Shown piece by piece: positions 1 to 64,000 of a DNA stretch of 64,000 nt. The notes below the pieces were generated by a model. It saw only the letters and a list, made by a program, of their open reading frames with translations. It was not told where the DNA came from and made no database searches. The position numbers were made by a program, and so were the translations under genes. This stretch comes from Neophaeotheca triangularis (taxonomy: Eukaryota), in NCBI GenBank assembly GCA_054600435.1, contig BAAIJX010000054.1, forward strand, positions 1 through 64,000, written 5' to 3'. Within the stretch, counting starts at the first letter, position 1; every line of letters starts with the position of its first letter.

Positions 1-1
<1 letters not shown>

Positions 2-77
<76 letters not shown>
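2..77. repeat. Poly-C homopolymer (76 nt) at the window edge, possibly an assembly or sequencing artefact
   Basis: Uninterrupted C run directly visible at positions 2-77. Confidence 0.9.
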
Positions 78-79
<2 letters not shown>

Positions 80-363
80 AAAGGCATAAGACCGGAATGG
101 CTTTGAGAGGGTTATCGTAAGATAATTGGTTTTAGATATTAAGAGCAAAGTGAAGTCGACGGATCCGACTATCGGTCTGTAGTGGCCACGCTTATTCTCT
201 GGTATGCTCGCTCTGTAGTACAATAGGCGTAGAAAATTTTGCAACAACACCCGTAGAGGCAGCGGTGACGAGCAACATAAGAACCAGAACCCTATTGAAC
301 ACACGAGAATCAGTATGATTGGATCAAGGCCCGAAATTCCATGCTTGTGCAGATTGCTGCGAA

Positions 364-701
364 TGCTTCAGAGTCTAATTAAATGCAATCATGGAATCTT
401 GAAGATCAGAGATCTAGCAAGTCAAGAATTGTACTGAATAGTCTTCATCACGAGCGTCTGTTGTTGAGTATGGTGTGACCGGCCAGGAAGTGACAGCTTA
501 CGAGTTGTGTCCCCTCAGATGTATCGTCGGCGTGCCCTATTGGACATAAATATTAGTATGGTAAGACCAAGGTGAAAGTCTCGGAGCTTGGCATCGTGTC
601 AGGTGGATTGCTTCAGAGTCTAATTAAATGCAATCATAGAGCGTTGAAGATCAGAGATCTAGCAAGTCAAGAATTGTACTGAATAGTCTTCATCACGAGC
701 G
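364..701. repeat. 93-bp direct repeat pair (364-456 and 609-701)
   Basis: TGCTTCAGAGTCTAATTAAATGCAATCAT...GTCTTCATCACGAGCG occurs twice, with differences confined to a short central patch. Confidence 0.9.
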
Positions 702-1024
702 AGTCCATATTCACAGACGTTGCAATCGGGCCGGACTGGAGATGCTTACAAATTGTCTTCCGGCAGATACGTGATCTCACTGCTCCTCGGTGCGAAGTTG
801 CTGTCATCGCTGATTGCATACTTACTGTGTGACTTTTGCGAGTGGTTGATGGCCTAAGGGTTTAGGTGTCGAAGTGCGAACTGGCCTGATGGCGTGAAGG
901 CGCCGGAAAGACGGATGCGCACTTGGAGTGGTCCGTCCTGAAGCTGTAAACCTACCGCGTAAGTAATCCGAGGACAAAAGTTGTATCGTCTGAACGTTTC
1001 GCGAATACTGTACACAAGTCTACC

Positions 1025-1766
1025 TTATTGCAGCGCCGCCGAATGCGCATAGATCTGCTTTGTGCGCTCGTGCACCGGGACCTCGCCCTTTGGTGCACCG
1101 GGTATCTCTTTCTTCAACTCCTATAAAATTGTTGTCAGCAAGTCGCCATGAAAAGCCGAAACTCCATCCAGCCGCGCTTGGGTAGCATTTGGGACGGGTG
1201 GGAAAGCGTACCAAGTTGTCAAACACGCATTTGTTAAGTGGTCGCTCCCACCTCCTGCATTGCCATAGCTGCTGGTTGTTGTTGTCCAGGCACTCCCAGT
1301 GTTTCCGGAACTCTGCGAGGCAAGATTTGTTGATGTCGTCCAGCCTGTAATCCACCGCCGTTAGTAAAAGTCATCCCCCGGAGTCCTCCTACTATCCTCA
1401 ATCGTGCTTTTATTCACGAAGCCGAAATCTTTTCTTCATAGGATGGGTGAAACATACACGCTCCCAGCACATCTCGTGACCTTTCTACCTTCCTTCAAGC
1501 ATTCCACCTCGCCCTTTCCGGCCGCCTCGGTCTTGCACAGCATGAAGTCATCGTTGTAGGCCTTGCAGCGAGCGCCAATGAAGAAGGAAGCCGAAAGCAA
1601 AGGTGCGGAAGAGGCGCCGATTTCCTCGACCTTGGGAATAGAATCGGGGAGGGGTGTGGTGTCGATGAGGACGTGTTGGTTGAACCTGTAGACGGGAAAA
1701 GAGTCAGTGAAGGAGCGAAAAATGCGTCAATGGCAGTGGCATATACCGGGGCTGTCTAGTCGACAT
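1025..1766 (-). CDS. NDUFA8: NADH:ubiquinone oxidoreductase 20.8 kDa subunit (NDUFA8 family), 4 exons
   Basis: Spliced translation reads MSTRQPRFNQHVLIDTTPLPDSIPKVEEIGASSAPLLSASFFIGARCKAYNDDFMLCK...CLKEGRKVTRC...DINKSCLAEFRKHWECLDNNNQQLWQCRRWERPLNKCVFD...EIPGAPKGEVPVHER. It has twin CX9C motifs and canonical GT-AG introns. Confidence 0.93.
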
Positions 1767-2032
1767 TGTGAAGGTATTGGCGAGGCACAATGGGTCTGGC
1801 GGACTGTGTGGTTGGTTGGAGCTTCACCTTGTGAAGTTGTGTACCTCGCCAATAGTGGAGGCAGCTGGGCGTCGGCTGAAGTCCGGCAGTATCCCGTCAG
1901 CAAGCGTGGCTGCGTTGCGACACAACACTGGACCTCTTTCAGAGCTAGCTAGCTCTTTAGGCGAAGTTCATCTTCACCACACCACCCTCTTTGCGCGTTT
2001 CTATACAGAACACTTTTCGTTCCAACGGCGCA

Positions 2033-3346
2033 ATGTCTCTATTCGGCGCGTCAAGTACCTTTGGAGGGGGCGGAGGTCCGTCGCAGAGTTCATTTGGACA
2101 GACGCAAAATAACAATACTCAAACGCCGCAAAGCCTCTTTTCTCTCAGCACACCGAACCAGACCTCGAATCAATCGACAAGCCTTTTTGGTGGTCAGTCC
2201 GCGAATCAGAATCAGAACTCGAACCAACCAACGAGCCATTTTGGTGGTCAGTCCACGAACCAGAATCAGAACCAAAATCAAACCCAAGGCTTCGGCAACC
2301 AGCCATCGAACCAGTCCACAGGCCTATTCGGCGGCCAGTCTACTACAACCCAGAACCAGAACCAAGCCTTTGGCGCACAGCAATCCACAAACCAACAGCA
2401 ACAAAGTCAACCCCAGCAACAACAGAATCTCCTTTCCTCCAACCTGGCCAGCGGTCTCGGCGCAAGCACAACCAACGGCGCCATAGCCGAATCCCAACTA
2501 CGCGAACTGGCTGCCCAACGCCTCCGCGAACATGGCCTACGGCACGAACCTCGCGAGAAGACAATTCCCGAACAGCTCGAGTCTCTGGTACGCAAATGGG
2601 ATCCCAACTCCCAAGACACGCTACTGCAACAATACCTGTACAACAGCGTCCTCCCCGCCTATGCACCCTTTCACTACCCCAAAGATGATGAGTCGCACGC
2701 GGCGTGGGAGGAAGCACTGGCGAACAAACCATCGACGAAGAGTGCAGAGGGCGAGGACCTCGGATGTGCGTGGGTGCCTGTGCTGTGTCGTGGATTCAAG
2801 TCTTTGGGAGAGCGCGTGGAGTTGCAAACACATGCCGTGAATTCGATGCGAATGCGGATTCACGAGATCAACAACAGCTTGACGGCAGTGATGGAGAAGC
2901 ATAGGCAGGACTTTACTGTTGTATTGGAGGGGGCGAGGAGGCAACATACAAACCTTGCAGAGCGGACTCTGAGACTGGCTGTCAAGGTTCAGGTTCTGAG
3001 AAACAGAGGTTATGCTCTTACTTCTGGGGAGGAAGTTTTGAGGAAGCAATTGCTGGAATTGCAAGGCAGGGTCCTGGATCCGGGATTTGCCGCCAGGGAG
3101 GAAGAAATTTGGGCTCGGATGGTGGCGCTGAGGGAAAGGGCGAGGTGGTTGGAGGAGGAGGGGAAGAGAGTTGGCGACAAGGTTGCTGAGCAAGGGCAGG
3201 ACGTGAAAGGACTGCCAGAGTATGTTGTTGCAAAGACGAAGAAAATCTTGAGGGATTACGACGAGCAGATCGCACATCTGGCAAAGGAGCTGGAGGCTGT
3301 CAAGAAGGAGCACCTAGAATGGCAGGAGTCTAGGAGGCAGTTTTGA
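2033..3346 (+). CDS. NUP57: Central-channel FG nucleoporin Nup57/Nup54
   Basis: N-terminal SLFG/GLFG repeats in Q/N-rich sequence. These are followed by a Nup54-like domain (KWDPNS...YLYNSV...WEEAL...WVPVLCRGF) and coiled coils (VQVLRNRGYALTSGEE). Confidence 0.88.
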   Translation: MSLFGASSTFGGGGGPSQSSFGQTQNNNTQTPQSLFSLSTPNQTSNQSTSLFGGQSANQNQNSNQPTSHFGGQSTNQNQNQNQTQGFGNQPSNQSTGLFGGQSTTTQNQNQAFGAQQSTNQQQQSQPQQQQNLLSSNLASGLGASTTNGAIAESQLRELAAQRLREHGLRHEPREKTIPEQLESLVRKWDPNSQDTLLQQYLYNSVLPAYAPFHYPKDDESHAAWEEALANKPSTKSAEGEDLGCAWVPVLCRGFKSLGERVELQTHAVNSMRMRIHEINNSLTAVMEKHRQDFTVVLEGARRQHTNLAERTLRLAVKVQVLRNRGYALTSGEEVLRKQLLELQGRVLDPGFAAREEEIWARMVALRERARWLEEEGKRVGDKVAEQGQDVKGLPEYVVAKTKKILRDYDEQIAHLAKELEAVKKEHLEWQESRRQF

Positions 3347-3937
3347 TTTGCATAGGATGGCGTTTTCAGCTTGTGCAATAAGCGAGGCGTTCCGATGGTG
3401 GTTTTAGGTCTTTTGGGCGAAATGCAAAAGCAGGTATCTCGGTTTGCCAGATACCTAGTACTTGGTATCTACCTAGGTAGTGTATGTGTCTTGGCGAAAT
3501 CGGGTCGCTAGAGCGGGTGAGCGAGCGAAAGCACTCGTGGGACATTGAAAAATGTTGTGCTGTAAACTACGCATCGCGTCCCCTATTTTGCTAGTATTGT
3601 GCCTGCGTGTACGATGTACAATTTATTTAGCGATGCTACAGCGGTTCTACATCTCCCCTGAAGAGCGAGTGGAATGATACCGGCAACGCCCGAAGTCGAG
3701 AGAGCGGCCGGGATTGCCCATTACCCAATGGCCGACCGTGATCAGGCTTGGCAGCGCTGGTCCGCTGGAGCTCGAAGTCTGTTTCGGCACCTCACGCCTA
3801 ACATCACCACCTCTCATAAACCACCACCTCTCCAAACCCACAACACCCAATACATGCGCCGCTAGTCCCGACCCCGCCACTCTTTCGACAAAACCACAAA
3901 TCTCCACTCCATCCTCCCGTTGGGACTCGACACCGCC

Positions 3938-4776
3938 ATGATGCTCCGCCAACCCTGTGCTCTCCTCCGCGCCCTCCCTACCTCCACCAGCACCATCACA
4001 CGAGCTGCCGCACCTCGCGTCGCTCCCGCTGTTTGCCAGCAGAGCAGACAGGCTCACGCTATCTCCAACCCGACTCTTGCCAACATCGAGAAGCGATGGG
4101 AGGCCATGCCGCCGCAGGAGCAGGCTGATCTGTGGATGGCGCTGAGGGACCGTATGAAGGTTGACTGGAACGAGCTCACTCAGCAAGAGAAGAAGGCTGG
4201 TATGTACTGAATCTTGTGTGCTTGTTATATGGCTTGGGAAGGGGTACGGAGGGGTAGCACGGAGAATGAAGGTCTTGTGGAGAGTGGATTGGGAAGGGAG
4301 AAGAGCTGCGTCTGCGGGAAATTGGCCTGGAAAGAATGACGCCTTGCTAACCAGTCGCCCTGCTTTACAGCTTACTTTATTGCCTTTGGCGCTCACGGCC
4401 CACGTGCCCTGCCACCTCCCGGCGAGAACTCCAAGATCTTCTGGTACACCATGGGCCTCATTGGCGTTTCGGGGGCCTTGTTCGCTGCCATCCGCTTCGG
4501 CGCTCGCGCCCCACCGCCAACAATGACCAAGGAGTACCAGGAAGCCAGCAACGAGTATCTCAAGGTAAGTCTATGTCGAAACGCAGGAGCGGAGCCGACG
4601 GGAATGCGATGTTTTCCGCCGGCCTTCACGGATGCACTTCGCATACCTCTGCAATCAAAATCTCTCTTACTCACACACTATTTCAACAGGAACAAAAAGT
4701 CGAGCCCATCACCGGTATCTCGAGCGAAGGCTACAGCGGCGTGGGCATGGTTCAGAGCAAGAAGGCCGAGAAATAG
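3938..4776 (+). CDS. COX5: Cytochrome c oxidase subunit V (COX4 family), 3 exons
   Basis: Presequence, then ISNPTLANIEKRWEAMPPQEQADLWMALRDRMKVDWNELTQQEKKAAYFIAFGAHGPR, a TM helix, TMTKEYQEASNEYLK and EPITGISSEGYSG. Introns at about 4200-4370 and 4565-4689. Confidence 0.93.
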
Positions 4777-6761
4777 ACTTCTTTCACCAGCGGTACCGGA
4801 AGCGCTCGCGCGTGAGAACGGGGGCCACAAAAGAACTATACCATGTGTGTTTCTCTCGACAACTACTACTGCTATTGCGATACCGGATGTGAGGTAGAAT
4901 CTTGGTGCTGGGAGGCGAGGCGTGGGGGACCTTGTACCGTATGCGGATTGCCTCTGCTTGTGGGTTTTGTGCTGCCGCTGTATAAATGCTCTTGGCAGGT
5001 TGAAACTAGGGTCACGTCTTCAAGGGGTCTTTTACATAGTGTTTTGGTGAGTATTGCTGGTAGGTGCTTGCCATTGATTCCTTACCAGTCGGACAATTCG
5101 AGAGGTTTGTTGTCTACCTGCCTCCTCGGGTCGCTTTTCTCTCTTTCGTTCGCGTATCACTCAATATCAACGACTCCCAGTCGATACTCCTTTCCTAAAG
5201 CCCATCTTTCCAGGGGCTAATCGCAGGCCGCCGGGGCTCGAGATGAATGCTTAGTAGATATTGTCATTGAATAGACGAGTCAGATATCGCTTTGCTACAA
5301 AGGGTACGCTTCGAATCACAGGGGACAGGATCGCAAAGAGCCCCTGCATTCGCTTTGGAATCGACAAGCGCATACTGCTCGTATCATTGTCTAGTTTTCT
5401 GTCGCGAAGTCATACTAATCCCAAAGCGACAGTACGGCGTCGGTGTATCGACCGAAGGAAATTGATGACGAGCGTCAGGCATCGTTCGGTAGTTGCTCAA
5501 TTGCTGGCTTGGGCCGGGAAGATCGAAAGCAGTCTCCAAATTTTGCTTAGGCGAAGGCAAGCCGAGACTTCCTCGAGGAGGTGAAGGCTGGCATATGCTC
5601 CATGGTGCGCATCGACGTGGCACTGAGAGATGGTCAGGATACGACTATAATAGGCGTGGAGTAACAATCGACAAAGCCTAAAGGAGGCGTTCACAGCCAT
5701 GCAAATTCAAGTCAAACAGCTAAGGGGATGAGTTGGTGTCGTGTTGACATTTGGTCAAGGGTCTTGAATATGGAAACAGAGTGGAGACTATGCTGCATGC
5801 GAGCGGGTCGTCTTCTAAACACCCAAATCGAATTTTAGTTCTGGATGACCGGCCGGTGACCTTGAGGCTTGCACACAAAGCGCCAGCATCGTATAATCGA
5901 GTCCATACCGGATTGGATCGGGAATGAGAAGCTACAGCAATTTCGTTTGGAAGGTGATCTGACCGCAAGCGCAGAATGAACCTCGATACGTCCGTTCATG
6001 GCCATGGTTGAGGTCGATGGTAATAATACCTCCTAATATTCACTCAGTAGTAGTAGTGTGTCTTCTGGCTGGCGCGAAATTCTTGCAGCCAATGACAGGG
6101 GACGTGAAGTCAGGCACGTGGTCAGGAGAATTCTAGCGACACGGCTTATACCGTCACGACGTTAATTGGCCACCTCTCTTGTGCGGCTTGCGGACGGCTG
6201 GGATTTTGGCTCCAATTCACCTGAGCCGCGCTAGTGAGCGCTCCTTCTTCAATTGATGAAAAGCTACACAACCATCACTGCAAAACAGGAAAGAATAGTC
6301 GACACATCTCATCATCAAATTCAAGATCCAACAGCCCTAGATATGCTTCAAATAAATATGAGGTTGTCAAAAATTGAAATGCCCCGGTTTGATTCGAAGT
6401 GTCCTCTAGGCTACGGCACGTTGAGCCCTAACAAAGCTCTTCCGAAGTCGCAAACGAGCGGGTCATAAGGCTGAAGATGGCTACCTTCGCGGCAATCGTT
6501 CCGCCATATCCTTTGTTATACAGGTCCAACGGCCGGACGAGTCACGACAGCACCCGCAGCATGGGACGAATAGGGCCAGGAGTCGCTCTTACCGTCGTAG
6601 CCCCGAAGCAATATGGATGCCGGTGTTAGTCAAAAGAAATTTTATCAGTCTCGAAACATTTCATTGCTCTACTTCCCACGAATGTCCAGGATTTCCAAGT
6701 CCCGCACCACAAAAACCGGCAACCGCGTATACGATAGTATTGTACAATAGTATAAACCACA

Positions 6762-8313
6762 ATGGCTCCCTTACAATGGCTCTCTCGGGCTTCCAAAGAG
6801 CTGGGCCTTTCGACTGTCCTAGCAGCGAAGAGAGACGTACACATAGTTCTCTTGACCCGCATGCTGCGAATGATGGCCTATGGTGCTTCGACCCTGGTGC
6901 TAGCCCTCTTCTTCTCAGCTCTAGGCAACAGCGAGGAGAGAATAGGACTCTTCATGTCGTTGACATTGGTCGGCGATGTGATGATCAGTCTCTTGCTGAC
7001 GCTGGTAGCGGACTCACTTGGAAGGCGGAAAGTCATTTTCGGCGGGGCTATGTTGATGGCCTTCTCGGGTACTGTATTCGCAGTGACGTCGAACTATTGG
7101 ATTCAGCTGCTTGCGGCAATCGTTGGAGTTATCTCGCCTTCTGGCAATGAGATTGGACCGGTGAGTACACGATCGATATACCCGCGGACCATTGGCTGAG
7201 CAGTTGCAGTTTCGCGCCGTCGAAGAGTCGACCCTGGCAAAGCTCTCTCAGCCGGAAACGCGGTCAGACATATTCGCCTGGTACGTCGTTGTAGGTGCTT
7301 TTGCCACCGCTGTTGGCAACATAGCATGCGGCTGGGCAACGCAAACTTTGCAACAGGCCGGGTGGTCGGACATATCTTCGTACCGTTTCGTCTTCATCGC
7401 CTACGCTGTTATCGGGTTGCTAAAGGCAACTGCTACTCTGCTACTCAGCAAGGAATGTGAGGTCGAAGAAGCCCCGTCAAAGAATAGCAACGGTGCCGAA
7501 GAAAGCGATCCCCTACTGCAGGATCAGTCTACAGGATCCCAAACCCCGGCAGCTCAGCCGAAGGGTGCGGAGAAGACGAAGGCAAAGCCAAAGGTGTCGC
7601 AACTTTCAGCCTCCGCTCGCAGCATTCTCTACAAATTCTGCTGCCTTGCCTGTCTCGACAGCTTTGCTAGTGGCATGGCACCAATCTCCCTCCTAGCACT
7701 ATTCATGGACAACAAATTCGGCATGCCAGAAGGAGAGTTGGGAAGCATTTTGGGAAGTTCCCAACTGGTAGCGGGGATTAGCAACATTTTCGCCTCATCA
7801 CTAGCCCGGCGTATCGGCTACATAAAGACCATGGCCTTCACCCACTTGCCGTCCGCAATCTTCCTCGGCTTAATACCAATTCCAACGTCTCTGACTCTTA
7901 CAGTAATGCTCATCGTAGGACGCTGGGGTTTGGCAACGATGGATCAAGGACCAAGGTCAGCTTTCTTGTCAGCTGCCGTGCGACCGGAGGAGCGTACAGC
8001 AGTGTTGGGCATAACCGGTATTGTCCGGACGGCCAGTCAGAGTCTGGGTCCCTTCACCACAGGTATCCTGGCTGGTGGCGGGCATTTCTGGGTTGCGTTT
8101 GTGACAGCAGGAAGCATGAAAGCGGCCTATGACATTGGCTTGCTGTCGATGTTTGCCAGTATGCGGATGGAGGGAGACAAGTCGGACCAGGCGCAATCGG
8201 AAACCGAGAACGACCCTGAGCAGGGCGAGCGATCTGAGCAGGATGGTGGAGGTGACGCGGGCGAAAGCACGGAGCAAGGCGATCGTACTACGCAGGCAAC
8301 GCGCTCGACGTGA
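6762..8313 (+). CDS. MFS transporter, 2 exons
   Basis: Multiple hydrophobic helices, motif A-like ADSLGRRK, and GVISPSGNEIGP|FRAVEES joined across the ~7161-7210 intron. Also MAFTHLPS. Confidence 0.88.
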
Positions 8314-9040
8314 ACTTGAGCAGTGTTGAGTTCGTGGGCTTAGTCGATATGGGCTAAATGGGAAGGTTAACTGCCAAACCTAACATTGTATCGTGAACAC
8401 GTCCCTGTCCGAGCACTGAACCGGATGAAATGCAGCCACCAGAGAAAAGCTCTCTAGACCGTGTCTATCAAGATTCTAGAAGAGTAGCCCTGTAGCGGCA
8501 AAGCTTCCAATCCTCAAGCTTTTCGTCTGCCGCAAATTTGGTCTTTTCAATCAGCTGCGGAAAGTACTGATCACGTGGTAAGGTGTGATATCGACGCTGG
8601 TAGAAGAGAGCTCTATGATAGGCTTTATCCCATCTGAACGTGCCTATATGCTCATACTCGCGTTTAGCGTTGCTGGTAGGCGAGAACGGTGAGTTACTAG
8701 CAGGAGTGCTCTTGCAAGTAAGATGTGCAGTTATGAAGAAGACATTCGTGTTTGCATATGCGCTCCGGTTCGCGCCTTGAAATTCATGCTCTGAGCAGGT
8801 ACTGACACCGGGCATCAGCCTCGCTCGCCTTTGAAAACGATTTAGGTACTGCTCTAAAAGCTGCTCGCAAGAGTAAGCTGTATGCTCATCGCATCATGAT
8901 TGCAGTATCGGTGTTCCAACGCCGTCTTGGGAATTAAATAGTTAGCAAGCCCGGCGCATGAGTATCGAGTGCTGCCTCAAGAGTTTCCAAAAGCGGACCA
9001 TAGATCATTGGCGGCTCATCGCTGGAAAATGCCGCTGATC

Positions 9041-10293
9041 CTACGATTTCTCCTCCCGATGAGGCATCAGCTCCACCAAAGTCAGCTCACTGCTCCCACC
9101 GCCCCTGTTGCAAAGTTGTTCATCATCTCCAGCTCCGCCACCTTGCCTCCTAGAATCCGAGTCCGTCAAACCGGACGATACATCGCAAGCACGCAGCCTC
9201 GGCCGCCCGCGCTGATGGCACTCGGAATCTTTGACCTCCTCAAGCCGCTCGGCGGGGGGTTTGGAAATACCCAGACCAAGGTTAACCATTTTCGACTTCG
9301 ACTTCGAAGTTTTCCGCCGATGGAATAGTGCCTTCAAAGCCGGCGCCGAAGCACCAAGAATCCCGAGGTTAATCTCGATGAATGACCAAAGGTTGATTGG
9401 CGCCGCGTCGCGCATGATCTCTTCAGATCTCGACGAGGTGTAGATGTGGACTGAATATACTCTCACACAGCTGGCAACGGTTGAGATGCCGGCAGCCAGG
9501 AATGCAGCCAAGAGGAGGAAACGCTGACGTCTTGTTTGTTGAATCTTCCAGACCGTAGGAATAGGCAGCGCGATAATGATGATATCGGAGACAATGGTGA
9601 AGGCGTTGGTCGAGTAGAAGAAGGCTGAGATGTTGATGCAGTGCCCAGGGATAGTTGGGTTCCAGTAACGCTGTGCCGGGATGCATTGAACGCCAGTGAC
9701 GACAATGGTTGAGAGGAATTGAAGGGTGATGAGTGCAATGGTGCAGAGTGTCAAAGGGCGAAGTGCGCCTGCTGTCCTCTTGGCTGGTTGAATCGTCAGC
9801 AAAGAACACTTGAAACTTGATTGCTATTCGACTTACCCAAACGGAGATACAGAAAAAGCACAGATAGCTTGATGAAGTACATTGTCGGCCAGTAGAATAT
9901 CTCGACGAGGAAGACCATCTTGATACATTGTTAGCTTGCCCATCTTCGGCCACAGTGTTTGTGACATACCTTAATCGCCTCGGTTTGCCAGCCAAGGGGT
10001 GTATTCTTCTCAAGTAGACCAACGCCCCAGCGCACCGAAAGATACGACGCGACCGTGAAACCAATAGAGAACAACCAGGCGGTCAGTATGATAAGGTCGT
10101 CGAGCCCAGCAGTCCGCCTCTTCTTTAGCACCGTGAGTGTTCGCAGGGACATCGTGACCGCCCCAATCAGTGTGAATACTACACCAACCACGATGAGGCC
10201 GAGACGGTTGAGCGTCATCATGTCTTCACTCTGATTGATCGGCTCGTACTTGAAGGGCCTTTCGTCGCTGGCCTGGTTCCAGAGGGGCGCCAT
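9041..10293 (-). CDS. PTH11-like integral membrane protein (fungal rhodopsin domain, no CFEM), spliced
   Basis: Family-typical motifs GLDDLIILTAW, QCIPAQRYWNPTIPGHC, SDIIIIALPIPTVWKIQ and WSFIEINLGILGASAPALK. About 7 TM segments. Confidence 0.85.
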
Positions 10294-10985
10294 TCTTGCT
10301 GTAAAGGAGGTTTGGGAGAGAAGAGTGACGTGTTGCAAGAGAAACATGATACAAGAAAGCGGACAGCGACGTGACCTGTAACTTGACCCTATCATCACTT
10401 GACAGGTGACAACTCCAGGCAGAAGCATATGGAGCGCCAAGTGAGGTCTAGCACATGACAGTAGCACGGCGATAAATGGGAGAATCCTTGCAGCTTGACA
10501 TCTGATATGGCTATGCCGCTTGCTTCATTGCGCACTTACTAGGCCAGCTTCTCCGCGAGATCGAATGGTCCGCAGCCGGATTCAATTAATCCACCAGGGG
10601 CTGCAACCCTCCCCTTTCTGCCACCACTCTGAGTAGAGGCGACATGGCTACTGAGTCTCTCGGTCCCAACCAAATGCCACAATCCAACCCAAAAACGATA
10701 TTTGTAAACAAGGTAGCTCGTTTATACAAACTATACCGCCCCGGATTCTTCGTCATCGACAGACGCTTGAAGAGTAGCTCGTCGGTTCGGCACTTGAAGT
10801 AGGGCAGTAGGGACCGTTAAGCCATGCATGCGAGAATGGCTGGCTCGTGGCTTGCTATGCTCACGGTAGGTAACAGTGAACATAAAGCGGAGATGCGCAA
10901 TGGAAAGCGAGTCCAGCACTGGGTTCGAGAGGTACATATTCCAGGGGCGCAGCTGTTGGAAAAAGGACTCGTGTCAAGCCTCAAT

Positions 10986-11348
10986 TCACCAATCATCGTT
11001 GTGCGTAGTATCCCTTCTAACTCTGATCGGGCCCTCGAGCTCCTCAGGCAGTATATCGTCGGGAATGCGCTTGCCGTTTTTATACAGAATGACGGCATCC
11101 CCAATTTCTTTCTTCTCCCAGGCCAGAGCGAGGATTCCAGGAAGCGCTTCACGCCAGTGTTTGTAGCCCATCGCTTGAAGATCTGTATCACGGAGTTCTA
11201 TGGCGATGTCTGAGAGCTTGAAGGTGTTTGGTGGCTCGACATAATCGAGGAATTCGAGGAACTTTTGCTGGATTGATGGGTGGTGTGCGGCGTCGACCGG
11301 TCTCAACGGTTCCTTTTGGTGATTCGAAAAAGGCCACCAAGACGTCAT
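10986..11348 (-). CDS. Small DUF3253-like protein
   Basis: PPNTFKLSDIA...WREALPGILALAW...G...ILYKNG...EGPIRVRR resembles the DUF3253 pattern (TxCPSExAR...WRxLM...QKG...GPIRLR). Recognised by eye. Confidence 0.6.
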   Translation of the reverse strand: MTSWWPFSNHQKEPLRPVDAAHHPSIQQKFLEFLDYVEPPNTFKLSDIAIELRDTDLQAMGYKHWREALPGILALAWEKKEIGDAVILYKNGKRIPDDILPEELEGPIRVRRDTTHNDDW

Positions 11349-11554
11349 TTTGAACTGTCGACAGTCGAGACTTGGGATGCTGTGTGGTAGGTACTATGGT
11401 TGGTGCGAAGAGGTGGTGATGTCCGGGGAGCACTGTCGAGGTCGTCTTTAGTGAGGGGCGAAGCTGATTAGTCAGCATTTCAAGATTCTCGGTCCTCTCT
11501 CTGCAAGTTACAACGCTGGAGCACTACCTTACACTTACCACCACGACCCGGGAA

Positions 11555-12754
11555 ATGCGGTTGGCACGTCTACCATGGAGGAGAGCTCCATTTCGGTCGC
11601 CTTTGGACGCAACACGCCTTTCCAAAGGTTCTCGTATCAGAAGTTTCTCGGCAATCCCTGCGCTGAGGCAGGCTGGACCGCCCAGGGGCATACCGGGGCA
11701 TGAAGAGCAAGGCCACACTGGAGGAGGACCGCGCCTCCCGGAATCCATCTTTGGGAGACTAGCTTTGGGTCTGGTAGGAGTCGTCGGTGTCTGGGTAGGC
11801 CTGGGCAGTATAGGATACGGAGGGGAGGGCTACGAGAAGCTACGCCAGAAATTCTGGCCTCGTGCCAGCCCAGATGGCTTCTACAGGTATACCTTGGTTG
11901 GCAAGGAAAACGTCTCGAGTACCAGCGCGATCCTCACTTTGAAAGGTCGCGGCATTGATACAAGTGCTCCGGAGCTTGAGCGTGCTGTCGTAAGCGTGCT
12001 TTTCAAGCAGCCGCAATTGCAGATCGCGCGAGCCTATACCCTTCTACCGTCCACCGAGGAGTCTCAAGCGAACGGCGAGCTGCGCTTCTTGGTCCGGAAA
12101 GAGCAGAATGGCGAGATGTCTGGCTACTTACATCGGCTACCCCTGAACGCTGAGGTGGAGATCCGAGGACCCAGCGTAGACTATGTGCTGCCCGAGTCTG
12201 TGAGCGAATTACTATTTCTGGCCGGTGGCACAGGCATTGTACCCGCGATGCAGGTCCTAAAGGCCGTCGATTCTGATACACCTGTGCATATATCGTGGGC
12301 CAATCGAAGAAGAGAAGAATGTATTGGAGGCAACAGCGACAGTTCGGAATTCTCTTTCAGCAGCCTACTACAATATATCGGAGTGTCTACAACAAGCAGC
12401 GACGCTGCACCGCCAGTCGATGGCAATGCAAGTGCTTTGATCCAGCAGCTCGACAATATGAAACGCCCGAGGAACGCAGGGTCGTCCGACAAACGCAAAA
12501 CTACGATCGATTACTTTGTTGACGAGGAAGGCAGCTTGATTTCTTCGAAAACCGTTCAAAAGGTCATCAAAGATAGCGATCGCAACATCGACACTCATTC
12601 GGGTTCAAAGTTGATCTTCGTATGCGGACCAGAAGGCTTCGTGAACCACTGGGCCGGACCCAAGCAATGGGTTGATGGACGCGAGGTTCAAGGCCCGCTC
12701 AGGGGCGTACTCTCAACCCTCGATACTAAAGGATGGAGTGTGTTCAAGCTGTAA
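11555..12754 (+). CDS. CYC2: Mitochondrial FAD-dependent oxidoreductase, cytochrome b5 reductase-like (Cyc2)
   Basis: Presequence and TM segment, KQPQLQIARAYT (RxYT), GEMSGYLH, AGGTGIVP, VCGPEGF and a WAGPK...QGPLRG C-terminus. Confidence 0.8.
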   Translation: MRLARLPWRRAPFRSPLDATRLSKGSRIRSFSAIPALRQAGPPRGIPGHEEQGHTGGGPRLPESIFGRLALGLVGVVGVWVGLGSIGYGGEGYEKLRQKFWPRASPDGFYRYTLVGKENVSSTSAILTLKGRGIDTSAPELERAVVSVLFKQPQLQIARAYTLLPSTEESQANGELRFLVRKEQNGEMSGYLHRLPLNAEVEIRGPSVDYVLPESVSELLFLAGGTGIVPAMQVLKAVDSDTPVHISWANRRREECIGGNSDSSEFSFSSLLQYIGVSTTSSDAAPPVDGNASALIQQLDNMKRPRNAGSSDKRKTTIDYFVDEEGSLISSKTVQKVIKDSDRNIDTHSGSKLIFVCGPEGFVNHWAGPKQWVDGREVQGPLRGVLSTLDTKGWSVFKL

Positions 12755-13169
12755 TTCTGCAATACCACCCGGCTTGGGTATGTTCTTTGTAAAAGCCTTG
12801 GATCGGTATCGCTGCCGGGGCGAGTATGCTAAAATAGCAAAGCAATCCGCGCTTCGAAAGCGAGAGCGGAAAGCTTCCCGTTATGCGGAACTTTATTGAG
12901 GCGCCAGATCCAAAGACGCGACACACGCGATAATCGTTCAGAACTCATCAGTGTGCTGAGTTTTGCCAGTCGATCAAAAGCTGCATGGACGCAAAACCGA
13001 AGTCGGTGGCCGGAATGAGATGAGTTTTGTCTCGTGAGGTTCTCAAAGGAAGCACTTGACAAGCAGGCCAAATTCCAGCCCTAAGTGGCTTGCTCAGCAC
13101 CAATGCCGTGAGCCCTATCCGTGCGGCTACCTTTCCGCACGTTAAGATATCTAGAAGTCAAACGATTTT

Positions 13170-13197
13170 TGAGCCGCAAAGCGGCTCGATTCAATCT
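13170..13197. repeat. Left (5') asymmetric terminal inverted repeat with internal hairpin
   Basis: TGAGCCGCAAAGCGGCTCGATTCAATCT matches the reverse complement of 23468-23497 except for a 2-nt indel. It contains GAGCCGC-AAA-GCGGCTC and is preceded by TTTT. Confidence 0.88.
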
Positions 13198-13245
13198 CTA
13201 TGGGGTAAAACGTGCAGAGAAGCGGCATCGCTGATTGGCTGCTTT

Positions 13246-13279
13246 CGACGGTAACGGGCCGCAAGGCCCGTTACCGTCG
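13246..13279. other. Perfect 15-bp stem hairpin with GCAA loop
   Basis: CGACGGTAACGGGCC-GCAA-GGCCCGTTACCGTCG. Confidence 0.92.
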
Positions 13280-13401
13280 TGAGCAGGCAACTCAGCCGAG
13301 CCGCGACCGTCGTCCCTGCTTTGAACGCAACTCCGTCTTAGCGACCAGTAGACACCGTCTTGACCGTCTTGATGAGCATACAACTCTATCGCTTCGCTCA
13401 T

Positions 13402-13530
13402 GCGATACACCTCGCATCTCGACGCCGAATGAAAAACGAACCTACCTTCCCGGCGATACACCTCGCATCCCGACGCCGAATGAAAAATGAACCTACCTTC
13501 TAGACGCTACACCTCCCATCCCGACCCCGA
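13402..13530. repeat. 51-bp tandem repeat, about 2.5 copies
   Basis: GCGATACACCTCGCATC(T/C)CGACGCCGAATGAAAAA(C/T)GAACCTACCTTC starts at 13402 and 13453. A degenerate third copy starts at about 13504. Confidence 0.88.
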
Positions 13531-13603
13531 TAGCAGGAAGATGTACAGTACGCGTAAAACGTTAGGAAGGGGCATTTCTACACACTCCGTATCCCGATCA
13601 GTA

Positions 13604-13676
13604 ACTCCGTCTTGGTAAAAAACGACTCCGTCTTGGTAGAAAACGACTCCGTCTCGGTAGTAGATTCACTCCGTCT
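13604..13676 (+). repeat. ACTCCGTCT motif array (4 copies, 21-22-bp period), left subterminal
   Basis: Copies start at 13604, 13625, 13646 and 13668. Confidence 0.9.
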
Positions 13677-14358
13677 AGGCAAGATCTAATGTCAGTATTT
13701 ACAAGCCCATTACCATGAACATGAACTACCCGAAATGCTATGACTATTGGGATGAGGGGGATAACACTACGCCTAGAAGCAAACCTTATACCTCCTTGTA
13801 AAAGAAGAACACTATCGCCAGTTCGCATACTATGTTGCCGCAATGAGAACAGGAAGGTATACTGATAGCAATGTCACGCCTTCCGTCGAACATAAAGCAT
13901 TGTTCCTATACCCCACGAAATGCCCACCGTAGGTGCCGCCGGAGGTATAGGGGGGGGGGTCTAGGGGGGGGGGAGCATAGCTCCCCCCCCCTGGGATAAC
14001 TGCGAAGTAGTACTTCACACTGCGGAAACACCACACAGGAAACACCCCATCTAGTAACTCCGTCTTAGTAAGTAGAGATTCCGTCTCTACCGTTTGTAAG
14101 TATGTCTTGAGGTTGTTACCTACTCTGTTTTTCTACGGCGAAGGTAAGCCATGTCTTGGCTTTCATTCACGAGTAGCTAGAGGTGAATGGGTACCCGCAT
14201 GACAACACGGGCACCTTACAGTTTGCTAACACCTTCCACTTTTCCCTCATACCTTACAACCTTCTCCCCTTACACCTTCTAACCTTACACCTTCTAACCT
14301 TCTCTACTTTCAACCCTTCTACCGAACTGGTTGTTCACAACATCGTCAAACCGCCATT

Positions 14359-17300
14359 ATGGCGAATGCTTAGCAGCATGAAGACGGCGCGGTAACCTTT
14401 AAGTGCATGAGGTGTCACGTCCGGACTATTACTGGCTCCTTCCGTCCTCTTACTAGCAATACGCTCGAGAATTATTGTCACAATTGCCGTGGTCTACACA
14501 TGAACATGATCACCTAGAGACTTACCTACTACATGCCAAATGGTAGTGGGCCGATCTTTGATGCACCTACCAACATACCTCGGCCTCCATGGGCACAACA
14601 ATCGCTAGTTAGAGTGTCATTGTCTCAACCCGCACCTACGCCGTCAATAGCGCCTCACAGACCTAACACTGGATACGCTCCTAGACTGTATACCGATCCA
14701 AATGCTTTGGCATATGGGCCACCACGTCCTCTACAACCCCCTGTACAACCCCCTGTACAACCCCCTATACAACCTCAACAACATCCGACTCCTACCACCC
14801 TGTCTGCTCGCTGTATGAGATGCGGGCAGGACAAGCCAATCCTACACTTTGCGCCCCTTGCCGGACGTAAGAGGAAGTATGGTGCCCCTACCTACACGAA
14901 CAACTGTGCTAGCTATAGAGACTTTGTTGTCGACACTACTAACAACACTGTGCGAAAGAGAAGAGCAGATGAAATGAGTAGTGGTGCTGCATAACCTATG
15001 ACTTTAGCACTAGGCTTCCGTCTCGTAGCAATGCCGACATTCCCTACCGCCATGACCTCTTCTCAAGTTCAGTCACTCGCTCAACCCAACCGAGCTGTCA
15101 TCGGTCCGAGTTTGCAGGGATCGATGGCTCCCCTACAACCTTCTACCCATCCGCTCTACTACCCCGGCATAGAGGAGACCGAAGAGCAGCGGACAGGACG
15201 CCGCATGCTTTCAGCCTAAGGCCGTGAGGCTAGATATGAGGCACGGCAATCCGGATTACTAGCGTCTCGACCTTTACTACCTACTGCCTCCATGGGACCC
15301 CTAGCAGCACTAGGCTCACTACGACAGTGGTTCTATTGTACTCGATGTAGCGTCAACCGGCCCTACCTACTTTCGTAAGGACCTAACGGCAATGATGTGT
15401 GTATCTATTGCGTCTAAGGTGTTACTGGCGACAGCATGTAAGATGAGATCAAGTGGTGTCTCTATACTACTCATCCTACCGCTCGAATCCTTTTCTTTGA
15501 CAACGATGGTATTGAGCATGTAGAGGCCTACATCAGCTACCGGTTTACTCCACAACCTTAAACCCCTCAAGCTAACGAGTCGAGTTTTGGAGTTCCTCCC
15601 AATACGAGATCGTCCTAGACCCTTACGGGTACCCAGCCCCGTTCGTAGAGGAGGACCTAGAACCCTGGTGAGAGCGCTCGATAGCGCGAACGTCTGCTTA
15701 ATGAGACGGACCCTCCTCTTGCTTCTCAGCTAACCGTTGAGTCGTTGCAAGCAGCACCAGCTCTCTCCAATATAGACTTCGGCTTATTATAGAACTTCAA
15801 CCGCTTCTTGGATAAGGATGTGATGTAAGAGTGTCTACGTTGTCATGAGTCTTGGTTCAATATGGAACTAAGCAACAACATCTACGCGCGTTGCTACTAG
15901 AGAGATCACGGCTTACTTGCTAGACAACTATACCTCATGTCTTAGGGGAACAACATGATTCTAACCGGACCACATCCTGATCTTGAGCCTCTTAATGTCA
16001 TCGAGGAAATCTTAATAGCCAGAGTCCATGTCTCAATGGAGATTTATTAGGTGCGAGGCCAGCAATACCGTTATAAAGGACACGTCATCAACTTTCTCCG
16101 TGACACTACCCGGGTGTATCGTCGTCTGCCATTACTCCCTGCCAATGCCGACATTGTGTTGCTCCGTCCATCGACTAGACAGGACGCTGCAGTTGGACGC
16201 CAATTTACCAAGGAGTTCACAGTCCGTCGTCGTGTTATACGCATGTAGCTTGAATTTCTCCTTACCAATCACCCTGGCTACGCCGATATCAGTATTAATT
16301 ATGAGCGTCTCAGTCAGCTTCCAGACAATGCAGATGTTATGGACCAAATCGTCACTGATGAGTATAATCTTCCTGATGACGGCGTACGGCCACAAGGTAA
16401 TGGGCAGCCTACGGAGCAAGAGGATGCTGTCAAAGAAGAAGAGCATGAGGATACTAGCTTCGATGGCATCGCGGTTCCCAACCTACTAGACGACAACGTT
16501 ACTGTAGAAGACTTGCGTGATCGCCTCTAACAACTCAATCCGGTTAATCAATCGCAGACTCAACCTCTTGCACCTTCATACCCGCCAACCGAGAATGATA
16601 CGCCGCCGAACCCTAATCAGCCTGATGAGATTCCACATTTGACATGGCCGGAGCTCCAAGAAGTTCCTCTACAAGAGTGGGATCGCTCTCGACCTCTGTT
16701 GTGCTTAGCTTTTCCGTCACTCTTCCCGTATGGCGACGGTGATCATTCATAGCCACGCGAACGAAGCGTAACCTATGCTGCATACATCGACTATTTGATG
16801 AAGTACAAGGACGGCCGGTTTGCTCGCCATCCACGTTTTCGCTACGTTGTCTTCAACACCCTTATGAGATAGCAGACTCGAGGCAAATCGACATACTTCG
16901 TCAATCGCCGCGCCGAGGAAGGTGATCTTTCAATCGAGGACATCTAGGCTGCCTTATCAGCCGACGAGCGTGACTACAAAGCGTAGGCGTTATTGAACTC
17001 CATCATCTGGTTTAGTAGGAGCCTCCGAGGTACTCGCCCTTATTAGAATAGCCGTCATCTCCATCTAGAGGCCATGGTTAGAGCTCTCGGCAAGCCTGAT
17101 CTTTTTGTGACTTGTAGTGCCGTAGACCTACAGTGGGAGTCTCTTATGAAGCTTATGCCCCAGTATGAGCTTTATAAGACGCTACCCTCGGAGCAGCGCA
17201 TCAAGCTCGCTCGAGAGAACCTCTACCAGAACCCCCATATCGCTACAACTCACTTTAAGCGCCGATTCAAGGCATTGGTGAAGGACGTTCTTACCCTAAA

Positions 17301-20300
17301 GTTCAACGTCAAAGACTACTGGCTTCGGTACGAATGGTAAGGCTGGGGGAGTTCTCACGCTCACTTCTTCCTTTAGTGTCACGGCATGCCGACAGATCTC
17401 AACATGGAGATTCAACAACATCGCGAAGAGTTCGCAAAGCTCTAGGGTTTGCATGTCACAGCGCTCAACCCCGAGCCTGGTCGTGAAGTGCCTATAAGCA
17501 AGATTAGGGCAATTCACGCTAGATTAGAGCTTGAAAACCATCAAGCCAACCTTTCTAATATCATCAACTGTGTCCAACACCACATGTGTAGCAAGGAGTA
17601 TTGCCTCCGTCGCAAGAAGGATTCTAAGGGTGATCAGCTACTATATCGTTTCTACTTCCCCCGCGAAGTGCACATAGAGGCTAAAGTCTTACACGAGCAT
17701 AACAAGGCACATTGGTCGTTTATAGCTGCTTACAACGACCTGCAGCTCAACCACTATAATCGGTTGCTTTCTATAGCCTAGCGTGCCAATACCGACATCA
17801 CGCCGTGTACGACTACCGACGCTGTGCTCAACTACATCTCGAAATACTACAGCAAGGGCGAGAAGCAGACTGTACCATATGTCGACATTATGAAGCAGAT
17901 TCTACTAAAGGTATTAAGCGAGAAGCTAGTATTGTCTTTCATCGCCAAAGTCATGAACAAGCTTATTGGTGAGCAGGACTGGTCTGCCCAAGAGGTTATG
18001 CATCTACTCCTCAACCTGCCGTTACAAGAGAGCACTCGCACCGTCGTTACCCTCGATTGTCGTCCCCTTAATCAGCAGAACAGCGCCATCTACATTGAGG
18101 TGTATGAGGGTACGACGAAAAGAGGAGATAGCCCTTGGGACAAGTACATAAAACGGTCTGAGGAGAATGAAGACATCACGTTTTTTGTCTACCTTACCCA
18201 GTACAACCTCTAACGACGCGGAAGCCCTTCGGTCATTAGCAACCCGTTGAGTCATAGAATCATTAACTACTTTCCTCGATATCGAGTAGAGCTAGACCAT
18301 CCGGCATACCCTAACTTCTGTCGCATGAGGATCTTGCTCCACCACCGCTTTCGTGAAGTACCTCGTTATGATAAGGAGCATCCGTATCGGTTCCCTGTCG
18401 ACGATCCAGATGAAGACCATGAGGCTCTAGACTCATAGGAACCAGCCTTCACGAGCTAGATAGCTACGTACACATACTACTGATCGAATCATGCGTACTA
18501 TCAGCAAGAGATCACCGAAGACTACCTTACCGACCTACCTGAGCGCAACGAAGATGAATTTGAGGATCGCGAGCCGCTAGATGAAGGACAGGCAGCGCAC
18601 TTTCACGACCTAGCCCGTAAGATGCCAAACATCAATCGGGGTGTGCAGGATAATGATCCTAACAACCTTAGTGAACGAGAAATAGACAGAGCGGCTGACT
18701 GGAGCGATCGCATTGGGAAATATAAAGATCAATACCCCAAAGTCCATCAAGGGGTTAGTTAGTGGCAAGACATGAAGGCCGCGTAGCCTACTAATCTCGA
18801 CGTCGACATGTAGTCGACAAAGCAACATGATCTGTTGAATCGGTTCTAGCGCTAACTATTCGACAAAGTTACCGAGCATTATCAACAGATTCTCGATAGC
18901 TCCTCCCCCTAGCCTCTACTCATTAACGTCGATGGTCCGGCAGGCACTAGCAAGTCGTTCCTCATCAACATGCTGTCATCTGAACTGTAGAAGATAGGAC
19001 GTCAAGATCACGTAGAGTCCGGGGCTCCTGGTGAAGCACGTAGCCTAGTCATTAGGCTTGTACCTACTGGATCAGCGTCTTTCGCAATCTCTAGCCAGAC
19101 CCTACACTCTCTCTTTCTACTGCCTATCAACTAAGGCTTCAAACCGCTCGCAGCTGCACAAGTTCCTACTCTCAAGAACCAACTCATAGGTGTGTAATAC
19201 ATCATCATCGACGAGAAATCAATGATCAGCCTCAAGATACTCTACTAGCTTAGGTAACAGTTAAAGCAAGCGTTTCCTGCCAGTACGTTTCCTTTCGGTA
19301 GTATGAACATTATGCTGTTCGGTGACTTCTATCAGCTCACTCCAGTTAGAGGGCGTCCTCTATTCCAAAGTGGCGATCTCGGTTCGCCGGAGAACATCGC
19401 TGGCTAACAAGCATACCATTAATTCGACACTACTATTGTGCTTGAGACCATTATGAGACAGCAAGGCGATTCAGCAGATCAGCGAGCATTTAGGGATGCG
19501 TTAACTGCGCTCCGTAACGGTAAAGTAGAACGTGTGCATTGGCTTCTCCTCTATAGCCGTGTCAAGTCTATGATGCCGCTACCAGAGATTACACGATTTA
19601 ATAATGCTATTTATCTGTACTTTAACAACAGTACAGTACGTAGGTACAACCACGACAGGCTACGGGATGTGAATCGCGCCGTAATCAGGCTTTTCGCAAC
19701 CCATGATTATGAGCGGTCCAAAGATATAGAACCAAAAGAGGTTCATAACCTACAAGCCGTCCTTACGGTTTCGATTGGAGCTCGGGTTATGTTGCTTGAG
19801 AATCTATGGACTGCTCATGGACTAGTTAATGGTAGGCAGGGAATACTATACGACATCGTCTGGGCTTCGGATGTCACAGACCCCAAGACTTAACCGCCGC
19901 TCTTCCTATTAGTTGCATTTGAAGGTCTACAACTAGATGCGCCTACACTGTTTGAGTTCGAGGGCTGAAAGGTGCTTCCAATCTACTACAGCAAACGCTC
20001 CTTCTTACGTAACCAACGCGATGCCTTCCATGAGCAGTTCCCTCTTACGGTTTCTTATGCTTTGAGCATTCATAAAGCTCAGGGCATGACTCTCGATAAG
20101 GCTATATTAAACATTGTAGAGCGCGAGCATTCCGCTGGCTTGGTTTATGTTGCTGTCTCTCGGGTCAAAGAATTGAAGGGGTTGATGCTTGATGAGCCTA
20201 TCGACCTCGAACACCTACAGCATATTGGTCATAACAAAGTTGCTGAGATGCGGGACATGGATGCTATACGAAGGCAGACTTAAAGGCTGGCTCCGCCACC

Positions 20301-21036
20301 TAGTAGCCCCCCGACTCCTGGAATGCGGTCTCGTGCCACTCGAAATCTCCCGTCTAACGTCGATACAGGCTATCAATACTCCCAGCAGCCTATACTAACC
20401 TCTAACGTTATTGAAGTCACCAGCGACCTTCGGAATCTCATGAGCGATCAACTCTGTTCCGAAGGTCGACGCGAAATTCATGCTTTGAATAACATCCCTT
20501 GGGTAGAGCCAGGAATCTACCACTCGGATGGTTTCGACGTTAAAGGGTTGAATGCGGACGGTTTTGATGAGTAGGGCCGTAACGAGGATGAGCGTAGGCG
20601 ATATGGAAAGGACGTTGCGCAAGATCATACCTTAGTTCAGGCTTTAGTAGAGGGCATGGAGTTTGATGCAGCTTGTGTCTATGCCGTAAGGACTAACACT
20701 TGGGCTGGATAGGACTACGAGACAGATGAACGCGATGCCGCACGCCTTCGTAGAACACATCTCTTCTGTCCTCAGTAAGATAAGGGTAGGCAAGGCGAAG
20801 GTCAGGATACTCCGCGCGCATCAGTTTTGAACCGTGATCTAGGGGAGTTGCCAGGGTAGAACGAGCCAGAGCAACAAGGCATGCGTTCTCAGCAGTTTGA
20901 GGATGATGGTATCGGTGCTACTGATATGGAGGATGAAGATGAGAACGAGGAGGTATTGGGAGACTATATGATAGTAGGGGCCTTGCCTGACCCTACCCCT
21001 GACCTTGAAGACCATACCATGGAAGACATAGATTAG
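14359..21036 (+). pseudogene. Helitron Rep/helicase (N-terminal CxxC fingers, DUF6570-like region, HUH Rep, Pif1 helicase) broken by RIP stop codons
   Basis: ORF fragments at 14533, 14998, 16051, 16339, 17074, 17449, 17824, 18247, 19438, 19972 and 20323 are all in one frame. Motifs: GQQYRYKGHVINF, LGKPDLFVTCS, RYEW*GWGSSHAHFFL, YISKYYSKGE, GPAGTSKS, IIIDEKSMI, GDFYQL, MRQQG, QFPLTVSYALSIHKAQGMTL and YVAVSRV. The exact 3' stop is uncertain. Confidence 0.92.
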
Positions 21037-21078
21037 GACAAGTACGTAGGAATACAGGAGAGGTAGTAAGTGTAGTAG

Positions 21079-21140
21079 ACTTCGTCTTTACTCCGTCTTG
21101 GTACTATGGACTCTGTCTTAGGGTGCTATGGACTCCGTCT
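21079..21140 (+). repeat. ACTCCGTCT motif cluster between the two Helitron ORFs
   Basis: Perfect copies at 21090 and 21132. Single-mismatch copies at 21079 and 21110. Confidence 0.85.
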
Positions 21141-21407
21141 AAGGGTGCTTTTTTACTTTGTATTAAACCTTTTTGTCCTTTGTCAAATTTTGAGTTTAAT
21201 TTCAGGCACATGAATGAATATGTAAAATTTGCATTCCGTTTCTGGTGAATGTGAATGAGTGAATGCGAACAAAGGCAGACGTCACCGCCTGTTGATAAAA
21301 CTAGCCTTCCCTCCCCTTTGCACTTTACACCTTTTCATCTACCTCCTACAAGTTCAACAACTGCTACCTCACACGCATTACCTACTACCTAACACCCATT
21401 ACCTACC

Positions 21408-23273
21408 ATGGCCGACGACGATATCTATCGTGACCTAGACAGTAGCCCTAAGGAGCAATCTGAAGAGTAGACTGAAGAGAATACTGACAGCAACACCTAC
21501 ACTTCACCAACCCGTGAAGAGCGTGATAGGTCTATCGATCGTACAACCTGGCGTGAAATTCCTGAACACCACCGTCATGCTTATGGCGGCACTCCTTACT
21601 ACAAAGGAACCACTCCTTTAGTATAGCAGACTCCGAGACCCAAGAGAATCTATATGTCTGGTATTACTCCTTCTACTACCTCTACAGCAAGACGTCTAGA
21701 GCCTGGCCCTCGCTATGACCCGCAAGATCCATTCCGGTTCCCTACTCCGTCCCCGCCACCGCCAGGTACCGAAGGTAGGGGCAGGGGTAGGGGTAGGCCA
21801 AAGACCCGCGCCTCACTAAGTCGACGTCGTCTAAGTACACTAGCAAAACCAAGTCAAGCAAGGGGAACTCTCGGAGTAAGCACTAGTAGTGTTCGTCGCC
21901 CTACATTCCTATCTACGCTAGTAGGGGGCGAACGACGTCCTTCTAGAGCTCTAGATACGCTCATCTAGCGAAGGGAAGCTCGCCGTGTGTCAATAGCCCC
22001 GTCTACTAGTCGCATGTCCGATCTCACGTACACATTTAGGGGTGCTAGTCTTACTTCTCTAACTCCAGTATTCCATAGGGGCTCAGGTCTAGCTCCGATT
22101 GCTCCTCATGTGCTTCGTGACGGAACACCAACTCCTCTATTACGTCTACGAAGCCCTAATTGGGGTTCTACTCGTGGGTCTAACGCTACTGTTAGAGGCT
22201 CTCCCTTCTCACCGCCACCTGCTCCTTCCTTAGGAGGTGGTTCACCATTCTAGTCACGCGAACCTACGCCTTTCCGGTCGCGCGAACCTATGCCTACTTA
22301 CCTAAGTATCGAATCGACGGACATGGCAATGTAGGACGAGGCCTACTACCCAGCTTTAGAGTCTCAAACCGACGACGTTCGCTCACCCATTTACCGACCG
22401 TCCGCCTCTTACCGACCATCTGCCTCTTACCGCCCATCACCTACACCTTCTTACCAGTCTGTCGACCGATCTCGCTCTCTTTCCTACCACTATTCGCCTG
22501 CGCCGTCTACCCGCCAACCAACACCGATTGATGTACCTACTCGCTTGCCAGTACCGTCTAGGAGGACCTAACGTATACTGGAATCTGCGCCTATATCAAC
22601 GACGAAAAAGGATTCACCGAAGAAGGGCAAAACTCAGACAAGGACCGTCATCTAGAAGCCTATCAACTACTCTCAGTCTAAGTAGAACAGCCTTTCTCAC
22701 GACGTCAAATCGAAATTGTCCCATGTTGCGCATATCGAAGACACTAATGATGGTAGGAGGGCAAGCAAACCATGTAGTAACTATGAGAAGAAGGGCACAC
22801 CCTGTCTTATCTATACCGATGCTAGTATGGACAAATACTGTGTAAAGGGCAAGGGCTTTCGGTGTGCCTAATGCCGTCGCGACAATACAGCTGGGTGTTC
22901 AAGAGATACCCCTAAAGGCCGTGGGGGCATACCAGTACCAACTACGACACTAGTACCAGCACTAGCACCAGCAACCGCAATAGCACTAGCACTAGTACTA
23001 GCACCAGACTTACGTACACCTATAGAGCTATGGGCTGCTGCTAATCAAGACCGCGAGGCCGTAGAACGCACTGCAGAGGAGGCCGAGCACCGTGCACTTC
23101 GTCATGCTGTTGCTACGAATATGGAGCCAGGTTGGTTGACAGAGCAGATTAGGTACTATGCTAGACAGCTTCGAGTCGAGGAGGTGTTCCTACGGGAGCA
23201 ATTCGCTAACAACAACATCATGTTCAGGGACAACCGCACGAGGTGGATGGTTCGCTATGTTAGAGGTGGTTAA
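21408..23273 (+). pseudogene. Helitron second ORF (~620 aa): S/P/R-rich disordered region, Zn(II)2Cys6-like motif and helical C-terminus; RIP stops
   Basis: ACCATGG start at 21408, in frame with fragments 21654 and 21987. The frame continues to CSN(Y)EKKGTPC-x19-CA(*)CRRDNTAGC and closes at TAA 23271-23273, which could itself be a RIP stop. Confidence 0.7.
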
Positions 23274-23291
23274 ACAGCAAAGCAGCGTCGG

Positions 23292-23386
23292 AGACGGAGT
23301 CATAGACAGAGTGGAGATGGAGTGAGCAGACTGACAGACGGAGTGGGCAGACTGACAGACGGAGTGAGTAGACTAACAGACGGAGT
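23292..23386 (-). repeat. AGACGGAGT (reverse complement of ACTCCGTCT) array, right subterminal, 21-bp period
   Basis: Perfect copies at 23292, 23336, 23357 and 23378. Variants at 23304 and 23315. Confidence 0.9.
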
Positions 23387-23467
23387 TCGACGTAGTAGTA
23401 AATACCTCGCGTATTTTTGCCTTAAGCAATTTCACAATCAACTCGGGATATCACACTGTGCTTACTA

Positions 23468-23526
23468 AGATTGAATCGAGCGACGCTTTGCGGCTCACCT
23501 ACCAATAAGCACGGCGGGATTGGCAG
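23468..23526. repeat. Right (3') asymmetric inverted repeat plus terminal hairpin
   Basis: AGATTGAATCGAGCGACGCTTTGCGGCTCA at 23468-23497. Then CTACCAAT-N12-ATTGGCAG, a perfect 8-bp stem if one TG>TA change is reverted, followed by CACA-TTTT. Confidence 0.82.
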
Positions 23527-23620
23527 CACATTTTATTATATCTGATCATTCGCACTGCCTTTTGCACCCTTTGTTTCACCTCGACTAACACTATCTGAGC
23601 GGCATTGAAAATCCGGGAAG

Positions 23621-25367
23621 ATGCGCCGCGAGAAGAACCAAGACGCGCTCACACCGCCCACGTCCCTGGCAGACGAAGAAGCGCTATCGAACGACCTACG
23701 ACAAGTTGAGACGAACAATGCCCGGCCTTCATGCTTCAATTCTACCACGCAGGAGATTCTCTTCGTGCTTACAGCCACGATGGCGGTAGCAATGACTTCA
23801 TTCGTCACGGGTACAATCACCGTAATTTCATCGTTCGTTGGAGAGGACCTAGACATGACTACCGCCCAAATAACTTGGATGTCGTCGGCTGCATCGCTGA
23901 GTAGCGGTGCTTTTCTGCTTTTCTTTGGCAAGATTGCAGACTTGTTTGGTACGAGGAGCACTTGAGTGTGCGACTGTCGCTGTGCTCTAGCTAACCGAAG
24001 CAGGCCGCAAATTATTGTTCGTTGGATCCTTGTTCCTATTCGCTGTCTTCTGCCTGGCAGCAGGTTTTTCTCAGGATGCAATGACCATAGACATTCTACA
24101 CGGCGTCCTCGGACTATTCTCTGCCAGTGCCGTACCGCCAGCAGTAGGCGCGCTAGGTGTCATCTACGAGAAACCTAGCAAGCGGAAGAACTGGGCATTT
24201 GCTTGCTTTTCGGCCGGTAATCCATTGGGTTTCGTCTTTGGTACTATCTTCTCTGGAGTGGCCTCGGATATCTTCAACTGGCGAGCTTCTTTCTACTTAC
24301 TGGCCATCATCTACCTCGTCTTTACAATCGCCGCCGTCTTCACTGTCCCTCGAGACTTTACACCCAAGGAGCCCTTCAACGTGGATACGCTCAAAAGATT
24401 TGACATCATGGGGACGCTGCTCACAATTGGCGGTATCGGCATGTTCTCTGCTGCTTTGTCGCTCGGAGACACTGCTGCTAACGGCTGGGCAACCGACTAT
24501 GTTTTGGCCTTACTAATCGTAGGCGTTCTACTCATTGTCGGCTTCGTCTTTTGGGAGATTTACTTCCCGTATCCCTTAATACCGATGCGCATCTGGCGTG
24601 ACAAGAACTTCAGCTTAGTCCTCGCCATCCTCATGCTTGGGTTCATGGCTTTCACGCCAGCGACCTTCTTTTTGGCTCTCTACTTCCAGGACGTTGGCAA
24701 CATGTCGGCTCTCATGGTAGCTGTACACCTCTTACCTATGGCTATCGTTGGCATCATCGTGAACGCCATCGCTGGCCTCATTCTCCATCGGGTCAGCAAC
24801 AAGCTCCTTCTTTACATTGGCACAATCTGCTATACCATCGCCTTCCTCCTTATTGCCGTCAATCGCCGCAGCAACTCCTACTGGTCGCTGGCATTTCCGT
24901 CTCTCATACTCAACGTCATTGGTGCCGACTTGGAATTCAACGTGGCAAACATGTACGTCATGTCATCGATGCCGCCGAATCAACAAAGCATCGCAGGTGG
25001 AATATTTCAGACGACGACGAAATTTTGCACGACCCTGGGGCTGGGTGTGGCGACTGCGCTGTTCAATTCGATCCAACAGAATCCGAGCTTGGCAGATTTT
25101 TGGGACCGCGAGACGCAGCCGTATTCGGTGACTTTCTGGTTTGCGACTGCTTGCGTTGCGCTCTCAATCTGTCTCGTACCTTTTGTTACAATCACCACGC
25201 AGGGGGGACAAGAGAAGGGAGAAGATTCTGCGAGCGATGCAAACAGTCAGGCCGAAGACGGGCTGCCACCTGCGGTCCCCCCAATGCCCGATGTGCACCG
25301 CGTGGAAGAGAAGGCGGGCACTTTGGAGACCTCGACAAAGATGGCGCCGCCAACGGGAGGCTTGTAA
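23621..25367 (+). CDS. MFS drug:H+ antiporter (DHA2/EmrB-like, ~14 TM), 2 exons
   Basis: FLLFFGKIADLFG|R joined across intron 23949-24003. Also GNPLGFVFG, WRASFY, FDIMG, PLIPMRIW and QSIAGGIF. Confidence 0.9.
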
Positions 25368-25467
25368 TTTGGCATTTCGCAACTTTCAATCAGCATTTTG
25401 AGCGTTCCGAGCGATCTGATAGACCTGATATTCAATTGACTCTCATCACCACAGCCTACCTCTTACC

Positions 25468-26325
25468 TCACGCGTATCGCTGCCCCTTTGCGTTGTAGTA
25501 CTCAGGGTAACTCGCACTGTACCCGAGCAATCCCGCACCGATCCATCGGCCCAGCACGACGCCCATGGCATAGCTCAAGGGCTGCATAAGCCAGTCCGGA
25601 CCGAAACGAAACGCCAGGCTCACTTCCGCGGTGTCGAGGAAGAGCAAAAGTTGCGGCAGCGATGGCGAGACACCCTGGATTCGGCAGTCTTCAAGGTAAC
25701 CGTAGAGGTTGCGGAAACTTGCACGCACCCGGCACGGTCAGCAAGGAAGTCCTTACGCCTTACTTGAACAATTCGCCATCTTCTTCGAAACCGGCTACGA
25801 ATGCTTGGATGGGCGGCAACTCACAACGTCTCCGTGGTTCCCGCAGATTCCGGCTGCCCACTGGGGGCTTTGGGGGATACAGCCGTCGTGATCTCGATTG
25901 TACAGGGGCTCTTGCAACTCGTGTCGACGGCAAAAGTGTGTCGAGCTGCAACGGGGATACGCACGGGTTGCGGATCGTCGGACGAAATGGTGAAGTCCTT
26001 GCCCTCGAGTGTGAAGACGAAGCGACTGAATGGTATAGTGAGCGAACCGCGCGCGCTAGGAATTACACTAGCTCAGTAGATGGGCCCCGTACCCTTCGGT
26101 TATATGGAAGTACTCCTCCTGATACCAGTGCCAATGATAAGGCGGTTTGAGCATTGCGCCGCCGTCGGGGTGCTTCCGGAGGTCTGTGGGGCGGTGCGTG
26201 GTTTGTATTTCTTTGACCGCGAGGCCTTGAGGGGGGCGTTCCCAGCGGGTTGTGCGTATGCCATCGTATTGCGTGAGAGTGTCAAGGTGGGCGATTTGCG
26301 AGCGCTTCACGTGGAAAGAAGACAT
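25468..26325 (-). CDS. Cupin-domain protein, 3 exons
   Basis: PPYHWHWYQEEYFHITEG (cupin motif 1), then FVFTLEG...IPVAARHTF (motif 2), then FFRNLYGYLEDC...LPQLLLFL. Confidence 0.78.
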
Positions 26326-26960
26326 GGTGTTTGAGCTGACGAGCCACGGGGGATGTACTCAGGAGACTGGACTCGTGTTTCGGAAGACGATTACTGTTGG
26401 CATGCTCCTTGTCCTACCATGGGTGTGATGGTTCTAGATCGTGAAGTGGTGGTACAGTTGCGCCTTGCACGGAGTACGCAACGGGACCCCCGCCTTCAGC
26501 TGCTGAGATGAGTGCTGTAGGTAGGTTACCTACAGTGCAGCGACTGACATTGTCTCATTATTACAGGCGATGTGCCTTTAACAATCTGCCAAGTGTTGTT
26601 ATTATGGATTGTCTCAGGTCTTGTCGTGTCACTGTTTTAATTCCAGAGATTATTCGGTATTCAGAAGACTCTACTACCTATGTAGAGCGAGAACACCCCG
26701 CCTGTTAAGAAAACTCCGCGGGATGCCCGGGCGGCCGATACCGCTAATAACAAAAGATAACTCAATTAAGATAAGGTGTAGATAAAAGTAGTGCGGGCGA
26801 GCATGTGGCTGCACGTGGCGAATATGCATTCAACTAAATTTTTTCCAACTATCTCACCAACCTATGTACCTACCCTACCTTCACACACCAACGAGCTCCC
26901 TTCCCTTCCCTTCTACTTAACTTCCACTCATCGCGAAGGCTCACTAGCACCGTCGCCAAT

Positions 26961-29217
26961 ATGACTTCTCTAAAAGGCGACTCGACCTTGCCAGAGGCCA
27001 ACAACCTCAAGCCTCAGAATCATCTTCAGTCGGATTTCAATGCCGGAAGTGACAGCGCCAGTGTTGTGAGCAGTAAAGAGTTGAGCCGTCCTTTAACGGA
27101 AGCTGACAACCAAACTACTCTTAGGACTCCGACGAGCGCTATCTGGTAAGGCACGATACGGGCTGAGCCACCATCGAGCGGGATTCAAATCTACGTAAAC
27201 CTTCAGCGCATCAGTGAGTTGAGTTCTTAGCCCATCAAGTACAGTGTCATGGCACGCGGGTGCCCGTCTGCTTGTCTCCCTACTGGATTGCCACCATCCT
27301 GCTCTGCACAGAGGCAACAGTATGAGCAACTCCCGAGGAAAGCTATGCAGCGGGCTGAGATGATACCGCTTTGAACTTGATCGCATTCATATGCGCGGAA
27401 GAAGTGACCTTGACATCTCATCGATGATGCTCCTGTACCCCTCTCCCCTGATGGGGCTTAATGCTAACAGCTCGGAAGCGTGCTCTCGGCTATAAGCAGG
27501 TCAGTATTGATATTACCTCCATCTGCTGAATAACGGCTGACTTTCTACAGACTTTGCATCGCCAATGGAAGTTCTTCGAAAGCTTTGCATCGAGTTTCGG
27601 TGCGTCACCTTCATACTCTTGAGTCTGGAGTCGAGCTGACATAGACTATAGCTGCCCTGTACTGCGTCGGAGGAATCCGAACTACCTTCACGATCGGAGT
27701 AGGGGCTGGAGGGCCGGCTGCGTACTGGTGAATGACGCCGACTACTGTCTTTATTCTGCCCTCACTTTGCTAATATTTGCTAGGTCGAGCTATGTGGTTA
27801 CCTGCATCTTCGTCACCATCACAGCTGCAGTGTTGGCTGAGATATGCTCTGCACTGCCAGCGGCCGGAAGCATTTATTTCTGGGCGGCCGAGAGTGGCGG
27901 ACGCAGGTATGGCAGACTCTTTGGTTTCATTGCCGCCTGGTGGAGCACCACAGCCTGGACGACCTTTGTGGCCAGTGTTTCCCAAGCGACTGCAAACTTT
28001 CTACTCGCTGAAATATCCGTGTTCCGACTCGCATTCACGACCGATACGAGCGACATCAGATTTCGAGCTGTACAGTGGATTGTCTCGGAAGTTATTCTGT
28101 TCCTCGCCATTGGAATGAATTACCTGGATCCTAAGATCTACAAGACGGTCTTCCGGCTCGCAACCTTCGTCATCTTGCTGGACTTCACCATAAACATCAT
28201 TTGGTTACCCATCGCCGTCTCGAAGACGTACGGATTTCAGGACGCCTCCTACGTCTTCACTCAGACATACAACGAGACAGGAGCGCCGCCCGTCTGGAAC
28301 TGGATGCTGAGCTATTACGTTACTGCAGGAGTCTTGGTTGGCTTTGAGGCTGCTGGCCACATTGCAGAAGAGACGCAGAATGCCAACCTGAACTCGGCCA
28401 AGGCGATTTTCTGGTCTGCAGTGGCATCAGCGGCCATAGGCTTTCCATGCGTCATTCTCTTCCTCTTCTGTCTCCCTGACCTGGATACGTTGTACAGTTT
28501 CGGAGCGCCGCAGCCTTTTGTTCAGATCTACGCGCTGTCTTTGGGAAATGGTGGCCACATCGTCATGAACGTCGTAATTATCATCGGTCTCTTCTTCAAC
28601 ACGACCATTGCCGGCGTGGCCAGCTCGCGACTCATCTGGGCTGTGGCACGAGACGGCGTGCTGCCGTTTTCTGGATGGATCTCGAAAGTGTCGGCGGACA
28701 AGCAACCCAAAAACGCCGTGATTGTCATGCACGCGGTGTCAGCGCTGTTGCTGTGTACAATCCTCCCTTCTCCGGTGGCTTTTGAATCGCTGGTCAGTGC
28801 GGCCGGTGTGCCTACTATCACCTGCTACGCCCTAATCGCTTTCGGCCGCTGCTTCATCACTCCGCATGATTTCAAACATGCTAAATGGTCACTCGGTCGC
28901 TGGTCCCGACCTTTGACGTTCATCACTTTTGTCTGGAACTTGTACCTGGCCTGTGTCTTGTTCTCACCATTGTACTTTCCGGTAACTGCGGAAGGGTTCA
29001 ACTGTGCGTATAAATTGCGTCGCGCCGATTACTAGACCTCGATGCTAACGCATTCTCAGACTCACCGGTCATCTTCGGCGCCATCACCATCTTTGGTCTC
29101 CTCACCTGGTGGATTACTCCAGAGTCGCAATGGCTGCCCGCCGCTCGTTTGGGCAAGGTGCACAGGCTGGACGACGAGTACACTCCCTATCAAGATGGCG
29201 AGGAGCAGCGCACTTGA
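26961..29217 (+). CDS. Amino-acid/polyamine permease (APC; GABA/choline/TPO5-like), multi-exon; first junction anomalous
   Basis: Microexons ALGYKQ / TLHRQWKFFESFASSF / GAGGPAAYW, then LAEICSALPAAGSIYFWA, GFEAAGHIAEET, SRLIWAVARDGVLPFS and a final exon SPVIFGAITIFG. Confidence 0.82.
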
Positions 29218-29995
29218 TCGAGTTGTGCATGCTCCGAACAACAATACCACAGGACGTCTGCATGCTGAAGCGCAAGACGCATTTCGCTTGACTTTCACTA
29301 CTTTTGCGTCAGAATCGAGCAACAAGTCAAGATGTGTAAATACCGGCTTACAGCGCAGTGTATGTAACCACGGATTACCCCATTGGATCGTTCCCATTAC
29401 TTCATTGTGATGATTTGTTCTTCTCGATTGCGCGCAGGACTGTGCCAAATGCAGCAAACCACGGTGCATTCCGAAAATCCATGACGTCGATCTAGAAGCA
29501 AAGTCCAGTCCGTGGAAACTAGGTAAGGTACTACTTAGGATTGAGTTCACACCTCTTGGCCTTGTTAAAAGCATTATCGTTACCGCTCAGCCGCCGTGGG
29601 GTTGCCGCTCAAGGTTTCCACCTTCTAAACTGTCATATCCTCACATCCTTCTTTCTATTGGACGATATTCGGTAGAACTGGCCTCAGACTTTCAACCGCT
29701 CGAAGCGTCTCCGCACCGAAATCTTCCCATTCGACAATCTCACTCAAAGACAAGTACACTTGATCCCCACCCTCCACTCACCCAGAAATTTGAAATCACG
29801 TACGGATCGTCGGAAACCTTCTGTACCTGCATCGATAGCTCGACGTCACCTGTCTTGAACCTTCAACAGGATTAAAGTAAAGCTTCTGGAGATGGGCTTT
29901 CCGACCTGAATATATATAAGGTAGTTGTGGTAGGTTTGTCAATATCGCTTCCGTTCTTTCCTTGCAAGCATAGTTTCCTTGAGACCATCCTGACC

Positions 29996-31439
29996 ATGCA
30001 TTCCTACATTCTCCCCATCGCCGCGCTTGCGGGTGCTGCCACGGCAAAGGTGTGCACCAATGTCACTGTTCCCGTCAACATCGACACCCGTCAAGCTATC
30101 TTCGACGAGGACCTCGTTGGCATCAACAGCAACATCGATGCGACTACCTTCTCCCTGAACTTCACCGAGCAAGGGGTCAACTTCACCGATGTCGCCTTGA
30201 CTGGCTACCAAACGTTGCAAATCCCGGCCAACATCAGTGCCAAGTTCTGTCGTCCAGACAACATGAACGATACCCACAACCCGACTGTGCAGGTCTTGAC
30301 ACACGGTATTGGCTTCGACAAGACTTACTGGGATCTGCCTTACGACGTGAGTACTCCAAAAGGCCGCGACATGTTATCACGAACACAACTAACCTGGTTC
30401 TTTACAGGGCTTCAAATACTCGTACGAAGATGTCGCCGTCGACCAGTACGGGTTCTGCACCGTCGCCATCGACCGCTACGGCATCAACAACTCCACCCAC
30501 GGCGACCCTTACAACGAGGTGCAGGCACCTGCTGAAGTTTCCGCCCTCTACGACCTGACCATGCAACTGCGCAATGGACAATTCCCCACCGTCCCTCACA
30601 AATTCGACAAGGTCGTCCACATCGGACACTCGTTCGGCTCGGCTCAGACATACCTCCTGACCGCCCTCCACCCCGAGGCCTCGGACGGAATCATCCTGAC
30701 AGGCTACTCCCAAAACGGAACCTGGCTAGCCCGCACCCTCGCCGGCTGGAACCTCCACATCGCCAACCTCAACCAGCCCCTCCGCTTCGGCGACCAAAGC
30801 CTCAACCTCGAGCTCCCTGGCAGCCAAAAGTACAACACGTACCGCAGCTGGAAGATGCACGCGGCAAGCTTCAGCCGCAACCTGATCAAGACGGCACAAT
30901 ACGGCCTCTCCCTGCTCGGCCTCGACTACAGCACCGACAGCATCTGGCAAGCCATCGCGACAACGGAGCTAGGCGACCTGATCAACGGCTGGAACGCCAC
31001 AGCCCTCGAGCCCCAAGCCTACCCAAACGCCTACCTGACCTGGACCGACCTAACCGCCAACATCTACGCCTTCCTCCACCCCTCCAACTTCGACACGGGC
31101 GCCGCCGTCTTCGCCGAAAGCACCAAGCAGCCCGTGACGCCGGGCGAGATCTTCACGCTCGCAAACGGCTACCCGCCCACCAACCCCTTCACCGGGCCCG
31201 TGCAAGTCCTGACCGGCGAGCGCGACAACATCTACTGCGGCGGCGACTGCCTCGCCACCGGCGGCGGCGCTTACGCCAGCATCCCCGCCGCCGTCGCCGC
31301 CGCTTTCCCCGACGCCAGCGATTTCGAGGCCTACATCCAGCCCACCACGGGCCACGGCATTAACTTCCATTACAACGCCACGGCTGCGTATGAGGTTATG
31401 CAGGAGTGGTTCATCAGCCATGAGTTGGGGAGTTCTTAG
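29996..31439 (+). CDS. Secreted alpha/beta hydrolase, 2 exons
   Basis: Signal peptide MHSYILPIAALAGAATA, LTHGIGFDKTYW, nucleophile motif GHSFG, TGERD and GHGINFH. Confidence 0.87.
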
Positions 31440-32252
31440 ATTGAATTGAAAGAAAACGAGAAGAGGAAGGAAAGAGAGCGAAATGAGAACAGCGGAGTGA
31501 TTCCGAGTCTGGTGGAATGAGCCAACTCATGTGCTTCTGAGGAAGTTTGGGATATTGCAATGACGGTCTGGAATCGACCGAGTGTACATGAGTAAAAACT
31601 AGTCGAGTACAAACAGATGCCTCGTTTGGCACTTTCACCCCTTGTTATCTTGAAAAGCTCTCCTCACCTGTGCATCCACTTTCACTCCTTGTTCTTTCCA
31701 ATCTTCCTTCACTCTCTACTCACCGCTAGCGCGCCACATGACAAGAATACCAGCAATGGAAGGTAACAAACTCCAAAAAGCCTAGGGAAGATTCAGACCC
31801 CCCGGTCCCGCAGCCGGAAGGGGGTGGATGAATACAAGCACCAAAGCCGTGGTGGTATCTACGCAAGCAAAAAGACAGAAATAAATCAAAAAGAAGCGAT
31901 TGGACCGACAATGACGGAAATGTCGTACGGCCAATCGCTCGTTCGGTCGCCCACGCCGCAATGCAAAAGAAGAAATCAAATCGCCCCGTCCATGACATCG
32001 TGAAAAAGATTCCCAACCCAGGCTCTACTTCTCACCTCCTCTTGTGTTGTTCTTCCGACTCTGTTGCCAAGTTTCTTTGGTAAAGGGCCAGGTGAGAACG
32101 GAGGCGTGATCCAACGACCGCCCTCTTCCTTCCTCCCGTCTATTCGCAGGTCTTGCCCCATCACCAAAACCTGTACCTCCAACCGCCGAAATTACCTTTC
32201 CCAGAAAAGACATTATTTCCCTCCCAAGTAAAAAGCAAAACCAACCGCACAA

Positions 32253-33431
32253 TCAAGTAAAACCGCTACCACCGACAACCCTCGGCTCGGGCCAATCGTC
32301 CTCGGTGATGCTGCTCCAAAAGACCCAAAGGATAACCACACTAACGAGCGTCAGTAAAGTCGAAAATAAACCGCCATTGATGGCGCCGTCCGTCCCTTCG
32401 CAGATGTAGGGACTGATGACATATTGGAAGACTTGGCCGAGGGCGAAGACCACTGCCGCGGCGGCGAGGTAGACTGAAAGAAGTATGCATGTTAGTGGAC
32501 GTTTGAGGAAAGGCGGAGGGGGGTTGAGCGGAACTTACGCATCGGTCGAGTCTCCCCGAGGACGTGGAGGACTAGTACGGTTTCCAGTACGAAGTAGACC
32601 ACGATGAAAACTAGCGGGGCTAGTTGGTAGAGGGTGTAGAGACTGTAGCTGCGATTCGGCACCTCGAGTACAATGGGTTCTTGCCAGTAGTCGGTGAAGG
32701 CAAACCCGGTGTCCAGAGCGATGTATCCAGTGGCGATGAAGATGGCTGCCGCGGAAAGGAGGAGCAGGCCGAGGGATAGCGGTGTGCCGTCGTCGAGTTG
32801 TTGGTAGCCGACTGCGCCGTTGATCATCAGGATCCAGGCGCTGGCAGCAATAGCTGCTAGGTGGATTGCTGTGAAAGCGAGGCGGACTTGGGAGTCGAGG
32901 GGGAATTGCCCGGTGGTGAAGATTTCGCAAATGGAGACTAGAATGTAGGAGAGGAGGAAAAGCTGCATTTCTCTAGGGGATTGGCGTTAGCATCGTGTTG
33001 GGTTTACAGGGTTAGGGAGGGTCGTCTTACCTTCGTCCGACAGCCGCTCTCTTAATATTACTCCGCCATAGTAAGAACAGACTTGTGATGATTGCGAGTC
33101 CAGCTATTATTATCGAGCCTGCGAAAGTCACCATTAGCAAGGGGTCCCGATCGCAACCTCAACGAAGCTCTCCAGGACAACTCCACGCATTCCCTCTCCT
33201 CGTCGCTGTTCCTCTCTTTGAAAAGTCTTGCCGCACATCTCAGCACTCACCTAAGTTCGCCAAGTACTCCCCCCCACCCAAAGATATCCCCTCCAAATCA
33301 CAAGCCCCCTGACTAAACCCATCATCCTGCCGCGTCTGACTGCCCGCGAACAAATTGCAAACCGGCAGTGTAGACCGTCTATTGCCCGTCCGCGCGCAAA
33401 AGTCGGCGAATTTGCCGTAGTCGGTTGCCAT
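32253..33431 (-). CDS. CHS7: Chitin synthase export chaperone (Chs7 family), 4 exons
   Basis: YGKFADFC...LPVCNLF, KRAAVGRREMQLFLLSY, INGAVGYQQLDDGT, LETVLVLHVLGE and FWSSITEDDWP. Confidence 0.88.
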
Positions 33432-35147
33432 TGCTGCTGCAGTAAATGGCGGTGACGCTGGTTGTGCTGCTACGACGTCGGCAGGCTTTCAGACCCCCTC
33501 GCTCGGTGCGCAGGAGGGTGGTGTAGGTGGCTTTTGCCGGTGGTGAGAGGTGTCTTGTTCAATTCGCTTCGAGGTCCGCGTTAGAGGAGTAATGCTGGTG
33601 GGTTCGCGCCGGCGTGGCTGCAAAAGGATGCTCGATCGGCCTCGAGAGGCTTGGTTTGTGTGAGGTCGGAGCGGATGGCGTGGCCGTTGACCGTAGATGG
33701 TAGTTCGAAATGTCTGTAGAGCTGTGGCTATGGCATTGGGTACACAGTAAAGATTGTGGTGGGTGAAGTGAGTGAGCTGTCGTCCGAGAGCTGGTATTAC
33801 TCGGGTGATTACGATTAAGGCTAGCTGAGCAGTATCAGGCGTGGTTTCGAATTGGTGGTGGTGGTGGTGGTGGTGGTGATGGGTGATAGGTGATAGGGTC
33901 ACAGGGCAAAATACAAGCAAGAAACAAACGGTGGGTCGAGGCGTAGGGCAGAATTGAGGTCAGGGCAGGGAGGGAGAAGTGGGCGTGGAGGTGGATGAGG
34001 ACGTGCTGGTGGAGAGTGTTGGTCGGAGTATGGCTAGTACAATGGCTATGGCTGTGGCTATGGGACGGGATGGGATTGGGATTGGGATTGGGACTGGGCT
34101 GGGCTGCCGGTACACGAGAAGAGGCGCTTGGACAGTTGTAGATTAATAAAGTGCTGGCTGGCTGGCTGGTTGGCTGGTTGGCTGGTGCGCTTGCGGCTCG
34201 GGCTGCTAATCAAACTCCCACATGAAATGAGCACAAACGATAATAACAATAACAATGATAATAATGATAAATGATAAATGATAAATCTAGCAATTGAACT
34301 TCAATAACACTTGCTCTTCACCCCTATCGTGCGTTGCATCCATCCCCAACACTGCCACACTCAAACACACTGGACACTCGCGGTTTCAGCCTTGTAGGCC
34401 AGCGTACTACTGCCCATACAACTACTACATACTACTACAAGATGGGTCAATTTTGACTTTGCCCGGTTCTGGAGATGAGCTGCAGGGTTTACCACAAGTC
34501 ATGTACATGTACATGCACATGCTATAGCCTATGAGCAACCTGAGCATCTCGAAGCCTGTTTTTCTTGCATCTGTCTGTCCTTGGCCAATCACGTGTTGCT
34601 ACGGCAGCAAAGTAAAGCTGTGGCTGTAATGGTAGTACTAGTAAATGTAGTCTGCTGCCGACGTGGCTGGTGTCTGTAGCCTTACCTACCTCCTATTACT
34701 TACTTTTATCATTAGTGCTTGGTCGGCGGTGGAGTCTTCTTGGGAGTTTGGCTACTACTTTGGGTTTCTTTTTGCCATGCTGGTGCGACGACAGCGAGCG
34801 GCTCGCGGCATGGCAAACGTCCTGGGACTGTGACACACCTAGGTAGCCTGTCAACCTGTGTGTTTGCACGTCACCATGGGACCTCCGTTTTGGTGAACAC
34901 GCGACGTTGTCCATTCTGTTCGTCCCATCTGATGTCTGCTGACTGTTGCTACTGCTAATGATGCTGAATCGTCGTGATTGTGAAGCTGTGCTTGTCGCAG
35001 CCCTTCTCCAAGATGGTCGTTTCCGCCGGCCCCCCATACCTCATCGGGTTCTTTTCGCTCCTTTCGAAGAGTCATGCGGAAGTCCGTCTCTTTGATGCAC
35101 CCAGAAGTACCATATGAGACCCCCTCTGCCCTCTCGTTCGCCCTCGC

Positions 35148-37913
35148 TCACGTGAACCTCCGCTCCAAAGCATCCACCCTCGCCCTCATCACAGTGTCAA
35201 GGTAGACCGCGGCCTTGTTGGCACTTTCCTGCAGCGCAGCAGAAAACCTCTTCTGCTCCACCGTCACCACATTCGCCGTGACACACATGGAGTCGAAGGT
35301 GTTGTGCAAGTCCTTGAAGAGCAATTCGACATCGGCGGTGAGCTCCGATTGCTCGCGAGCGAAGAGAGACTGCAAGTCATTGCTGATGCCGTTGCACACC
35401 GCTCCCCAAATATTGTTCGTCCTCGTCACCTCCTTCTTGAAAGCGACTTTACGATACTGAGCCCACCCCATCTTTGGTTGATCCAGGGCGACGCCTTCCG
35501 CGGAGGTAACAGTGCCTCGTCCCACGAATTGTCGGATTTGACGGTATACCGCGAGCATGGCTTCGCCGATGTAAGACTCGTCGGCGCAATTGGTAGCTTT
35601 CCGGCGGATCTCCCTGCACGATGTTAGCCCAGTGGTCTTTCGCTTGATAGGAAAAAGTCCAGACTTACTCGATGCCATCGTCCAGCCGTAATTGCGCGGC
35701 GTTGCAACGCTCTTGCAGGCGTGATTTTTCGATCTCGACATACTCAAAGTACGGCGCAAGCTTCATGAGGGGAGCACAGTCGTCATCTACACAACACTGG
35801 GTTAGTCACAGCACAAAATGTGAAAGTCATCGGCGGACACCATACCTTTGATCTTGCGAATCATGTCCACAACGACATTCTCCAGGGAGGCGATCATGTC
35901 CTCGAGGTTCTGAGAAATGTGACTTGAGACGCCAGAGTCTTTGTCGAAGACACCCGCGACAGCTTCTGCGTTCAAGCGCAAGAGCTCAAGACTCAGGTCG
36001 ACGCCATTGTTGCCACGACGGAATCCATCCTTCCTCATGAGCGCCAGGAACGCCGCTGTGTTGTTCTTTGCATTCGAAGTTTGCTTGTCGCAGAGTCTTG
36101 CGGCCTTTGCTGTCCAGTCTTTTTCTTGATTCCGAATGGGTTTGACAAGTTTGGCCTCCAGCGCCGTGGCAATGTGACCGAACCCTTCTTTGATAACCCC
36201 AGGGAAGCCGGCAAGGGATGCCTTGATGTGACTCATGATGGCGCTTTTCCTCTCGATTGGAGATCGCATAGCATAAATTTCGTATCGCTTTCCAAGTGCC
36301 GGAAAAGCGGTGCGCTGCTGGTGTCTCGCTTCGTTCAGCCTTGACATGTTTGGAGCGCGGCAGAGGTGTGCCCGAAGCGCTGGAATATTTGTTTGCTCAG
36401 GCGTCAAGGTCGGCGCTTCCAACTCCAAGTGCGACTCGAGGTTCTTCTCGTACTGCTCGTTCGAAATTGAAAAGATTGGAATCCTTTCCGCGTACCTGGT
36501 GGCCGTCTTCAACTTTTCCTGCAGAGCGTCTTCATTGACCCTCGAACGGACCGCTATCCGCAATGCCGACCCCAGATCCTCGGCGCGCTTGGAAAAGACT
36601 CGCAACCTGTGCCGTTGAGCTTTAAGGCTCTTCAGTTCCAAGTCTCTGTTTACGCCGCTTTTCTCGCCCGCGATCGCCAGATCGACAGCGTTAAGTTCGT
36701 TGCCAAAACGTGTCGCTAGATCCTTCGCCTGCCGGATATTTTGCTTCTCTTGATTGTGATGCTCGTCCGGGATCTTGCCTTTTTTGATGATGTCCGACTT
36801 GGAAATGACTAGCATGATCCTACCATCCCTGATCACTTTACGGCTCGACCGGACCTCTTTGGTCAAAGTTCTATCGTCCTTTCCTCTTGACGCATCCGTA
36901 ACAAAGCAGATGTGGGTGCAGGTTCGGCGAAAGGCTGCCGCGTTCTTACGCCGTATGCGCGAAGAATCTCCAAGGCCGGGGGTATCGAGCAGAACCAGGC
37001 CTTGTTGAAGAAGAGGGCTATCGAGGAAAACATCAATCGAAGACACCAGGGGCCACACTTTGGTAGAGCCCTCGAGTTCTTCATCAGAGTCAACATCAGA
37101 GTCGTCATCGTCCTCGTTATCTCGTCCAGTGTACGGGCCAAGCTGTTTGACAAGAAGCCCTGCCGTTGCCGCCGTGACAGTCACTTTCTCCGGGAGCGCA
37201 AGAGCGTCGAGCCAGCGATAGCATTGCTCTAGCAATGTGTTGTCGTCTTCTGATCGGGCAGTCTGCAGGAATTCTTTCACTGCATCCTTGTCCCGGCAGA
37301 CCTTGCGACTGCGGAACAATGCCAGGAAAAAATTGACTGCGTTCTTGCGCGTGTCGGCATCGTCGTCGTCGTCGTCGTCGTCACTCACTCCTCCGCCGCT
37401 TTCATCATTCGAGCGCGACGATTTGTAGTACCGTGAGAATCGTTGCTCCTTGCGGTTGAAAAACGACACCACCGCCATAAAAGGCTCTTGTTGGCCGGGC
37501 TTCGAGCACTGAAAGCGCTGTGTGACCCAGGTACAGCTACCTTCGGTTCCGGTGGTGGCGATCTCGCCCACGTTCAGAAGTGAGTTCAACGTGCTGCTCT
37601 TTCCAGTGCCCATGCTGCCCAGCATCCCGATGATTATCGGCTGCGACTTGTGCTGGAGGATTCGAGATTGAGCTTCTTTGAGCAAGACATCGGTGCCTTC
37701 CGTTGCCATCTTCAAGTTCCTGATCGGCTGTGTGAGGATGTTGAATAACTCGCTTTTGCTCTGCTCGAAAGCGGCCCATTCTGCACTGTCGAGTACGGCG
37801 CCGGTGTTTTCTTCGGAGGAAGGGTTGTATGCTGGGACTTTGTGTTTCAAGGGAGGCCGCTCAATATGGTCTTCGTCGGGTGCAGGGCGTTTGGTGCCTG
37901 CTAAGGAAGCCAT
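35148..37913 (-). CDS. Dynamin-superfamily P-loop GTPase (Dynamin_N / SLIP-GC-like), 3 exons
   Basis: G1 GSMGTGKSSTLNSLL, G2-like GSCT, G3 LLDTPGLGD, G4-like SKSD and a long helical C-terminus. Two short GT-AG introns (~35845-35787 and ~35668-35614) splice in frame. Confidence 0.8.
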
Positions 37914-39456
37914 GTTAGCCCAGCGAGTGGATCTGCTAGTGTGTAATGTTAGCAAACGTCTTTTGTGGCAGTAGGCATTTGAGTGTCCTCGAGTGCTCGT
38001 AGTGAAGCTAAATGTCAGGTATGCGTAGTACTTACAGGAGCGTTGCCTCCAGGCGACAAATCCAATTGTTCAAGTCGTGAGCCGCAGCGAGTAGTTGGGT
38101 ACTAGATACCGAGCGTATTAGATGAAGTTGAAAGTAGATGGCTGCTGGCAACGAGCAATTCTGCCGCCCTGGTAGGCAGATAGTGTTGGAGGTTCCGAAA
38201 GATGCAACGAAGCGAAGGTATATGTGGGAGTTGAAGAGAGCTACCACAGCAAATTGTCGCTATTCCCTTTTCGGTATCGGCATTGAGACTTGCGTCAAGC
38301 AGTTGGGCGTGACGCATTTTACGATTCTCAGTTCACTCACCCGCTTCACTGTAATTCCCAATGGTGCTTGTGTCTTGGTGGCAGCATGTAGCAGCCTGGG
38401 CGTGTTTTAAACAGGCAGACGAATAATCTAGGCTGTCTAAGACAATTCCACTGTATTCGAACTTGCACACCATCTCAGTGTCCGGATCTCGATATCTCAA
38501 CGTGCGGTTGAAGCTCAGGGGGCGCTATTCCAGGATAGAGACACGGTCGTCACTCACTTTGGCAGCAAGCTCGTGATCATTTGACATTCACCTTGACGGT
38601 CAAGTGAGCGCATTAGCTTCCAATGTCATGCTTACCCCGTTCCAGTAGCTTTGGACGTACTGAGCGTAGCTCCGTTACGTTCAGCCGCCAGAAAGCCCAC
38701 AGTACCATTGATCCTTTCCCAGCACTACAAACACGGCCGATGGACAGCTCGATGCTCTTTGCGAACAACAACCCCAACGGCAGCAGGGTAGTGTCAGCAT
38801 ACCATACAGTCCGCCATCATAGCACTGGACCTTGTACAGACAACTGGTTTCGCAACGGCCAGCTGGGTAACCGAGAGTACCAGTCCAATGCCCCCGGCGC
38901 AGGGGAGACGCTGCAATGGCAGTGCGGTCCAGTGTTCTTCTTCAGCGCAGGTCCGAAAAGAATGGCTCGTGAATGCGGCGAGTTGGCCGGGAGCAAAATT
39001 CCAATAGTGCCTTGTGCCTCTGGTGCAGAAGACAGACTAGATGGGCAGCGCGGCCTAGCATGCCCTGGAACATAAGTCACTCCTGTTGGCTTTTTCGGCC
39101 TCTGGAGGAGGGGTTGGTCGGGCGGAAACAAAGGCTTGGGACTATCTGTGGTACGAGTCGACTGTCACTGACCCAGTACGTGGGGTACACGTTGATCGCC
39201 TATCAGAGTATCTTAGAAACTGACGCGATCATCCGGGAGGGTAGCTAAGGAGTCCGTCAGTCTAGCTTCGCACTTTGAAGCAGGATACTAGTAAACATAC
39301 ATCAACTTCTCCTTTTGCCTAACAACGGGTGTAAGAGGCGGGAATGATGCGACAATGCTCCCCCTGTTCTGAAAAGCCTTGCTGCTACAAACTCTGTTGA
39401 AAATATTTACTCACCCTACCCAAACTCCACGCATTTTCCGAAATATACATCATCCA

Positions 39457-40364
39457 TTAACAACAGCCACCTTTCTTCGCTCCGCCTCCCCCTCCCATAC
39501 CCAAGTTTACTGTCCTCGCATTGTTCGTTCCCCCACCTGCTCCAGGTCCCTTAACCCCGCTCCTCTTGTCATTCAAGTCATACCGCCCTGCCTCGATATT
39601 CTGCCAGATCCTCTCGGCGACTTCCAGGAAAGCCCTCTCAACTCCTTCTCCACTCTTAGCGCTCGTCTCCACGTACTGCATTACGTTGTTCTCCCTACAC
39701 CACTCTTGCGCCTCCTCTTGCGTGACCTGCCGTTGGTTTGGCTTTCCCGAAGCTGCTGCTGTGGCCTCATCACCCTCGCTGACTGTAGAAGCGGGCGCAA
39801 GATCCGATTTGTTCCCTACGAGAATGATTACCAGATTTTCCTCGGCAATTTGACGCAAATCATGCAGCCAGGAGGTTGCCGAGTTGAAGGTATTGCGCCG
39901 GGTGATGTCAAAAACGAGGAGAGCGCCGCTCGCACCGCGAAAGTACGAGCGTGTTATCGATTTGTAGGTTTCCTGTCCAGCAGTGTCCCAGAGTGAAAGC
40001 TTCATGTGTTTCTGCTGGGGTTCGGATTGCGCAGCATTGCCCTTCTTCACCGGCGGGGCATTGGGTGATCGCGTCGTGGTAGCATTGTCGGCAGGGTTGT
40101 TGATGTTGTATTCGAGGCTCGCGGGAGGGCCTACGGGTACGATCCTCGATCCGAACTCGACACCAATTGTCACGTCGTGGTGAGGGGAGAAGCGGCCTTC
40201 GCAGAGTCGAATGGTCAGCTAGGGACATCAGCATGGAATTGCTGGTGTTGGGCAGCTACATGATATTGGTGTAGGCTTTGGAAGAGTCTGCGTACACTTG
40301 ATTTACCACTGCCGGAGTCGCCTAGGGAGACGATTTTAGCGATGTAGTCCCATTGGCCCGCCAT
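39457..40364 (-). CDS. Rab-family GTPase (Rab2/Rab4/Ypt4-like), 2 exons
   Basis: WDYIAKIVSLGDSGSGKSS, TIGVEFG, WDTAGQE, YFRGA, GNKSD, ETSAK and a C-terminal GGCC prenylation site. Confidence 0.92.
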
Positions 40365-41057
40365 GATAGTTGGAGTCTGGAGGTATGAGGGTGGTTATGC
40401 TGGCCTAGTAGTAGCGAACGAGTGAATAGTAGTGCACAGGAGGATGCCAACACCTGTGGACCTTGAAGCCGGTTGAATATATGCTGGTCCAATGGTAGAA
40501 GGTAGCAAATGAATGAGCAATGGTTGGTCAAGGGCACAAGCAAGTGAAGTGAGGTTGAATAGCTCCAGATGCGGGCCGACGCCTCAAGCACGTGAAGCTC
40601 CCGTCGCCTCGTTGTACATACTAGGGCGACATTGCATCACAGGGCGTCCCTCGAGGTCTGGCCCGTGTCGGCGGAGATCTTGGAGCTGCCTCGACATAAT
40701 CAACATCGACATCAACACCTTCGATAAACACTACCTACCGTAGTCGATATAGGATGATTTAATACTGGCCGAAACAAACATTCACTCAAGGCGCCGATAT
40801 CCCCGCACGCCCGCCTCAGCTGCAATTAACAGTCAAGCATTCCAATTCACAACATCGACGTGATTCATAGAACCCTGCGTCACAGCGTACGCCGTGACTC
40901 TTCCATTCTCAGCTAGATAGTTAGGTGTCTTCAACGTCTTCCTTTTCCTTTCATGTTCCACAGTCTCAACAAGATAAGACCGATACAGCTTTTCTTTGGT
41001 TCGATAACTACTCCTTACAGATTCCGCATACCAACGACTCGAACGCCAACGCGCACC

Positions 41058-41847
41058 ATGGCTTCCATCATCAGAGACGAGCCAAAGCGCTCCGAAAACA
41101 CCACACCCGCGCAAGACAACTCCAAACCACCCGTCGTCTGCGTCTTGTAAGCCTCAACCCCTCGAGAAGCCAATCTGCCTCCCATCCTAACCTCCAAATC
41201 ACAGCTGCGGCGCCTCCCCCGGCACAAACCCCGCTCATATGGCCGCCGCCCGTGCGCTAGCCCACCAGCTCCACGAAAATGGCATGCATCTTGTCTACGG
41301 CGGCGGCACGGTAGGAATCATGGGCGAAGTGGCCAAAACGCTCGTAGCCCTCTCCGGTCCCTCGGCCGTTCACGGCATTATCCCCGGCGCTCTGATGAAA
41401 TTCGAGCGGAAGTTCGACTCCAATGGGCAGGAACAGGACGATGGGCAGAACGGGAAGAGGGAGATTGACGAGAGTGTATACGGTAGGACGACTGTAGTCA
41501 AGGACATGCATACGCGGAAGCAGATGATGGCTAGGGAGGTCATCGAGAGTGGGCCTGGGGGCGGTTTCGTTGCGCTGAGCGGAGGGTATGGGACGTTGGA
41601 GGAGTTGATGGAGGTTGTGACCTGGAATCAGTTGGGGATTCACGAGAGGGGCGTGGTGGTTCATAATGTTGATGGGTATTGGGATGGCTTGATGCAGTGG
41701 GTGAGGAAGGCGGTGGACAGCGGCTTTGTTGGTGAGAAGAATCGGGGGATTATGGTTGAGGCTACGGAGGCGGAGGACGTTATCAAGGCGTTGAAAGGGT
41801 ATGAGGTTAGCGAGGGAAGGTTTAGATTGCACTGGGGGGAGAAGTAA
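41058..41847 (+). CDS. LOG1: LOG-family nucleotide 5'-monophosphate phosphoribohydrolase, 2 exons
   Basis: VVCVFCGA, LVYGGGTVGIMG, DMHTRKQMM and SGGYGTLEELMEVVTWNQLGIH. Confidence 0.9.
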
Positions 41848-41958
41848 AGAGGAAGTACTGGGCGGGGTGCGGTCCATGGGCATGGGTTGGGGTTGGTGGT
41901 AAGAATACAGTTGCATTGGCGCATGATGTTACGCAATAAATCAATATATCTTATACCT

Positions 41959-43464
41959 TCAGCTCGACTTGTCTCTTTGCTTCGCTTCATGCTCGACCCT
42001 TCTCCTAACATCTTCCCCAATGAGATCTTTGAGCCACTTCTGCCCTTCTCCCCGGCAGGCAAAGACAGCACGGACATTGCCCTTACCCAAGACTTGTACT
42101 GAACCTTTGCCAGTCTCCACCGTGCCTAGTTCCATGGCCTCGGGCAAATCCCTCCAGATCAAGTCTTGCCCCTCCCAGTTCCTACTCCGAACATACTCAA
42201 TCACTCGCTTTGCTTGAGCTTCACCCGAGACCTCGAACAGGACAACCTTTGCGTCCATTTCATCCGCAATTTGCAAAAGGCGAGGGTAAAACCGGTCTTC
42301 CCGGGGCACACTCTCCCCTCCGATCATCGATTTGCCACCCTCTTCTTCCTCAGGCACAAGAGCACGCCTCGGCTCATGCTCCCTCACAGACTTCTCAGTA
42401 ACAGTCTCAAACTCCTCGGGCGAGACATACGGCGGATTCGAGATCAAAACATCAAACTGCGGACTTGTCACGACTTCTTTGGAAAGCCCCGACTTTGTCA
42501 AAGCCTTGCCAACCGCGTAAACAAGGCCCTCCTTGCTAAACACGTCCCCCACTTGAAACTGCGTGCAGAGCGTAGATCTATCTCTCGCTAGACTAACGAC
42601 ACCCTGCGCTTGCTGCTTCTGCCGCCTCGTGTTGCGGTTTTTCGCAACCCACGCTTTGTAAGCGTCGCGCTCGGCTTCCTGGACGAAAGCTTTGTTTTCA
42701 GTCGCCAGCTGCACCGCCGTTTCGGCAGCATCGATGCCGATCATTCGCAGCAGCGTATTGGCCCCGGGCGATTTTCCGTCATTGCCGTTGGTGTTGTGAA
42801 AGGTGTGCTGGAATTGCAAGGGTATGCAGCCGCTGCCGCTGCAGAGGTCGAGGACTTTGAGCTCCTGGGGGAAGTCTTTGCAGCCTCGGCGAGCGGTCGC
42901 GAGGATGTGGGCAAGGTACGTCACTATCGAGGCAGTCTCCCATCTGGAGTTGCACTTTAGATTGATTGGGAAGAGTGGTCCTGGTGGCAATGGCAGGTCT
43001 TACCTGGGTATCAGCACGCCTTTGCGGCATTCCAGCTCTATATCGCCGAAGAACTCTGTCCCTAGGATGTACTGCAGAGGTTCACCACTTGCTCTCCTGC
43101 TGACAAAGTCCTCGATGGTCGTTGTGATGAAGTTCTCGGTGGCTTCTTTGGAAATCTTGCTAGCATCAACCGTGCCGGCATTCTCGACATGTTGTACGGC
43201 GCCCTCGCGAAGCCATTTCAATTCTCCTCGAGCGGACTCGAGATCACCGCAGATGTCGAGTAACCTTTGCGCTTGGTCCTCGGACCTTTCTGTAACCGAT
43301 TCTTTTACCCTTGCAGCTGTCTCGGGTTCAACATCGCTGAAGCGGCGGGTCTGCGGTTGGAGATTAGGGTAGACGGTTAAATGGTTCACGCTTGCGAGTC
43401 CACCCTTCTGGGAGGTCTTCGCCCATAGAGGGACGCCTGCAAGACGTCGTTGCACCCGATGCAT
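41959..43464 (-). CDS. MTQ1: HemK/PrmC-type release-factor glutamine N5-methyltransferase (mitochondrial, Mtq1-like), 2 exons
   Basis: RRASGEPLQYILG...VLIPR|WET, LDLCSGSGCI, ISNPPY and SVREHEPRRAL. Start codon uncertain. Confidence 0.85.
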
Positions 43465-43781
43465 CCAAGCACACGTGGAAGTTGGGCGCGTTGATGCAAG
43501 ATTGAAGTTGTGGTGTGAGGCGAATGTCCGCCGGGATGGACCGTGCTGGCATCTGCAGTCTTCTCGCAGTGGACCTTGACCACATTCATTAGGTATTCTT
43601 CGCCATTATGTCTCATTATCACAATACTTTACAGGACCTGATGTTGCCGCTGGTTGGCGTGTGAGAACGCCATCGTACGATTCGGCACGAAGCAGCTTGA
43701 CACGCGAACCAAAAGACGAACTTTACATAGCAAAAACACCTGCTATCAATATGTCGTCCCCAAACACCATGCTGAGCATGA

Positions 43782-44549
43782 TTACAAGAATCCTTCTTCC
43801 CTCAGCTTCTTCTGCTGCTTCTTGATCTTCTTATTCGCAGCCTTGCACATGACCTTTGCGACCGTCCACCACCCAAATTCCTCACAATACAGCAACCCCT
43901 TTGCATTCTCTTCCTTCTTCTTCTTTTCCGCCTCCTTGGCCCACATTTTCTTCCGGTTCTGATAGTTAATCCCATCACCCATCATCGGAGGCGGCGGGCA
44001 CCTCCCCGTCGCAGGCTCACACACTACACGCGGGCCCTCACGGCACTTGGAATCGGCCACCGGCGGTGCGCCTGCGCCATAGATGGCTTGCTGGATACAT
44101 TTGGTCTGCATAATCTGCGTCGAGCCCTGCACGTGAAACTGCCAGCCGTAGGGCTCGTCGTTGTCGAGCTCCTCGATCCTGTAGTGGAAGCTGACGCCCA
44201 TGTCGCCGCAGGAGTTCAAGCCATCCATCAAGCCCTTGTACCGCTCGCCTTCGCCGTGGTCGCCGTGTAGGTATCTCGGATCCCATCCTGCGCCCCAGAT
44301 GTCTGTGTAATAATTCTCGACGAGTGGACGGTCGTCGCCGCGGATCAGGCAGTAGGCTTTCGGGATGCGGTGGCCATGGGAATCGTTGATGAAGCCACTG
44401 ACTGGTGCTGGTGTCACGATGCCGAGTTTGATGGCGGTCTGGTTATTCTCTTGTCCTGCTGCTCTAGCGCCATTGCTTTGTGATCCTCCTACTGTAGTGC
44501 CGTTGCTGTATGCGGCAGCTGCCAGGGTTGAGACTAGGCTGAGGCGCAT
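43782..44549 (-). CDS. Predicted secreted protein of unknown function (paralog of 45325-45963)
   Basis: Signal-like MRLSLVSTLAAAAYS, plus the domain DIWGAGWD...GLMDGLNSC...GWQFHVQG...CIQQAIYGAGAP. Confidence 0.7.
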   Translation of the reverse strand: MRLSLVSTLAAAAYSNGTTVGGSQSNGARAAGQENNQTAIKLGIVTPAPVSGFINDSHGHRIPKAYCLIRGDDRPLVENYYTDIWGAGWDPRYLHGDHGEGERYKGLMDGLNSCGDMGVSFHYRIEELDNDEPYGWQFHVQGSTQIMQTKCIQQAIYGAGAPPVADSKCREGPRVVCEPATGRCPPPPMMGDGINYQNRKKMWAKEAEKKKKEENAKGLLYCEEFGWWTVAKVMCKAANKKIKKQQKKLREEGFL

Positions 44550-45324
44550 TTCGAGACGATTTCTTGCGTAGGAGAGTGATGGGGAAGAAATGTGCAATGT
44601 GAGTACTTTGCGGGAGATCCGAACGATGATATAATTGCCATAGCGCTGCTTTCTTTACTCTCTTGGTGTAGCGAATCGATCGTTGCTTGTAAGCAAGTCA
44701 CCTATAAGCTGCTTCAGATTGGTTCCTGCTGACGGGACCATTCGAAGTTGCGCTTTCTAATGGAGCTACTAAACACGGACATGGACAATTTGAAGACAAC
44801 CTTGTCATTGTCCAGGAATCGCAGATTGCAATTCCGGGCCGAATCCACGGATGTGCAAGATGTTCAACACGGGTGCGGAGGACCTGAAGGCAAGGAATAC
44901 TGTCTCAATTCCATTTGCTTGCAGACTGCTGTCACGCTAAGTCTTCTAGAATTAAGACTTATACCTTGTCAGGATGCCTCTGTCTCGATCCCGCAAAGGC
45001 TGGTGCATCCCCGAGAAGCCACCTACATGGGAACGTCCGCTCTTGGTGGTATCTTGCGCGAGCTACTCATCAAGTCATTTTCAAAGATTGGACGGGAGGT
45101 TCAGATCACGTTTCCAAGCCGTACACCTCTGCCAGTCTCTATGCGAAAAGTGTATTTCCAACATGTAGGTACAAAGTTCTCCCCTCCTTCGACCCCCCGT
45201 CTTGCTTGTCCGCATCTATCATAACCTACCTCAATACGACACGGGCGCATTCTCAGTGCTGAGGCAAATAATAGCGTCCAAATTCTGGATATTGCGGACT
45301 TGCCCATCCAACTAAACCGCCACC

Positions 45325-45963
45325 ATGCGCGCCTATACTACCGGTGGCGCTGCCCTATACACGGCTTTCCTATTCACCACACTCGGCGCCGCCGCTCCAC
45401 GAACCTTCTTCAAGACCGCCACTATCAGAGCAACGCCCACGATCGCAGAAACGTCGACGCCCACCACTAATTTCACCATCCAACTGACTTCCTTACCCCC
45501 GAGTCTCGTTGCCAGAGATGAATCGCACCACCCAGAAAAGTGGGCTAATTTCCCCCCACCTTGGGAGCCCCAGGTCTCGTGCTGGGTGACCGGAAATCCT
45601 CTATATGACTGGTACGATATCTACGGCAAAGACTGGAATGACTACAAACTCCATCAGTCGAGCACGGAGCGCAAAGGCAGAGGCTTGCACCACGAGCTCA
45701 AGAAATGTCACCTTTACAGCTGGCACTTTGAGATGCTGACAAATGACCCGAAGGGCTACGAGTGGCATGCGCACGGTAAGTCGATGCCGTGGGCGGAGGG
45801 TTGCATCGAGAAGGCCATGCTGGAGGCAGGTGTTCCGGCCGAGGCCAAGAAGATGTTCTGCTATGGGCAAGGGATTGATGATGCTTTTAAGAGGAGAAAG
45901 GCGTATAGCTCGTGGACCAGGGCGATAGCGAAAGGCGAGCCGACGAGTGCGATATGGTATTAG
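45325..45963 (+). CDS. Predicted secreted protein of unknown function (paralog of 43782-44549)
   Basis: CACCATG start, signal peptide, T-rich linker, and DIYGKDWN...GLHHELKKC...GYEWHAHG...CIEKAMLEAGVP. Confidence 0.75.
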   Translation: MRAYTTGGAALYTAFLFTTLGAAAPRTFFKTATIRATPTIAETSTPTTNFTIQLTSLPPSLVARDESHHPEKWANFPPPWEPQVSCWVTGNPLYDWYDIYGKDWNDYKLHQSSTERKGRGLHHELKKCHLYSWHFEMLTNDPKGYEWHAHGKSMPWAEGCIEKAMLEAGVPAEAKKMFCYGQGIDDAFKRRKAYSSWTRAIAKGEPTSAIWY

Positions 45964-46867
45964 GAAGGCGAAGCAGATGCCGGAAGGGGTGGCCGGGTAG
46001 CGCCGATAATTACACGTCCGTCCTATGCTTAGATTGACGGAGCGTTTTGGCAGGAGTAGCAGGTGGTATTTCGTGGGTCCAGGAGGTAGTTGTATTGTTC
46101 CGAAACCGTGAATCCATACCCGTACGCTCGTCGCTCATAAGCTCATTTCGAACGGCGCTAGCGAATGGCTGTTTTTCAATTCTAGACAGTGGCCTCTGCT
46201 CAGTTTTTTGAGAAACTCGCCGGGATATTATGAGAGACGTCTTTCGCCAGGGATACTTCTAGCGAAAGTTTTTGACGTCCTGTCAGCGGATTCTCGTTGT
46301 CCCCGCCGGCTTGTGGTCATCTCTCAGCTCAGAAGCTTCCATGGTTCGAGGCACGCCACAGAAATGTGAGCGTCGAAGTGTGATTGCAGATGGGAAAGGG
46401 AAATATTGTCAAAATGCGCCAGGGAGGCGTTTGGAGATCGAGATGCTACATCATCTTTCCATTGATGGTCATTCCCAGGTAGTTCGATGTATGATTTGCA
46501 TCGCTCTCAGCAAATCTCGATGACCAAAGTATCCCGGCGAGTTCTTGTAGAAGTGAGCAATGGCAGTGCCCAAAATTTAAAAAACAGCCTCCGGCTAGCG
46601 TACATCCTGGGCGGCCAATGAGATGGTTCGAAAGGTGTTTGAGATAGTGACGGCACGTCGGTCAGCAATGGATTGCATCTCTCCCTTGTCGTTCCATGTA
46701 CGGGACGGTGGGAGTACGGACGAATGTTGTTGCATTGAATGAAAGGAAGAGGAAGTTATTGTCAAGCCATAGTATATTCAGTACTACTGCAATATTTCGT
46801 AACCAACTAATGATTAAGCATCACCATCGTCATCATCAGTTAAACATCGTTCCGTGTCCGTCCATAT

Positions 46868-49131
46868 TCACGGCCGTAGACCAGGAGGCTTGCCGGCAAT
46901 GTGCCTCTTGCGCTCCAATTCATACGACGTCGCCATGGCACAAGTATCAGTGTCCAAAACAGCAACGCTGAGCTCAGGCATGGAGAACTCAAAAGCGCCG
47001 TCCGCGTTGGCAGTGATAATCTCGAAGCTGGTCTCAACGATATAGCTCTGGGTGAGTGGGTCGTGGTAGGCCCATGGATCACCACTCGGGTTAGTCGCCA
47101 TGGAGAGGGAGGCTTCGGTACCAGGCTCGACACCCTCGAAGTGCACCGTAATGGGTACGGGCTCACTGTTGGTGGTGTTGTAGACGGCACCCTTCCAGAC
47201 GTAGGCACCGTCGCGCTCGTCGTCACGGCCGGCACCGTAGAAGGCGGGGTCTACGTCAAAGGTTAGCGATTCAGTCGGGCAGATGGAAATTCTTTTGAAC
47301 TCACCAAAGCCGGCAGGGCTGTCCACAGGCAAAGAGTGCGTAATCGGGTGGTGAGCGAAGAGGTCCCAGATATACCAGCTCGTGCTCCTCGTAGTCAGAG
47401 CGGGGTCGGCAGCGAACTGCACAATAGTGATGGACCATTGCCAGCGGTTCATGTTGCGCAGCACAGGTGCGTAATAAGTACCGCGCACACGCTCAATGTT
47501 GCGCTCGTAACCGATCATGGAGATGGCCTCACCAACGGAACCAATCCACCATGGGAATGGGTGCAAGTCTCCCTCGAAGCGAGACCCGTTGTTGACGTGT
47601 GTGGCGGCAACCTCGCCGACAATGTGCGAAAGCGTCTCGTTGTCGAAACGGTTGAACTCATCATAAAGGCCGTCGGGTTCGCGGTAGGGGTGCTAGATGA
47701 AGTGTTAGTCGGATAATATTCCTCTCGATACAGAAAGACGAAACTTACGTAGTCACCAACAACATCCTCGGGGAACGTGTGAGTGTTTGGAAAGCCATCA
47801 GTCGTGGCTCCAGAGTAGATCACGGTGATGTCGGGGTGTGCGGCGGTGATCGCCTCGTTGAACATGGGGAAGCGGTACTCTTCGTAGCTGTCCCAGCCCT
47901 CCGGGTATCCGGCAAGCCAATCTTCGTTGCCAACTTCGACATACTGGAGGTCAAATGGCTCAGGGTGGCCGAGTTCCGCACGACGAGCGCCCCAAGTCGA
48001 GTTAGCCGGGCCGCGAATGAACTCAATTTCCTCAAGAGCCAAGTCGATGAATTGCTGCAGCTCATCTTGGGGAGTGACGCTACCGTCCAAACTGAGACCA
48101 GCGTATACACCAACAACTATTAAAGGGTAAGCGGTTGTAATAAAATGCACCAAATGCGATGCCTGACTCACCGATAGGAGCGTTAAAGTCCTCGGCCCAC
48201 TCGAGGTATTCCATCAAACCCAAGCCGTGTGTCTGCTGGTAGTCCCACACGCCCTGGAAGCCGGGGCGGTATCGAAGAGGACCAATCGAGTCCTTCCAGT
48301 TCCAGAAGGTGGTGTTGGTAAGACCCTCCAACATGTTACCGCCGGGGAAGCGGATGATGTTGAGACCAGCCTCGTACAAAGATTCTGCGAGGTCGATGCG
48401 AAGACCGTTCTCACGTCCCATAAAGGTAGGTGGGAAGAGACTGATCAAGTTGAAGTCGAGGTATCCACTGGGTGCGCACTACGGGAACTGTTAGCTCGAG
48501 CCGAAAGTATCCTGATGCTATCCCCACCTACGGAAGAGTCGAAGGTGATGGCGAGCGTGTTGTTGCTGTTAGGTGCGTTTGTGTGAGGAACAAGCTCGTA
48601 CTTGTGCTCGACCCACTCGTCATCAGAGGTGCATTTCGATTCGACCTTTGTCGATCCAAAAACCTCATCAGTCAGGTTCGACTGCAGCGAAGCGGTGAAG
48701 TGGCCGTTGTAGTTGCCCTTGACCCAGAAAGATCCCTTGTACGTCTGACAGCGGACGTCCATACCCCAGTAGCCCTCGTTCTCGAATCCGATCTCACCGC
48801 GACCGCTGACACGCATTGAGACGGGAAGAACGTCGGAGAGCGGAGGCTCAACGCGGTGAAGGCTGAGGTTGGCGCCGTTGAGTGCGTGGTAGCCACCCAA
48901 GTTGACTGGATACTCCTCGCTGTACTGGAATGCGCGGTTGCGGACCAGTTCGGCGTAGATGCCGCCATCGCCAGAGTTGTTGATGTCTTCGTGGAGGAAG
49001 CCGTAGCGTGTCTGTCCATAGCCAGAATAGTTGCCACCAGAGGCGCTCACACTGATATCGATTGGCTCATGTTGAGCAGAGGCACAAGCTAGGGCGCCTA
49101 CAGCCACCAAGGCTTGTGTAAATGACACCAT
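46868..49131 (-). CDS. Secreted alpha-L-arabinofuranosidase (GH51), multi-exon
   Basis: Signal peptide, YGFLHEDINNSGDGGIYAELVRNRAFQ, IRFPGGNMLEG, GLGLMEYLEW, YVEVGNED, HPYREP and IGYERN...YAP. Confidence 0.93.
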
Positions 49132-51910
49132 CCTGAAGAGAGCAAGACCGTTGGAGGGAAATGTTTGGTGAAGAATGAACAGCCATTGCGGCGAGATGAA
49201 CCTTTATGTAGCCTGGCTCGAGATTATGCTCCACTGTTTGTCCGTGTTGCAAGGCAGTGGCTGGGATGCCGGTCTCTTGGGCGACGTCAATCAGGACATG
49301 GTATCGTGAGGGGTCTGCAGACTGCAGACTCAACTACATCCACCACTGTCCAGCCTCGTTCCTGAGTTCCTGACAGCGGTAGTTATCCCGACTATGCATT
49401 GCAGAACCAAGCTTGAACCAAGACGGGAGGTCCGCCTATAAGAACTTCCCCGCCCCGGATTCACCCACGACTGCGGGGCTAAGTGTGGAGTAGGGCTTTA
49501 ATTGAAAAGATGAGGTCCGGAATAATTCTTGATTTCACGCCTACCTGGGTAGGATATGGGACACTTACTAACTTATGTCGTCGCTACCTCACTGTCGTCG
49601 TGGGCCCTTCTCGCTTCCGAGCAACTCCAGCAAGATTTGGGTTTCTGAGCACATTGCGAGTAATTGCCCAAATAGACCTTTTGCATTTGTTGCCATACCG
49701 TGGAGCCAACGTCAAGTTAGAATCGGTGATTCGTTACGATGCTATAATTCAGATGCAGAGTAGTACGGTACTGAAGTAGACAATTACTGCATCACGCCAA
49801 ATTGAACCTCTCGGAGCAAGGAAAAGGAAGTCGCAAGTGTAGCGGGTGTCCGGTCATTATTGTGCGAACGGCAGTGCGCAGGGCTAATTGGCCAGCAGAC
49901 CATCGCCGTCATTCAGGGCACTGTTTAAGTGTCACCAGCTACAGTAGATCGTCGGGTAGTGAACGTTCCGGCTTCGTCAAGCAGTCGATTTCGCCAGCAC
50001 ATTGCAGCAGTATACTTCTACCTTCCAATTGCTGGTGTAGAAGCCCACAATCACATTCGACGAGCGAAGTGGCTTGCGAGCCTGATGCACGTCAACTTCT
50101 AGGCAATGGTCGGTACTGTTGGGTATGCTACGAGGCCATGACAGCTTGGCGAGCTCGTGCGGATGCGTCCACGAGTTTAGGAAGACTCCGTCATTTGCTC
50201 ACTACAGGCTGAGGGGCGTTCATTTTCACCGTCGCTAATGGAGCGACTTGTGGCCCGGCCCCTACAAGCGAGGTGGTTGTTAGAAGAAGGATGATCGCGG
50301 GGTGCGCGGCGCATTGAGAAGCTCCACAATAAGATTCTCTGGACTCTCAATTTGAAATGAACATGGCTTGATATTCTGATTGAAATTTCAACATGTTAGT
50401 GGCTGTAGGGTATGATAAGTTGGGCTTCAAGTAGTAACCAGTTGCTCGAAGACTGTAGGACAGTAGAGGTGGGTTTTTGTCGTGGATACAGGAAAGGACA
50501 TGTCGTCCCAACCCAGCCGGGTCTCCACACTGCCGATACCGGACGAAAGCACGTGGATACCTCCTACCGTTACTCGCTGCAACTTCAACGTCGTCTCATG
50601 CCGCTGAAAAGGTGTCTTTACTTGTGAAAGGCCACAGTAGAGTCTCGCAGCACATGTCTACAACACATAATGTCGGGATTGCTCTCGAATCACCCGTCTA
50701 CCGGACTTCATGCCAGGATTGAGCATCCGGAACTCAATACCAGCTACTAGTGATGCTTCCTACGGCATTATGTCTGTCGTCAACCACGTACCCGCCGCAT
50801 GATGCGCGCTCGTCTTCCGTAGGCATGAAATTGCTTCTGGGCTTCGCGGCTATGCGCAGCGATAAAGGGGTGTTTGCGAAAAGGAATTGCTGGATGGTCG
50901 AGTCGAGATCAAGAGGAAGCCTAGGATTACAACCCCTTCGAGCTGGAAATTGGCGGGAGCGCGTGATGAGCGATCATGAAGTGGATGGTTCAATCGCTCA
51001 CATGGGCGATGGAGTAGAAAGAGCGGGAACGGAAAGATTCTCGCTGCTCCTCGAAGTTTTTCACAATTCCTCGGCAACCACATGAGCATCCCCTTGCTTC
51101 AGCACGAAGAGTTGCATCGCTAGAAGGCCATCCTCCACGGTCCCTTCATGTGCCTTGCGATTCATTGTCAATGGGAAGCCATCGATAGCCGCTCCGGTTC
51201 CGTGTTCACTGCAGGGTCTCTTTGGGGAATCGAGGATACCTGGTGCCCTTGTTTGGCCTGCACTTGCCTCGTGGTCACCTGGGAGATTGTGGAGCTCCAA
51301 CAAAAGCCTCTCAGTGGCGTCCTGCATTCGCTCGCGAACCACTTGAGTTGTGTACGGTGGGAGAGATGCTTCGATATACACCGTAGCACCTGACTCCTGA
51401 ACCCGCCTCCTGCTGCCGACTTCGTCCACGCAAAAACCGTCGATCGGGATAGTAGGTCCTTGGTATCCTGGATCTGTATTGGCCTTGCCTGTTCATCGCT
51501 GCGCAAGAGAAAGCAGTACATCACCGCGAGCGGAAAGGTCTCATCTTGATGTGGGAAGGATGAGGTCAATGCAAGCAAGTATTTGCGGCAGAGAGGTGCT
51601 GCTTGACGGTTGGTGCTGTTTGCCTAAGGCCACCAGCGCATATTCGTCCACGCCGAGGAACATCGCGACAATAACCCGCAGAGGCCACTGCATTGGTTGG
51701 AGGTGTCCGGATGGTATTCTCGAAAGAGTGAAACAGTATCGTGTAAGAAGGGGCGAGCTGTCAAGGGAGAACGTAAGTGTTATTCAGGCATCGCGACGAC
51801 TTCACGCAATATTTTCCAGTCTATATGACCAGCCCTCGAAAAGATGACATAACAATCCGCCTAGGTCTCTTCTCTCGAAGAAGAGCTTGCCATACCCCAA
51901 GCTCTGTGGT

Positions 51911-52067
51911 GGAGATTTGGTGTAGCGGGAAACCATCGGGCTCTTAACCAGAGGGATATACGGCGCGAACTAGAGGCCCGTATATTTGGAGCTAACGGAG
52001 TACTACCCCCGGTTGTTTGAAGTTCGAACCGCGTTCCATCCACGCAATTCGAGCGAATTTTTTTTTT
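51911..52067 (+). ncRNA. tRNA-like Pol III unit or tRNA pseudogene (CTT anticodon-like loop, ~60-nt intron)
   Basis: A-box TGGTGTAGCGG at 51918 and anticodon stem TCGGG/CCCGG. B-box-like GTTCGAACC at 52022 and a T10 run at 52058. The acceptor and T stems pair poorly. Confidence 0.45.
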
Positions 52068-52853
52068 GTTCTTTTTGGACAATTCTATAGACCACCTGCA
52101 GTTCATACCTAAACCGCGCCTTGAGCCATGACGTCGTGCAACCAAGTGGACCCAATGATATCGTGCTTCCCATACCACATTGAGATTGCACGGGGCCTAA
52201 TGTGGCCATTGAGTTACTTTCTTACTTTCATTGTAGTTGCAGATATCTAAGGTACCTGTAGGCTGCAAACCAGCAAAATGCCGTGCAGCAGATGCTTAGT
52301 CATCGCCTGCCCTCGCTCGACTTCACCACCTGCCTCACACACTCCAACGCTCCCGCCCTAAAGTGTTTACTATAGGAGTGAACCGAGTTGTATATCATGC
52401 AGTATTCTCAGCCGATAGCGACTTACAAGTAATGCTCCCATCTGCAAAATCTAGCTGACTGACATGGCAGTCAATTGAGAAAGCCCGTTTGGCACCTACG
52501 AAGCCGACCAAAGCAGTACCTAGCCACCTCCAGAACACCATCTGCACACTCCAGGTCGGGATGGTCTTTTGAAACCAAAAAAAAAAAGGCCCCATTAATC
52601 ATCAAAACTCGTATGATGATGTTGTTCTGATAACAGGTCTCAGTCCCTTGACATATTATCATACTGTACTCAGGGCTCATCAGAATTGGTTACCACCCCA
52701 ACAGAGGCTGTGCCACCTTGAAACCTGCAAAGGGTCGTGCCTTCCTTTTGGAGCTGTGTGGAAGCAGCCGGTGTGGCGCAGGACGCTAGTGATCGTCCAC
52801 AATATCTCCCACTTTTCCACCGACTTCCTCTTCACTCACCACTTACAACTCAC

Positions 52854-52892
52854 CACTCATCACTCATCACTCATCACTCATCACTCATCACT
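52854..52892. repeat. (CACTCAT)n 7-mer tandem repeat just upstream of the chromodomain gene
   Basis: About 5.5 consecutive copies are visible. Confidence 0.85.
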
Positions 52893-52917
52893 ACTTCCAC
52901 ATCGCCACGAAGTAGCC

Positions 52918-55900
52918 ATGGATTCAATGGCGAGACGCAACACCGGACCCTTCATGGATGAATCGTCCACAGAAGACTCCATCGCGACCAATACGACGGA
53001 GGAGAGCGAGGGAACGGACATGTACGACGTTGAGAAGATCCTTTGCGAAGCTGACAATGGCGAGGGTCAAGTCATGTACCTAGTGCTATGGGATGGTAAG
53101 TTCTGCATCGGAGTCGCTTGCGAGCTGAATCTGACGACTCATTTGTCTTCCAGGTTATCCACTTCACAGAGCCACCTATGAACCTGCCGAGTCCTTCCCG
53201 GACGATACCCCCCTTCAAGAGTGGCGCGACACCAAAGAGCGTATCGCAAGAGGTGAAGAATTCGACTTTGACCCTAACAAATATGAGGCTGCTTGCTTCG
53301 AAGCCGAAGACGCCAGAGAGAAGCGTCTTGAACGACGCAAAGCGAAGAGAAGAAAGCGGGAACGAAAATCAGTCGAAAAGCAGCTCCATCGCAGTATTCA
53401 CCAAAAGCCTGTGGAAAGCAGTGATGACGATCAGCCATTGTCAAAAGTCCGCTCTCAGAAGAAGTCATCCGCTCTGCACCCGCGCAAAAAGGGGGTTGCT
53501 CGCAAAGTCCAGAGGAAGCAATCAGGTTCTGAAGACAGCGATCTGGCAGGCTCCGCGTCAGGCACAGATCATCCGAAGGAGCCGGATAAACCCAGCGAAA
53601 TTTACATGGCTGCGCCTGTTGCTCGAATGACCGCGCCTGTAGCTAACATGGGCGGTCCGGGTGTCGAAGCGATATCTCCTCCGGCTCTGGACCAGCCTCA
53701 AGCCGCACATCCTTCTGCGTTGACGAGAACTCCATTCGATCCGAAGGTGGCTCCTGCATCGTCTACTGCTACCAAAGCCTCTGGGACTCCAGCAGAGACC
53801 GGTACGGGAAAGCGCAACTCCCTACCTTCTACAACCTCCCATCTTCAAGAAGACAGGGTTCTTGGGAAAGCTAGAGGGGACGACAGGCCACCGCCGCCTT
53901 CGGCAACAACAATGCCTAAGACGAGCGGGCCGAGGCGCAAGAGTTCTCTTGGCACCGAGAAGAAGACGGGACAACAAGCACAGGCGAGGCGTACCTCTCT
54001 GGGGAATGGCGAGGCAGGGAAAGAGGCACCAAAGTTCTTTAGAACGCCGTCTCAAAGGTGGCATGCAGAGAAGAGGGGGCGAGAAGAGCTGGCGCCTCCA
54101 GACCCGGACTATCTCCCCACCATCGACCCGAGGACAGGCAAAGTCACCCCGGCAAAGAAACAGCCACCAAAAGATCCAGAGCATCAATTCCCCAGCGTGT
54201 ATTCAAGACGCAGTCCGCCGCGAGCGAATGAGCCGGTGCTTGCTGAGCGCCAGCAGAGCCCTCCTCGGCCCGTGCTGGCACCACCAGCGCCAGAGCCAAT
54301 GCCACCAACGAGGTCAGGAAATTTCAAAATGCCGGATGTCTGCCACTTCTGGCAAATTGGTAGATGCCGGAAAAATGCCTTGAGCTGCAAGTTCTTCCAC
54401 ATGGAAGCGCCAAAGCAGCAAGTCACTTGCCGTCGTTGGAAGAAAAACGATTGCTTGAACGTTATGTGCCAATTCGCCCACACTGACACTGGAATTTATT
54501 CCCTTTCGGGGCTGGTCGCAAAGATCGCCAATGACCTCCCGAAGGATTCAGCGCCGCCGTACGCCTTTGGTGGAAGTCGTGTTGCCCCAGAGACCTCCTT
54601 CGATGCCCCTGACCCTGTTGTTTCACCACCGCCAGCTCAGACCGATCTCGCCTTAGCCAGCGCTCCGAAGTCGTGGTCTCAGCTAGGATCTCTCATTGGA
54701 GGGGTGGAGCAACCGGCCCCAGCAGCATTCGCTTTTGGTGGTGGAGCCCCAGAAGTTGCTTCGAGGCATTTCAGTTTCAATGCGCCCAGGCCAGCGTTGC
54801 AAGCACCACCAACACAGGCACCACCAGCACGACCACCATCAGCACAAGCCCAAGCATCATTAGCCCAAGCACCACCGACCCAGGCACCACCGACCCAGTC
54901 ACCTCAAGTTCCAGCGCCACCGTTCCAAGAATTGCCTGGTAGAGTGTACTCCAAGCACAAGGAGGTGTGGGGTCCAGCAATCTGGAACAAATGCCCCGTC
55001 GTCGATCTTCCGGCGAAGTGTCCAACTCTGACGGAGGAGCAGATCGATAACCATGTCAAAGATCTAGACATGAGCATGTTTCTTGCGAAAGCTCACTACA
55101 GCCAGGATTCGCCGGAGAGGAGCGTTCTTCTGATGTATCCTTTGTCCGACCAATACCACATGAAGGCTCTGGCAACTAGATTTTCCGGAGCTGGATGCAG
55201 AACCACCATGGTCTCTGATATAGAACATTACAAGAAGACATGGACCGACTACGTAAGTTCACGCGTGTCCGGCATTGTTGTGCTTCATCCCGAGTGGGAT
55301 ACGGGTGACTTGCCATCTCTGGGGAAGTTTCTGGAGAAGTCGAACATTCAGTTCTTCACCGTCGGCATTACCACTGGATACAATATGCATAAGGATAGGA
55401 TGAACCTCACACGGTACCAGCGCCTTCCACAGCCGGATGAGTACTACAATTACTATTCAGCACACCGCCTCTTTCCGGGGGGAGACATCACGCTCATCAC
55501 CGACACTATCTTCGCGCACTACCCACAAGAAGCCATTAAGATCCTTGTGAAGTTCCAGGAAGTCGAGGATGCCAAACCACAAGGAAGCACTCACAGTCAG
55601 AACAAGATTGCGACTCGCCCTTTTGTGCATGTATACCTGCACGAGTTACTCGATTGTCTGCGTGAGAGAGAGGGTCCAGAGAACGAGTTTTCCGAGAACA
55701 AGAAGGCTCCATTCTTCCTCACGAAAGCTATGGATAGAGTCTGCCACATGCCCAACGACATGGAATACCTGATCCGCCCGACCCCTGAACAAAGCGAGGA
55801 CCCAAGTTGGAATGGCATAATCATGCCCAAAAAGGACTCGAACCTACTCTACGCCTCCCCACACCAATGGCTCGGCCAACCCTACCACTTCCCCGTCGAC

Positions 55901-56188
55901 TTCGTCAAAGAGCCCGTCGACGAAATCAAAGCCGCCATCGCCTTACTCATGTGGTTCTCATACCACACCCAGACCCACCGCCACTTGCACCGCAACTACT
56001 TCATGATCGTTTCGCCCGACCAATTCGAAACCCCCCACCTGAAGAAGTTTGTCTCTTCCAATGCTGCACATGTCCAGCTCGTGACTCCGGAGATGTGGTT
56101 GCAGAGGATGGATGCCAGGCAGATGAATCAAAAGGAGAGGGATGGGCGCGGGAAGCGGGAAGCTGATGCTACTGCTGGTGGACAATAG
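52918..56188 (+). CDS. Chromodomain protein with two CCCH zinc fingers, 2 exons
   Basis: YDVEKILCE...YLVLWDG|YPLHRATYEP forms a chromodomain across intron 53096-53153, in frame with the 53411 ORF. Fingers are CHFWQIGRCRKNALSCKFFH and CRRWKKNDCLNVMCQFAH. Confidence 0.85.
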
Positions 56189-57848
56189 GATGTCGGCCGG
56201 GAGCGCGAAGCAAGGGAGAGTAAGAGGCGGAAGATGCTGAGTGAAAATGTGGCTACCTGAGCTAGAGACATCGACGGAGGGCCGCATTGGCCCGTGATGG
56301 ATGACACGGGTCGCATAATCCGTCCCAGTATTGCGTAGATAGACTGCGAGCGACACATTGATAGGGGCAGCTGTCGCTTTTCCAGTAGCATACGTTAGTC
56401 ATAGTAAGTATCCAATCCTGAGAAATACGCATTCAGGTAGGTCGAGATTCGGGCCTAGCACATGTCAACATTTTCCGTGCCTCGAGTGTGCCACGCGCCC
56501 TCTTAAACACGCAGTGACAACTCGCACAACCATATTCCTCTAACCTAAGCTCAGATCCTCAAGACTCCCTTTCACACCTTGTAAGCACTCGGATTAAATA
56601 GCGGTCCTTCCCTTCTCGTGCAAACCAAACTCTAACCCTCATCTAGCCAGCCCAGCCACTTACAGCCAACATCAAATACCAAGGCCATTCCCAAGACACG
56701 CGAACTGACTCGCCATTCCCAGGCAGCAGCAACGTCCACTCAGCACTTTGAGAGACACAGACCAAGGCAGGCAAATACAGCGGGACCGAGTGCAGACAGA
56801 GGAACAGACAGGGGGAAGCCTCCTGGTAAAAGTTAACAGGAGTTTCATTTCCAAGCCAACCAACTTATCCAGCCCCGCGTAGAAAAGTCTATATAGTCGT
56901 GCATGACCATCCCAAACCTTCCTACCCAAGCCAATCCATCCATCCATCCATCCATCCGTCTATTCGGTTTCCCATTTCCCTTCCCACCTAAACCAGTCAA
57001 GCGCACGCAACCCATTGTCGCCCATCCCAAGCCGATCGTGCCCATCCTTTCCCAAAGCCTAGGTACTCGAGTCGACCATCACGTCGTTTTGACACAAGTC
57101 TCTGCACTCGCGTGTCAGTCCAGCCCAAAACACCCATCACGAAGATCAAGCTGTCTGCGAAACCCTCAAAGCCCCTGTCGTTTTCCTTGACCCGAAGCCG
57201 GGGGGCAACGAGAATTCCTCACGCGCGCGAAAAGCCACCGCAGTGCAAACGCATTCTTTCCTCGCACCCTCCCTCAACACTCGCCAGGAAACTATTGCAA
57301 ATCGGGTCATGCAGAGCGGTCGCAACCTGAACCCGGGGTCGGAGGAGATTTTCCGGCGATGGGTCGTCCCATGTGAAATGGTTCGTTCAACCATGTGAAT
57401 GGTTTCGACAGGGAGGTTTTGAACACCCGGCGACTCTCTCACAGGTCCGAGCAGGGGTTGAGGCTGCTTGCGTGGAACAAGCGATGGTGTGAGGGTGTGT
57501 AGCTGCCTGCCTGCCCCTCGCTCAAGCAGGACGAAAATAATAATAATCCTGCTCCCCGGCCGGAGTCGGGCCTTGGCCCAGTGAGCGCCGTTGAAGAAGC
57601 TGGTGCAAGCCGATTGGCACGATTTCTTCATTCGTCGAATCGTGACACCCCTGACTTCTGTAAAAAGCCAAAAGTTGACCGAGTGAAGTCACCGAGCACG
57701 CTGACTGTGGTCCCACGGGGTGGACGATGCTGGAGCGACGCAGCCAAAAAGGGGGCTCAAATGTCCTGTCCCGAAAGCTTGCATCTCCGTATCCAAAAAG
57801 CCAGAGGCTTTCCTCTCACACACCATTCGAAATCACTTCTCCACCTCC

Positions 57849-59695
57849 CTACGAATGCAGCAAATCCCAAGCCCTTTCACAAAGTCTCAAAAACTCTTCC
57901 CTCTTACGCTCAGCACTCATGCCCTGCCTCCAAGCCCTCTCTCTCCTCTGCTCTTCCTCCTCTTCCTCTCCATACCCGCCGTAACCTCCAGCGCCGGCGC
58001 CGTATCCGTGTCCATATCCATTTCCAAAACTAGCCGCACCACCTTCCTCACCGCCAGATCTGCCGAAACCGCGACCAAAGCTCGAAGGCCCGGCTGTTCG
58101 TTTGGCTTCGGGGTATGAGTGTTGATTTTCGGGCGGGCTGCCGTTGTCGCGCTCAAACTCGTCGCGGTTGCGGCGCCGGGGGCCGTTGGTACTGGCTGTG
58201 CGGGCAAAAGTGTCGATGGGGCGGGCGCCGGCTGGGCCATAGGCAGAGGCGCCTGCTGTAGCTGGTGCGGTAGGGGGAGGATGATCGGGGAGATTGAAGG
58301 TGGTGCGAGGGCCTGCCGTGTTGGGCTGCTCACGGGTGGCGTACGAGGCGTGTTGGGGCTGCGGGTTTTGGTGTTGGGCGTTTTGTTGTTGGTGATACGG
58401 ATGTTGAGGTGGTAGAGGAGATGGCGGTGTTGGTGGTTGGACTCCACCGTAATGGACGACTTTTGGGAGGAGTTCGTCGCGGCCGCCAGAGAGACCCTGG
58501 ACTGCTTCCTCTGCAGAGCGGAATTCCCGCTGGCGTGAATTGGGTGGAGCATTGCTGCTGGGTTGAGTCTGGTGCTGGGATGGCGGAGGGAAAGAAGGCG
58601 AGGGCACTGGTGGTGGGGCCGGGTTAGAGCGTTGGTTTGGGCTGTAGTTGTCCCCGGTCCGTGGTGCGTCGAGGCGATCGTTGGCAAACACATCGGCGAT
58701 GGGGGGGAGGCGGTTGTTGGTTTGTGTCGCGGGTATATGGTGGATATGACTTGTTTGGGAGAGACCGCTGGGACCGTGCTGGGCGTGACGTGAGTATGGG
58801 TGCTGACTGTCTCCCGGGTGAAGACCAGTGAAAGTTTGATGGAGTGGTGCGGACTGTATCACCCGGTCGTGTGCAAACTGCTCTGCTGAAGGGGCGGCAA
58901 TGGAGAGGCCGGGTGGTGGACCTTTCCGCCGCGAGGTCGCGGGTGTGCGAGTCTGGACGCCAAACAGGGTTGTGTCTTGAGCCGTCTGTGGTGTTTCATC
59001 TGAACTTCCCGGCTTGCCTCCTTTTTGTCGTGCCTCTATTATCATCCGCTGCTGGTCTCGTACGTCCAAACTCCGCTGAAGTTGTTCGCGCATTGCCGGG
59101 TCGTGGGTCGCAAAGCCTGGCGATAGACAGGCCAGTCCTACATCTTGAATTGCCAAACCTGCCGACTCTCGAGATGTTAGAGGACCCGAAGGCCTCGCGG
59201 TTTGTGGTCCGCGACTGTTGGAGAGGGTAGAGGACAGATCTAGGCGCTTCGGCCGTGGACGTGATGTCGGCATCGAAGGGGAAGAGCCGGGCTCTCTCTT
59301 TACTTTTACGGGTTGAGGTGGTCCAGCCCGGTGCCTAAGGAATGGGTATTAGTCTTTCTGACTTTTCGACTTCTGATCGCAAACGCAGTTACTCACGATG
59401 TCGGCGATGTCTTCCCGCTGCCTGTGCCTGTGCCTGCACCTGAAGTCGCACCTTTGTCGGCAGACCCTGGCTGTCTCTGTGCGCCGCCCGTAGTGGGCGA
59501 GCCGTTACTCCTCGCCCGTTTCGAAGCCGGTTCAACGCTGGCCGGCGCCGATGTGATGGTGTTGTTGTGACTGTTGCTGCTGTTTACGCTGTTACTGGGA
59601 GGCGCGGGACCCATGGACGTGAACGAGTGATGCGGAGAGACACGATCAACTCCAGAAGGCAATGCTGGGGTGGGTGTAGCAACAGCGGTCGACAT
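57849..59695 (-). CDS. Largely disordered fungal protein with MAPK-docking-like motifs (possibly Dig1-like), 2 exons
   Basis: Intron ~59396-59335 (GTGAGT...CTAAT...TAG). Ordered-looking blocks GLACLSPGF...LQRSLDVRDQQRMIIE and KREEFLRLCERAWDL. Confidence 0.7.
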
Positions 59696-62600
59696 TGTTG
59701 CTGTCGTTTGGGACGACGACGACGACGGCGACTACTGATGAGCTGCAGCAGTGTGCGTGGTGTGTTTCGGTCGGCGGAGACGGTAGTGTGTAGGAAGTAG
59801 CAGTAGTCGGGTATAGGTACAGTAGCAAAAAGTGTGTTCTGTCGGCAGACGTGGACTTGTTCGCGCCGCAACGGTTCAACGAGGTGTAGGCTACTGCACA
59901 GCCAGTACAAGGCGCAGGAATAGCGTATGTCGGTGTTAGTCTTGTTATTCGTCGACGAGCCGCCTGCGGTCCAAGTTTCTCACTACTCGTGGGCCGTGGC
60001 GGGCGAGAGACGGAGAGAGTAATGGGTCGACGACGACGGATAGTGGAGGCGGCGGCGGTGGTGTTGGTGGTGATGGTCGGGTTGACGTCTAGTCGTAGTA
60101 GTTGGGAGGGGGGGTGGTCCACGACGAATAAGAGGAGAGGATAGGGCAAAGAGGTGCTTCTATTCTCACACTACTCTCACACTCTCATCAGGCTTTCCAA
60201 AGGGTAAAAGTAAGTTGGCTTCAGACTCGCGTAGTGTCGAGTGTATCGTCGTCGGCGGGTCCGAGCAGGCAGGTAGAACGGGTAGGTGGTGAATAGTGGA
60301 GTAGAAGGAGAGGAGAGGAGACTGAGGCGGACAAGGTAGGTAAGCTCGTAAGGTAGGTACCTTAGGTGGTGGTAGTGGAGGTGGTGCGGCTGCGTGCGCC
60401 CGCTGTCGTCACACCAGGCAGCGATGAGTGAATTCCAATCAAATGCAATCGCTAAAGTCCAACGCGCTTGCCTTGTCCCTGGCTTATGTCCACTGTTCAG
60501 GAGTCCAGGAGAGGACTACTAGGTGGTACTACTGCTACTACTACTACTACCACCACCCTCACCACTCACAACAGTAGGTAAGGTCGTAGTAGTAAGTAGT
60601 AAGTAACACTCGCGCGGGGGGGGGGGGGGGGGTCAATAAGGTTATTGTTGTTATTATTCGCGCAAAGGCTGGCGAATCCGCGAGCGTGGTAAGTTTTCGG
60701 ACTTCTGTCAGAGGGCAAGGAATCGAGACGGGCAAACGTTTGTATTGCTTTGGCGACGATAGCTCACTACTGGCTCCCACTCGACCCGACTGACGCGCTG
60801 GTGCCAAAGTCAAATCCCATCAAACATTCGGTATCTGACGGGAAGTCGTGATGAAGGCGTGAGAGTTGAGATGCTGCCACGAGTGTGGAAACCAATAGGA
60901 AAATGTTTGTTGGGATCCTTTGAACAATGAGCGCAAGAGGCACAGAAGTAATAGTAATAGTAGTAGTAGTAGTATTCAGTAGTATTCATGGTCCCCTTCC
61001 CCATCAATTTCGACGACCTCATACGCGAGCCAACAAGGCGTGAGGGCTGAATTGACAAACACCGGACCCGCCTGGTCAAGTACCCCCCTGGTCAAGTACC
61101 CCCCTAAACATCCCCCCCATGCGGCGATCAGTTCGTTGCGTTTGCGCCTCGAGGAAACGCTGGTGTGAATGGGAGAGACGAACGAGGGTCCGTCGACAGA
61201 TTAATCACATTAAGCGAGGTAACTTAATAGATTCGATGTCGGAGACATGTTCGTTCACCTACCTGCACCAGCTGGCATCGTCGACCTTCAACTGGATTAG
61301 TTTGTAGTGCCCGATTACATTAACTCATTAACCTTTGAAATTGAATTTCGACAATCTCACAACCTAATCCCATGACAACAAACACGCCGAGTCTGACCCA
61401 TCGAGCTCGCTTCTTCCTACTCGAAAACAAACCCTCTTTCCTTTTACCTTTTCACTTTCTGCCCCCAGATGACAAAACAAGTCCTAAACCCTAGCGTGAG
61501 GGAGTGGTGCGACAAGCAAAGTGATCCCTGTCCATCCAATCAAAACCAGACATGGCCTCGCTCGACAAGTCACAAGAGCCTGCTGCTGAAACAATATTGA
61601 GACGCCGATCCGGATCTGCTGCAAGTCAGCCCTTTCTTTTCCTACTTATTATTACTACCTAGGTAGGAGGTACTGTTGTCTCGCTCTCGGTATCCCCGTA
61701 CTCTTCTATCCCATAATAAACAGTCGCGGTTAAGTACCTACTTAGTGCTGGTCTACTACCACATGCGGCATGATGCGGGTGATGACAACCATATCATTAT
61801 TGCCTTCTTCACGCAAAACAATGTGTATAGACCAACCTTGGAAGTCTACTACTATCCGTGGTATCAGACGACAGTCAGAGACGAATCCATCTAGTAGTCT
61901 CACCGCTATACAGCCCAACCTTGCCTCAGTACCTACAGTACTTCCCGTAACACAGCATGTTTTGCAATAGATATTGAACCCGCCGCACTCATACATGTAC
62001 ATGTATATGTACCTACTGTAGCCTTTTCGTTCTTGTTATTACAAGTGGAGCATGCCCAATCCCATTATCTCGTCGCGACAAACTTCATTAAGCCCCGCCT
62101 CGCTACCAGACTTCCAATTGTTGCACTTCTTCACGATGGAAAAGGCAGGCTTGCACGCGACTCCACCATCTTCTACACAAAACGCTAGACTAATCATCAC
62201 CTCACCTCACCTCACCTCACGCGACAAGACTCTGAGATGAAAAGGCTCGTGCCCATTGCCGTTGGTGGTCATTCCATCTTGCCGAATGCCGGAGTCCATC
62301 TCGTCGAGCTGTATGTGTCTAGTGACTGGTGTTCTGGCCATGAGAAAGAATCCTCCGTGATACACTTGTTCTTCTTCCCCGTCTTCGGTCGGCTGCTACC
62401 TTACCCTTTAACAACACCTCGTCGAACCATGGCCTTGGAAAGAAATCACCCACAAGTACTAGGCACTCAATAACAACAAAGAACCCCCTCCATCCCATGT
62501 ACGCATCGACGCAACAACAACCTGGAATCCTTACACTCAGACTCAGTTACCGTTTCTAAAAGTAGCCTACACCACTCTCCAAGCAAAACCCACCCGACTG

Positions 62601-64000
62601 TCCCCATACACACCCCTCACCCAAGATACCAAAACCTGCACCTCCCAACAACACAAATCCCTCCCAAAACCAAGAAAGAAGAATAAACTCTCCACCCCAT
62701 TCCACAAACTCCAAGCCAACCACAAAACACACAAATCTCCTCCTTCACACGAAGCCCTCCGTCCCCACCATCATTTGCCCGTGAGCACCAAAAAAAAAAA
62801 AAAAAGGCCCCCAAACTTTCACTTCATCACTTTACACGACAAAGCATATGCACGCCAGTCACGCAATTGCCAGATCTCCTCTTAAAAAAATAATCTTATA
62901 TACCACCAACTAACAAAATTATTTTAGTCACGGTAGTTAGCGAGGTTAGCAATCCCCTTTTAAACTTCAGTCTTCGGGCTTTTCGGAGTCGGAGCAGTAG
63001 TAGTAGCAACTTTTAGTACCTAGACATCAGTCGCAAAAGCGGAGCTGGGAATTTTAGGGTTTCGTGTGGTTTTGAACTCTGCTCCGTTCTTTTTACTACC
63101 TAGGTAGTGGGGGGAGTTTGGGAAGTGTCGATCCTGCTCGGATGGGGATTTGGAGGTTGTGGATGTTCGTGGAAGAGGATGGGTTATTAGTTATCGAGGG
63201 AGGGAGAGAGAGAGGTGACGAAGGCGAATAAGGGGGGCGATTATTGAGTAGGTAGGTACCTTTCTTTCCCTTTGGCTCTTCGATCGCCTGTATAATTACT
63301 TCTTTTTCCTGCTCGGCTCGTCAAAGACTTATCTTTTGCAGCCGTGCTGGGCCTATGATGTGGCCTCATTGTGTTTGATGCCCAACCGAAACCTGTCTAG
63401 TATCTACTTTTCGCGTACATAGTACCTGGAGTATTCCAGGAAAAAAAAAAAAAAAAAAGAAACACCCCCGGGGTATCGCAAGCCCTGCTAGGATCCTTAT
63501 CTCTCAATCAAGAAACTTTCTTTCCACCTCTGTCCCAGTCCCCTTCCCATCATTCAACCAAGCCGCCTTTCAATCAAGCCGCAAGCCAAGGTCAGAGAGA
63601 ATAATTCAGCGCCCCCTTGGATCCACCCCTGAGGTACCGTCATCGCTCTACTAGGGAAATGCTTGGTGCAAGGACGACGCGAGCGGTGGCGGCGGCATCA
63701 TCATATTGCCATTTAGCCGTCTCCAAGCCTCGCTGTTGCTGGGGATGAGGATGCTTGTGCCTGGCTGCGCTTCGTCGGTGATGTTGGGTTGGGATGGGAC
63801 TGTCGAGGGCTACGAGGATGGATGGGCTCGGTGCAGTTTTGCCGGTTTGAGGGGGGAAAGAATGGTTTTATTCTGGATTTTTCCAAATACGAGACGGGGC
63901 GCATGTGTGCTTCGGCCGAGTCGGTGGCGTGGCTGGGAAGAGGTGTCGAGGGCGAGTGGACATGGTTTCTTTTCTTTGCTTCTTGCGGATCGAGAGCCTT

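Follow-up and report, generated by a model that had tools for sequence, protein, structure and literature searches.

INTRODUCTION

Helitron2 elements, as characterised in PMC3627910, carry a hairpin-forming 5' repeat at 0-2 bp from one end and a 3' repeat located tens of bp inside the other. The Helitrons of Fusarium, Chaetomium and Metarhizium have been placed in this lineage by Chellapan et al. (2016, Mobile DNA 7:27; PMC5148889). In that paper's description, FoHeli1 and FoHeli2 start with a T and the hairpin TCAGCC GAA GGCTG, have their 3' repeat 38-51 bp from a final ATATTTT or ATTTT, are followed by an A in the right flank and prefer TNAT^A as target. The same source reports RIP-mutated copies in F. 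solani.

Here we analyze a window of 64,000 nucleotides, the whole of the stretch studied, from contig BAAIJX010000054.1 of Neophaeotheca triangularis. All coordinates are those of the window, and features lie on its + strand unless marked otherwise. We conclude that 13170-23534 is very probably a single inserted Helitron-like element of HLE2/Helitron2 type, built on the terminal plan of FoHeli1/2 and the Chaetomium elements, and that it is a new family of this known type.

RESULTS

An empty allele delimits the insertion

The empty site occurs in X2, another sample filed under the organism name of the source sample. Record 9 of X2 (8957 bp) aligns to 8678-13164 and 23530-28000, joining 13164 to 23530 and omitting 10,365 bp, with five letters (ATTTT) that fit either side of the joint. 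Its flanks differ from the window by 64 letters and 7 gaps on one side and by 59 letters on the other (about 1.3-1.4% divergence), and no X2 contig reaches at least 88% likeness within 13708-23472. Because X2 lacks the element precisely, both ends are fixed within 5 nt. Six registers are possible, from 13165-23529 through 13170-23534, and we display the last (10,365 bp; the register could shift by as much as 5 nt) because it gives the 5' T and 3' ATTTT seen in FoHeli1/2. The first-pass annotation had placed the element at 13170..23530 and predicted an empty site there. The X2 joint bears out the empty site at the place foreseen, and the annotated span fell 4 nt short at one end (10,361 bp against 10,365 bp).

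ATTTT occurs once in the empty allele and twice, on both sides of the insert, in the filled one. The left pentamer at 13165-13169 is either the target or the left half of a 5-bp duplication, and such a duplication would look just like the insertion, at an ATTTT^A target, of an element with ATTTT as its own 3' end. The earlier statement that target-site duplication is absent needs qualifying, as ATTTT flanks both sides and a single insertion is compatible with a 5-bp duplication. The expected T-rich insertion site was found, the target being CGATTTT^ATTAT with its T run, cut as T^T in three of the six registers and as TTTT^A in one. The RIP signature begins at about 13250 and stops at about 23500, near the element limits. 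Downstream, the start codon of a flanking MFS transporter gene lies 86 nt from the insert end, so the two alleles differ by 10.4 kb of RIP-mutated promoter DNA. The product of the flanking gene matches a Neophaeotheca triangularis protein at 100% identity, which identifies the host as a Dothideomycete black yeast.

Asymmetric terminal repeats

The 5' asymmetric terminal inverted repeat occupies 13170-13197 (TGAGCCGCAAAGCG--GCTCGATTCAATCT) and matches the reverse complement of 23468-23497, the 3' asymmetric subterminal inverted repeat (- strand, 32-37 nt from the 3' end), in 28 of 30 columns with one 2-bp indel. No control reaches its local alignment score of 52: the best of 5000 mononucleotide shuffles of both ends scored 26, and the best of 545 equally spaced real-sequence pairs from the rest of the window scored 27 (5545 controls in all). 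The imperfect 28/30-bp repeat noted at first pass is thus well above chance. A blastn search of the element against the 64-kb window recovered the pair at 93.3% over 30 nt (E 8.9e-5), with no second element copy in the window, and the repeat finder missed the pair because its extension is ungapped.

As had been described, the left copy is terminal after a T run, with ATTTT at 13165-13169 and the arm from 13170. Its first part is a 7-bp G+C-rich hairpin (13171-13177 / 13181-13187, loop AAA) of -8.7 kcal/mol (z -2.93), equalled by 2 of 200 shuffles. About 65 nt inside the 5' end is a palindrome at 13235-13290 (no strand assigned) with 26-nt arms, 88% complementary, and a 4-nt loop; the fold of 13166-13300 has -45.9 kcal/mol (z -9.05), and 0 of 200 shuffles were as good. 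The right copy is internal, again as described: it ends at 23497, and 32 nt separate it from ATTTT at 23530-23534. Within this 3' terminal segment (23498-23534) the hairpin reported after the right copy does exist as a weak 5-bp stem (23502-23506 / 23519-23523), but its stability (-2.6 kcal/mol) does not exceed chance, 108 of 200 shuffles doing as well or better; erosion by RIP could be the cause. The element ends are T(T)GAGCC... and ...GCACATTTT, and inspection of both agrees with the first reading that they are not the canonical TC...CTRR. An A^T target arises in only one of the six registers, and the ends there are still not TC/CTRR.

Two other origins of these limits were weighed. A cut-and-paste TIR transposon that makes a 5-bp duplication, and that carries a Helitron or was invaded by one, would explain the 28/30 inverted repeat and the ATTTT that flanks the insert left and right and is single in the empty allele. 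We regard this as very improbable. The right repeat lies 32-37 nt inside and the left at most 5 nt from its end in all six registers, so the repeats are not terminal at both sides; neither strand encodes a DDE or other transposase domain outside RepHel, and the layout equals the Helitron2/FoHeli plan as described in PMC5148889 and PMC3627910. It is scarcely credible that the X2 allele is instead a secondary deletion between ATTTT microhomologies, with the 10,365-bp limits not being element ends. Microhomology-mediated deletion does leave a five-base identity at its break points, such as is seen here, but on the left the break coincides exactly with the start of the terminal hairpin and inverted repeat, on the right it is at ATTTT, the FoHeli-type end as described, and the RIP signature shares the break limits. 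The lack of any X2 contig with at least 88% likeness in 13708-23472 also argues against deletion.

The RepHel gene

The RepHel pseudogene, identified by Pfam and homologues, spans 14533-20283 from the first ATG of its frame (14518-20712). It is a single frame of 2065 codons with 48 in-frame stops, 46 of them TAA or TAG, and no frameshift, and tblastn recovers it as one segment (15754-20274). Because homologues end near codon 1922, the natural stop may be that at 20281-20283; premature stops number 45-47. Pfam detects DUF6570 (2.2e-24), Helitron_like_N (1.4e-35, residues 756-951) and PIF1 (1.3e-15, residues 1455-1672), and the N-terminus contains CxxC motifs. The protein has the hallmark of the Helitron superfamily, an HUH/two-tyrosine Rep upstream of a PIF1-type helicase in one polypeptide. 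The HUH histidines H947/H949 and the residues Y1106/K1109/Y1110 are kept, in columns invariant across 12 sequences. The Walker A glycine is changed, and 48 changes fall at 247 otherwise invariant residues. The element is structurally full-length as annotated, with RepHel, a second gene (ORF2) and both ends present; the term autonomous fits its ancestor and not the present copy, with its 45-47 premature stops, altered Walker A glycine and 48/247 changes.

A total of 210 proteins match RepHel at E<=1e-3, the best being fungal RepHel proteins at 33-42% identity; the eight homologues aligned are 36-42% identical, and none in the searched collections exceeds 42% over the aligned columns. RepHel groups with Fusarium, Chaetomium and Metarhizium proteins, a link to the published FoHeli elements at the level of genus only. 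In a tree whose root was placed arbitrarily on the most distant hits, it lies outside a 60-leaf clade (support 1.0) of Fusarium, Metarhizium, Hirsutella and C. globosum proteins. No AP endonuclease, RPA, OTU or other Pfam domain was found elsewhere in the element on either strand.

ORF2 and the 9-mer arrays

The ORF2 pseudogene (21408-23273, 621 codons from its ATG) lies downstream of RepHel on the same strand and has nine premature TAA/TAG stops and no frameshift. Residues ~370-520 of its protein (P0002) contain a conserved SH[IV]GRIEET motif and a Zn2Cys6-like domain with six cysteines; a helical tail comes after it. Zn2Cys6 domains have the spacing C-x2-C-x6-C-x5-12-C-x2-C-x6-8-C, and the ORF2-family alignment gives C-x2-C-x6-C-x~19-C-x2-C-x6-C. 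Pfam Zn_clus gives no match in ORF2 itself; 3 of the 12 relatives show it, below the cutoff, at E 0.002-0.009. A profile search against PDB gave nothing significant, and the top Foldseek rows (Gal4, AlcR, Put3, Leu3, Pho7 and Hap1) all have E>1, with VIA Z values of at most 3.9 in the structure comparison.

The 9-mer ACTCCGTCT, which contains CCG, forms three arrays: a 5' subterminal one at 13330-14086 (nine sites with at most one mismatch, partly at 21-bp spacing), an internal one between RepHel and ORF2 at 21079-21140 (four sites, 22-bp period), and an inverted 3' subterminal one at 23292-23386 (- strand, six sites, 21-bp period). A 51-bp tandem repeat of about 2.5-3 copies lies at 13402-13554.

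ORF2 may encode a DNA-binding accessory factor of the element, or it may have been captured as a host gene. One specific form of the first idea, by analogy, is that this particular Helitron2 lineage encodes a sequence-specific DNA-binding accessory protein, with ORF2 recognising the ACTCCGTCT arrays as iteron-like marks of rolling-circle ends; we consider this unlikely. The logic would be that of geminivirus Rep iterons and CACTA subterminal repeats, and the predicted reader of the repeats may alternatively be the CxxC region at the RepHel N-terminus. That ORF2 is a passenger, a Dothideomycete host gene or gene fragment with no role in transposition, and that the arrays are unrelated promoter- or satellite-like repeats, is a serious possibility, though somewhat short of an even chance. 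An exhaustive search with ORF2 returned 12 matches, all small Dothideomycete proteins of 150-513 aa aligned only within residues ~320-520. The named relatives, from Phyllosticta and Elasticomyces, lie on long contigs, 1-6 members to a cluster, and so resemble low-copy host genes. ORF2-like sequence is absent from 120 RepHel hits and 80 related metagenome loci, and gene capture by Helitron-like elements is described as well documented in PMC11417382. However, ORF2 is 2-4 times longer than these relatives and most of it has no match at all, and the 9-mer of the inverted end arrays also stands directly upstream of it. The RIP index of the element also peaks in ORF2, with TpA/ApT reaching 2.67 at 21751-22250, so ORF2 belonged to the unit that was repeated and was not added to this copy alone.

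RIP damage

TpA/ApT is 1.21 in the element against 0.72-0.74 in the flanks, and (CpA+TpG)/(ApC+GpT) is 0.92 against 1.17-1.25, where the usual RIP cut-offs are 0.89 and 1.03, respectively. Six of the RepHel stops fall in columns that are mostly W in homologues and nine in columns that are mostly Q. Of the 48 deviations from invariant RepHel residues, 24 can be explained by C>T/G>A changes alone and 2 by the opposite ones. These indices and this direction support the RIP damage proposed at first pass, and the absence of frameshifts in both ORFs, together with the single tblastn segment, agrees with its description as point mutation. The further proposal that the ancestor could be rebuilt by reversing RIP fails for this copy alone, since C>T/G>A covers just 24 of the 48 deviations and no second copy at 88% likeness or above came from the source sample's contigs.

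RIP requires a second copy, and the other source-sample contigs offer only a 54-nt piece at that likeness; these contigs omit some records, and RIP-diverged copies would fall under 88%. The RIP footprint is confined to an insertion that is absent from a sample only about 1.3% divergent, which suggests that RIP, and hence a sexual cycle, acted in this lineage fairly recently. Alternatively, a copy already mutated by RIP could have been mobilised in trans. To our knowledge, the host black yeast is known only as asexual.

DISCUSSION

By analogy with its relatives, from which every step is drawn, the ancestor of this element would have transposed by the rolling-circle ('peel and paste') route. Its HUH/two-tyrosine Rep domain would nick at the 5' T and the PIF1-type helicase would unwind 5'->3'. 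The 5' repeat could pair with its subterminal 3' counterpart and so set the stop a few tens of nt beyond, at ATTTT. The single strand, probably circularised, would then be joined to a T-rich target (ATTTT^A) that is similar to the element's 3' end, giving no true duplication. With the family at two or more copies, RIP in the sexual cycle would have ruined both genes; this copy is now inert.

Our results show that the FoHeli-type (Helitron2) terminal plan is not confined to Sordariomycetes but also occurs in a halotolerant black yeast of the Dothideomycetes. A clean filled/empty pair that pins both ends of a Helitron2-type element within 5 nt is rare. The identity of target and 3' pentamer (ATTTT) is expected if one nuclease motif served both termination and target cleavage. 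General knowledge of Helitrons is unchanged, and the features worth following up are ORF2 and the 9-mer arrays.

The element had been assigned to Helitron2/Helentron types that include the Fusarium oxysporum elements. The Helitron2/FoHeli part of this assignment stands. Pfam finds no Exo_endo_phos in RepHel or in other frames of the element, and lacking an AP endonuclease the element is therefore a Helitron2, not a Helentron. Placement in HLE2 is argued from the terminal structure and from the grouping with Fusarium, Chaetomium and Metarhizium proteins. Like Helitron2/HLE2 in the definitions of Bao & Jurka (2013, PMC3627910) and Li et al. (2024, HELIANO, PMC11417382), the element has asymmetric repeats, a 5' T, a 5' repeat that lies within 0-2 bp of its end and forms a hairpin, and a T-run target, for which T^T or TTTT^T/C is expected and the registers here give T^T or T^A. 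Its 3' repeat is likewise subterminal by tens of bp (23497 against 23529-23534). Unlike those definitions, its repeats are longer than 8-15 bp, its 3' repeat lies farther from the end (32-37 nt, against 20-30 nt), and its 3' hairpin is unconvincing. The canonical Helitron1 class, defined by 5' TC and 3' CTRR termini, a single 3' hairpin and an A^T target, is rejected by the lack of TC and CTRR; RepHel architecture and a presumed rolling-circle mechanism are shared with Helitron1 (Helraiser, PDB 7lcc), yet Helraiser matches RepHel at E 9.7e-6 over just 49 residues, at the helicase C-terminus.

The closest likeness is to FoHeli1/2 as described. In common with these and the Chaetomium globosum Helitrons, the element has a T and then a G+C-rich hairpin with a 3-nt loop, here TGAGCCGC-AAA-GCGGCTC. 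Like FoHeli1/2, its 5' sequence recurs inverted before the 3' end (32-37 nt here, 38-51 nt in theirs), its 3' end is ATTTT with a right flank starting with A, and it encodes one long RepHel with DUF6570, Helitron_like_N and PIF1. In contrast to FoHeli1/2, the inverted repeat is 28-30 nt rather than 12 bp, the element is 10.4 kb rather than 5-6 kb, a second ORF follows downstream on the same strand, and the left flank is CGATTTT rather than TNAT. It starts with TGAG and ends with CACATTTT where theirs start with TCAG or T[c/a]AG and end with ATATTTT, no convincing hairpin follows the 3' repeat, and the host is a Dothideomycete. Membership in the FoHeli1/FoHeli2 subgroup is rejected, as start, end, repeat length, left flank and RepHel clade all differ. 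The suggestion of a possibly undescribed two-ORF family holds insofar as no protein in the searched collections is more than 42% identical over aligned columns; the two-ORF organization itself is not new, since two-ORF Helitrons of 9-11 kb are known (FoHeli3, PMC5148889). Compared by its description there, FoHeli3 resembles our element in its size of 9-11 kb and in an extra ORF without known domain beside RepHel, but differs in having that ORF upstream on the opposite strand, termini TGCCT...CTCCTGT and no 3' hairpin.

Filled and empty alleles of the insertion

The limits of the element, which carries a Rep/helicase pseudogene (RepHel, 14533-20283) and a second pseudogene downstream on the same strand (ORF2, 21408-23273), were drawn from three public sequencing runs under one coded organism label. 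One of these runs, X1, covers the entire stretch and is probably the source sample of the window. In another, X2, a single contig of 8957 bp aligns with 8678-13164 and then with 23530-28000, so that exactly 10,365 bp of the window are absent from it; five letters at the junction fit either side. The flanks in X2 diverge from the window by ~1.3-1.4% (64 letters and 7 gaps; 59 letters), and no X2 contig was found at ≥88% likeness across 13708-23472. The sole match in the remaining run, X3, falls below 90% likeness, lies in a gene for a major facilitator (MFS) transporter and is uninformative on the insertion site. The empty site that the first-pass annotation had proposed to look for is therefore present in X2 at the predicted place. 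That annotation had put the element at 13170-23530; the X2 junction confirms the locus, while the length was 4 nt short.

The ambiguous letters form the pentamer ATTTT, found at 13165-13169 and again at 23530-23534. The empty allele reads ...AAACG ATTTT ATTAT... and the filled allele ...AAACG ATTTT [TGAGCC...GCAC ATTTT] ATTAT..., which allows six registers of insertion (T^T in three of them, and G^A, A^T and T^A in one each). We have taken the register 13170-23534 by analogy, in which the element would start with T, end with ATTTT and have ATTTT^A as its target, because the plan of the Fusarium oxysporum Helitrons FoHeli1 and FoHeli2 starts with T, ends with ATTTT and inserts before A.

The upstream neighbour of the element is an FAD/NAD-binding oxidoreductase gene. 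Downstream lies the MFS transporter gene, which maps to 23621-23956 and 24003-25364 and has an exon 2 product 100% identical to a Neophaeotheca triangularis protein. Since this gene starts at 23621, the element's 3' terminus (23534) is 86 nt before its start codon, and filled and empty alleles differ within the promoter of the transporter gene.

Inverted repeat and terminal hairpins

Alignment of 13170-13197 with the reverse complement of 23468-23497 gives 28 matches in 30 columns with one 2-bp indel. The score of this pair is 52, compared with a best of 26 in 5000 shuffles of the two ends and 27 among 545 real-sequence pairs taken from the window at the same spacing, so that the repeat described in the first-pass annotation as bounding the Rep/helicase region stands well clear of both controls. 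A blastn search of the element against the whole window recovered the pair again (E 8.9e-5) together with one internal palindrome, and found no second copy of any other part of the element in the 64 kb. Within the window both halves are confined to their two positions, except for one match with 2 mismatches at 36834, which we regard as chance because no second half lies beside it.

The left copy had been called terminal, next to TTTT, and the right copy placed about 33 bp inside the end, ahead of a hairpin and TTTT. Across all six registers no more than 5 nt separate the left copy from the end of the insert, and the right copy lies 32-37 nt inside it, so the asymmetry is real and independent of where the end is drawn. 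The left arm folds as a hairpin with a 7-bp G+C-rich stem and an AAA loop (-8.7 kcal/mol, z -2.93). The hairpin reported after the right arm is unsupported, as its 5-bp stem was matched or beaten by 108 of 200 shuffles. A palindrome with 26-nt arms was also observed ~65 nt in from the 5' end, at 13235-13290; folding of 13166-13300 gave a z of -9.05.

Among the X1 contigs, no locus besides the source matches the element at ≥88%, apart from the stretch 23448-23501. This does not show that the window copy is unique, because the contigs drop records and RIP-diverged copies fall below the threshold. The 54-nt stretch 23448-23501, which holds the 3' inverted repeat, occurs at at least one other locus in the X1 contigs. 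Two long contigs (12,288 and 18,326 bp) carry part of it (35 and 45 nt, a single mismatch in each) before continuing into unlike sequence, and a 34-nt node has a depth of 317 compared with ~130. The sole X1 contig break inside the element (13959-13983) coincides with a G-rich 14-nt tandem repeat at 13944-13973 and is probably an assembly effect.

RIP damage and the prospects of reconstruction

The element differs markedly from its flanks in the dinucleotide indices of RIP, with a TpA/ApT ratio of 1.21 (flanks 0.72-0.74) and a (CpA+TpG)/(ApC+GpT) ratio of 0.92 (flanks 1.17-1.25). In 500-nt windows the indices switch at ~13250 and ~23500, which are the limits set by the empty site. Against eight homologues, six stops in RepHel fall in columns that are mostly tryptophan and nine in columns that are mostly glutamine. 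The window copy deviates at 48 of the 247 columns in which 11 homologues do not vary, and the direction of mutation read from this alignment is that of RIP, because 24 deviations are explicable by C>T or G>A only and 2 by the reverse. RIP damage, as the first-pass annotation had it, is thus well borne out; the easy reconstruction that it expected from reversing RIP is not, at least for this copy. Simple reversal would undo no more than half of the damage at the most conserved residues, and no second copy is there to decide the rest. With one copy only and 24 of the 48 deviations other than plain C>T or G>A, such a reconstruction would be half guesswork. Elsewhere in the window, a second patch with a strong RIP-like signature is seen at 59501-61000 (TpA/ApT 1.65-2.57); a six-frame search of 59200-63700 found no Pfam domains.

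The RepHel gene

With stops read through, the RepHel frame extends over 2065 codons (14518-20712) without need of a frameshift, and a homologue aligns to 15754-20274 as a single tblastn segment. The frame contains 48 in-frame stops (18 TAA, 28 TAG and 2 TGA), and the claim that the element is autonomous does not hold for this copy, which can provide no transposase. The stop at 20281-20283 may be the natural end of the frame, given that homologues extend to about codon 1922. Pfam domains in RepHel are DUF6570, Helitron_like_N and PIF1; no others were found on either strand of the element, including AP endonuclease, RPA and OTU. The HUH histidines H947 and H949 and the tyrosine pair Y1106 and Y1110 are in invariant columns of a 12-sequence alignment and are retained in the window, and the Walker A glycine at 1478 has become serine. 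By eye, the CxxC motifs of the N-terminal 470 codons resemble those in the printed sequences of homologues. A 12-residue motif, PRYDxxxP[YF]RFP, is common to RepHel (residues 1282-1293) and ORF2, where the underlying DNA (18361-18396 and 21708-21743) is 72% alike over 36 nt; this sharing may be chance or a common short linear motif.

A second gene of the element

ORF2 runs from an ATG at 21408 to a TAA ending at 23273 and has 9 premature stops, all TAA or TAG. It was once a gene, since 26 and 42 stops are counted in the two remaining frames of this span, and it belonged to the repeated unit, because in 500-nt windows it is as strongly marked by RIP as any part of the element. A word-based protein search found no homologues and Pfam no domains. 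An exhaustive HMMER search returned 12 matches (E 1.8e-8 to 3.7e-4), all to residues ~320-520. These relatives are small proteins; the named ones are from Phyllosticta and Elasticomyces and fall in clusters of 1-6 members. Their alignment contains SH[IV]GRIEET..G, followed by C-x2-C-x6-C-x~19-C-x2-C-x6-C and a helical tail; in the window copy a tyrosine replaces the second cysteine, and the fourth and fifth are separated by a stop.

The model of a family member is confident over the six-cysteine domain (pLDDT 92-95), and Foldseek ranks Zn2Cys6 DNA-binding domains highest for it. The predicted zinc-cluster fold is a lead and not a result, because all of these have E>1 (no match reached E≤0.001) and a second structural comparison (VIA) gave Z≤3.9. 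A profile search of the PDB returned just coiled-coil rows and AlcR, at E>0.7. No ORF2-like sequence was seen in the 120 RepHel matches listed or in 80 metagenome loci, a weak negative given contigs mostly ≤7 kb. In a limited literature search, which does not prove absence, we found no paper describing a Helitron-borne zinc-cluster gene.

Arrays of a 9-mer inside the element

Exact copies of the 9-mer ACTCCGTCT number 12 in the element, and the remaining 53.6 kb of the window contain none. Allowing up to one mismatch, the element accounts for 21 of 29 window sites, and the total of 29 was not reached by any of 100 shuffles; the one-mismatch variants are mostly C>T or G>A. With a period of 21-22 bp, the sites form arrays in direct orientation inside the 5' end (13330-14086, plus strand) and just upstream of ORF2 (21079-21140, plus strand), and in inverted orientation inside the 3' end (23292-23386, minus strand). 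They resemble binding sites of a protein that the element itself encodes, with ORF2 and the RepHel N-terminus as the two candidates; this is the boldest reading of the data, and we consider it unlikely. The arrays were absent from the features listed in the first-pass annotation.

Relatives and comparison with known Helitrons

Eight homologues aligned with RepHel share 36-42% identity with it. A FastTree phylogeny was built from 107 core sequences, consisting of the window and those 106 of the 120 listed matches that cover >1100 query residues; the most distant matches were an arbitrary choice of root, and RIP lengthens the window's branch. RepHel groups with the homologue P0009 (support 0.81), and a Scytalidium protein and three unnamed proteins complete a group of six leaves around the two (0.69). 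This group is outside a 60-leaf clade (1.0) that includes the Fusarium, Metarhizium, Hirsutella, Neonectria and Chaetomium proteins; by this position and the 36-42% identity, the element is no member of FoHeli1/2 itself. The solved Helitron1 transposase, Helraiser, matches RepHel over 49 residues only (E 9.7e-6). As the tree has no curated references for Helitron1- or Helitron2-type Helitron-like elements (HLE1 and HLE2), phylogenetic membership in HLE2 is inferred.

A scan of six metagenome relatives' loci found short inverted repeats only (10-23 nt). One locus with 33% identity to RepHel has a perfect and itself palindromic 14-nt inverted repeat (228-241 and 6429-6442), with a T preceding the 5' copy and the 3' copy ~80 nt from the contig end. 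It possibly has the same FoHeli-like terminal plan, although the case is not convincing.

In published descriptions, Helitron2 elements have a 5' T; their 5' inverted repeat lies 0-2 bp from the end and folds into a hairpin, and their 3' repeat, 20-30 bp from the other end, is followed by a hairpin (PMC3627910). For HLE2 elements the insertion point is between T and T, and an AP endonuclease distinguishes the Helentron variant (PMC11417382). FoHeli1/2 start with a TCAGCC-GAA-GGCTG hairpin, whose sequence recurs inverted at 38-51 bp from their 3' end, ATATTTT, and their insertions precede an A; the ATTTT end is also found in their Chaetomium relatives, and RIP mutations are reported in F. solani copies of FoHeli1 (PMC5148889). 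The first-pass finding is real, its limits are well set and its classification is correct in outline: among the known fungal Helitron2-type elements, this one belongs to a new family, is polymorphic as an insertion and has been inactivated by RIP. It shares the AGCC...GGCT core of the 5' hairpin with FoHeli1/2 and fits the Helitron2/FoHeli1/2 plan in every point but two, the 3' hairpin and the left-flank preference.

Follow-up and report, generated by a model that had tools for sequence, protein, structure and literature searches.

Conserved six-cysteine module of a second gene, and arrays of a short motif, in a RIP-inactivated Helitron2 element of Neophaeotheca triangularis

The Rep/Hel protein alone is thought to be sufficient for Helitron transposition. 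En/Spm (CACTA) elements encode a transposase and the protein TNPA, which binds short direct and inverted repeats in both subterminal regions and in the promoter. FoHeli1 and FoHeli2 of Fusarium oxysporum carry an inverted repeat 38-51 bp before their ATTTT end, and in the available part of the source an extra ORF is described only for FoHeli3, where it lies upstream in the opposite orientation and has no known domains (PMC5148889). TET/JBP genes are common to Helitron, IS3EU and other superfamilies (PMC12730594). Furthermore, the DUF3716 proteins REP9-1 and REP9-2 are accessory ORFs of the IS3EU-like transposon REP9 of Zymoseptoria tritici; they are described as small proteins with six Cys and without signal peptides, and REP9 is RIPed in sister species (PMC8232023). 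A reported orthologue of a DUF3716 protein binds double-stranded TTAGGG repeats directly (PMC10776026, PMC4650311). In the literature searched we found no Helitron-encoded sequence-specific DNA-binding cofactor or cognate subterminal array, and no title or abstract among the papers listed connects a Helitron with a zinc-cluster accessory protein.

The window analysed here, a stretch of 64,000 nucleotides of N. triangularis (contig BAAIJX010000054.1), contains a RIP-mutated element with two ORFs (Table 1). ORF1 encodes Rep (HUH) and a Pif1-type helicase in one frame (Helitron_like_N, 1.6e-35; DUF6570, 1.9e-24; PIF1, 1.4e-15), and no endonuclease family is among the 10 Pfam families listed for it at E ≤1. 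Its N-terminus bears four CxxC-x16-27-CxxC-like motifs before DUF6570 and Rep, and the frame is broken by at least 51 stops (30 TAG, 19 TAA, 2 TGA). The putative ends show an asymmetric inverted repeat (arms 93% complementary, 28/30 nt), a 5' hairpin with a folding energy of -8.7 kcal/mol (z -3.55) and a 3' arm lying tens of nucleotides inside the end. In common with FoHeli1 and FoHeli2, as far as these are described in the available text, the element has a Rep/Hel without endonuclease domain, an asymmetric terminal inverted repeat and a 5' terminal hairpin starting with T(C/G)AGCC, the 3' repeat being placed here 37 nt before ATTTT (PMC5148889). It is longer, however (10.4 kb versus ~5-6 kb), and unlike FoHeli1 and FoHeli2 in that text it possesses, downstream of ORF1 and in the same direction, a second ORF (PMC5148889). 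It also bears arrays of the 9-nt motif AGACGGAGT, whereas the term "subterminal" occurs 0 times in the accessible text of the FoHeli paper (PMC5148889). Judged by these predicted features, the element is a FoHeli1/2-like Helitron2 that has been inactivated by RIP.

Table 1. Positions of the element, its genes, motif arrays and putative ends in the window
Feature	Position	Strand	Remarks
RIP-mutated Helitron2-type element	13170-23534		10.4 kb
5' terminal inverted repeat including hairpin	13170..13197	+	8-bp stem, AAA loop; pairing with 23468-23497
5' subterminal AGACGGAGT array	13330..13676	-	7 copies (≤1 mismatch), four at 21-22 nt spacing (13604-13676)
Two AGACGGAGT copies	14057..14086	-	~275-300 nt upstream of ORF1 ATG
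ORF1, RIP-degraded Helitron Rep/Hel gene	14359..21036	+	From Pfam, translation and stop count
Four AGACGGAGT copies	21079..21140	-	~270-330 nt upstream of ORF2 ATG
ORF2	21408..23273	+	621 codons and terminal TAA; 9 RIP-type in-frame stops
Conserved ORF2 core, residues 408-498	22629..22901	+	KP..S..W, SH(V)AHIED motif, six-Cys module
Six-Cys stretch	22773..22898	+	C2 = Tyr (TAT 22782-22784); TAA 22869-22871 between C4 and C5
3' subterminal AGACGGAGT array	23292..23386	+	6 copies, last four at 21-nt spacing
3' arm of asymmetric terminal inverted repeat	23468..23497	+	
Putative 3' terminus ATTTT	23530..23534	+	37 nt past inverted repeat; read from sequence, FoHeli1/2-like

The initial annotation proposed a hidden single-frame ORF of about 620 residues downstream of ORF1, and this ORF was confirmed. 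The frame of ORF2 has nine internal stops (seven TAG, two TAA, no TGA) versus 26, 42, 37, 35 and 50 in the remaining five frames of this interval, and none of 2000 first-order Markov simulations gave any forward frame with nine stops or fewer (minimum 11). The lack of TGA among these stops is consistent with RIP. ORF2 starts with its own ATG, in a frame other than that of ORF1 and downstream of the Rep/Hel gene, and is preceded by a CT-rich tract and a motif array. Its long N-terminal part is rich in Ser, Pro and Arg and is probably disordered. Within the element the RIP signature is strongest in ORF2: TpA/ApT is 1.70 in ORF2, 1.21 in the whole element and 0.72-0.74 in the flanks, and (CpA+TpG)/(ApC+GpT) is 0.76, 0.92 and 1.17-1.25, respectively. 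As ORF2 lies inside the inverted-repeat ends and has the strongest RIP skew, it must have belonged to the repeated unit. As far as can be told from sequence, ORF2 is a genuine accessory gene of the Helitron2 element, now inactivated by RIP. A-to-I editing that would restore the TAG stops (compare the available part of PMC10776026) was considered as well and rejected in view of the stops of ORF1, which include TAA, and the element-wide RIP skew.

The cysteine-rich stretch of ORF2 reads C-SN-Y-EKKGTP-C-x19-C-A-stop-C-RRDNTAG-C. This pattern stands as it was first annotated, except that the "x19" linker hides a seventh Cys (LIYTDASMDKY-C-VKGKGFR) which is not conserved in relatives. The assumption that TAT goes back to a Cys codon TGT is supported: all 18 relatives aligned have Cys where ORF2 has Tyr, so that the six-Cys motif can be regarded as real and conserved. 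In an exhaustive phmmer search among 1.84 billion representatives, 12 fungal relatives were found (E 1.8e-8 to 3.6e-4). All of them match within query residues 314-512, and 11 of the 12 within 361-512; they share the same core of ~90 residues. This core consists of a helix with SH(I/V)GRIEET followed by C-x2-C-x6-8-C-x15-20-C-x2-CR-x6-9-CS; conserved His, Ile, Tyr and Gly columns are kept in the family as well. The in-frame TAG at residue 426 of ORF2 falls on a column where 11 of 18 relatives have Trp and 6 have Phe. Across the six Cys columns of these 18 proteins 104 of 108 cells are Cys, and three of the four exceptions are Tyr, a RIP-type change. One metagenome contig carries two tandem copies, partly broken; together with the Tyr cells, this hints that the relatives are often repeated DNA. 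That the module of ORF2 lies unusually near the C-terminus, as was pointed out initially, deserves little weight, as the module of the relatives follows a disordered N-terminus and usually stands before a coiled coil.

A word-indexed protein search with the whole of ORF2 returned nothing at E ≤0.01, its low-complexity words having probably swamped the search. A profile search near ORF2 length gave 10 proteins, all of them close relatives of the input rows, and profile search retrieved no longer or fused relatives (1088-3105 aa), which is weak evidence; the phmmer, profile and contig searches brought up no relative fused to Rep/Hel or lying beside one. A search of viral_contigs and genome_contigs revealed no confirmed relative; a 1343-bp metagenome contig without flanks was the one match of a contig search with a 4-row alignment.

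Gal4-type clusters have a C3-C4 linker of 5-12 residues and recognise CGG. The two Cys triads of Zn2Cys6 proteins (C-x2-C-x6-C and C-x2-C-x6-8-C) are present in the family consensus (C-x2-C-x6-8-C...C-x2-C-x6-9-C), and the linker, with 19 residues in ORF2 and 15-20 in the relatives, is outside the 5-12 rule. Pfam reports no family for ORF2 of the window at E ≤1, PF00172 (Zn_clus) and PF12511 (DUF3716) included. Among the 12 relatives, PF00172 matches nine at E ≤5 (best 18.8 bits versus a cut-off of 21), mostly as half a domain (profile positions 15-38), and PF12511 matches six (E 0.01-0.72, best 16.2 bits versus a cut-off of 22) over profile positions 6-58 of 59. In the top language-model neighbour cluster 28% of the members carry PF12511 (scores 0.82 and 0.86), which we take as a lead only. 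AF2 models of two relatives have a core pLDDT of 84-95; in these models the helix with SH(I/V)GRIEET packs onto a pair of C-x2-C-x6-C triads, which a loop of 15-20 residues connects. In Foldseek searches against the PDB, Zn2Cys6 domains take ranks 1-4 for one model (Pho7 twice, Ppr1 and Gal4; probability ≤0.57) and 12 of its 35 listed rows; for the other model they take 8 of 31 listed rows, with AlcR on rank 2 (E ≥1.5 in all cases). With VIA-align, no Zn2Cys6 domain reached Z ≥2 in a wide search or among the 41 candidate chains of Foldseek; in the wide search, matches of single helices to the coiled coil took up the list for the full model, and two unrelated rows (Z 2.1-2.2) came up for the short one. 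The fold evidence from these models hints at a kinship to Zn2Cys6 domains at a level below significance. Of the initial assignment as Zn(II)2Cys6-like, the conserved six-Cys motif remains; membership in the Gal4 type is not established, the PF00172 scores being below cut-off, the linker too long for the rule and the fold matches lacking significance. Note also that the first-triad basic residues, which contact CGG in Gal4-type proteins, are inconsistent in the family, and that a conserved Arg follows C5.

One of the closest known counterparts is the DNA-binding domain of AlcR from Aspergillus nidulans (PDB 1f4s/2alc), the sole zinc-finger match of the family profile among PDB sequences: the alignment takes in the full set of six Cys and the Gly-aromatic pair in front of C4, at a score below significance (E 0.89, 12.5 bits). 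The C3-C4 loop of AlcR has 16 residues, a known Zn2Cys6 exception to the 5-12 rule. AlcR is described as having extra helices between and after its two zinc-binding helices (PMC6265462), and the AF2 models predict such helices for the ORF2 family as well. The family differs from AlcR in its added conserved N-terminal helix with SH(I/V)GRIEET and in the lack of a basic first triad; moreover, AlcR is a host pathway regulator, whereas ORF2 is a transposon gene. The six Cys may coordinate zinc in a Zn2Cys6 cluster of the long-loop, AlcR-like kind, and DUF3716 could be a remote relative of the module. The REP9 proteins were compared by description only, and their carrier is a DDE element whereas that of ORF2 is a rolling-circle Helitron.

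Counting both strands of the window, 12 perfect copies of the motif AGACGGAGT are present where 0.49 are expected; they lie within 13330-23386, inside the element and nowhere else. With up to one mismatch there are 29 matches versus 14.7 ± 3.6 expected (none of 100 shuffles reached 29), 21 of them inside the element. The motif was absent from L001. Copies upstream of both ORFs, noticed in the initial annotation, are indeed present as two arrays (Table 1). The 5' subterminal array and the inverted 3' subterminal array are additional to these sites; the orientation of the latter is opposite to that of the other three. The upstream regions of ORF1 and ORF2 have as their sole similarity a 14-nt exact match to units of the 5' array, and all four array regions share the 9-14-nt motif only, in unlike surroundings. 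A common motif in unlike surroundings favours a selected site over segmental duplication. That the inverted arrays around ORF2 delimit a nested TIR element was considered and rejected, as no further similarity was found.

We tentatively propose, at somewhat less than even confidence, that ORF2 is a Helitron2 accessory gene whose AlcR-like zinc module binds the AGACGGAGT sites of its own element in a TNPA-like role. The module would be a sequence-specific DNA binder, with the element's own sites as its likeliest targets. Bound at the two promoters, the protein could regulate ORF1 and ORF2 alike; from the inverted subterminal arrays it could prepare the ends for Rep/Hel by marking or shaping them. 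By analogy, its role would be that of the second protein of En/Spm. The likeness lies in the two-protein logic with subterminal repeats, the binding on the Helitron side being putative; En/Spm is a DDE cut-and-paste element whereas the Helitron follows the HUH rolling-circle mode, and the sequences are unrelated. Plant RPA-like and fungal TET/JBP Helitrons likewise have one conserved extra gene beside Rep/Hel, but from other protein families and with another presumed role than ORF2. The two-component system suggested at the outset keeps its basis in ORF1 as Rep/Hel, in ORF2 as a separate gene RIPed with the element and in the real arrays; the Gal4-type membership of its second component is not established. 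If ORF2-type proteins bind the arrays, the fungal Helitron2 would have a two-protein control system, and a function would be found for the six-Cys domain of DUF3716-like type, which is poorly understood.

If ORF2 were mere cargo, we would be dealing with an ordinary RIPed Helitron with a passenger gene. Here, ORF2 would be a captured, host-derived gene for a small six-Cys nuclear protein with no role in transposition, and the CGG of the motif would be coincidental. The Phyllosticta relatives fit such an ordinary host gene, as they appear to be single-copy in five species (one contig each; ~90% clusters), and so does the length of the relatives (150-513 aa versus 621 aa for ORF2), none of which matches the N-terminal 400 residues. 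Nevertheless, we consider cargo somewhat less likely than our proposal: the array upstream of ORF2 matches that of ORF1 in motif and distance, the RIP-type Tyr cells and tandem broken copies hint at repeated DNA, and the related DUF3716 domain is carried by another transposon superfamily, as described in the available part of PMC8232023.

Rep/Hel itself or a host factor could also use the arrays as cis sites, with ORF2 acting otherwise (e.g. in protein-protein adaptation, silencing escape or nuclear targeting). The CxxC-type motifs of ORF1 might bind the arrays, a transposase is expected to act at inverted subterminal arrays, and a peptide PRYDxxxP[YF]RFP common to ORF1 and ORF2 (BLASTP E 0.008 in a single comparison) could be a docking motif. 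However, arrays at promoter distance of both ORFs and in coding orientation suit a transcription-factor-like binder, and the best structural and sequence neighbours of the ORF2 module are DNA-binding zinc clusters, which makes this explanation improbable. Even more doubtful is a wider version of our own proposal, in which a Helitron2 lineage encodes its own sequence-specific zinc-cluster DNA binder, a TNPA-like cofactor of regulation and architecture for a rolling-circle transposon, with 9-bp AGACGGAGT sites (21-nt phasing) in both promoters and, inverted, in both subtermini, and the DUF3716-like module is a DNA-binding accessory cassette moving between unrelated superfamilies of fungal DNA transposons (IS3EU-like REP9, Helitron2). 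Finally, that ORF2 is not a gene and that its frame and Cys pattern arose by chance in a RIP-mutated spacer is effectively refuted by the simulations and by the 12 relatives from the database, in which columns of Cys, His, Ile, Tyr and Gly are conserved, in spite of nine in-frame stops and of no RNA run among the matches listed.

At ≥80% identity, the contigs of the source assembly hold a single copy of the element genes, with no second copy of ORF1 or ORF2. A search of sequencing runs revealed one DNA run with the element, possibly the source itself; no run of RNA was among the matches listed. Runs X2 and X3 gave no read cover across the element or its flanks. A 34-mer at 23453-23486 recurs in other contigs of the source run, with a depth of 317 versus ~130.

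ORF2, the second gene of the RIP-mutated Helitron2-type transposon in this window, is a real gene belonging to the element and encodes a conserved six-Cys module. It extends in one frame over 621 codons to a TAA, with nine internal stops (seven TAG, two TAA, no TGA), and each of the other five frames across the same stretch contains 26-50 stops. As none of 2000 first-order Markov simulations gave a forward frame with nine stops or fewer (minimum 11), the hidden single-frame ORF of ~620 aa proposed in the initial annotation is borne out. The TpA/ApT ratio is 1.70 in ORF2, 1.21 in the element and 0.72-0.74 in the flanks; the RIP dinucleotide signature is present in the element and absent from the flanks. 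Furthermore, ORF2 and the degraded Rep/Hel gene ORF1 together have 60 counted in-frame stops, of which 2 are TGA, a scarcity that fits RIP. Within ORF2, 12/18-nt tandem repeats (22948-23007) encode an Ala/Leu/Pro/Thr-rich stretch after the Cys module. Another RIP-like patch at 60001-62000 (TpA/ApT 1.24, (CpA+TpG)/(ApC+GpT) 0.86, marked GC-skew swings) may be another degraded repeat.

Features of the element and its motif arrays
Feature	Position	Strand	Remarks
Inverted repeat	arms 13170-13197 and 23468-23497		28/30 nt, 93% complementary
5' subterminal array	13330-13676	minus	
ORF1 upstream array	14057-14086	minus	about 275-300 nt before ORF1 ATG
ORF1	14359-21036		upstream of ORF2; at least 51 in-frame stops
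ORF2 upstream array	21079-21140	minus	about 270-330 nt before ORF2 ATG
ORF2	21408-23273		
3' subterminal array	23292-23386	plus	just past ORF2 stop

No Pfam family matched ORF2 at E up to 1, and a word-indexed protein search with it gave no match. Searched exhaustively with phmmer, 1.84 billion representatives yielded 12 relatives (E 1.8e-8 to 3.6e-4), all matching inside ORF2 residues 314-512 and 11 of them inside 361-512. Hypothetical proteins of Phyllosticta species and Elasticomyces elasticus make up the named relatives, and the others are ENA, Logan or JGI predictions without a name. The shared core comprises, in this order, a basic K-K-G-K-like patch, (R/K)P...S..W, SH(I/V)GRIEET..G, C-x2-C-x6-8-C-x-VYT and C-x2-CR-x6-9-CS, the stretch from C3 to C4 (beginning -x-VYT) being 15-20 residues long, and is followed by a coiled coil in most relatives. 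The initial annotation gave the Cys stretch (22773-22898) correctly, except that its 19-residue linker holds a seventh Cys, which is not kept in the relatives. In a 19-row alignment of ORF2 with 18 relatives, the column of Tyr459 is Cys in 18/18 relatives, so the six-Cys pattern that the annotation had restored by reverting RIP-type changes is the family's own. Among the stops, the TAG at residue 426 is aligned with Trp in 11 relatives and Phe in 6, the TAG at residue 416 with Arg (15), Gln (1) or Glu (1), and the TAA between C4 and C5 with variable residues (Arg 9, Glu 6, Ala 3). Only 4 of the 108 cells in the relatives' Cys columns are not Cys, and three of these are Tyr (P0002 and P0019 at C1, P0007 at C5), again a change of G-to-A type, as seen in the window. 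In a metagenome contig of 1343 bp, positions 1-790 hold two tandem SH(I/V)GRIEET plus six-Cys modules, both partly broken (Arg for the sixth Cys in the first, a frameshift splitting the second). These Tyr-for-Cys cells and tandem broken copies hint that the relatives often represent repeated, RIP-exposed DNA.

The module had been described as Zn(II)2Cys6-like. Both Cys triads of the family indeed satisfy the Gal4-type rule, but Gal4 membership misses two defining tests: the C3-C4 linker of 15-20 residues lies outside the 5-12 of the rule, and PF00172, listed for 9 of 12 relatives with matches mostly spanning half the profile, reaches at best 18.8 bits against a cut-off of 21. PF12511 (DUF3716), listed for 6 of 12, is matched over nearly the full profile, likewise below its cut-off (best 16.2 bits versus 22). 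Of 17 matches of the family profile to PDB sequences at E up to 10, 16 are coiled-coil; the lone zinc finger is AlcR (E 0.89), aligned with all six Cys paired across its own 16-residue C3-C4 loop. AlphaFold2 models of two intact relatives (core pLDDT 84-95) have a short helix at each triad, one helix between and one after, the same layout as described for AlcR (PMC6265462). Foldseek lists against the PDB were rich in Zn2Cys6 DNA-binding domains, with no E-value better than 1.5 for either model: 8 of 31 listed rows for the first (AlcR ranking second) and 12 of 35 for the second, where Pho7 (twice), Ppr1 and Gal4 occupy ranks 1-4 with probabilities up to 0.57. One of these 12, 1cld, we take to be a LAC9 zinc cluster. 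VIA-align returned no Zn2Cys6 domain at Z of 2 or more, a result that, with a metal-held domain of 40 residues, speaks neither for nor against the fold. In the language-model Atlas, a cluster with DUF3716 in 28% of its members came first for two family members (scores 0.82 and 0.86), to be read as leads only. Judging from profiles and models, the nearest known relatives of the module are probably zinc-cluster and DUF3716 DNA binders, and we lean slightly towards regarding it as related to the Zn2Cys6/DUF3716 type, with a long loop.

ORF1 matches Helitron_like_N (1.6e-35), DUF6570 (1.9e-24) and PIF1 (1.4e-15), with no endonuclease domain among the Pfam families listed for it. The 5' arm of the inverted repeat itself folds into a hairpin with an 8-bp stem (-8.7 kcal/mol, z -3.55), and ATTTT occurs at 23530-23534, 37 nt beyond the 3' arm. 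FoHeli1/2 and other Helitron2 are built in this way: according to PMC5148889, their terminal inverted repeat is asymmetric, the 5' end forms a hairpin and the 3' repeat lies 38-51 bp ahead of an ATTTT end, which is why we would place the putative ends at 13170-23534. The genes flanking the element are ordinary fungal ones (an oxidoreductase upstream, an MFS transporter downstream). In the contigs of X1, a sequencing run resembling the source of the window, the element is single-copy at ≥80% identity; runs X2 and X3 have no coverage here. Its only part recurring in other X1 contigs is the 3' repeat region, where a 34-mer has a depth of 317 versus about 130; at least three contigs contain 23448-23501, each time between different flanking sequences, so other elements or solo ends share this terminus.

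The 9-nt motif AGACGGAGT occurs in 12 exact copies in the window against 0.49 expected, all inside the element; allowing one mismatch, 21 of 29 are inside, and 19 of these 21 are grouped into four arrays, mostly at 21-22-nt spacing. As initially annotated, the motif lies upstream of both ORFs. Similarity among the four regions is confined to 9-14-nt units, so it appears to be the motif itself that is kept rather than a duplicated segment. En/Spm is a two-protein transposon with subterminal and promoter sites, and it is mainly this similar layout that connects the arrays to an element-encoded binder. The observation as a whole (frame, Cys stretch with one correction, RIP, arrays) is confirmed, and its interpretation, a transposase plus a dedicated DNA-binding partner, is partly supported, the ORF2 protein being a putative candidate binder of the arrays. 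The binder could equally be a host factor or Rep/Hel, the N-terminus of which has four CxxC...CxxC-like motifs.

Reports on DUF3716 proteins add some background. According to PMC8232023, REP9 is an active 7.9-kb IS3EU-like DNA transposon of Zymoseptoria tritici, RIPed in sister species, and among its four genes are those for REP9-1, a DUF3716 protein of 193 aa with six Cys, and for REP9-2, also a DUF3716 protein. Styx (Zymoseptoria, 7927 bp, four ORFs), two genes of which are termed 'putative DNA binding' in the later PMC10853768, we infer to be REP9 because size, genus and number of genes agree. A Fusarium DUF3716 protein is reported in PMC10776026 as orthologue of Neurospora NCU05718, which lacks an annotated DNA-binding domain and as recombinant protein directly binds double-stranded TTAGGG repeats (PMC4650311). 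Six-Cys modules of this sort thus have precedents both as passengers of transposons and as proteins that bind short repeats in DNA. Titles and abstracts of the literature searched gave no link between Helitrons and a zinc-cluster partner; TET/JBP are known as accessory genes on fungal Helitrons (PMC12730594), and FoHeli3 has an extra ORF without known domains (PMC5148889).

Further features of the element may be noted. At 13235-13290, 65 nt inside the 5' end, there is a near-perfect palindrome (arms 26 nt, loop 4 nt) that exceeds the terminal hairpin by far in strength: folded as single-stranded DNA it reaches -35.6 kcal/mol (z -9.9), which none of 200 shuffles matched. Between it and the motif array, a 51-nt unit is repeated three times in tandem (13402-13554; 100%, 92% and 61% identity), and ahead of ORF1 there is a GC palindrome made up of G10, G10 and C9 runs (13941-13990). 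The N-terminal motifs of ORF1 (14383-15900) are CxxC-x16-27-CxxC-like and lie ahead of DUF6570 and Rep; in one of them Tyr stands where Cys is expected, and one is interrupted by a stop. The peptide PRYDxxxP[YF]RFP occurs in frame both in ORF1 (18361-18396, between Rep and Hel) and in the N-terminal part of ORF2 (21708-21743), the DNA being 72% identical over 36 nt (BLASTP E 0.008, single comparison).
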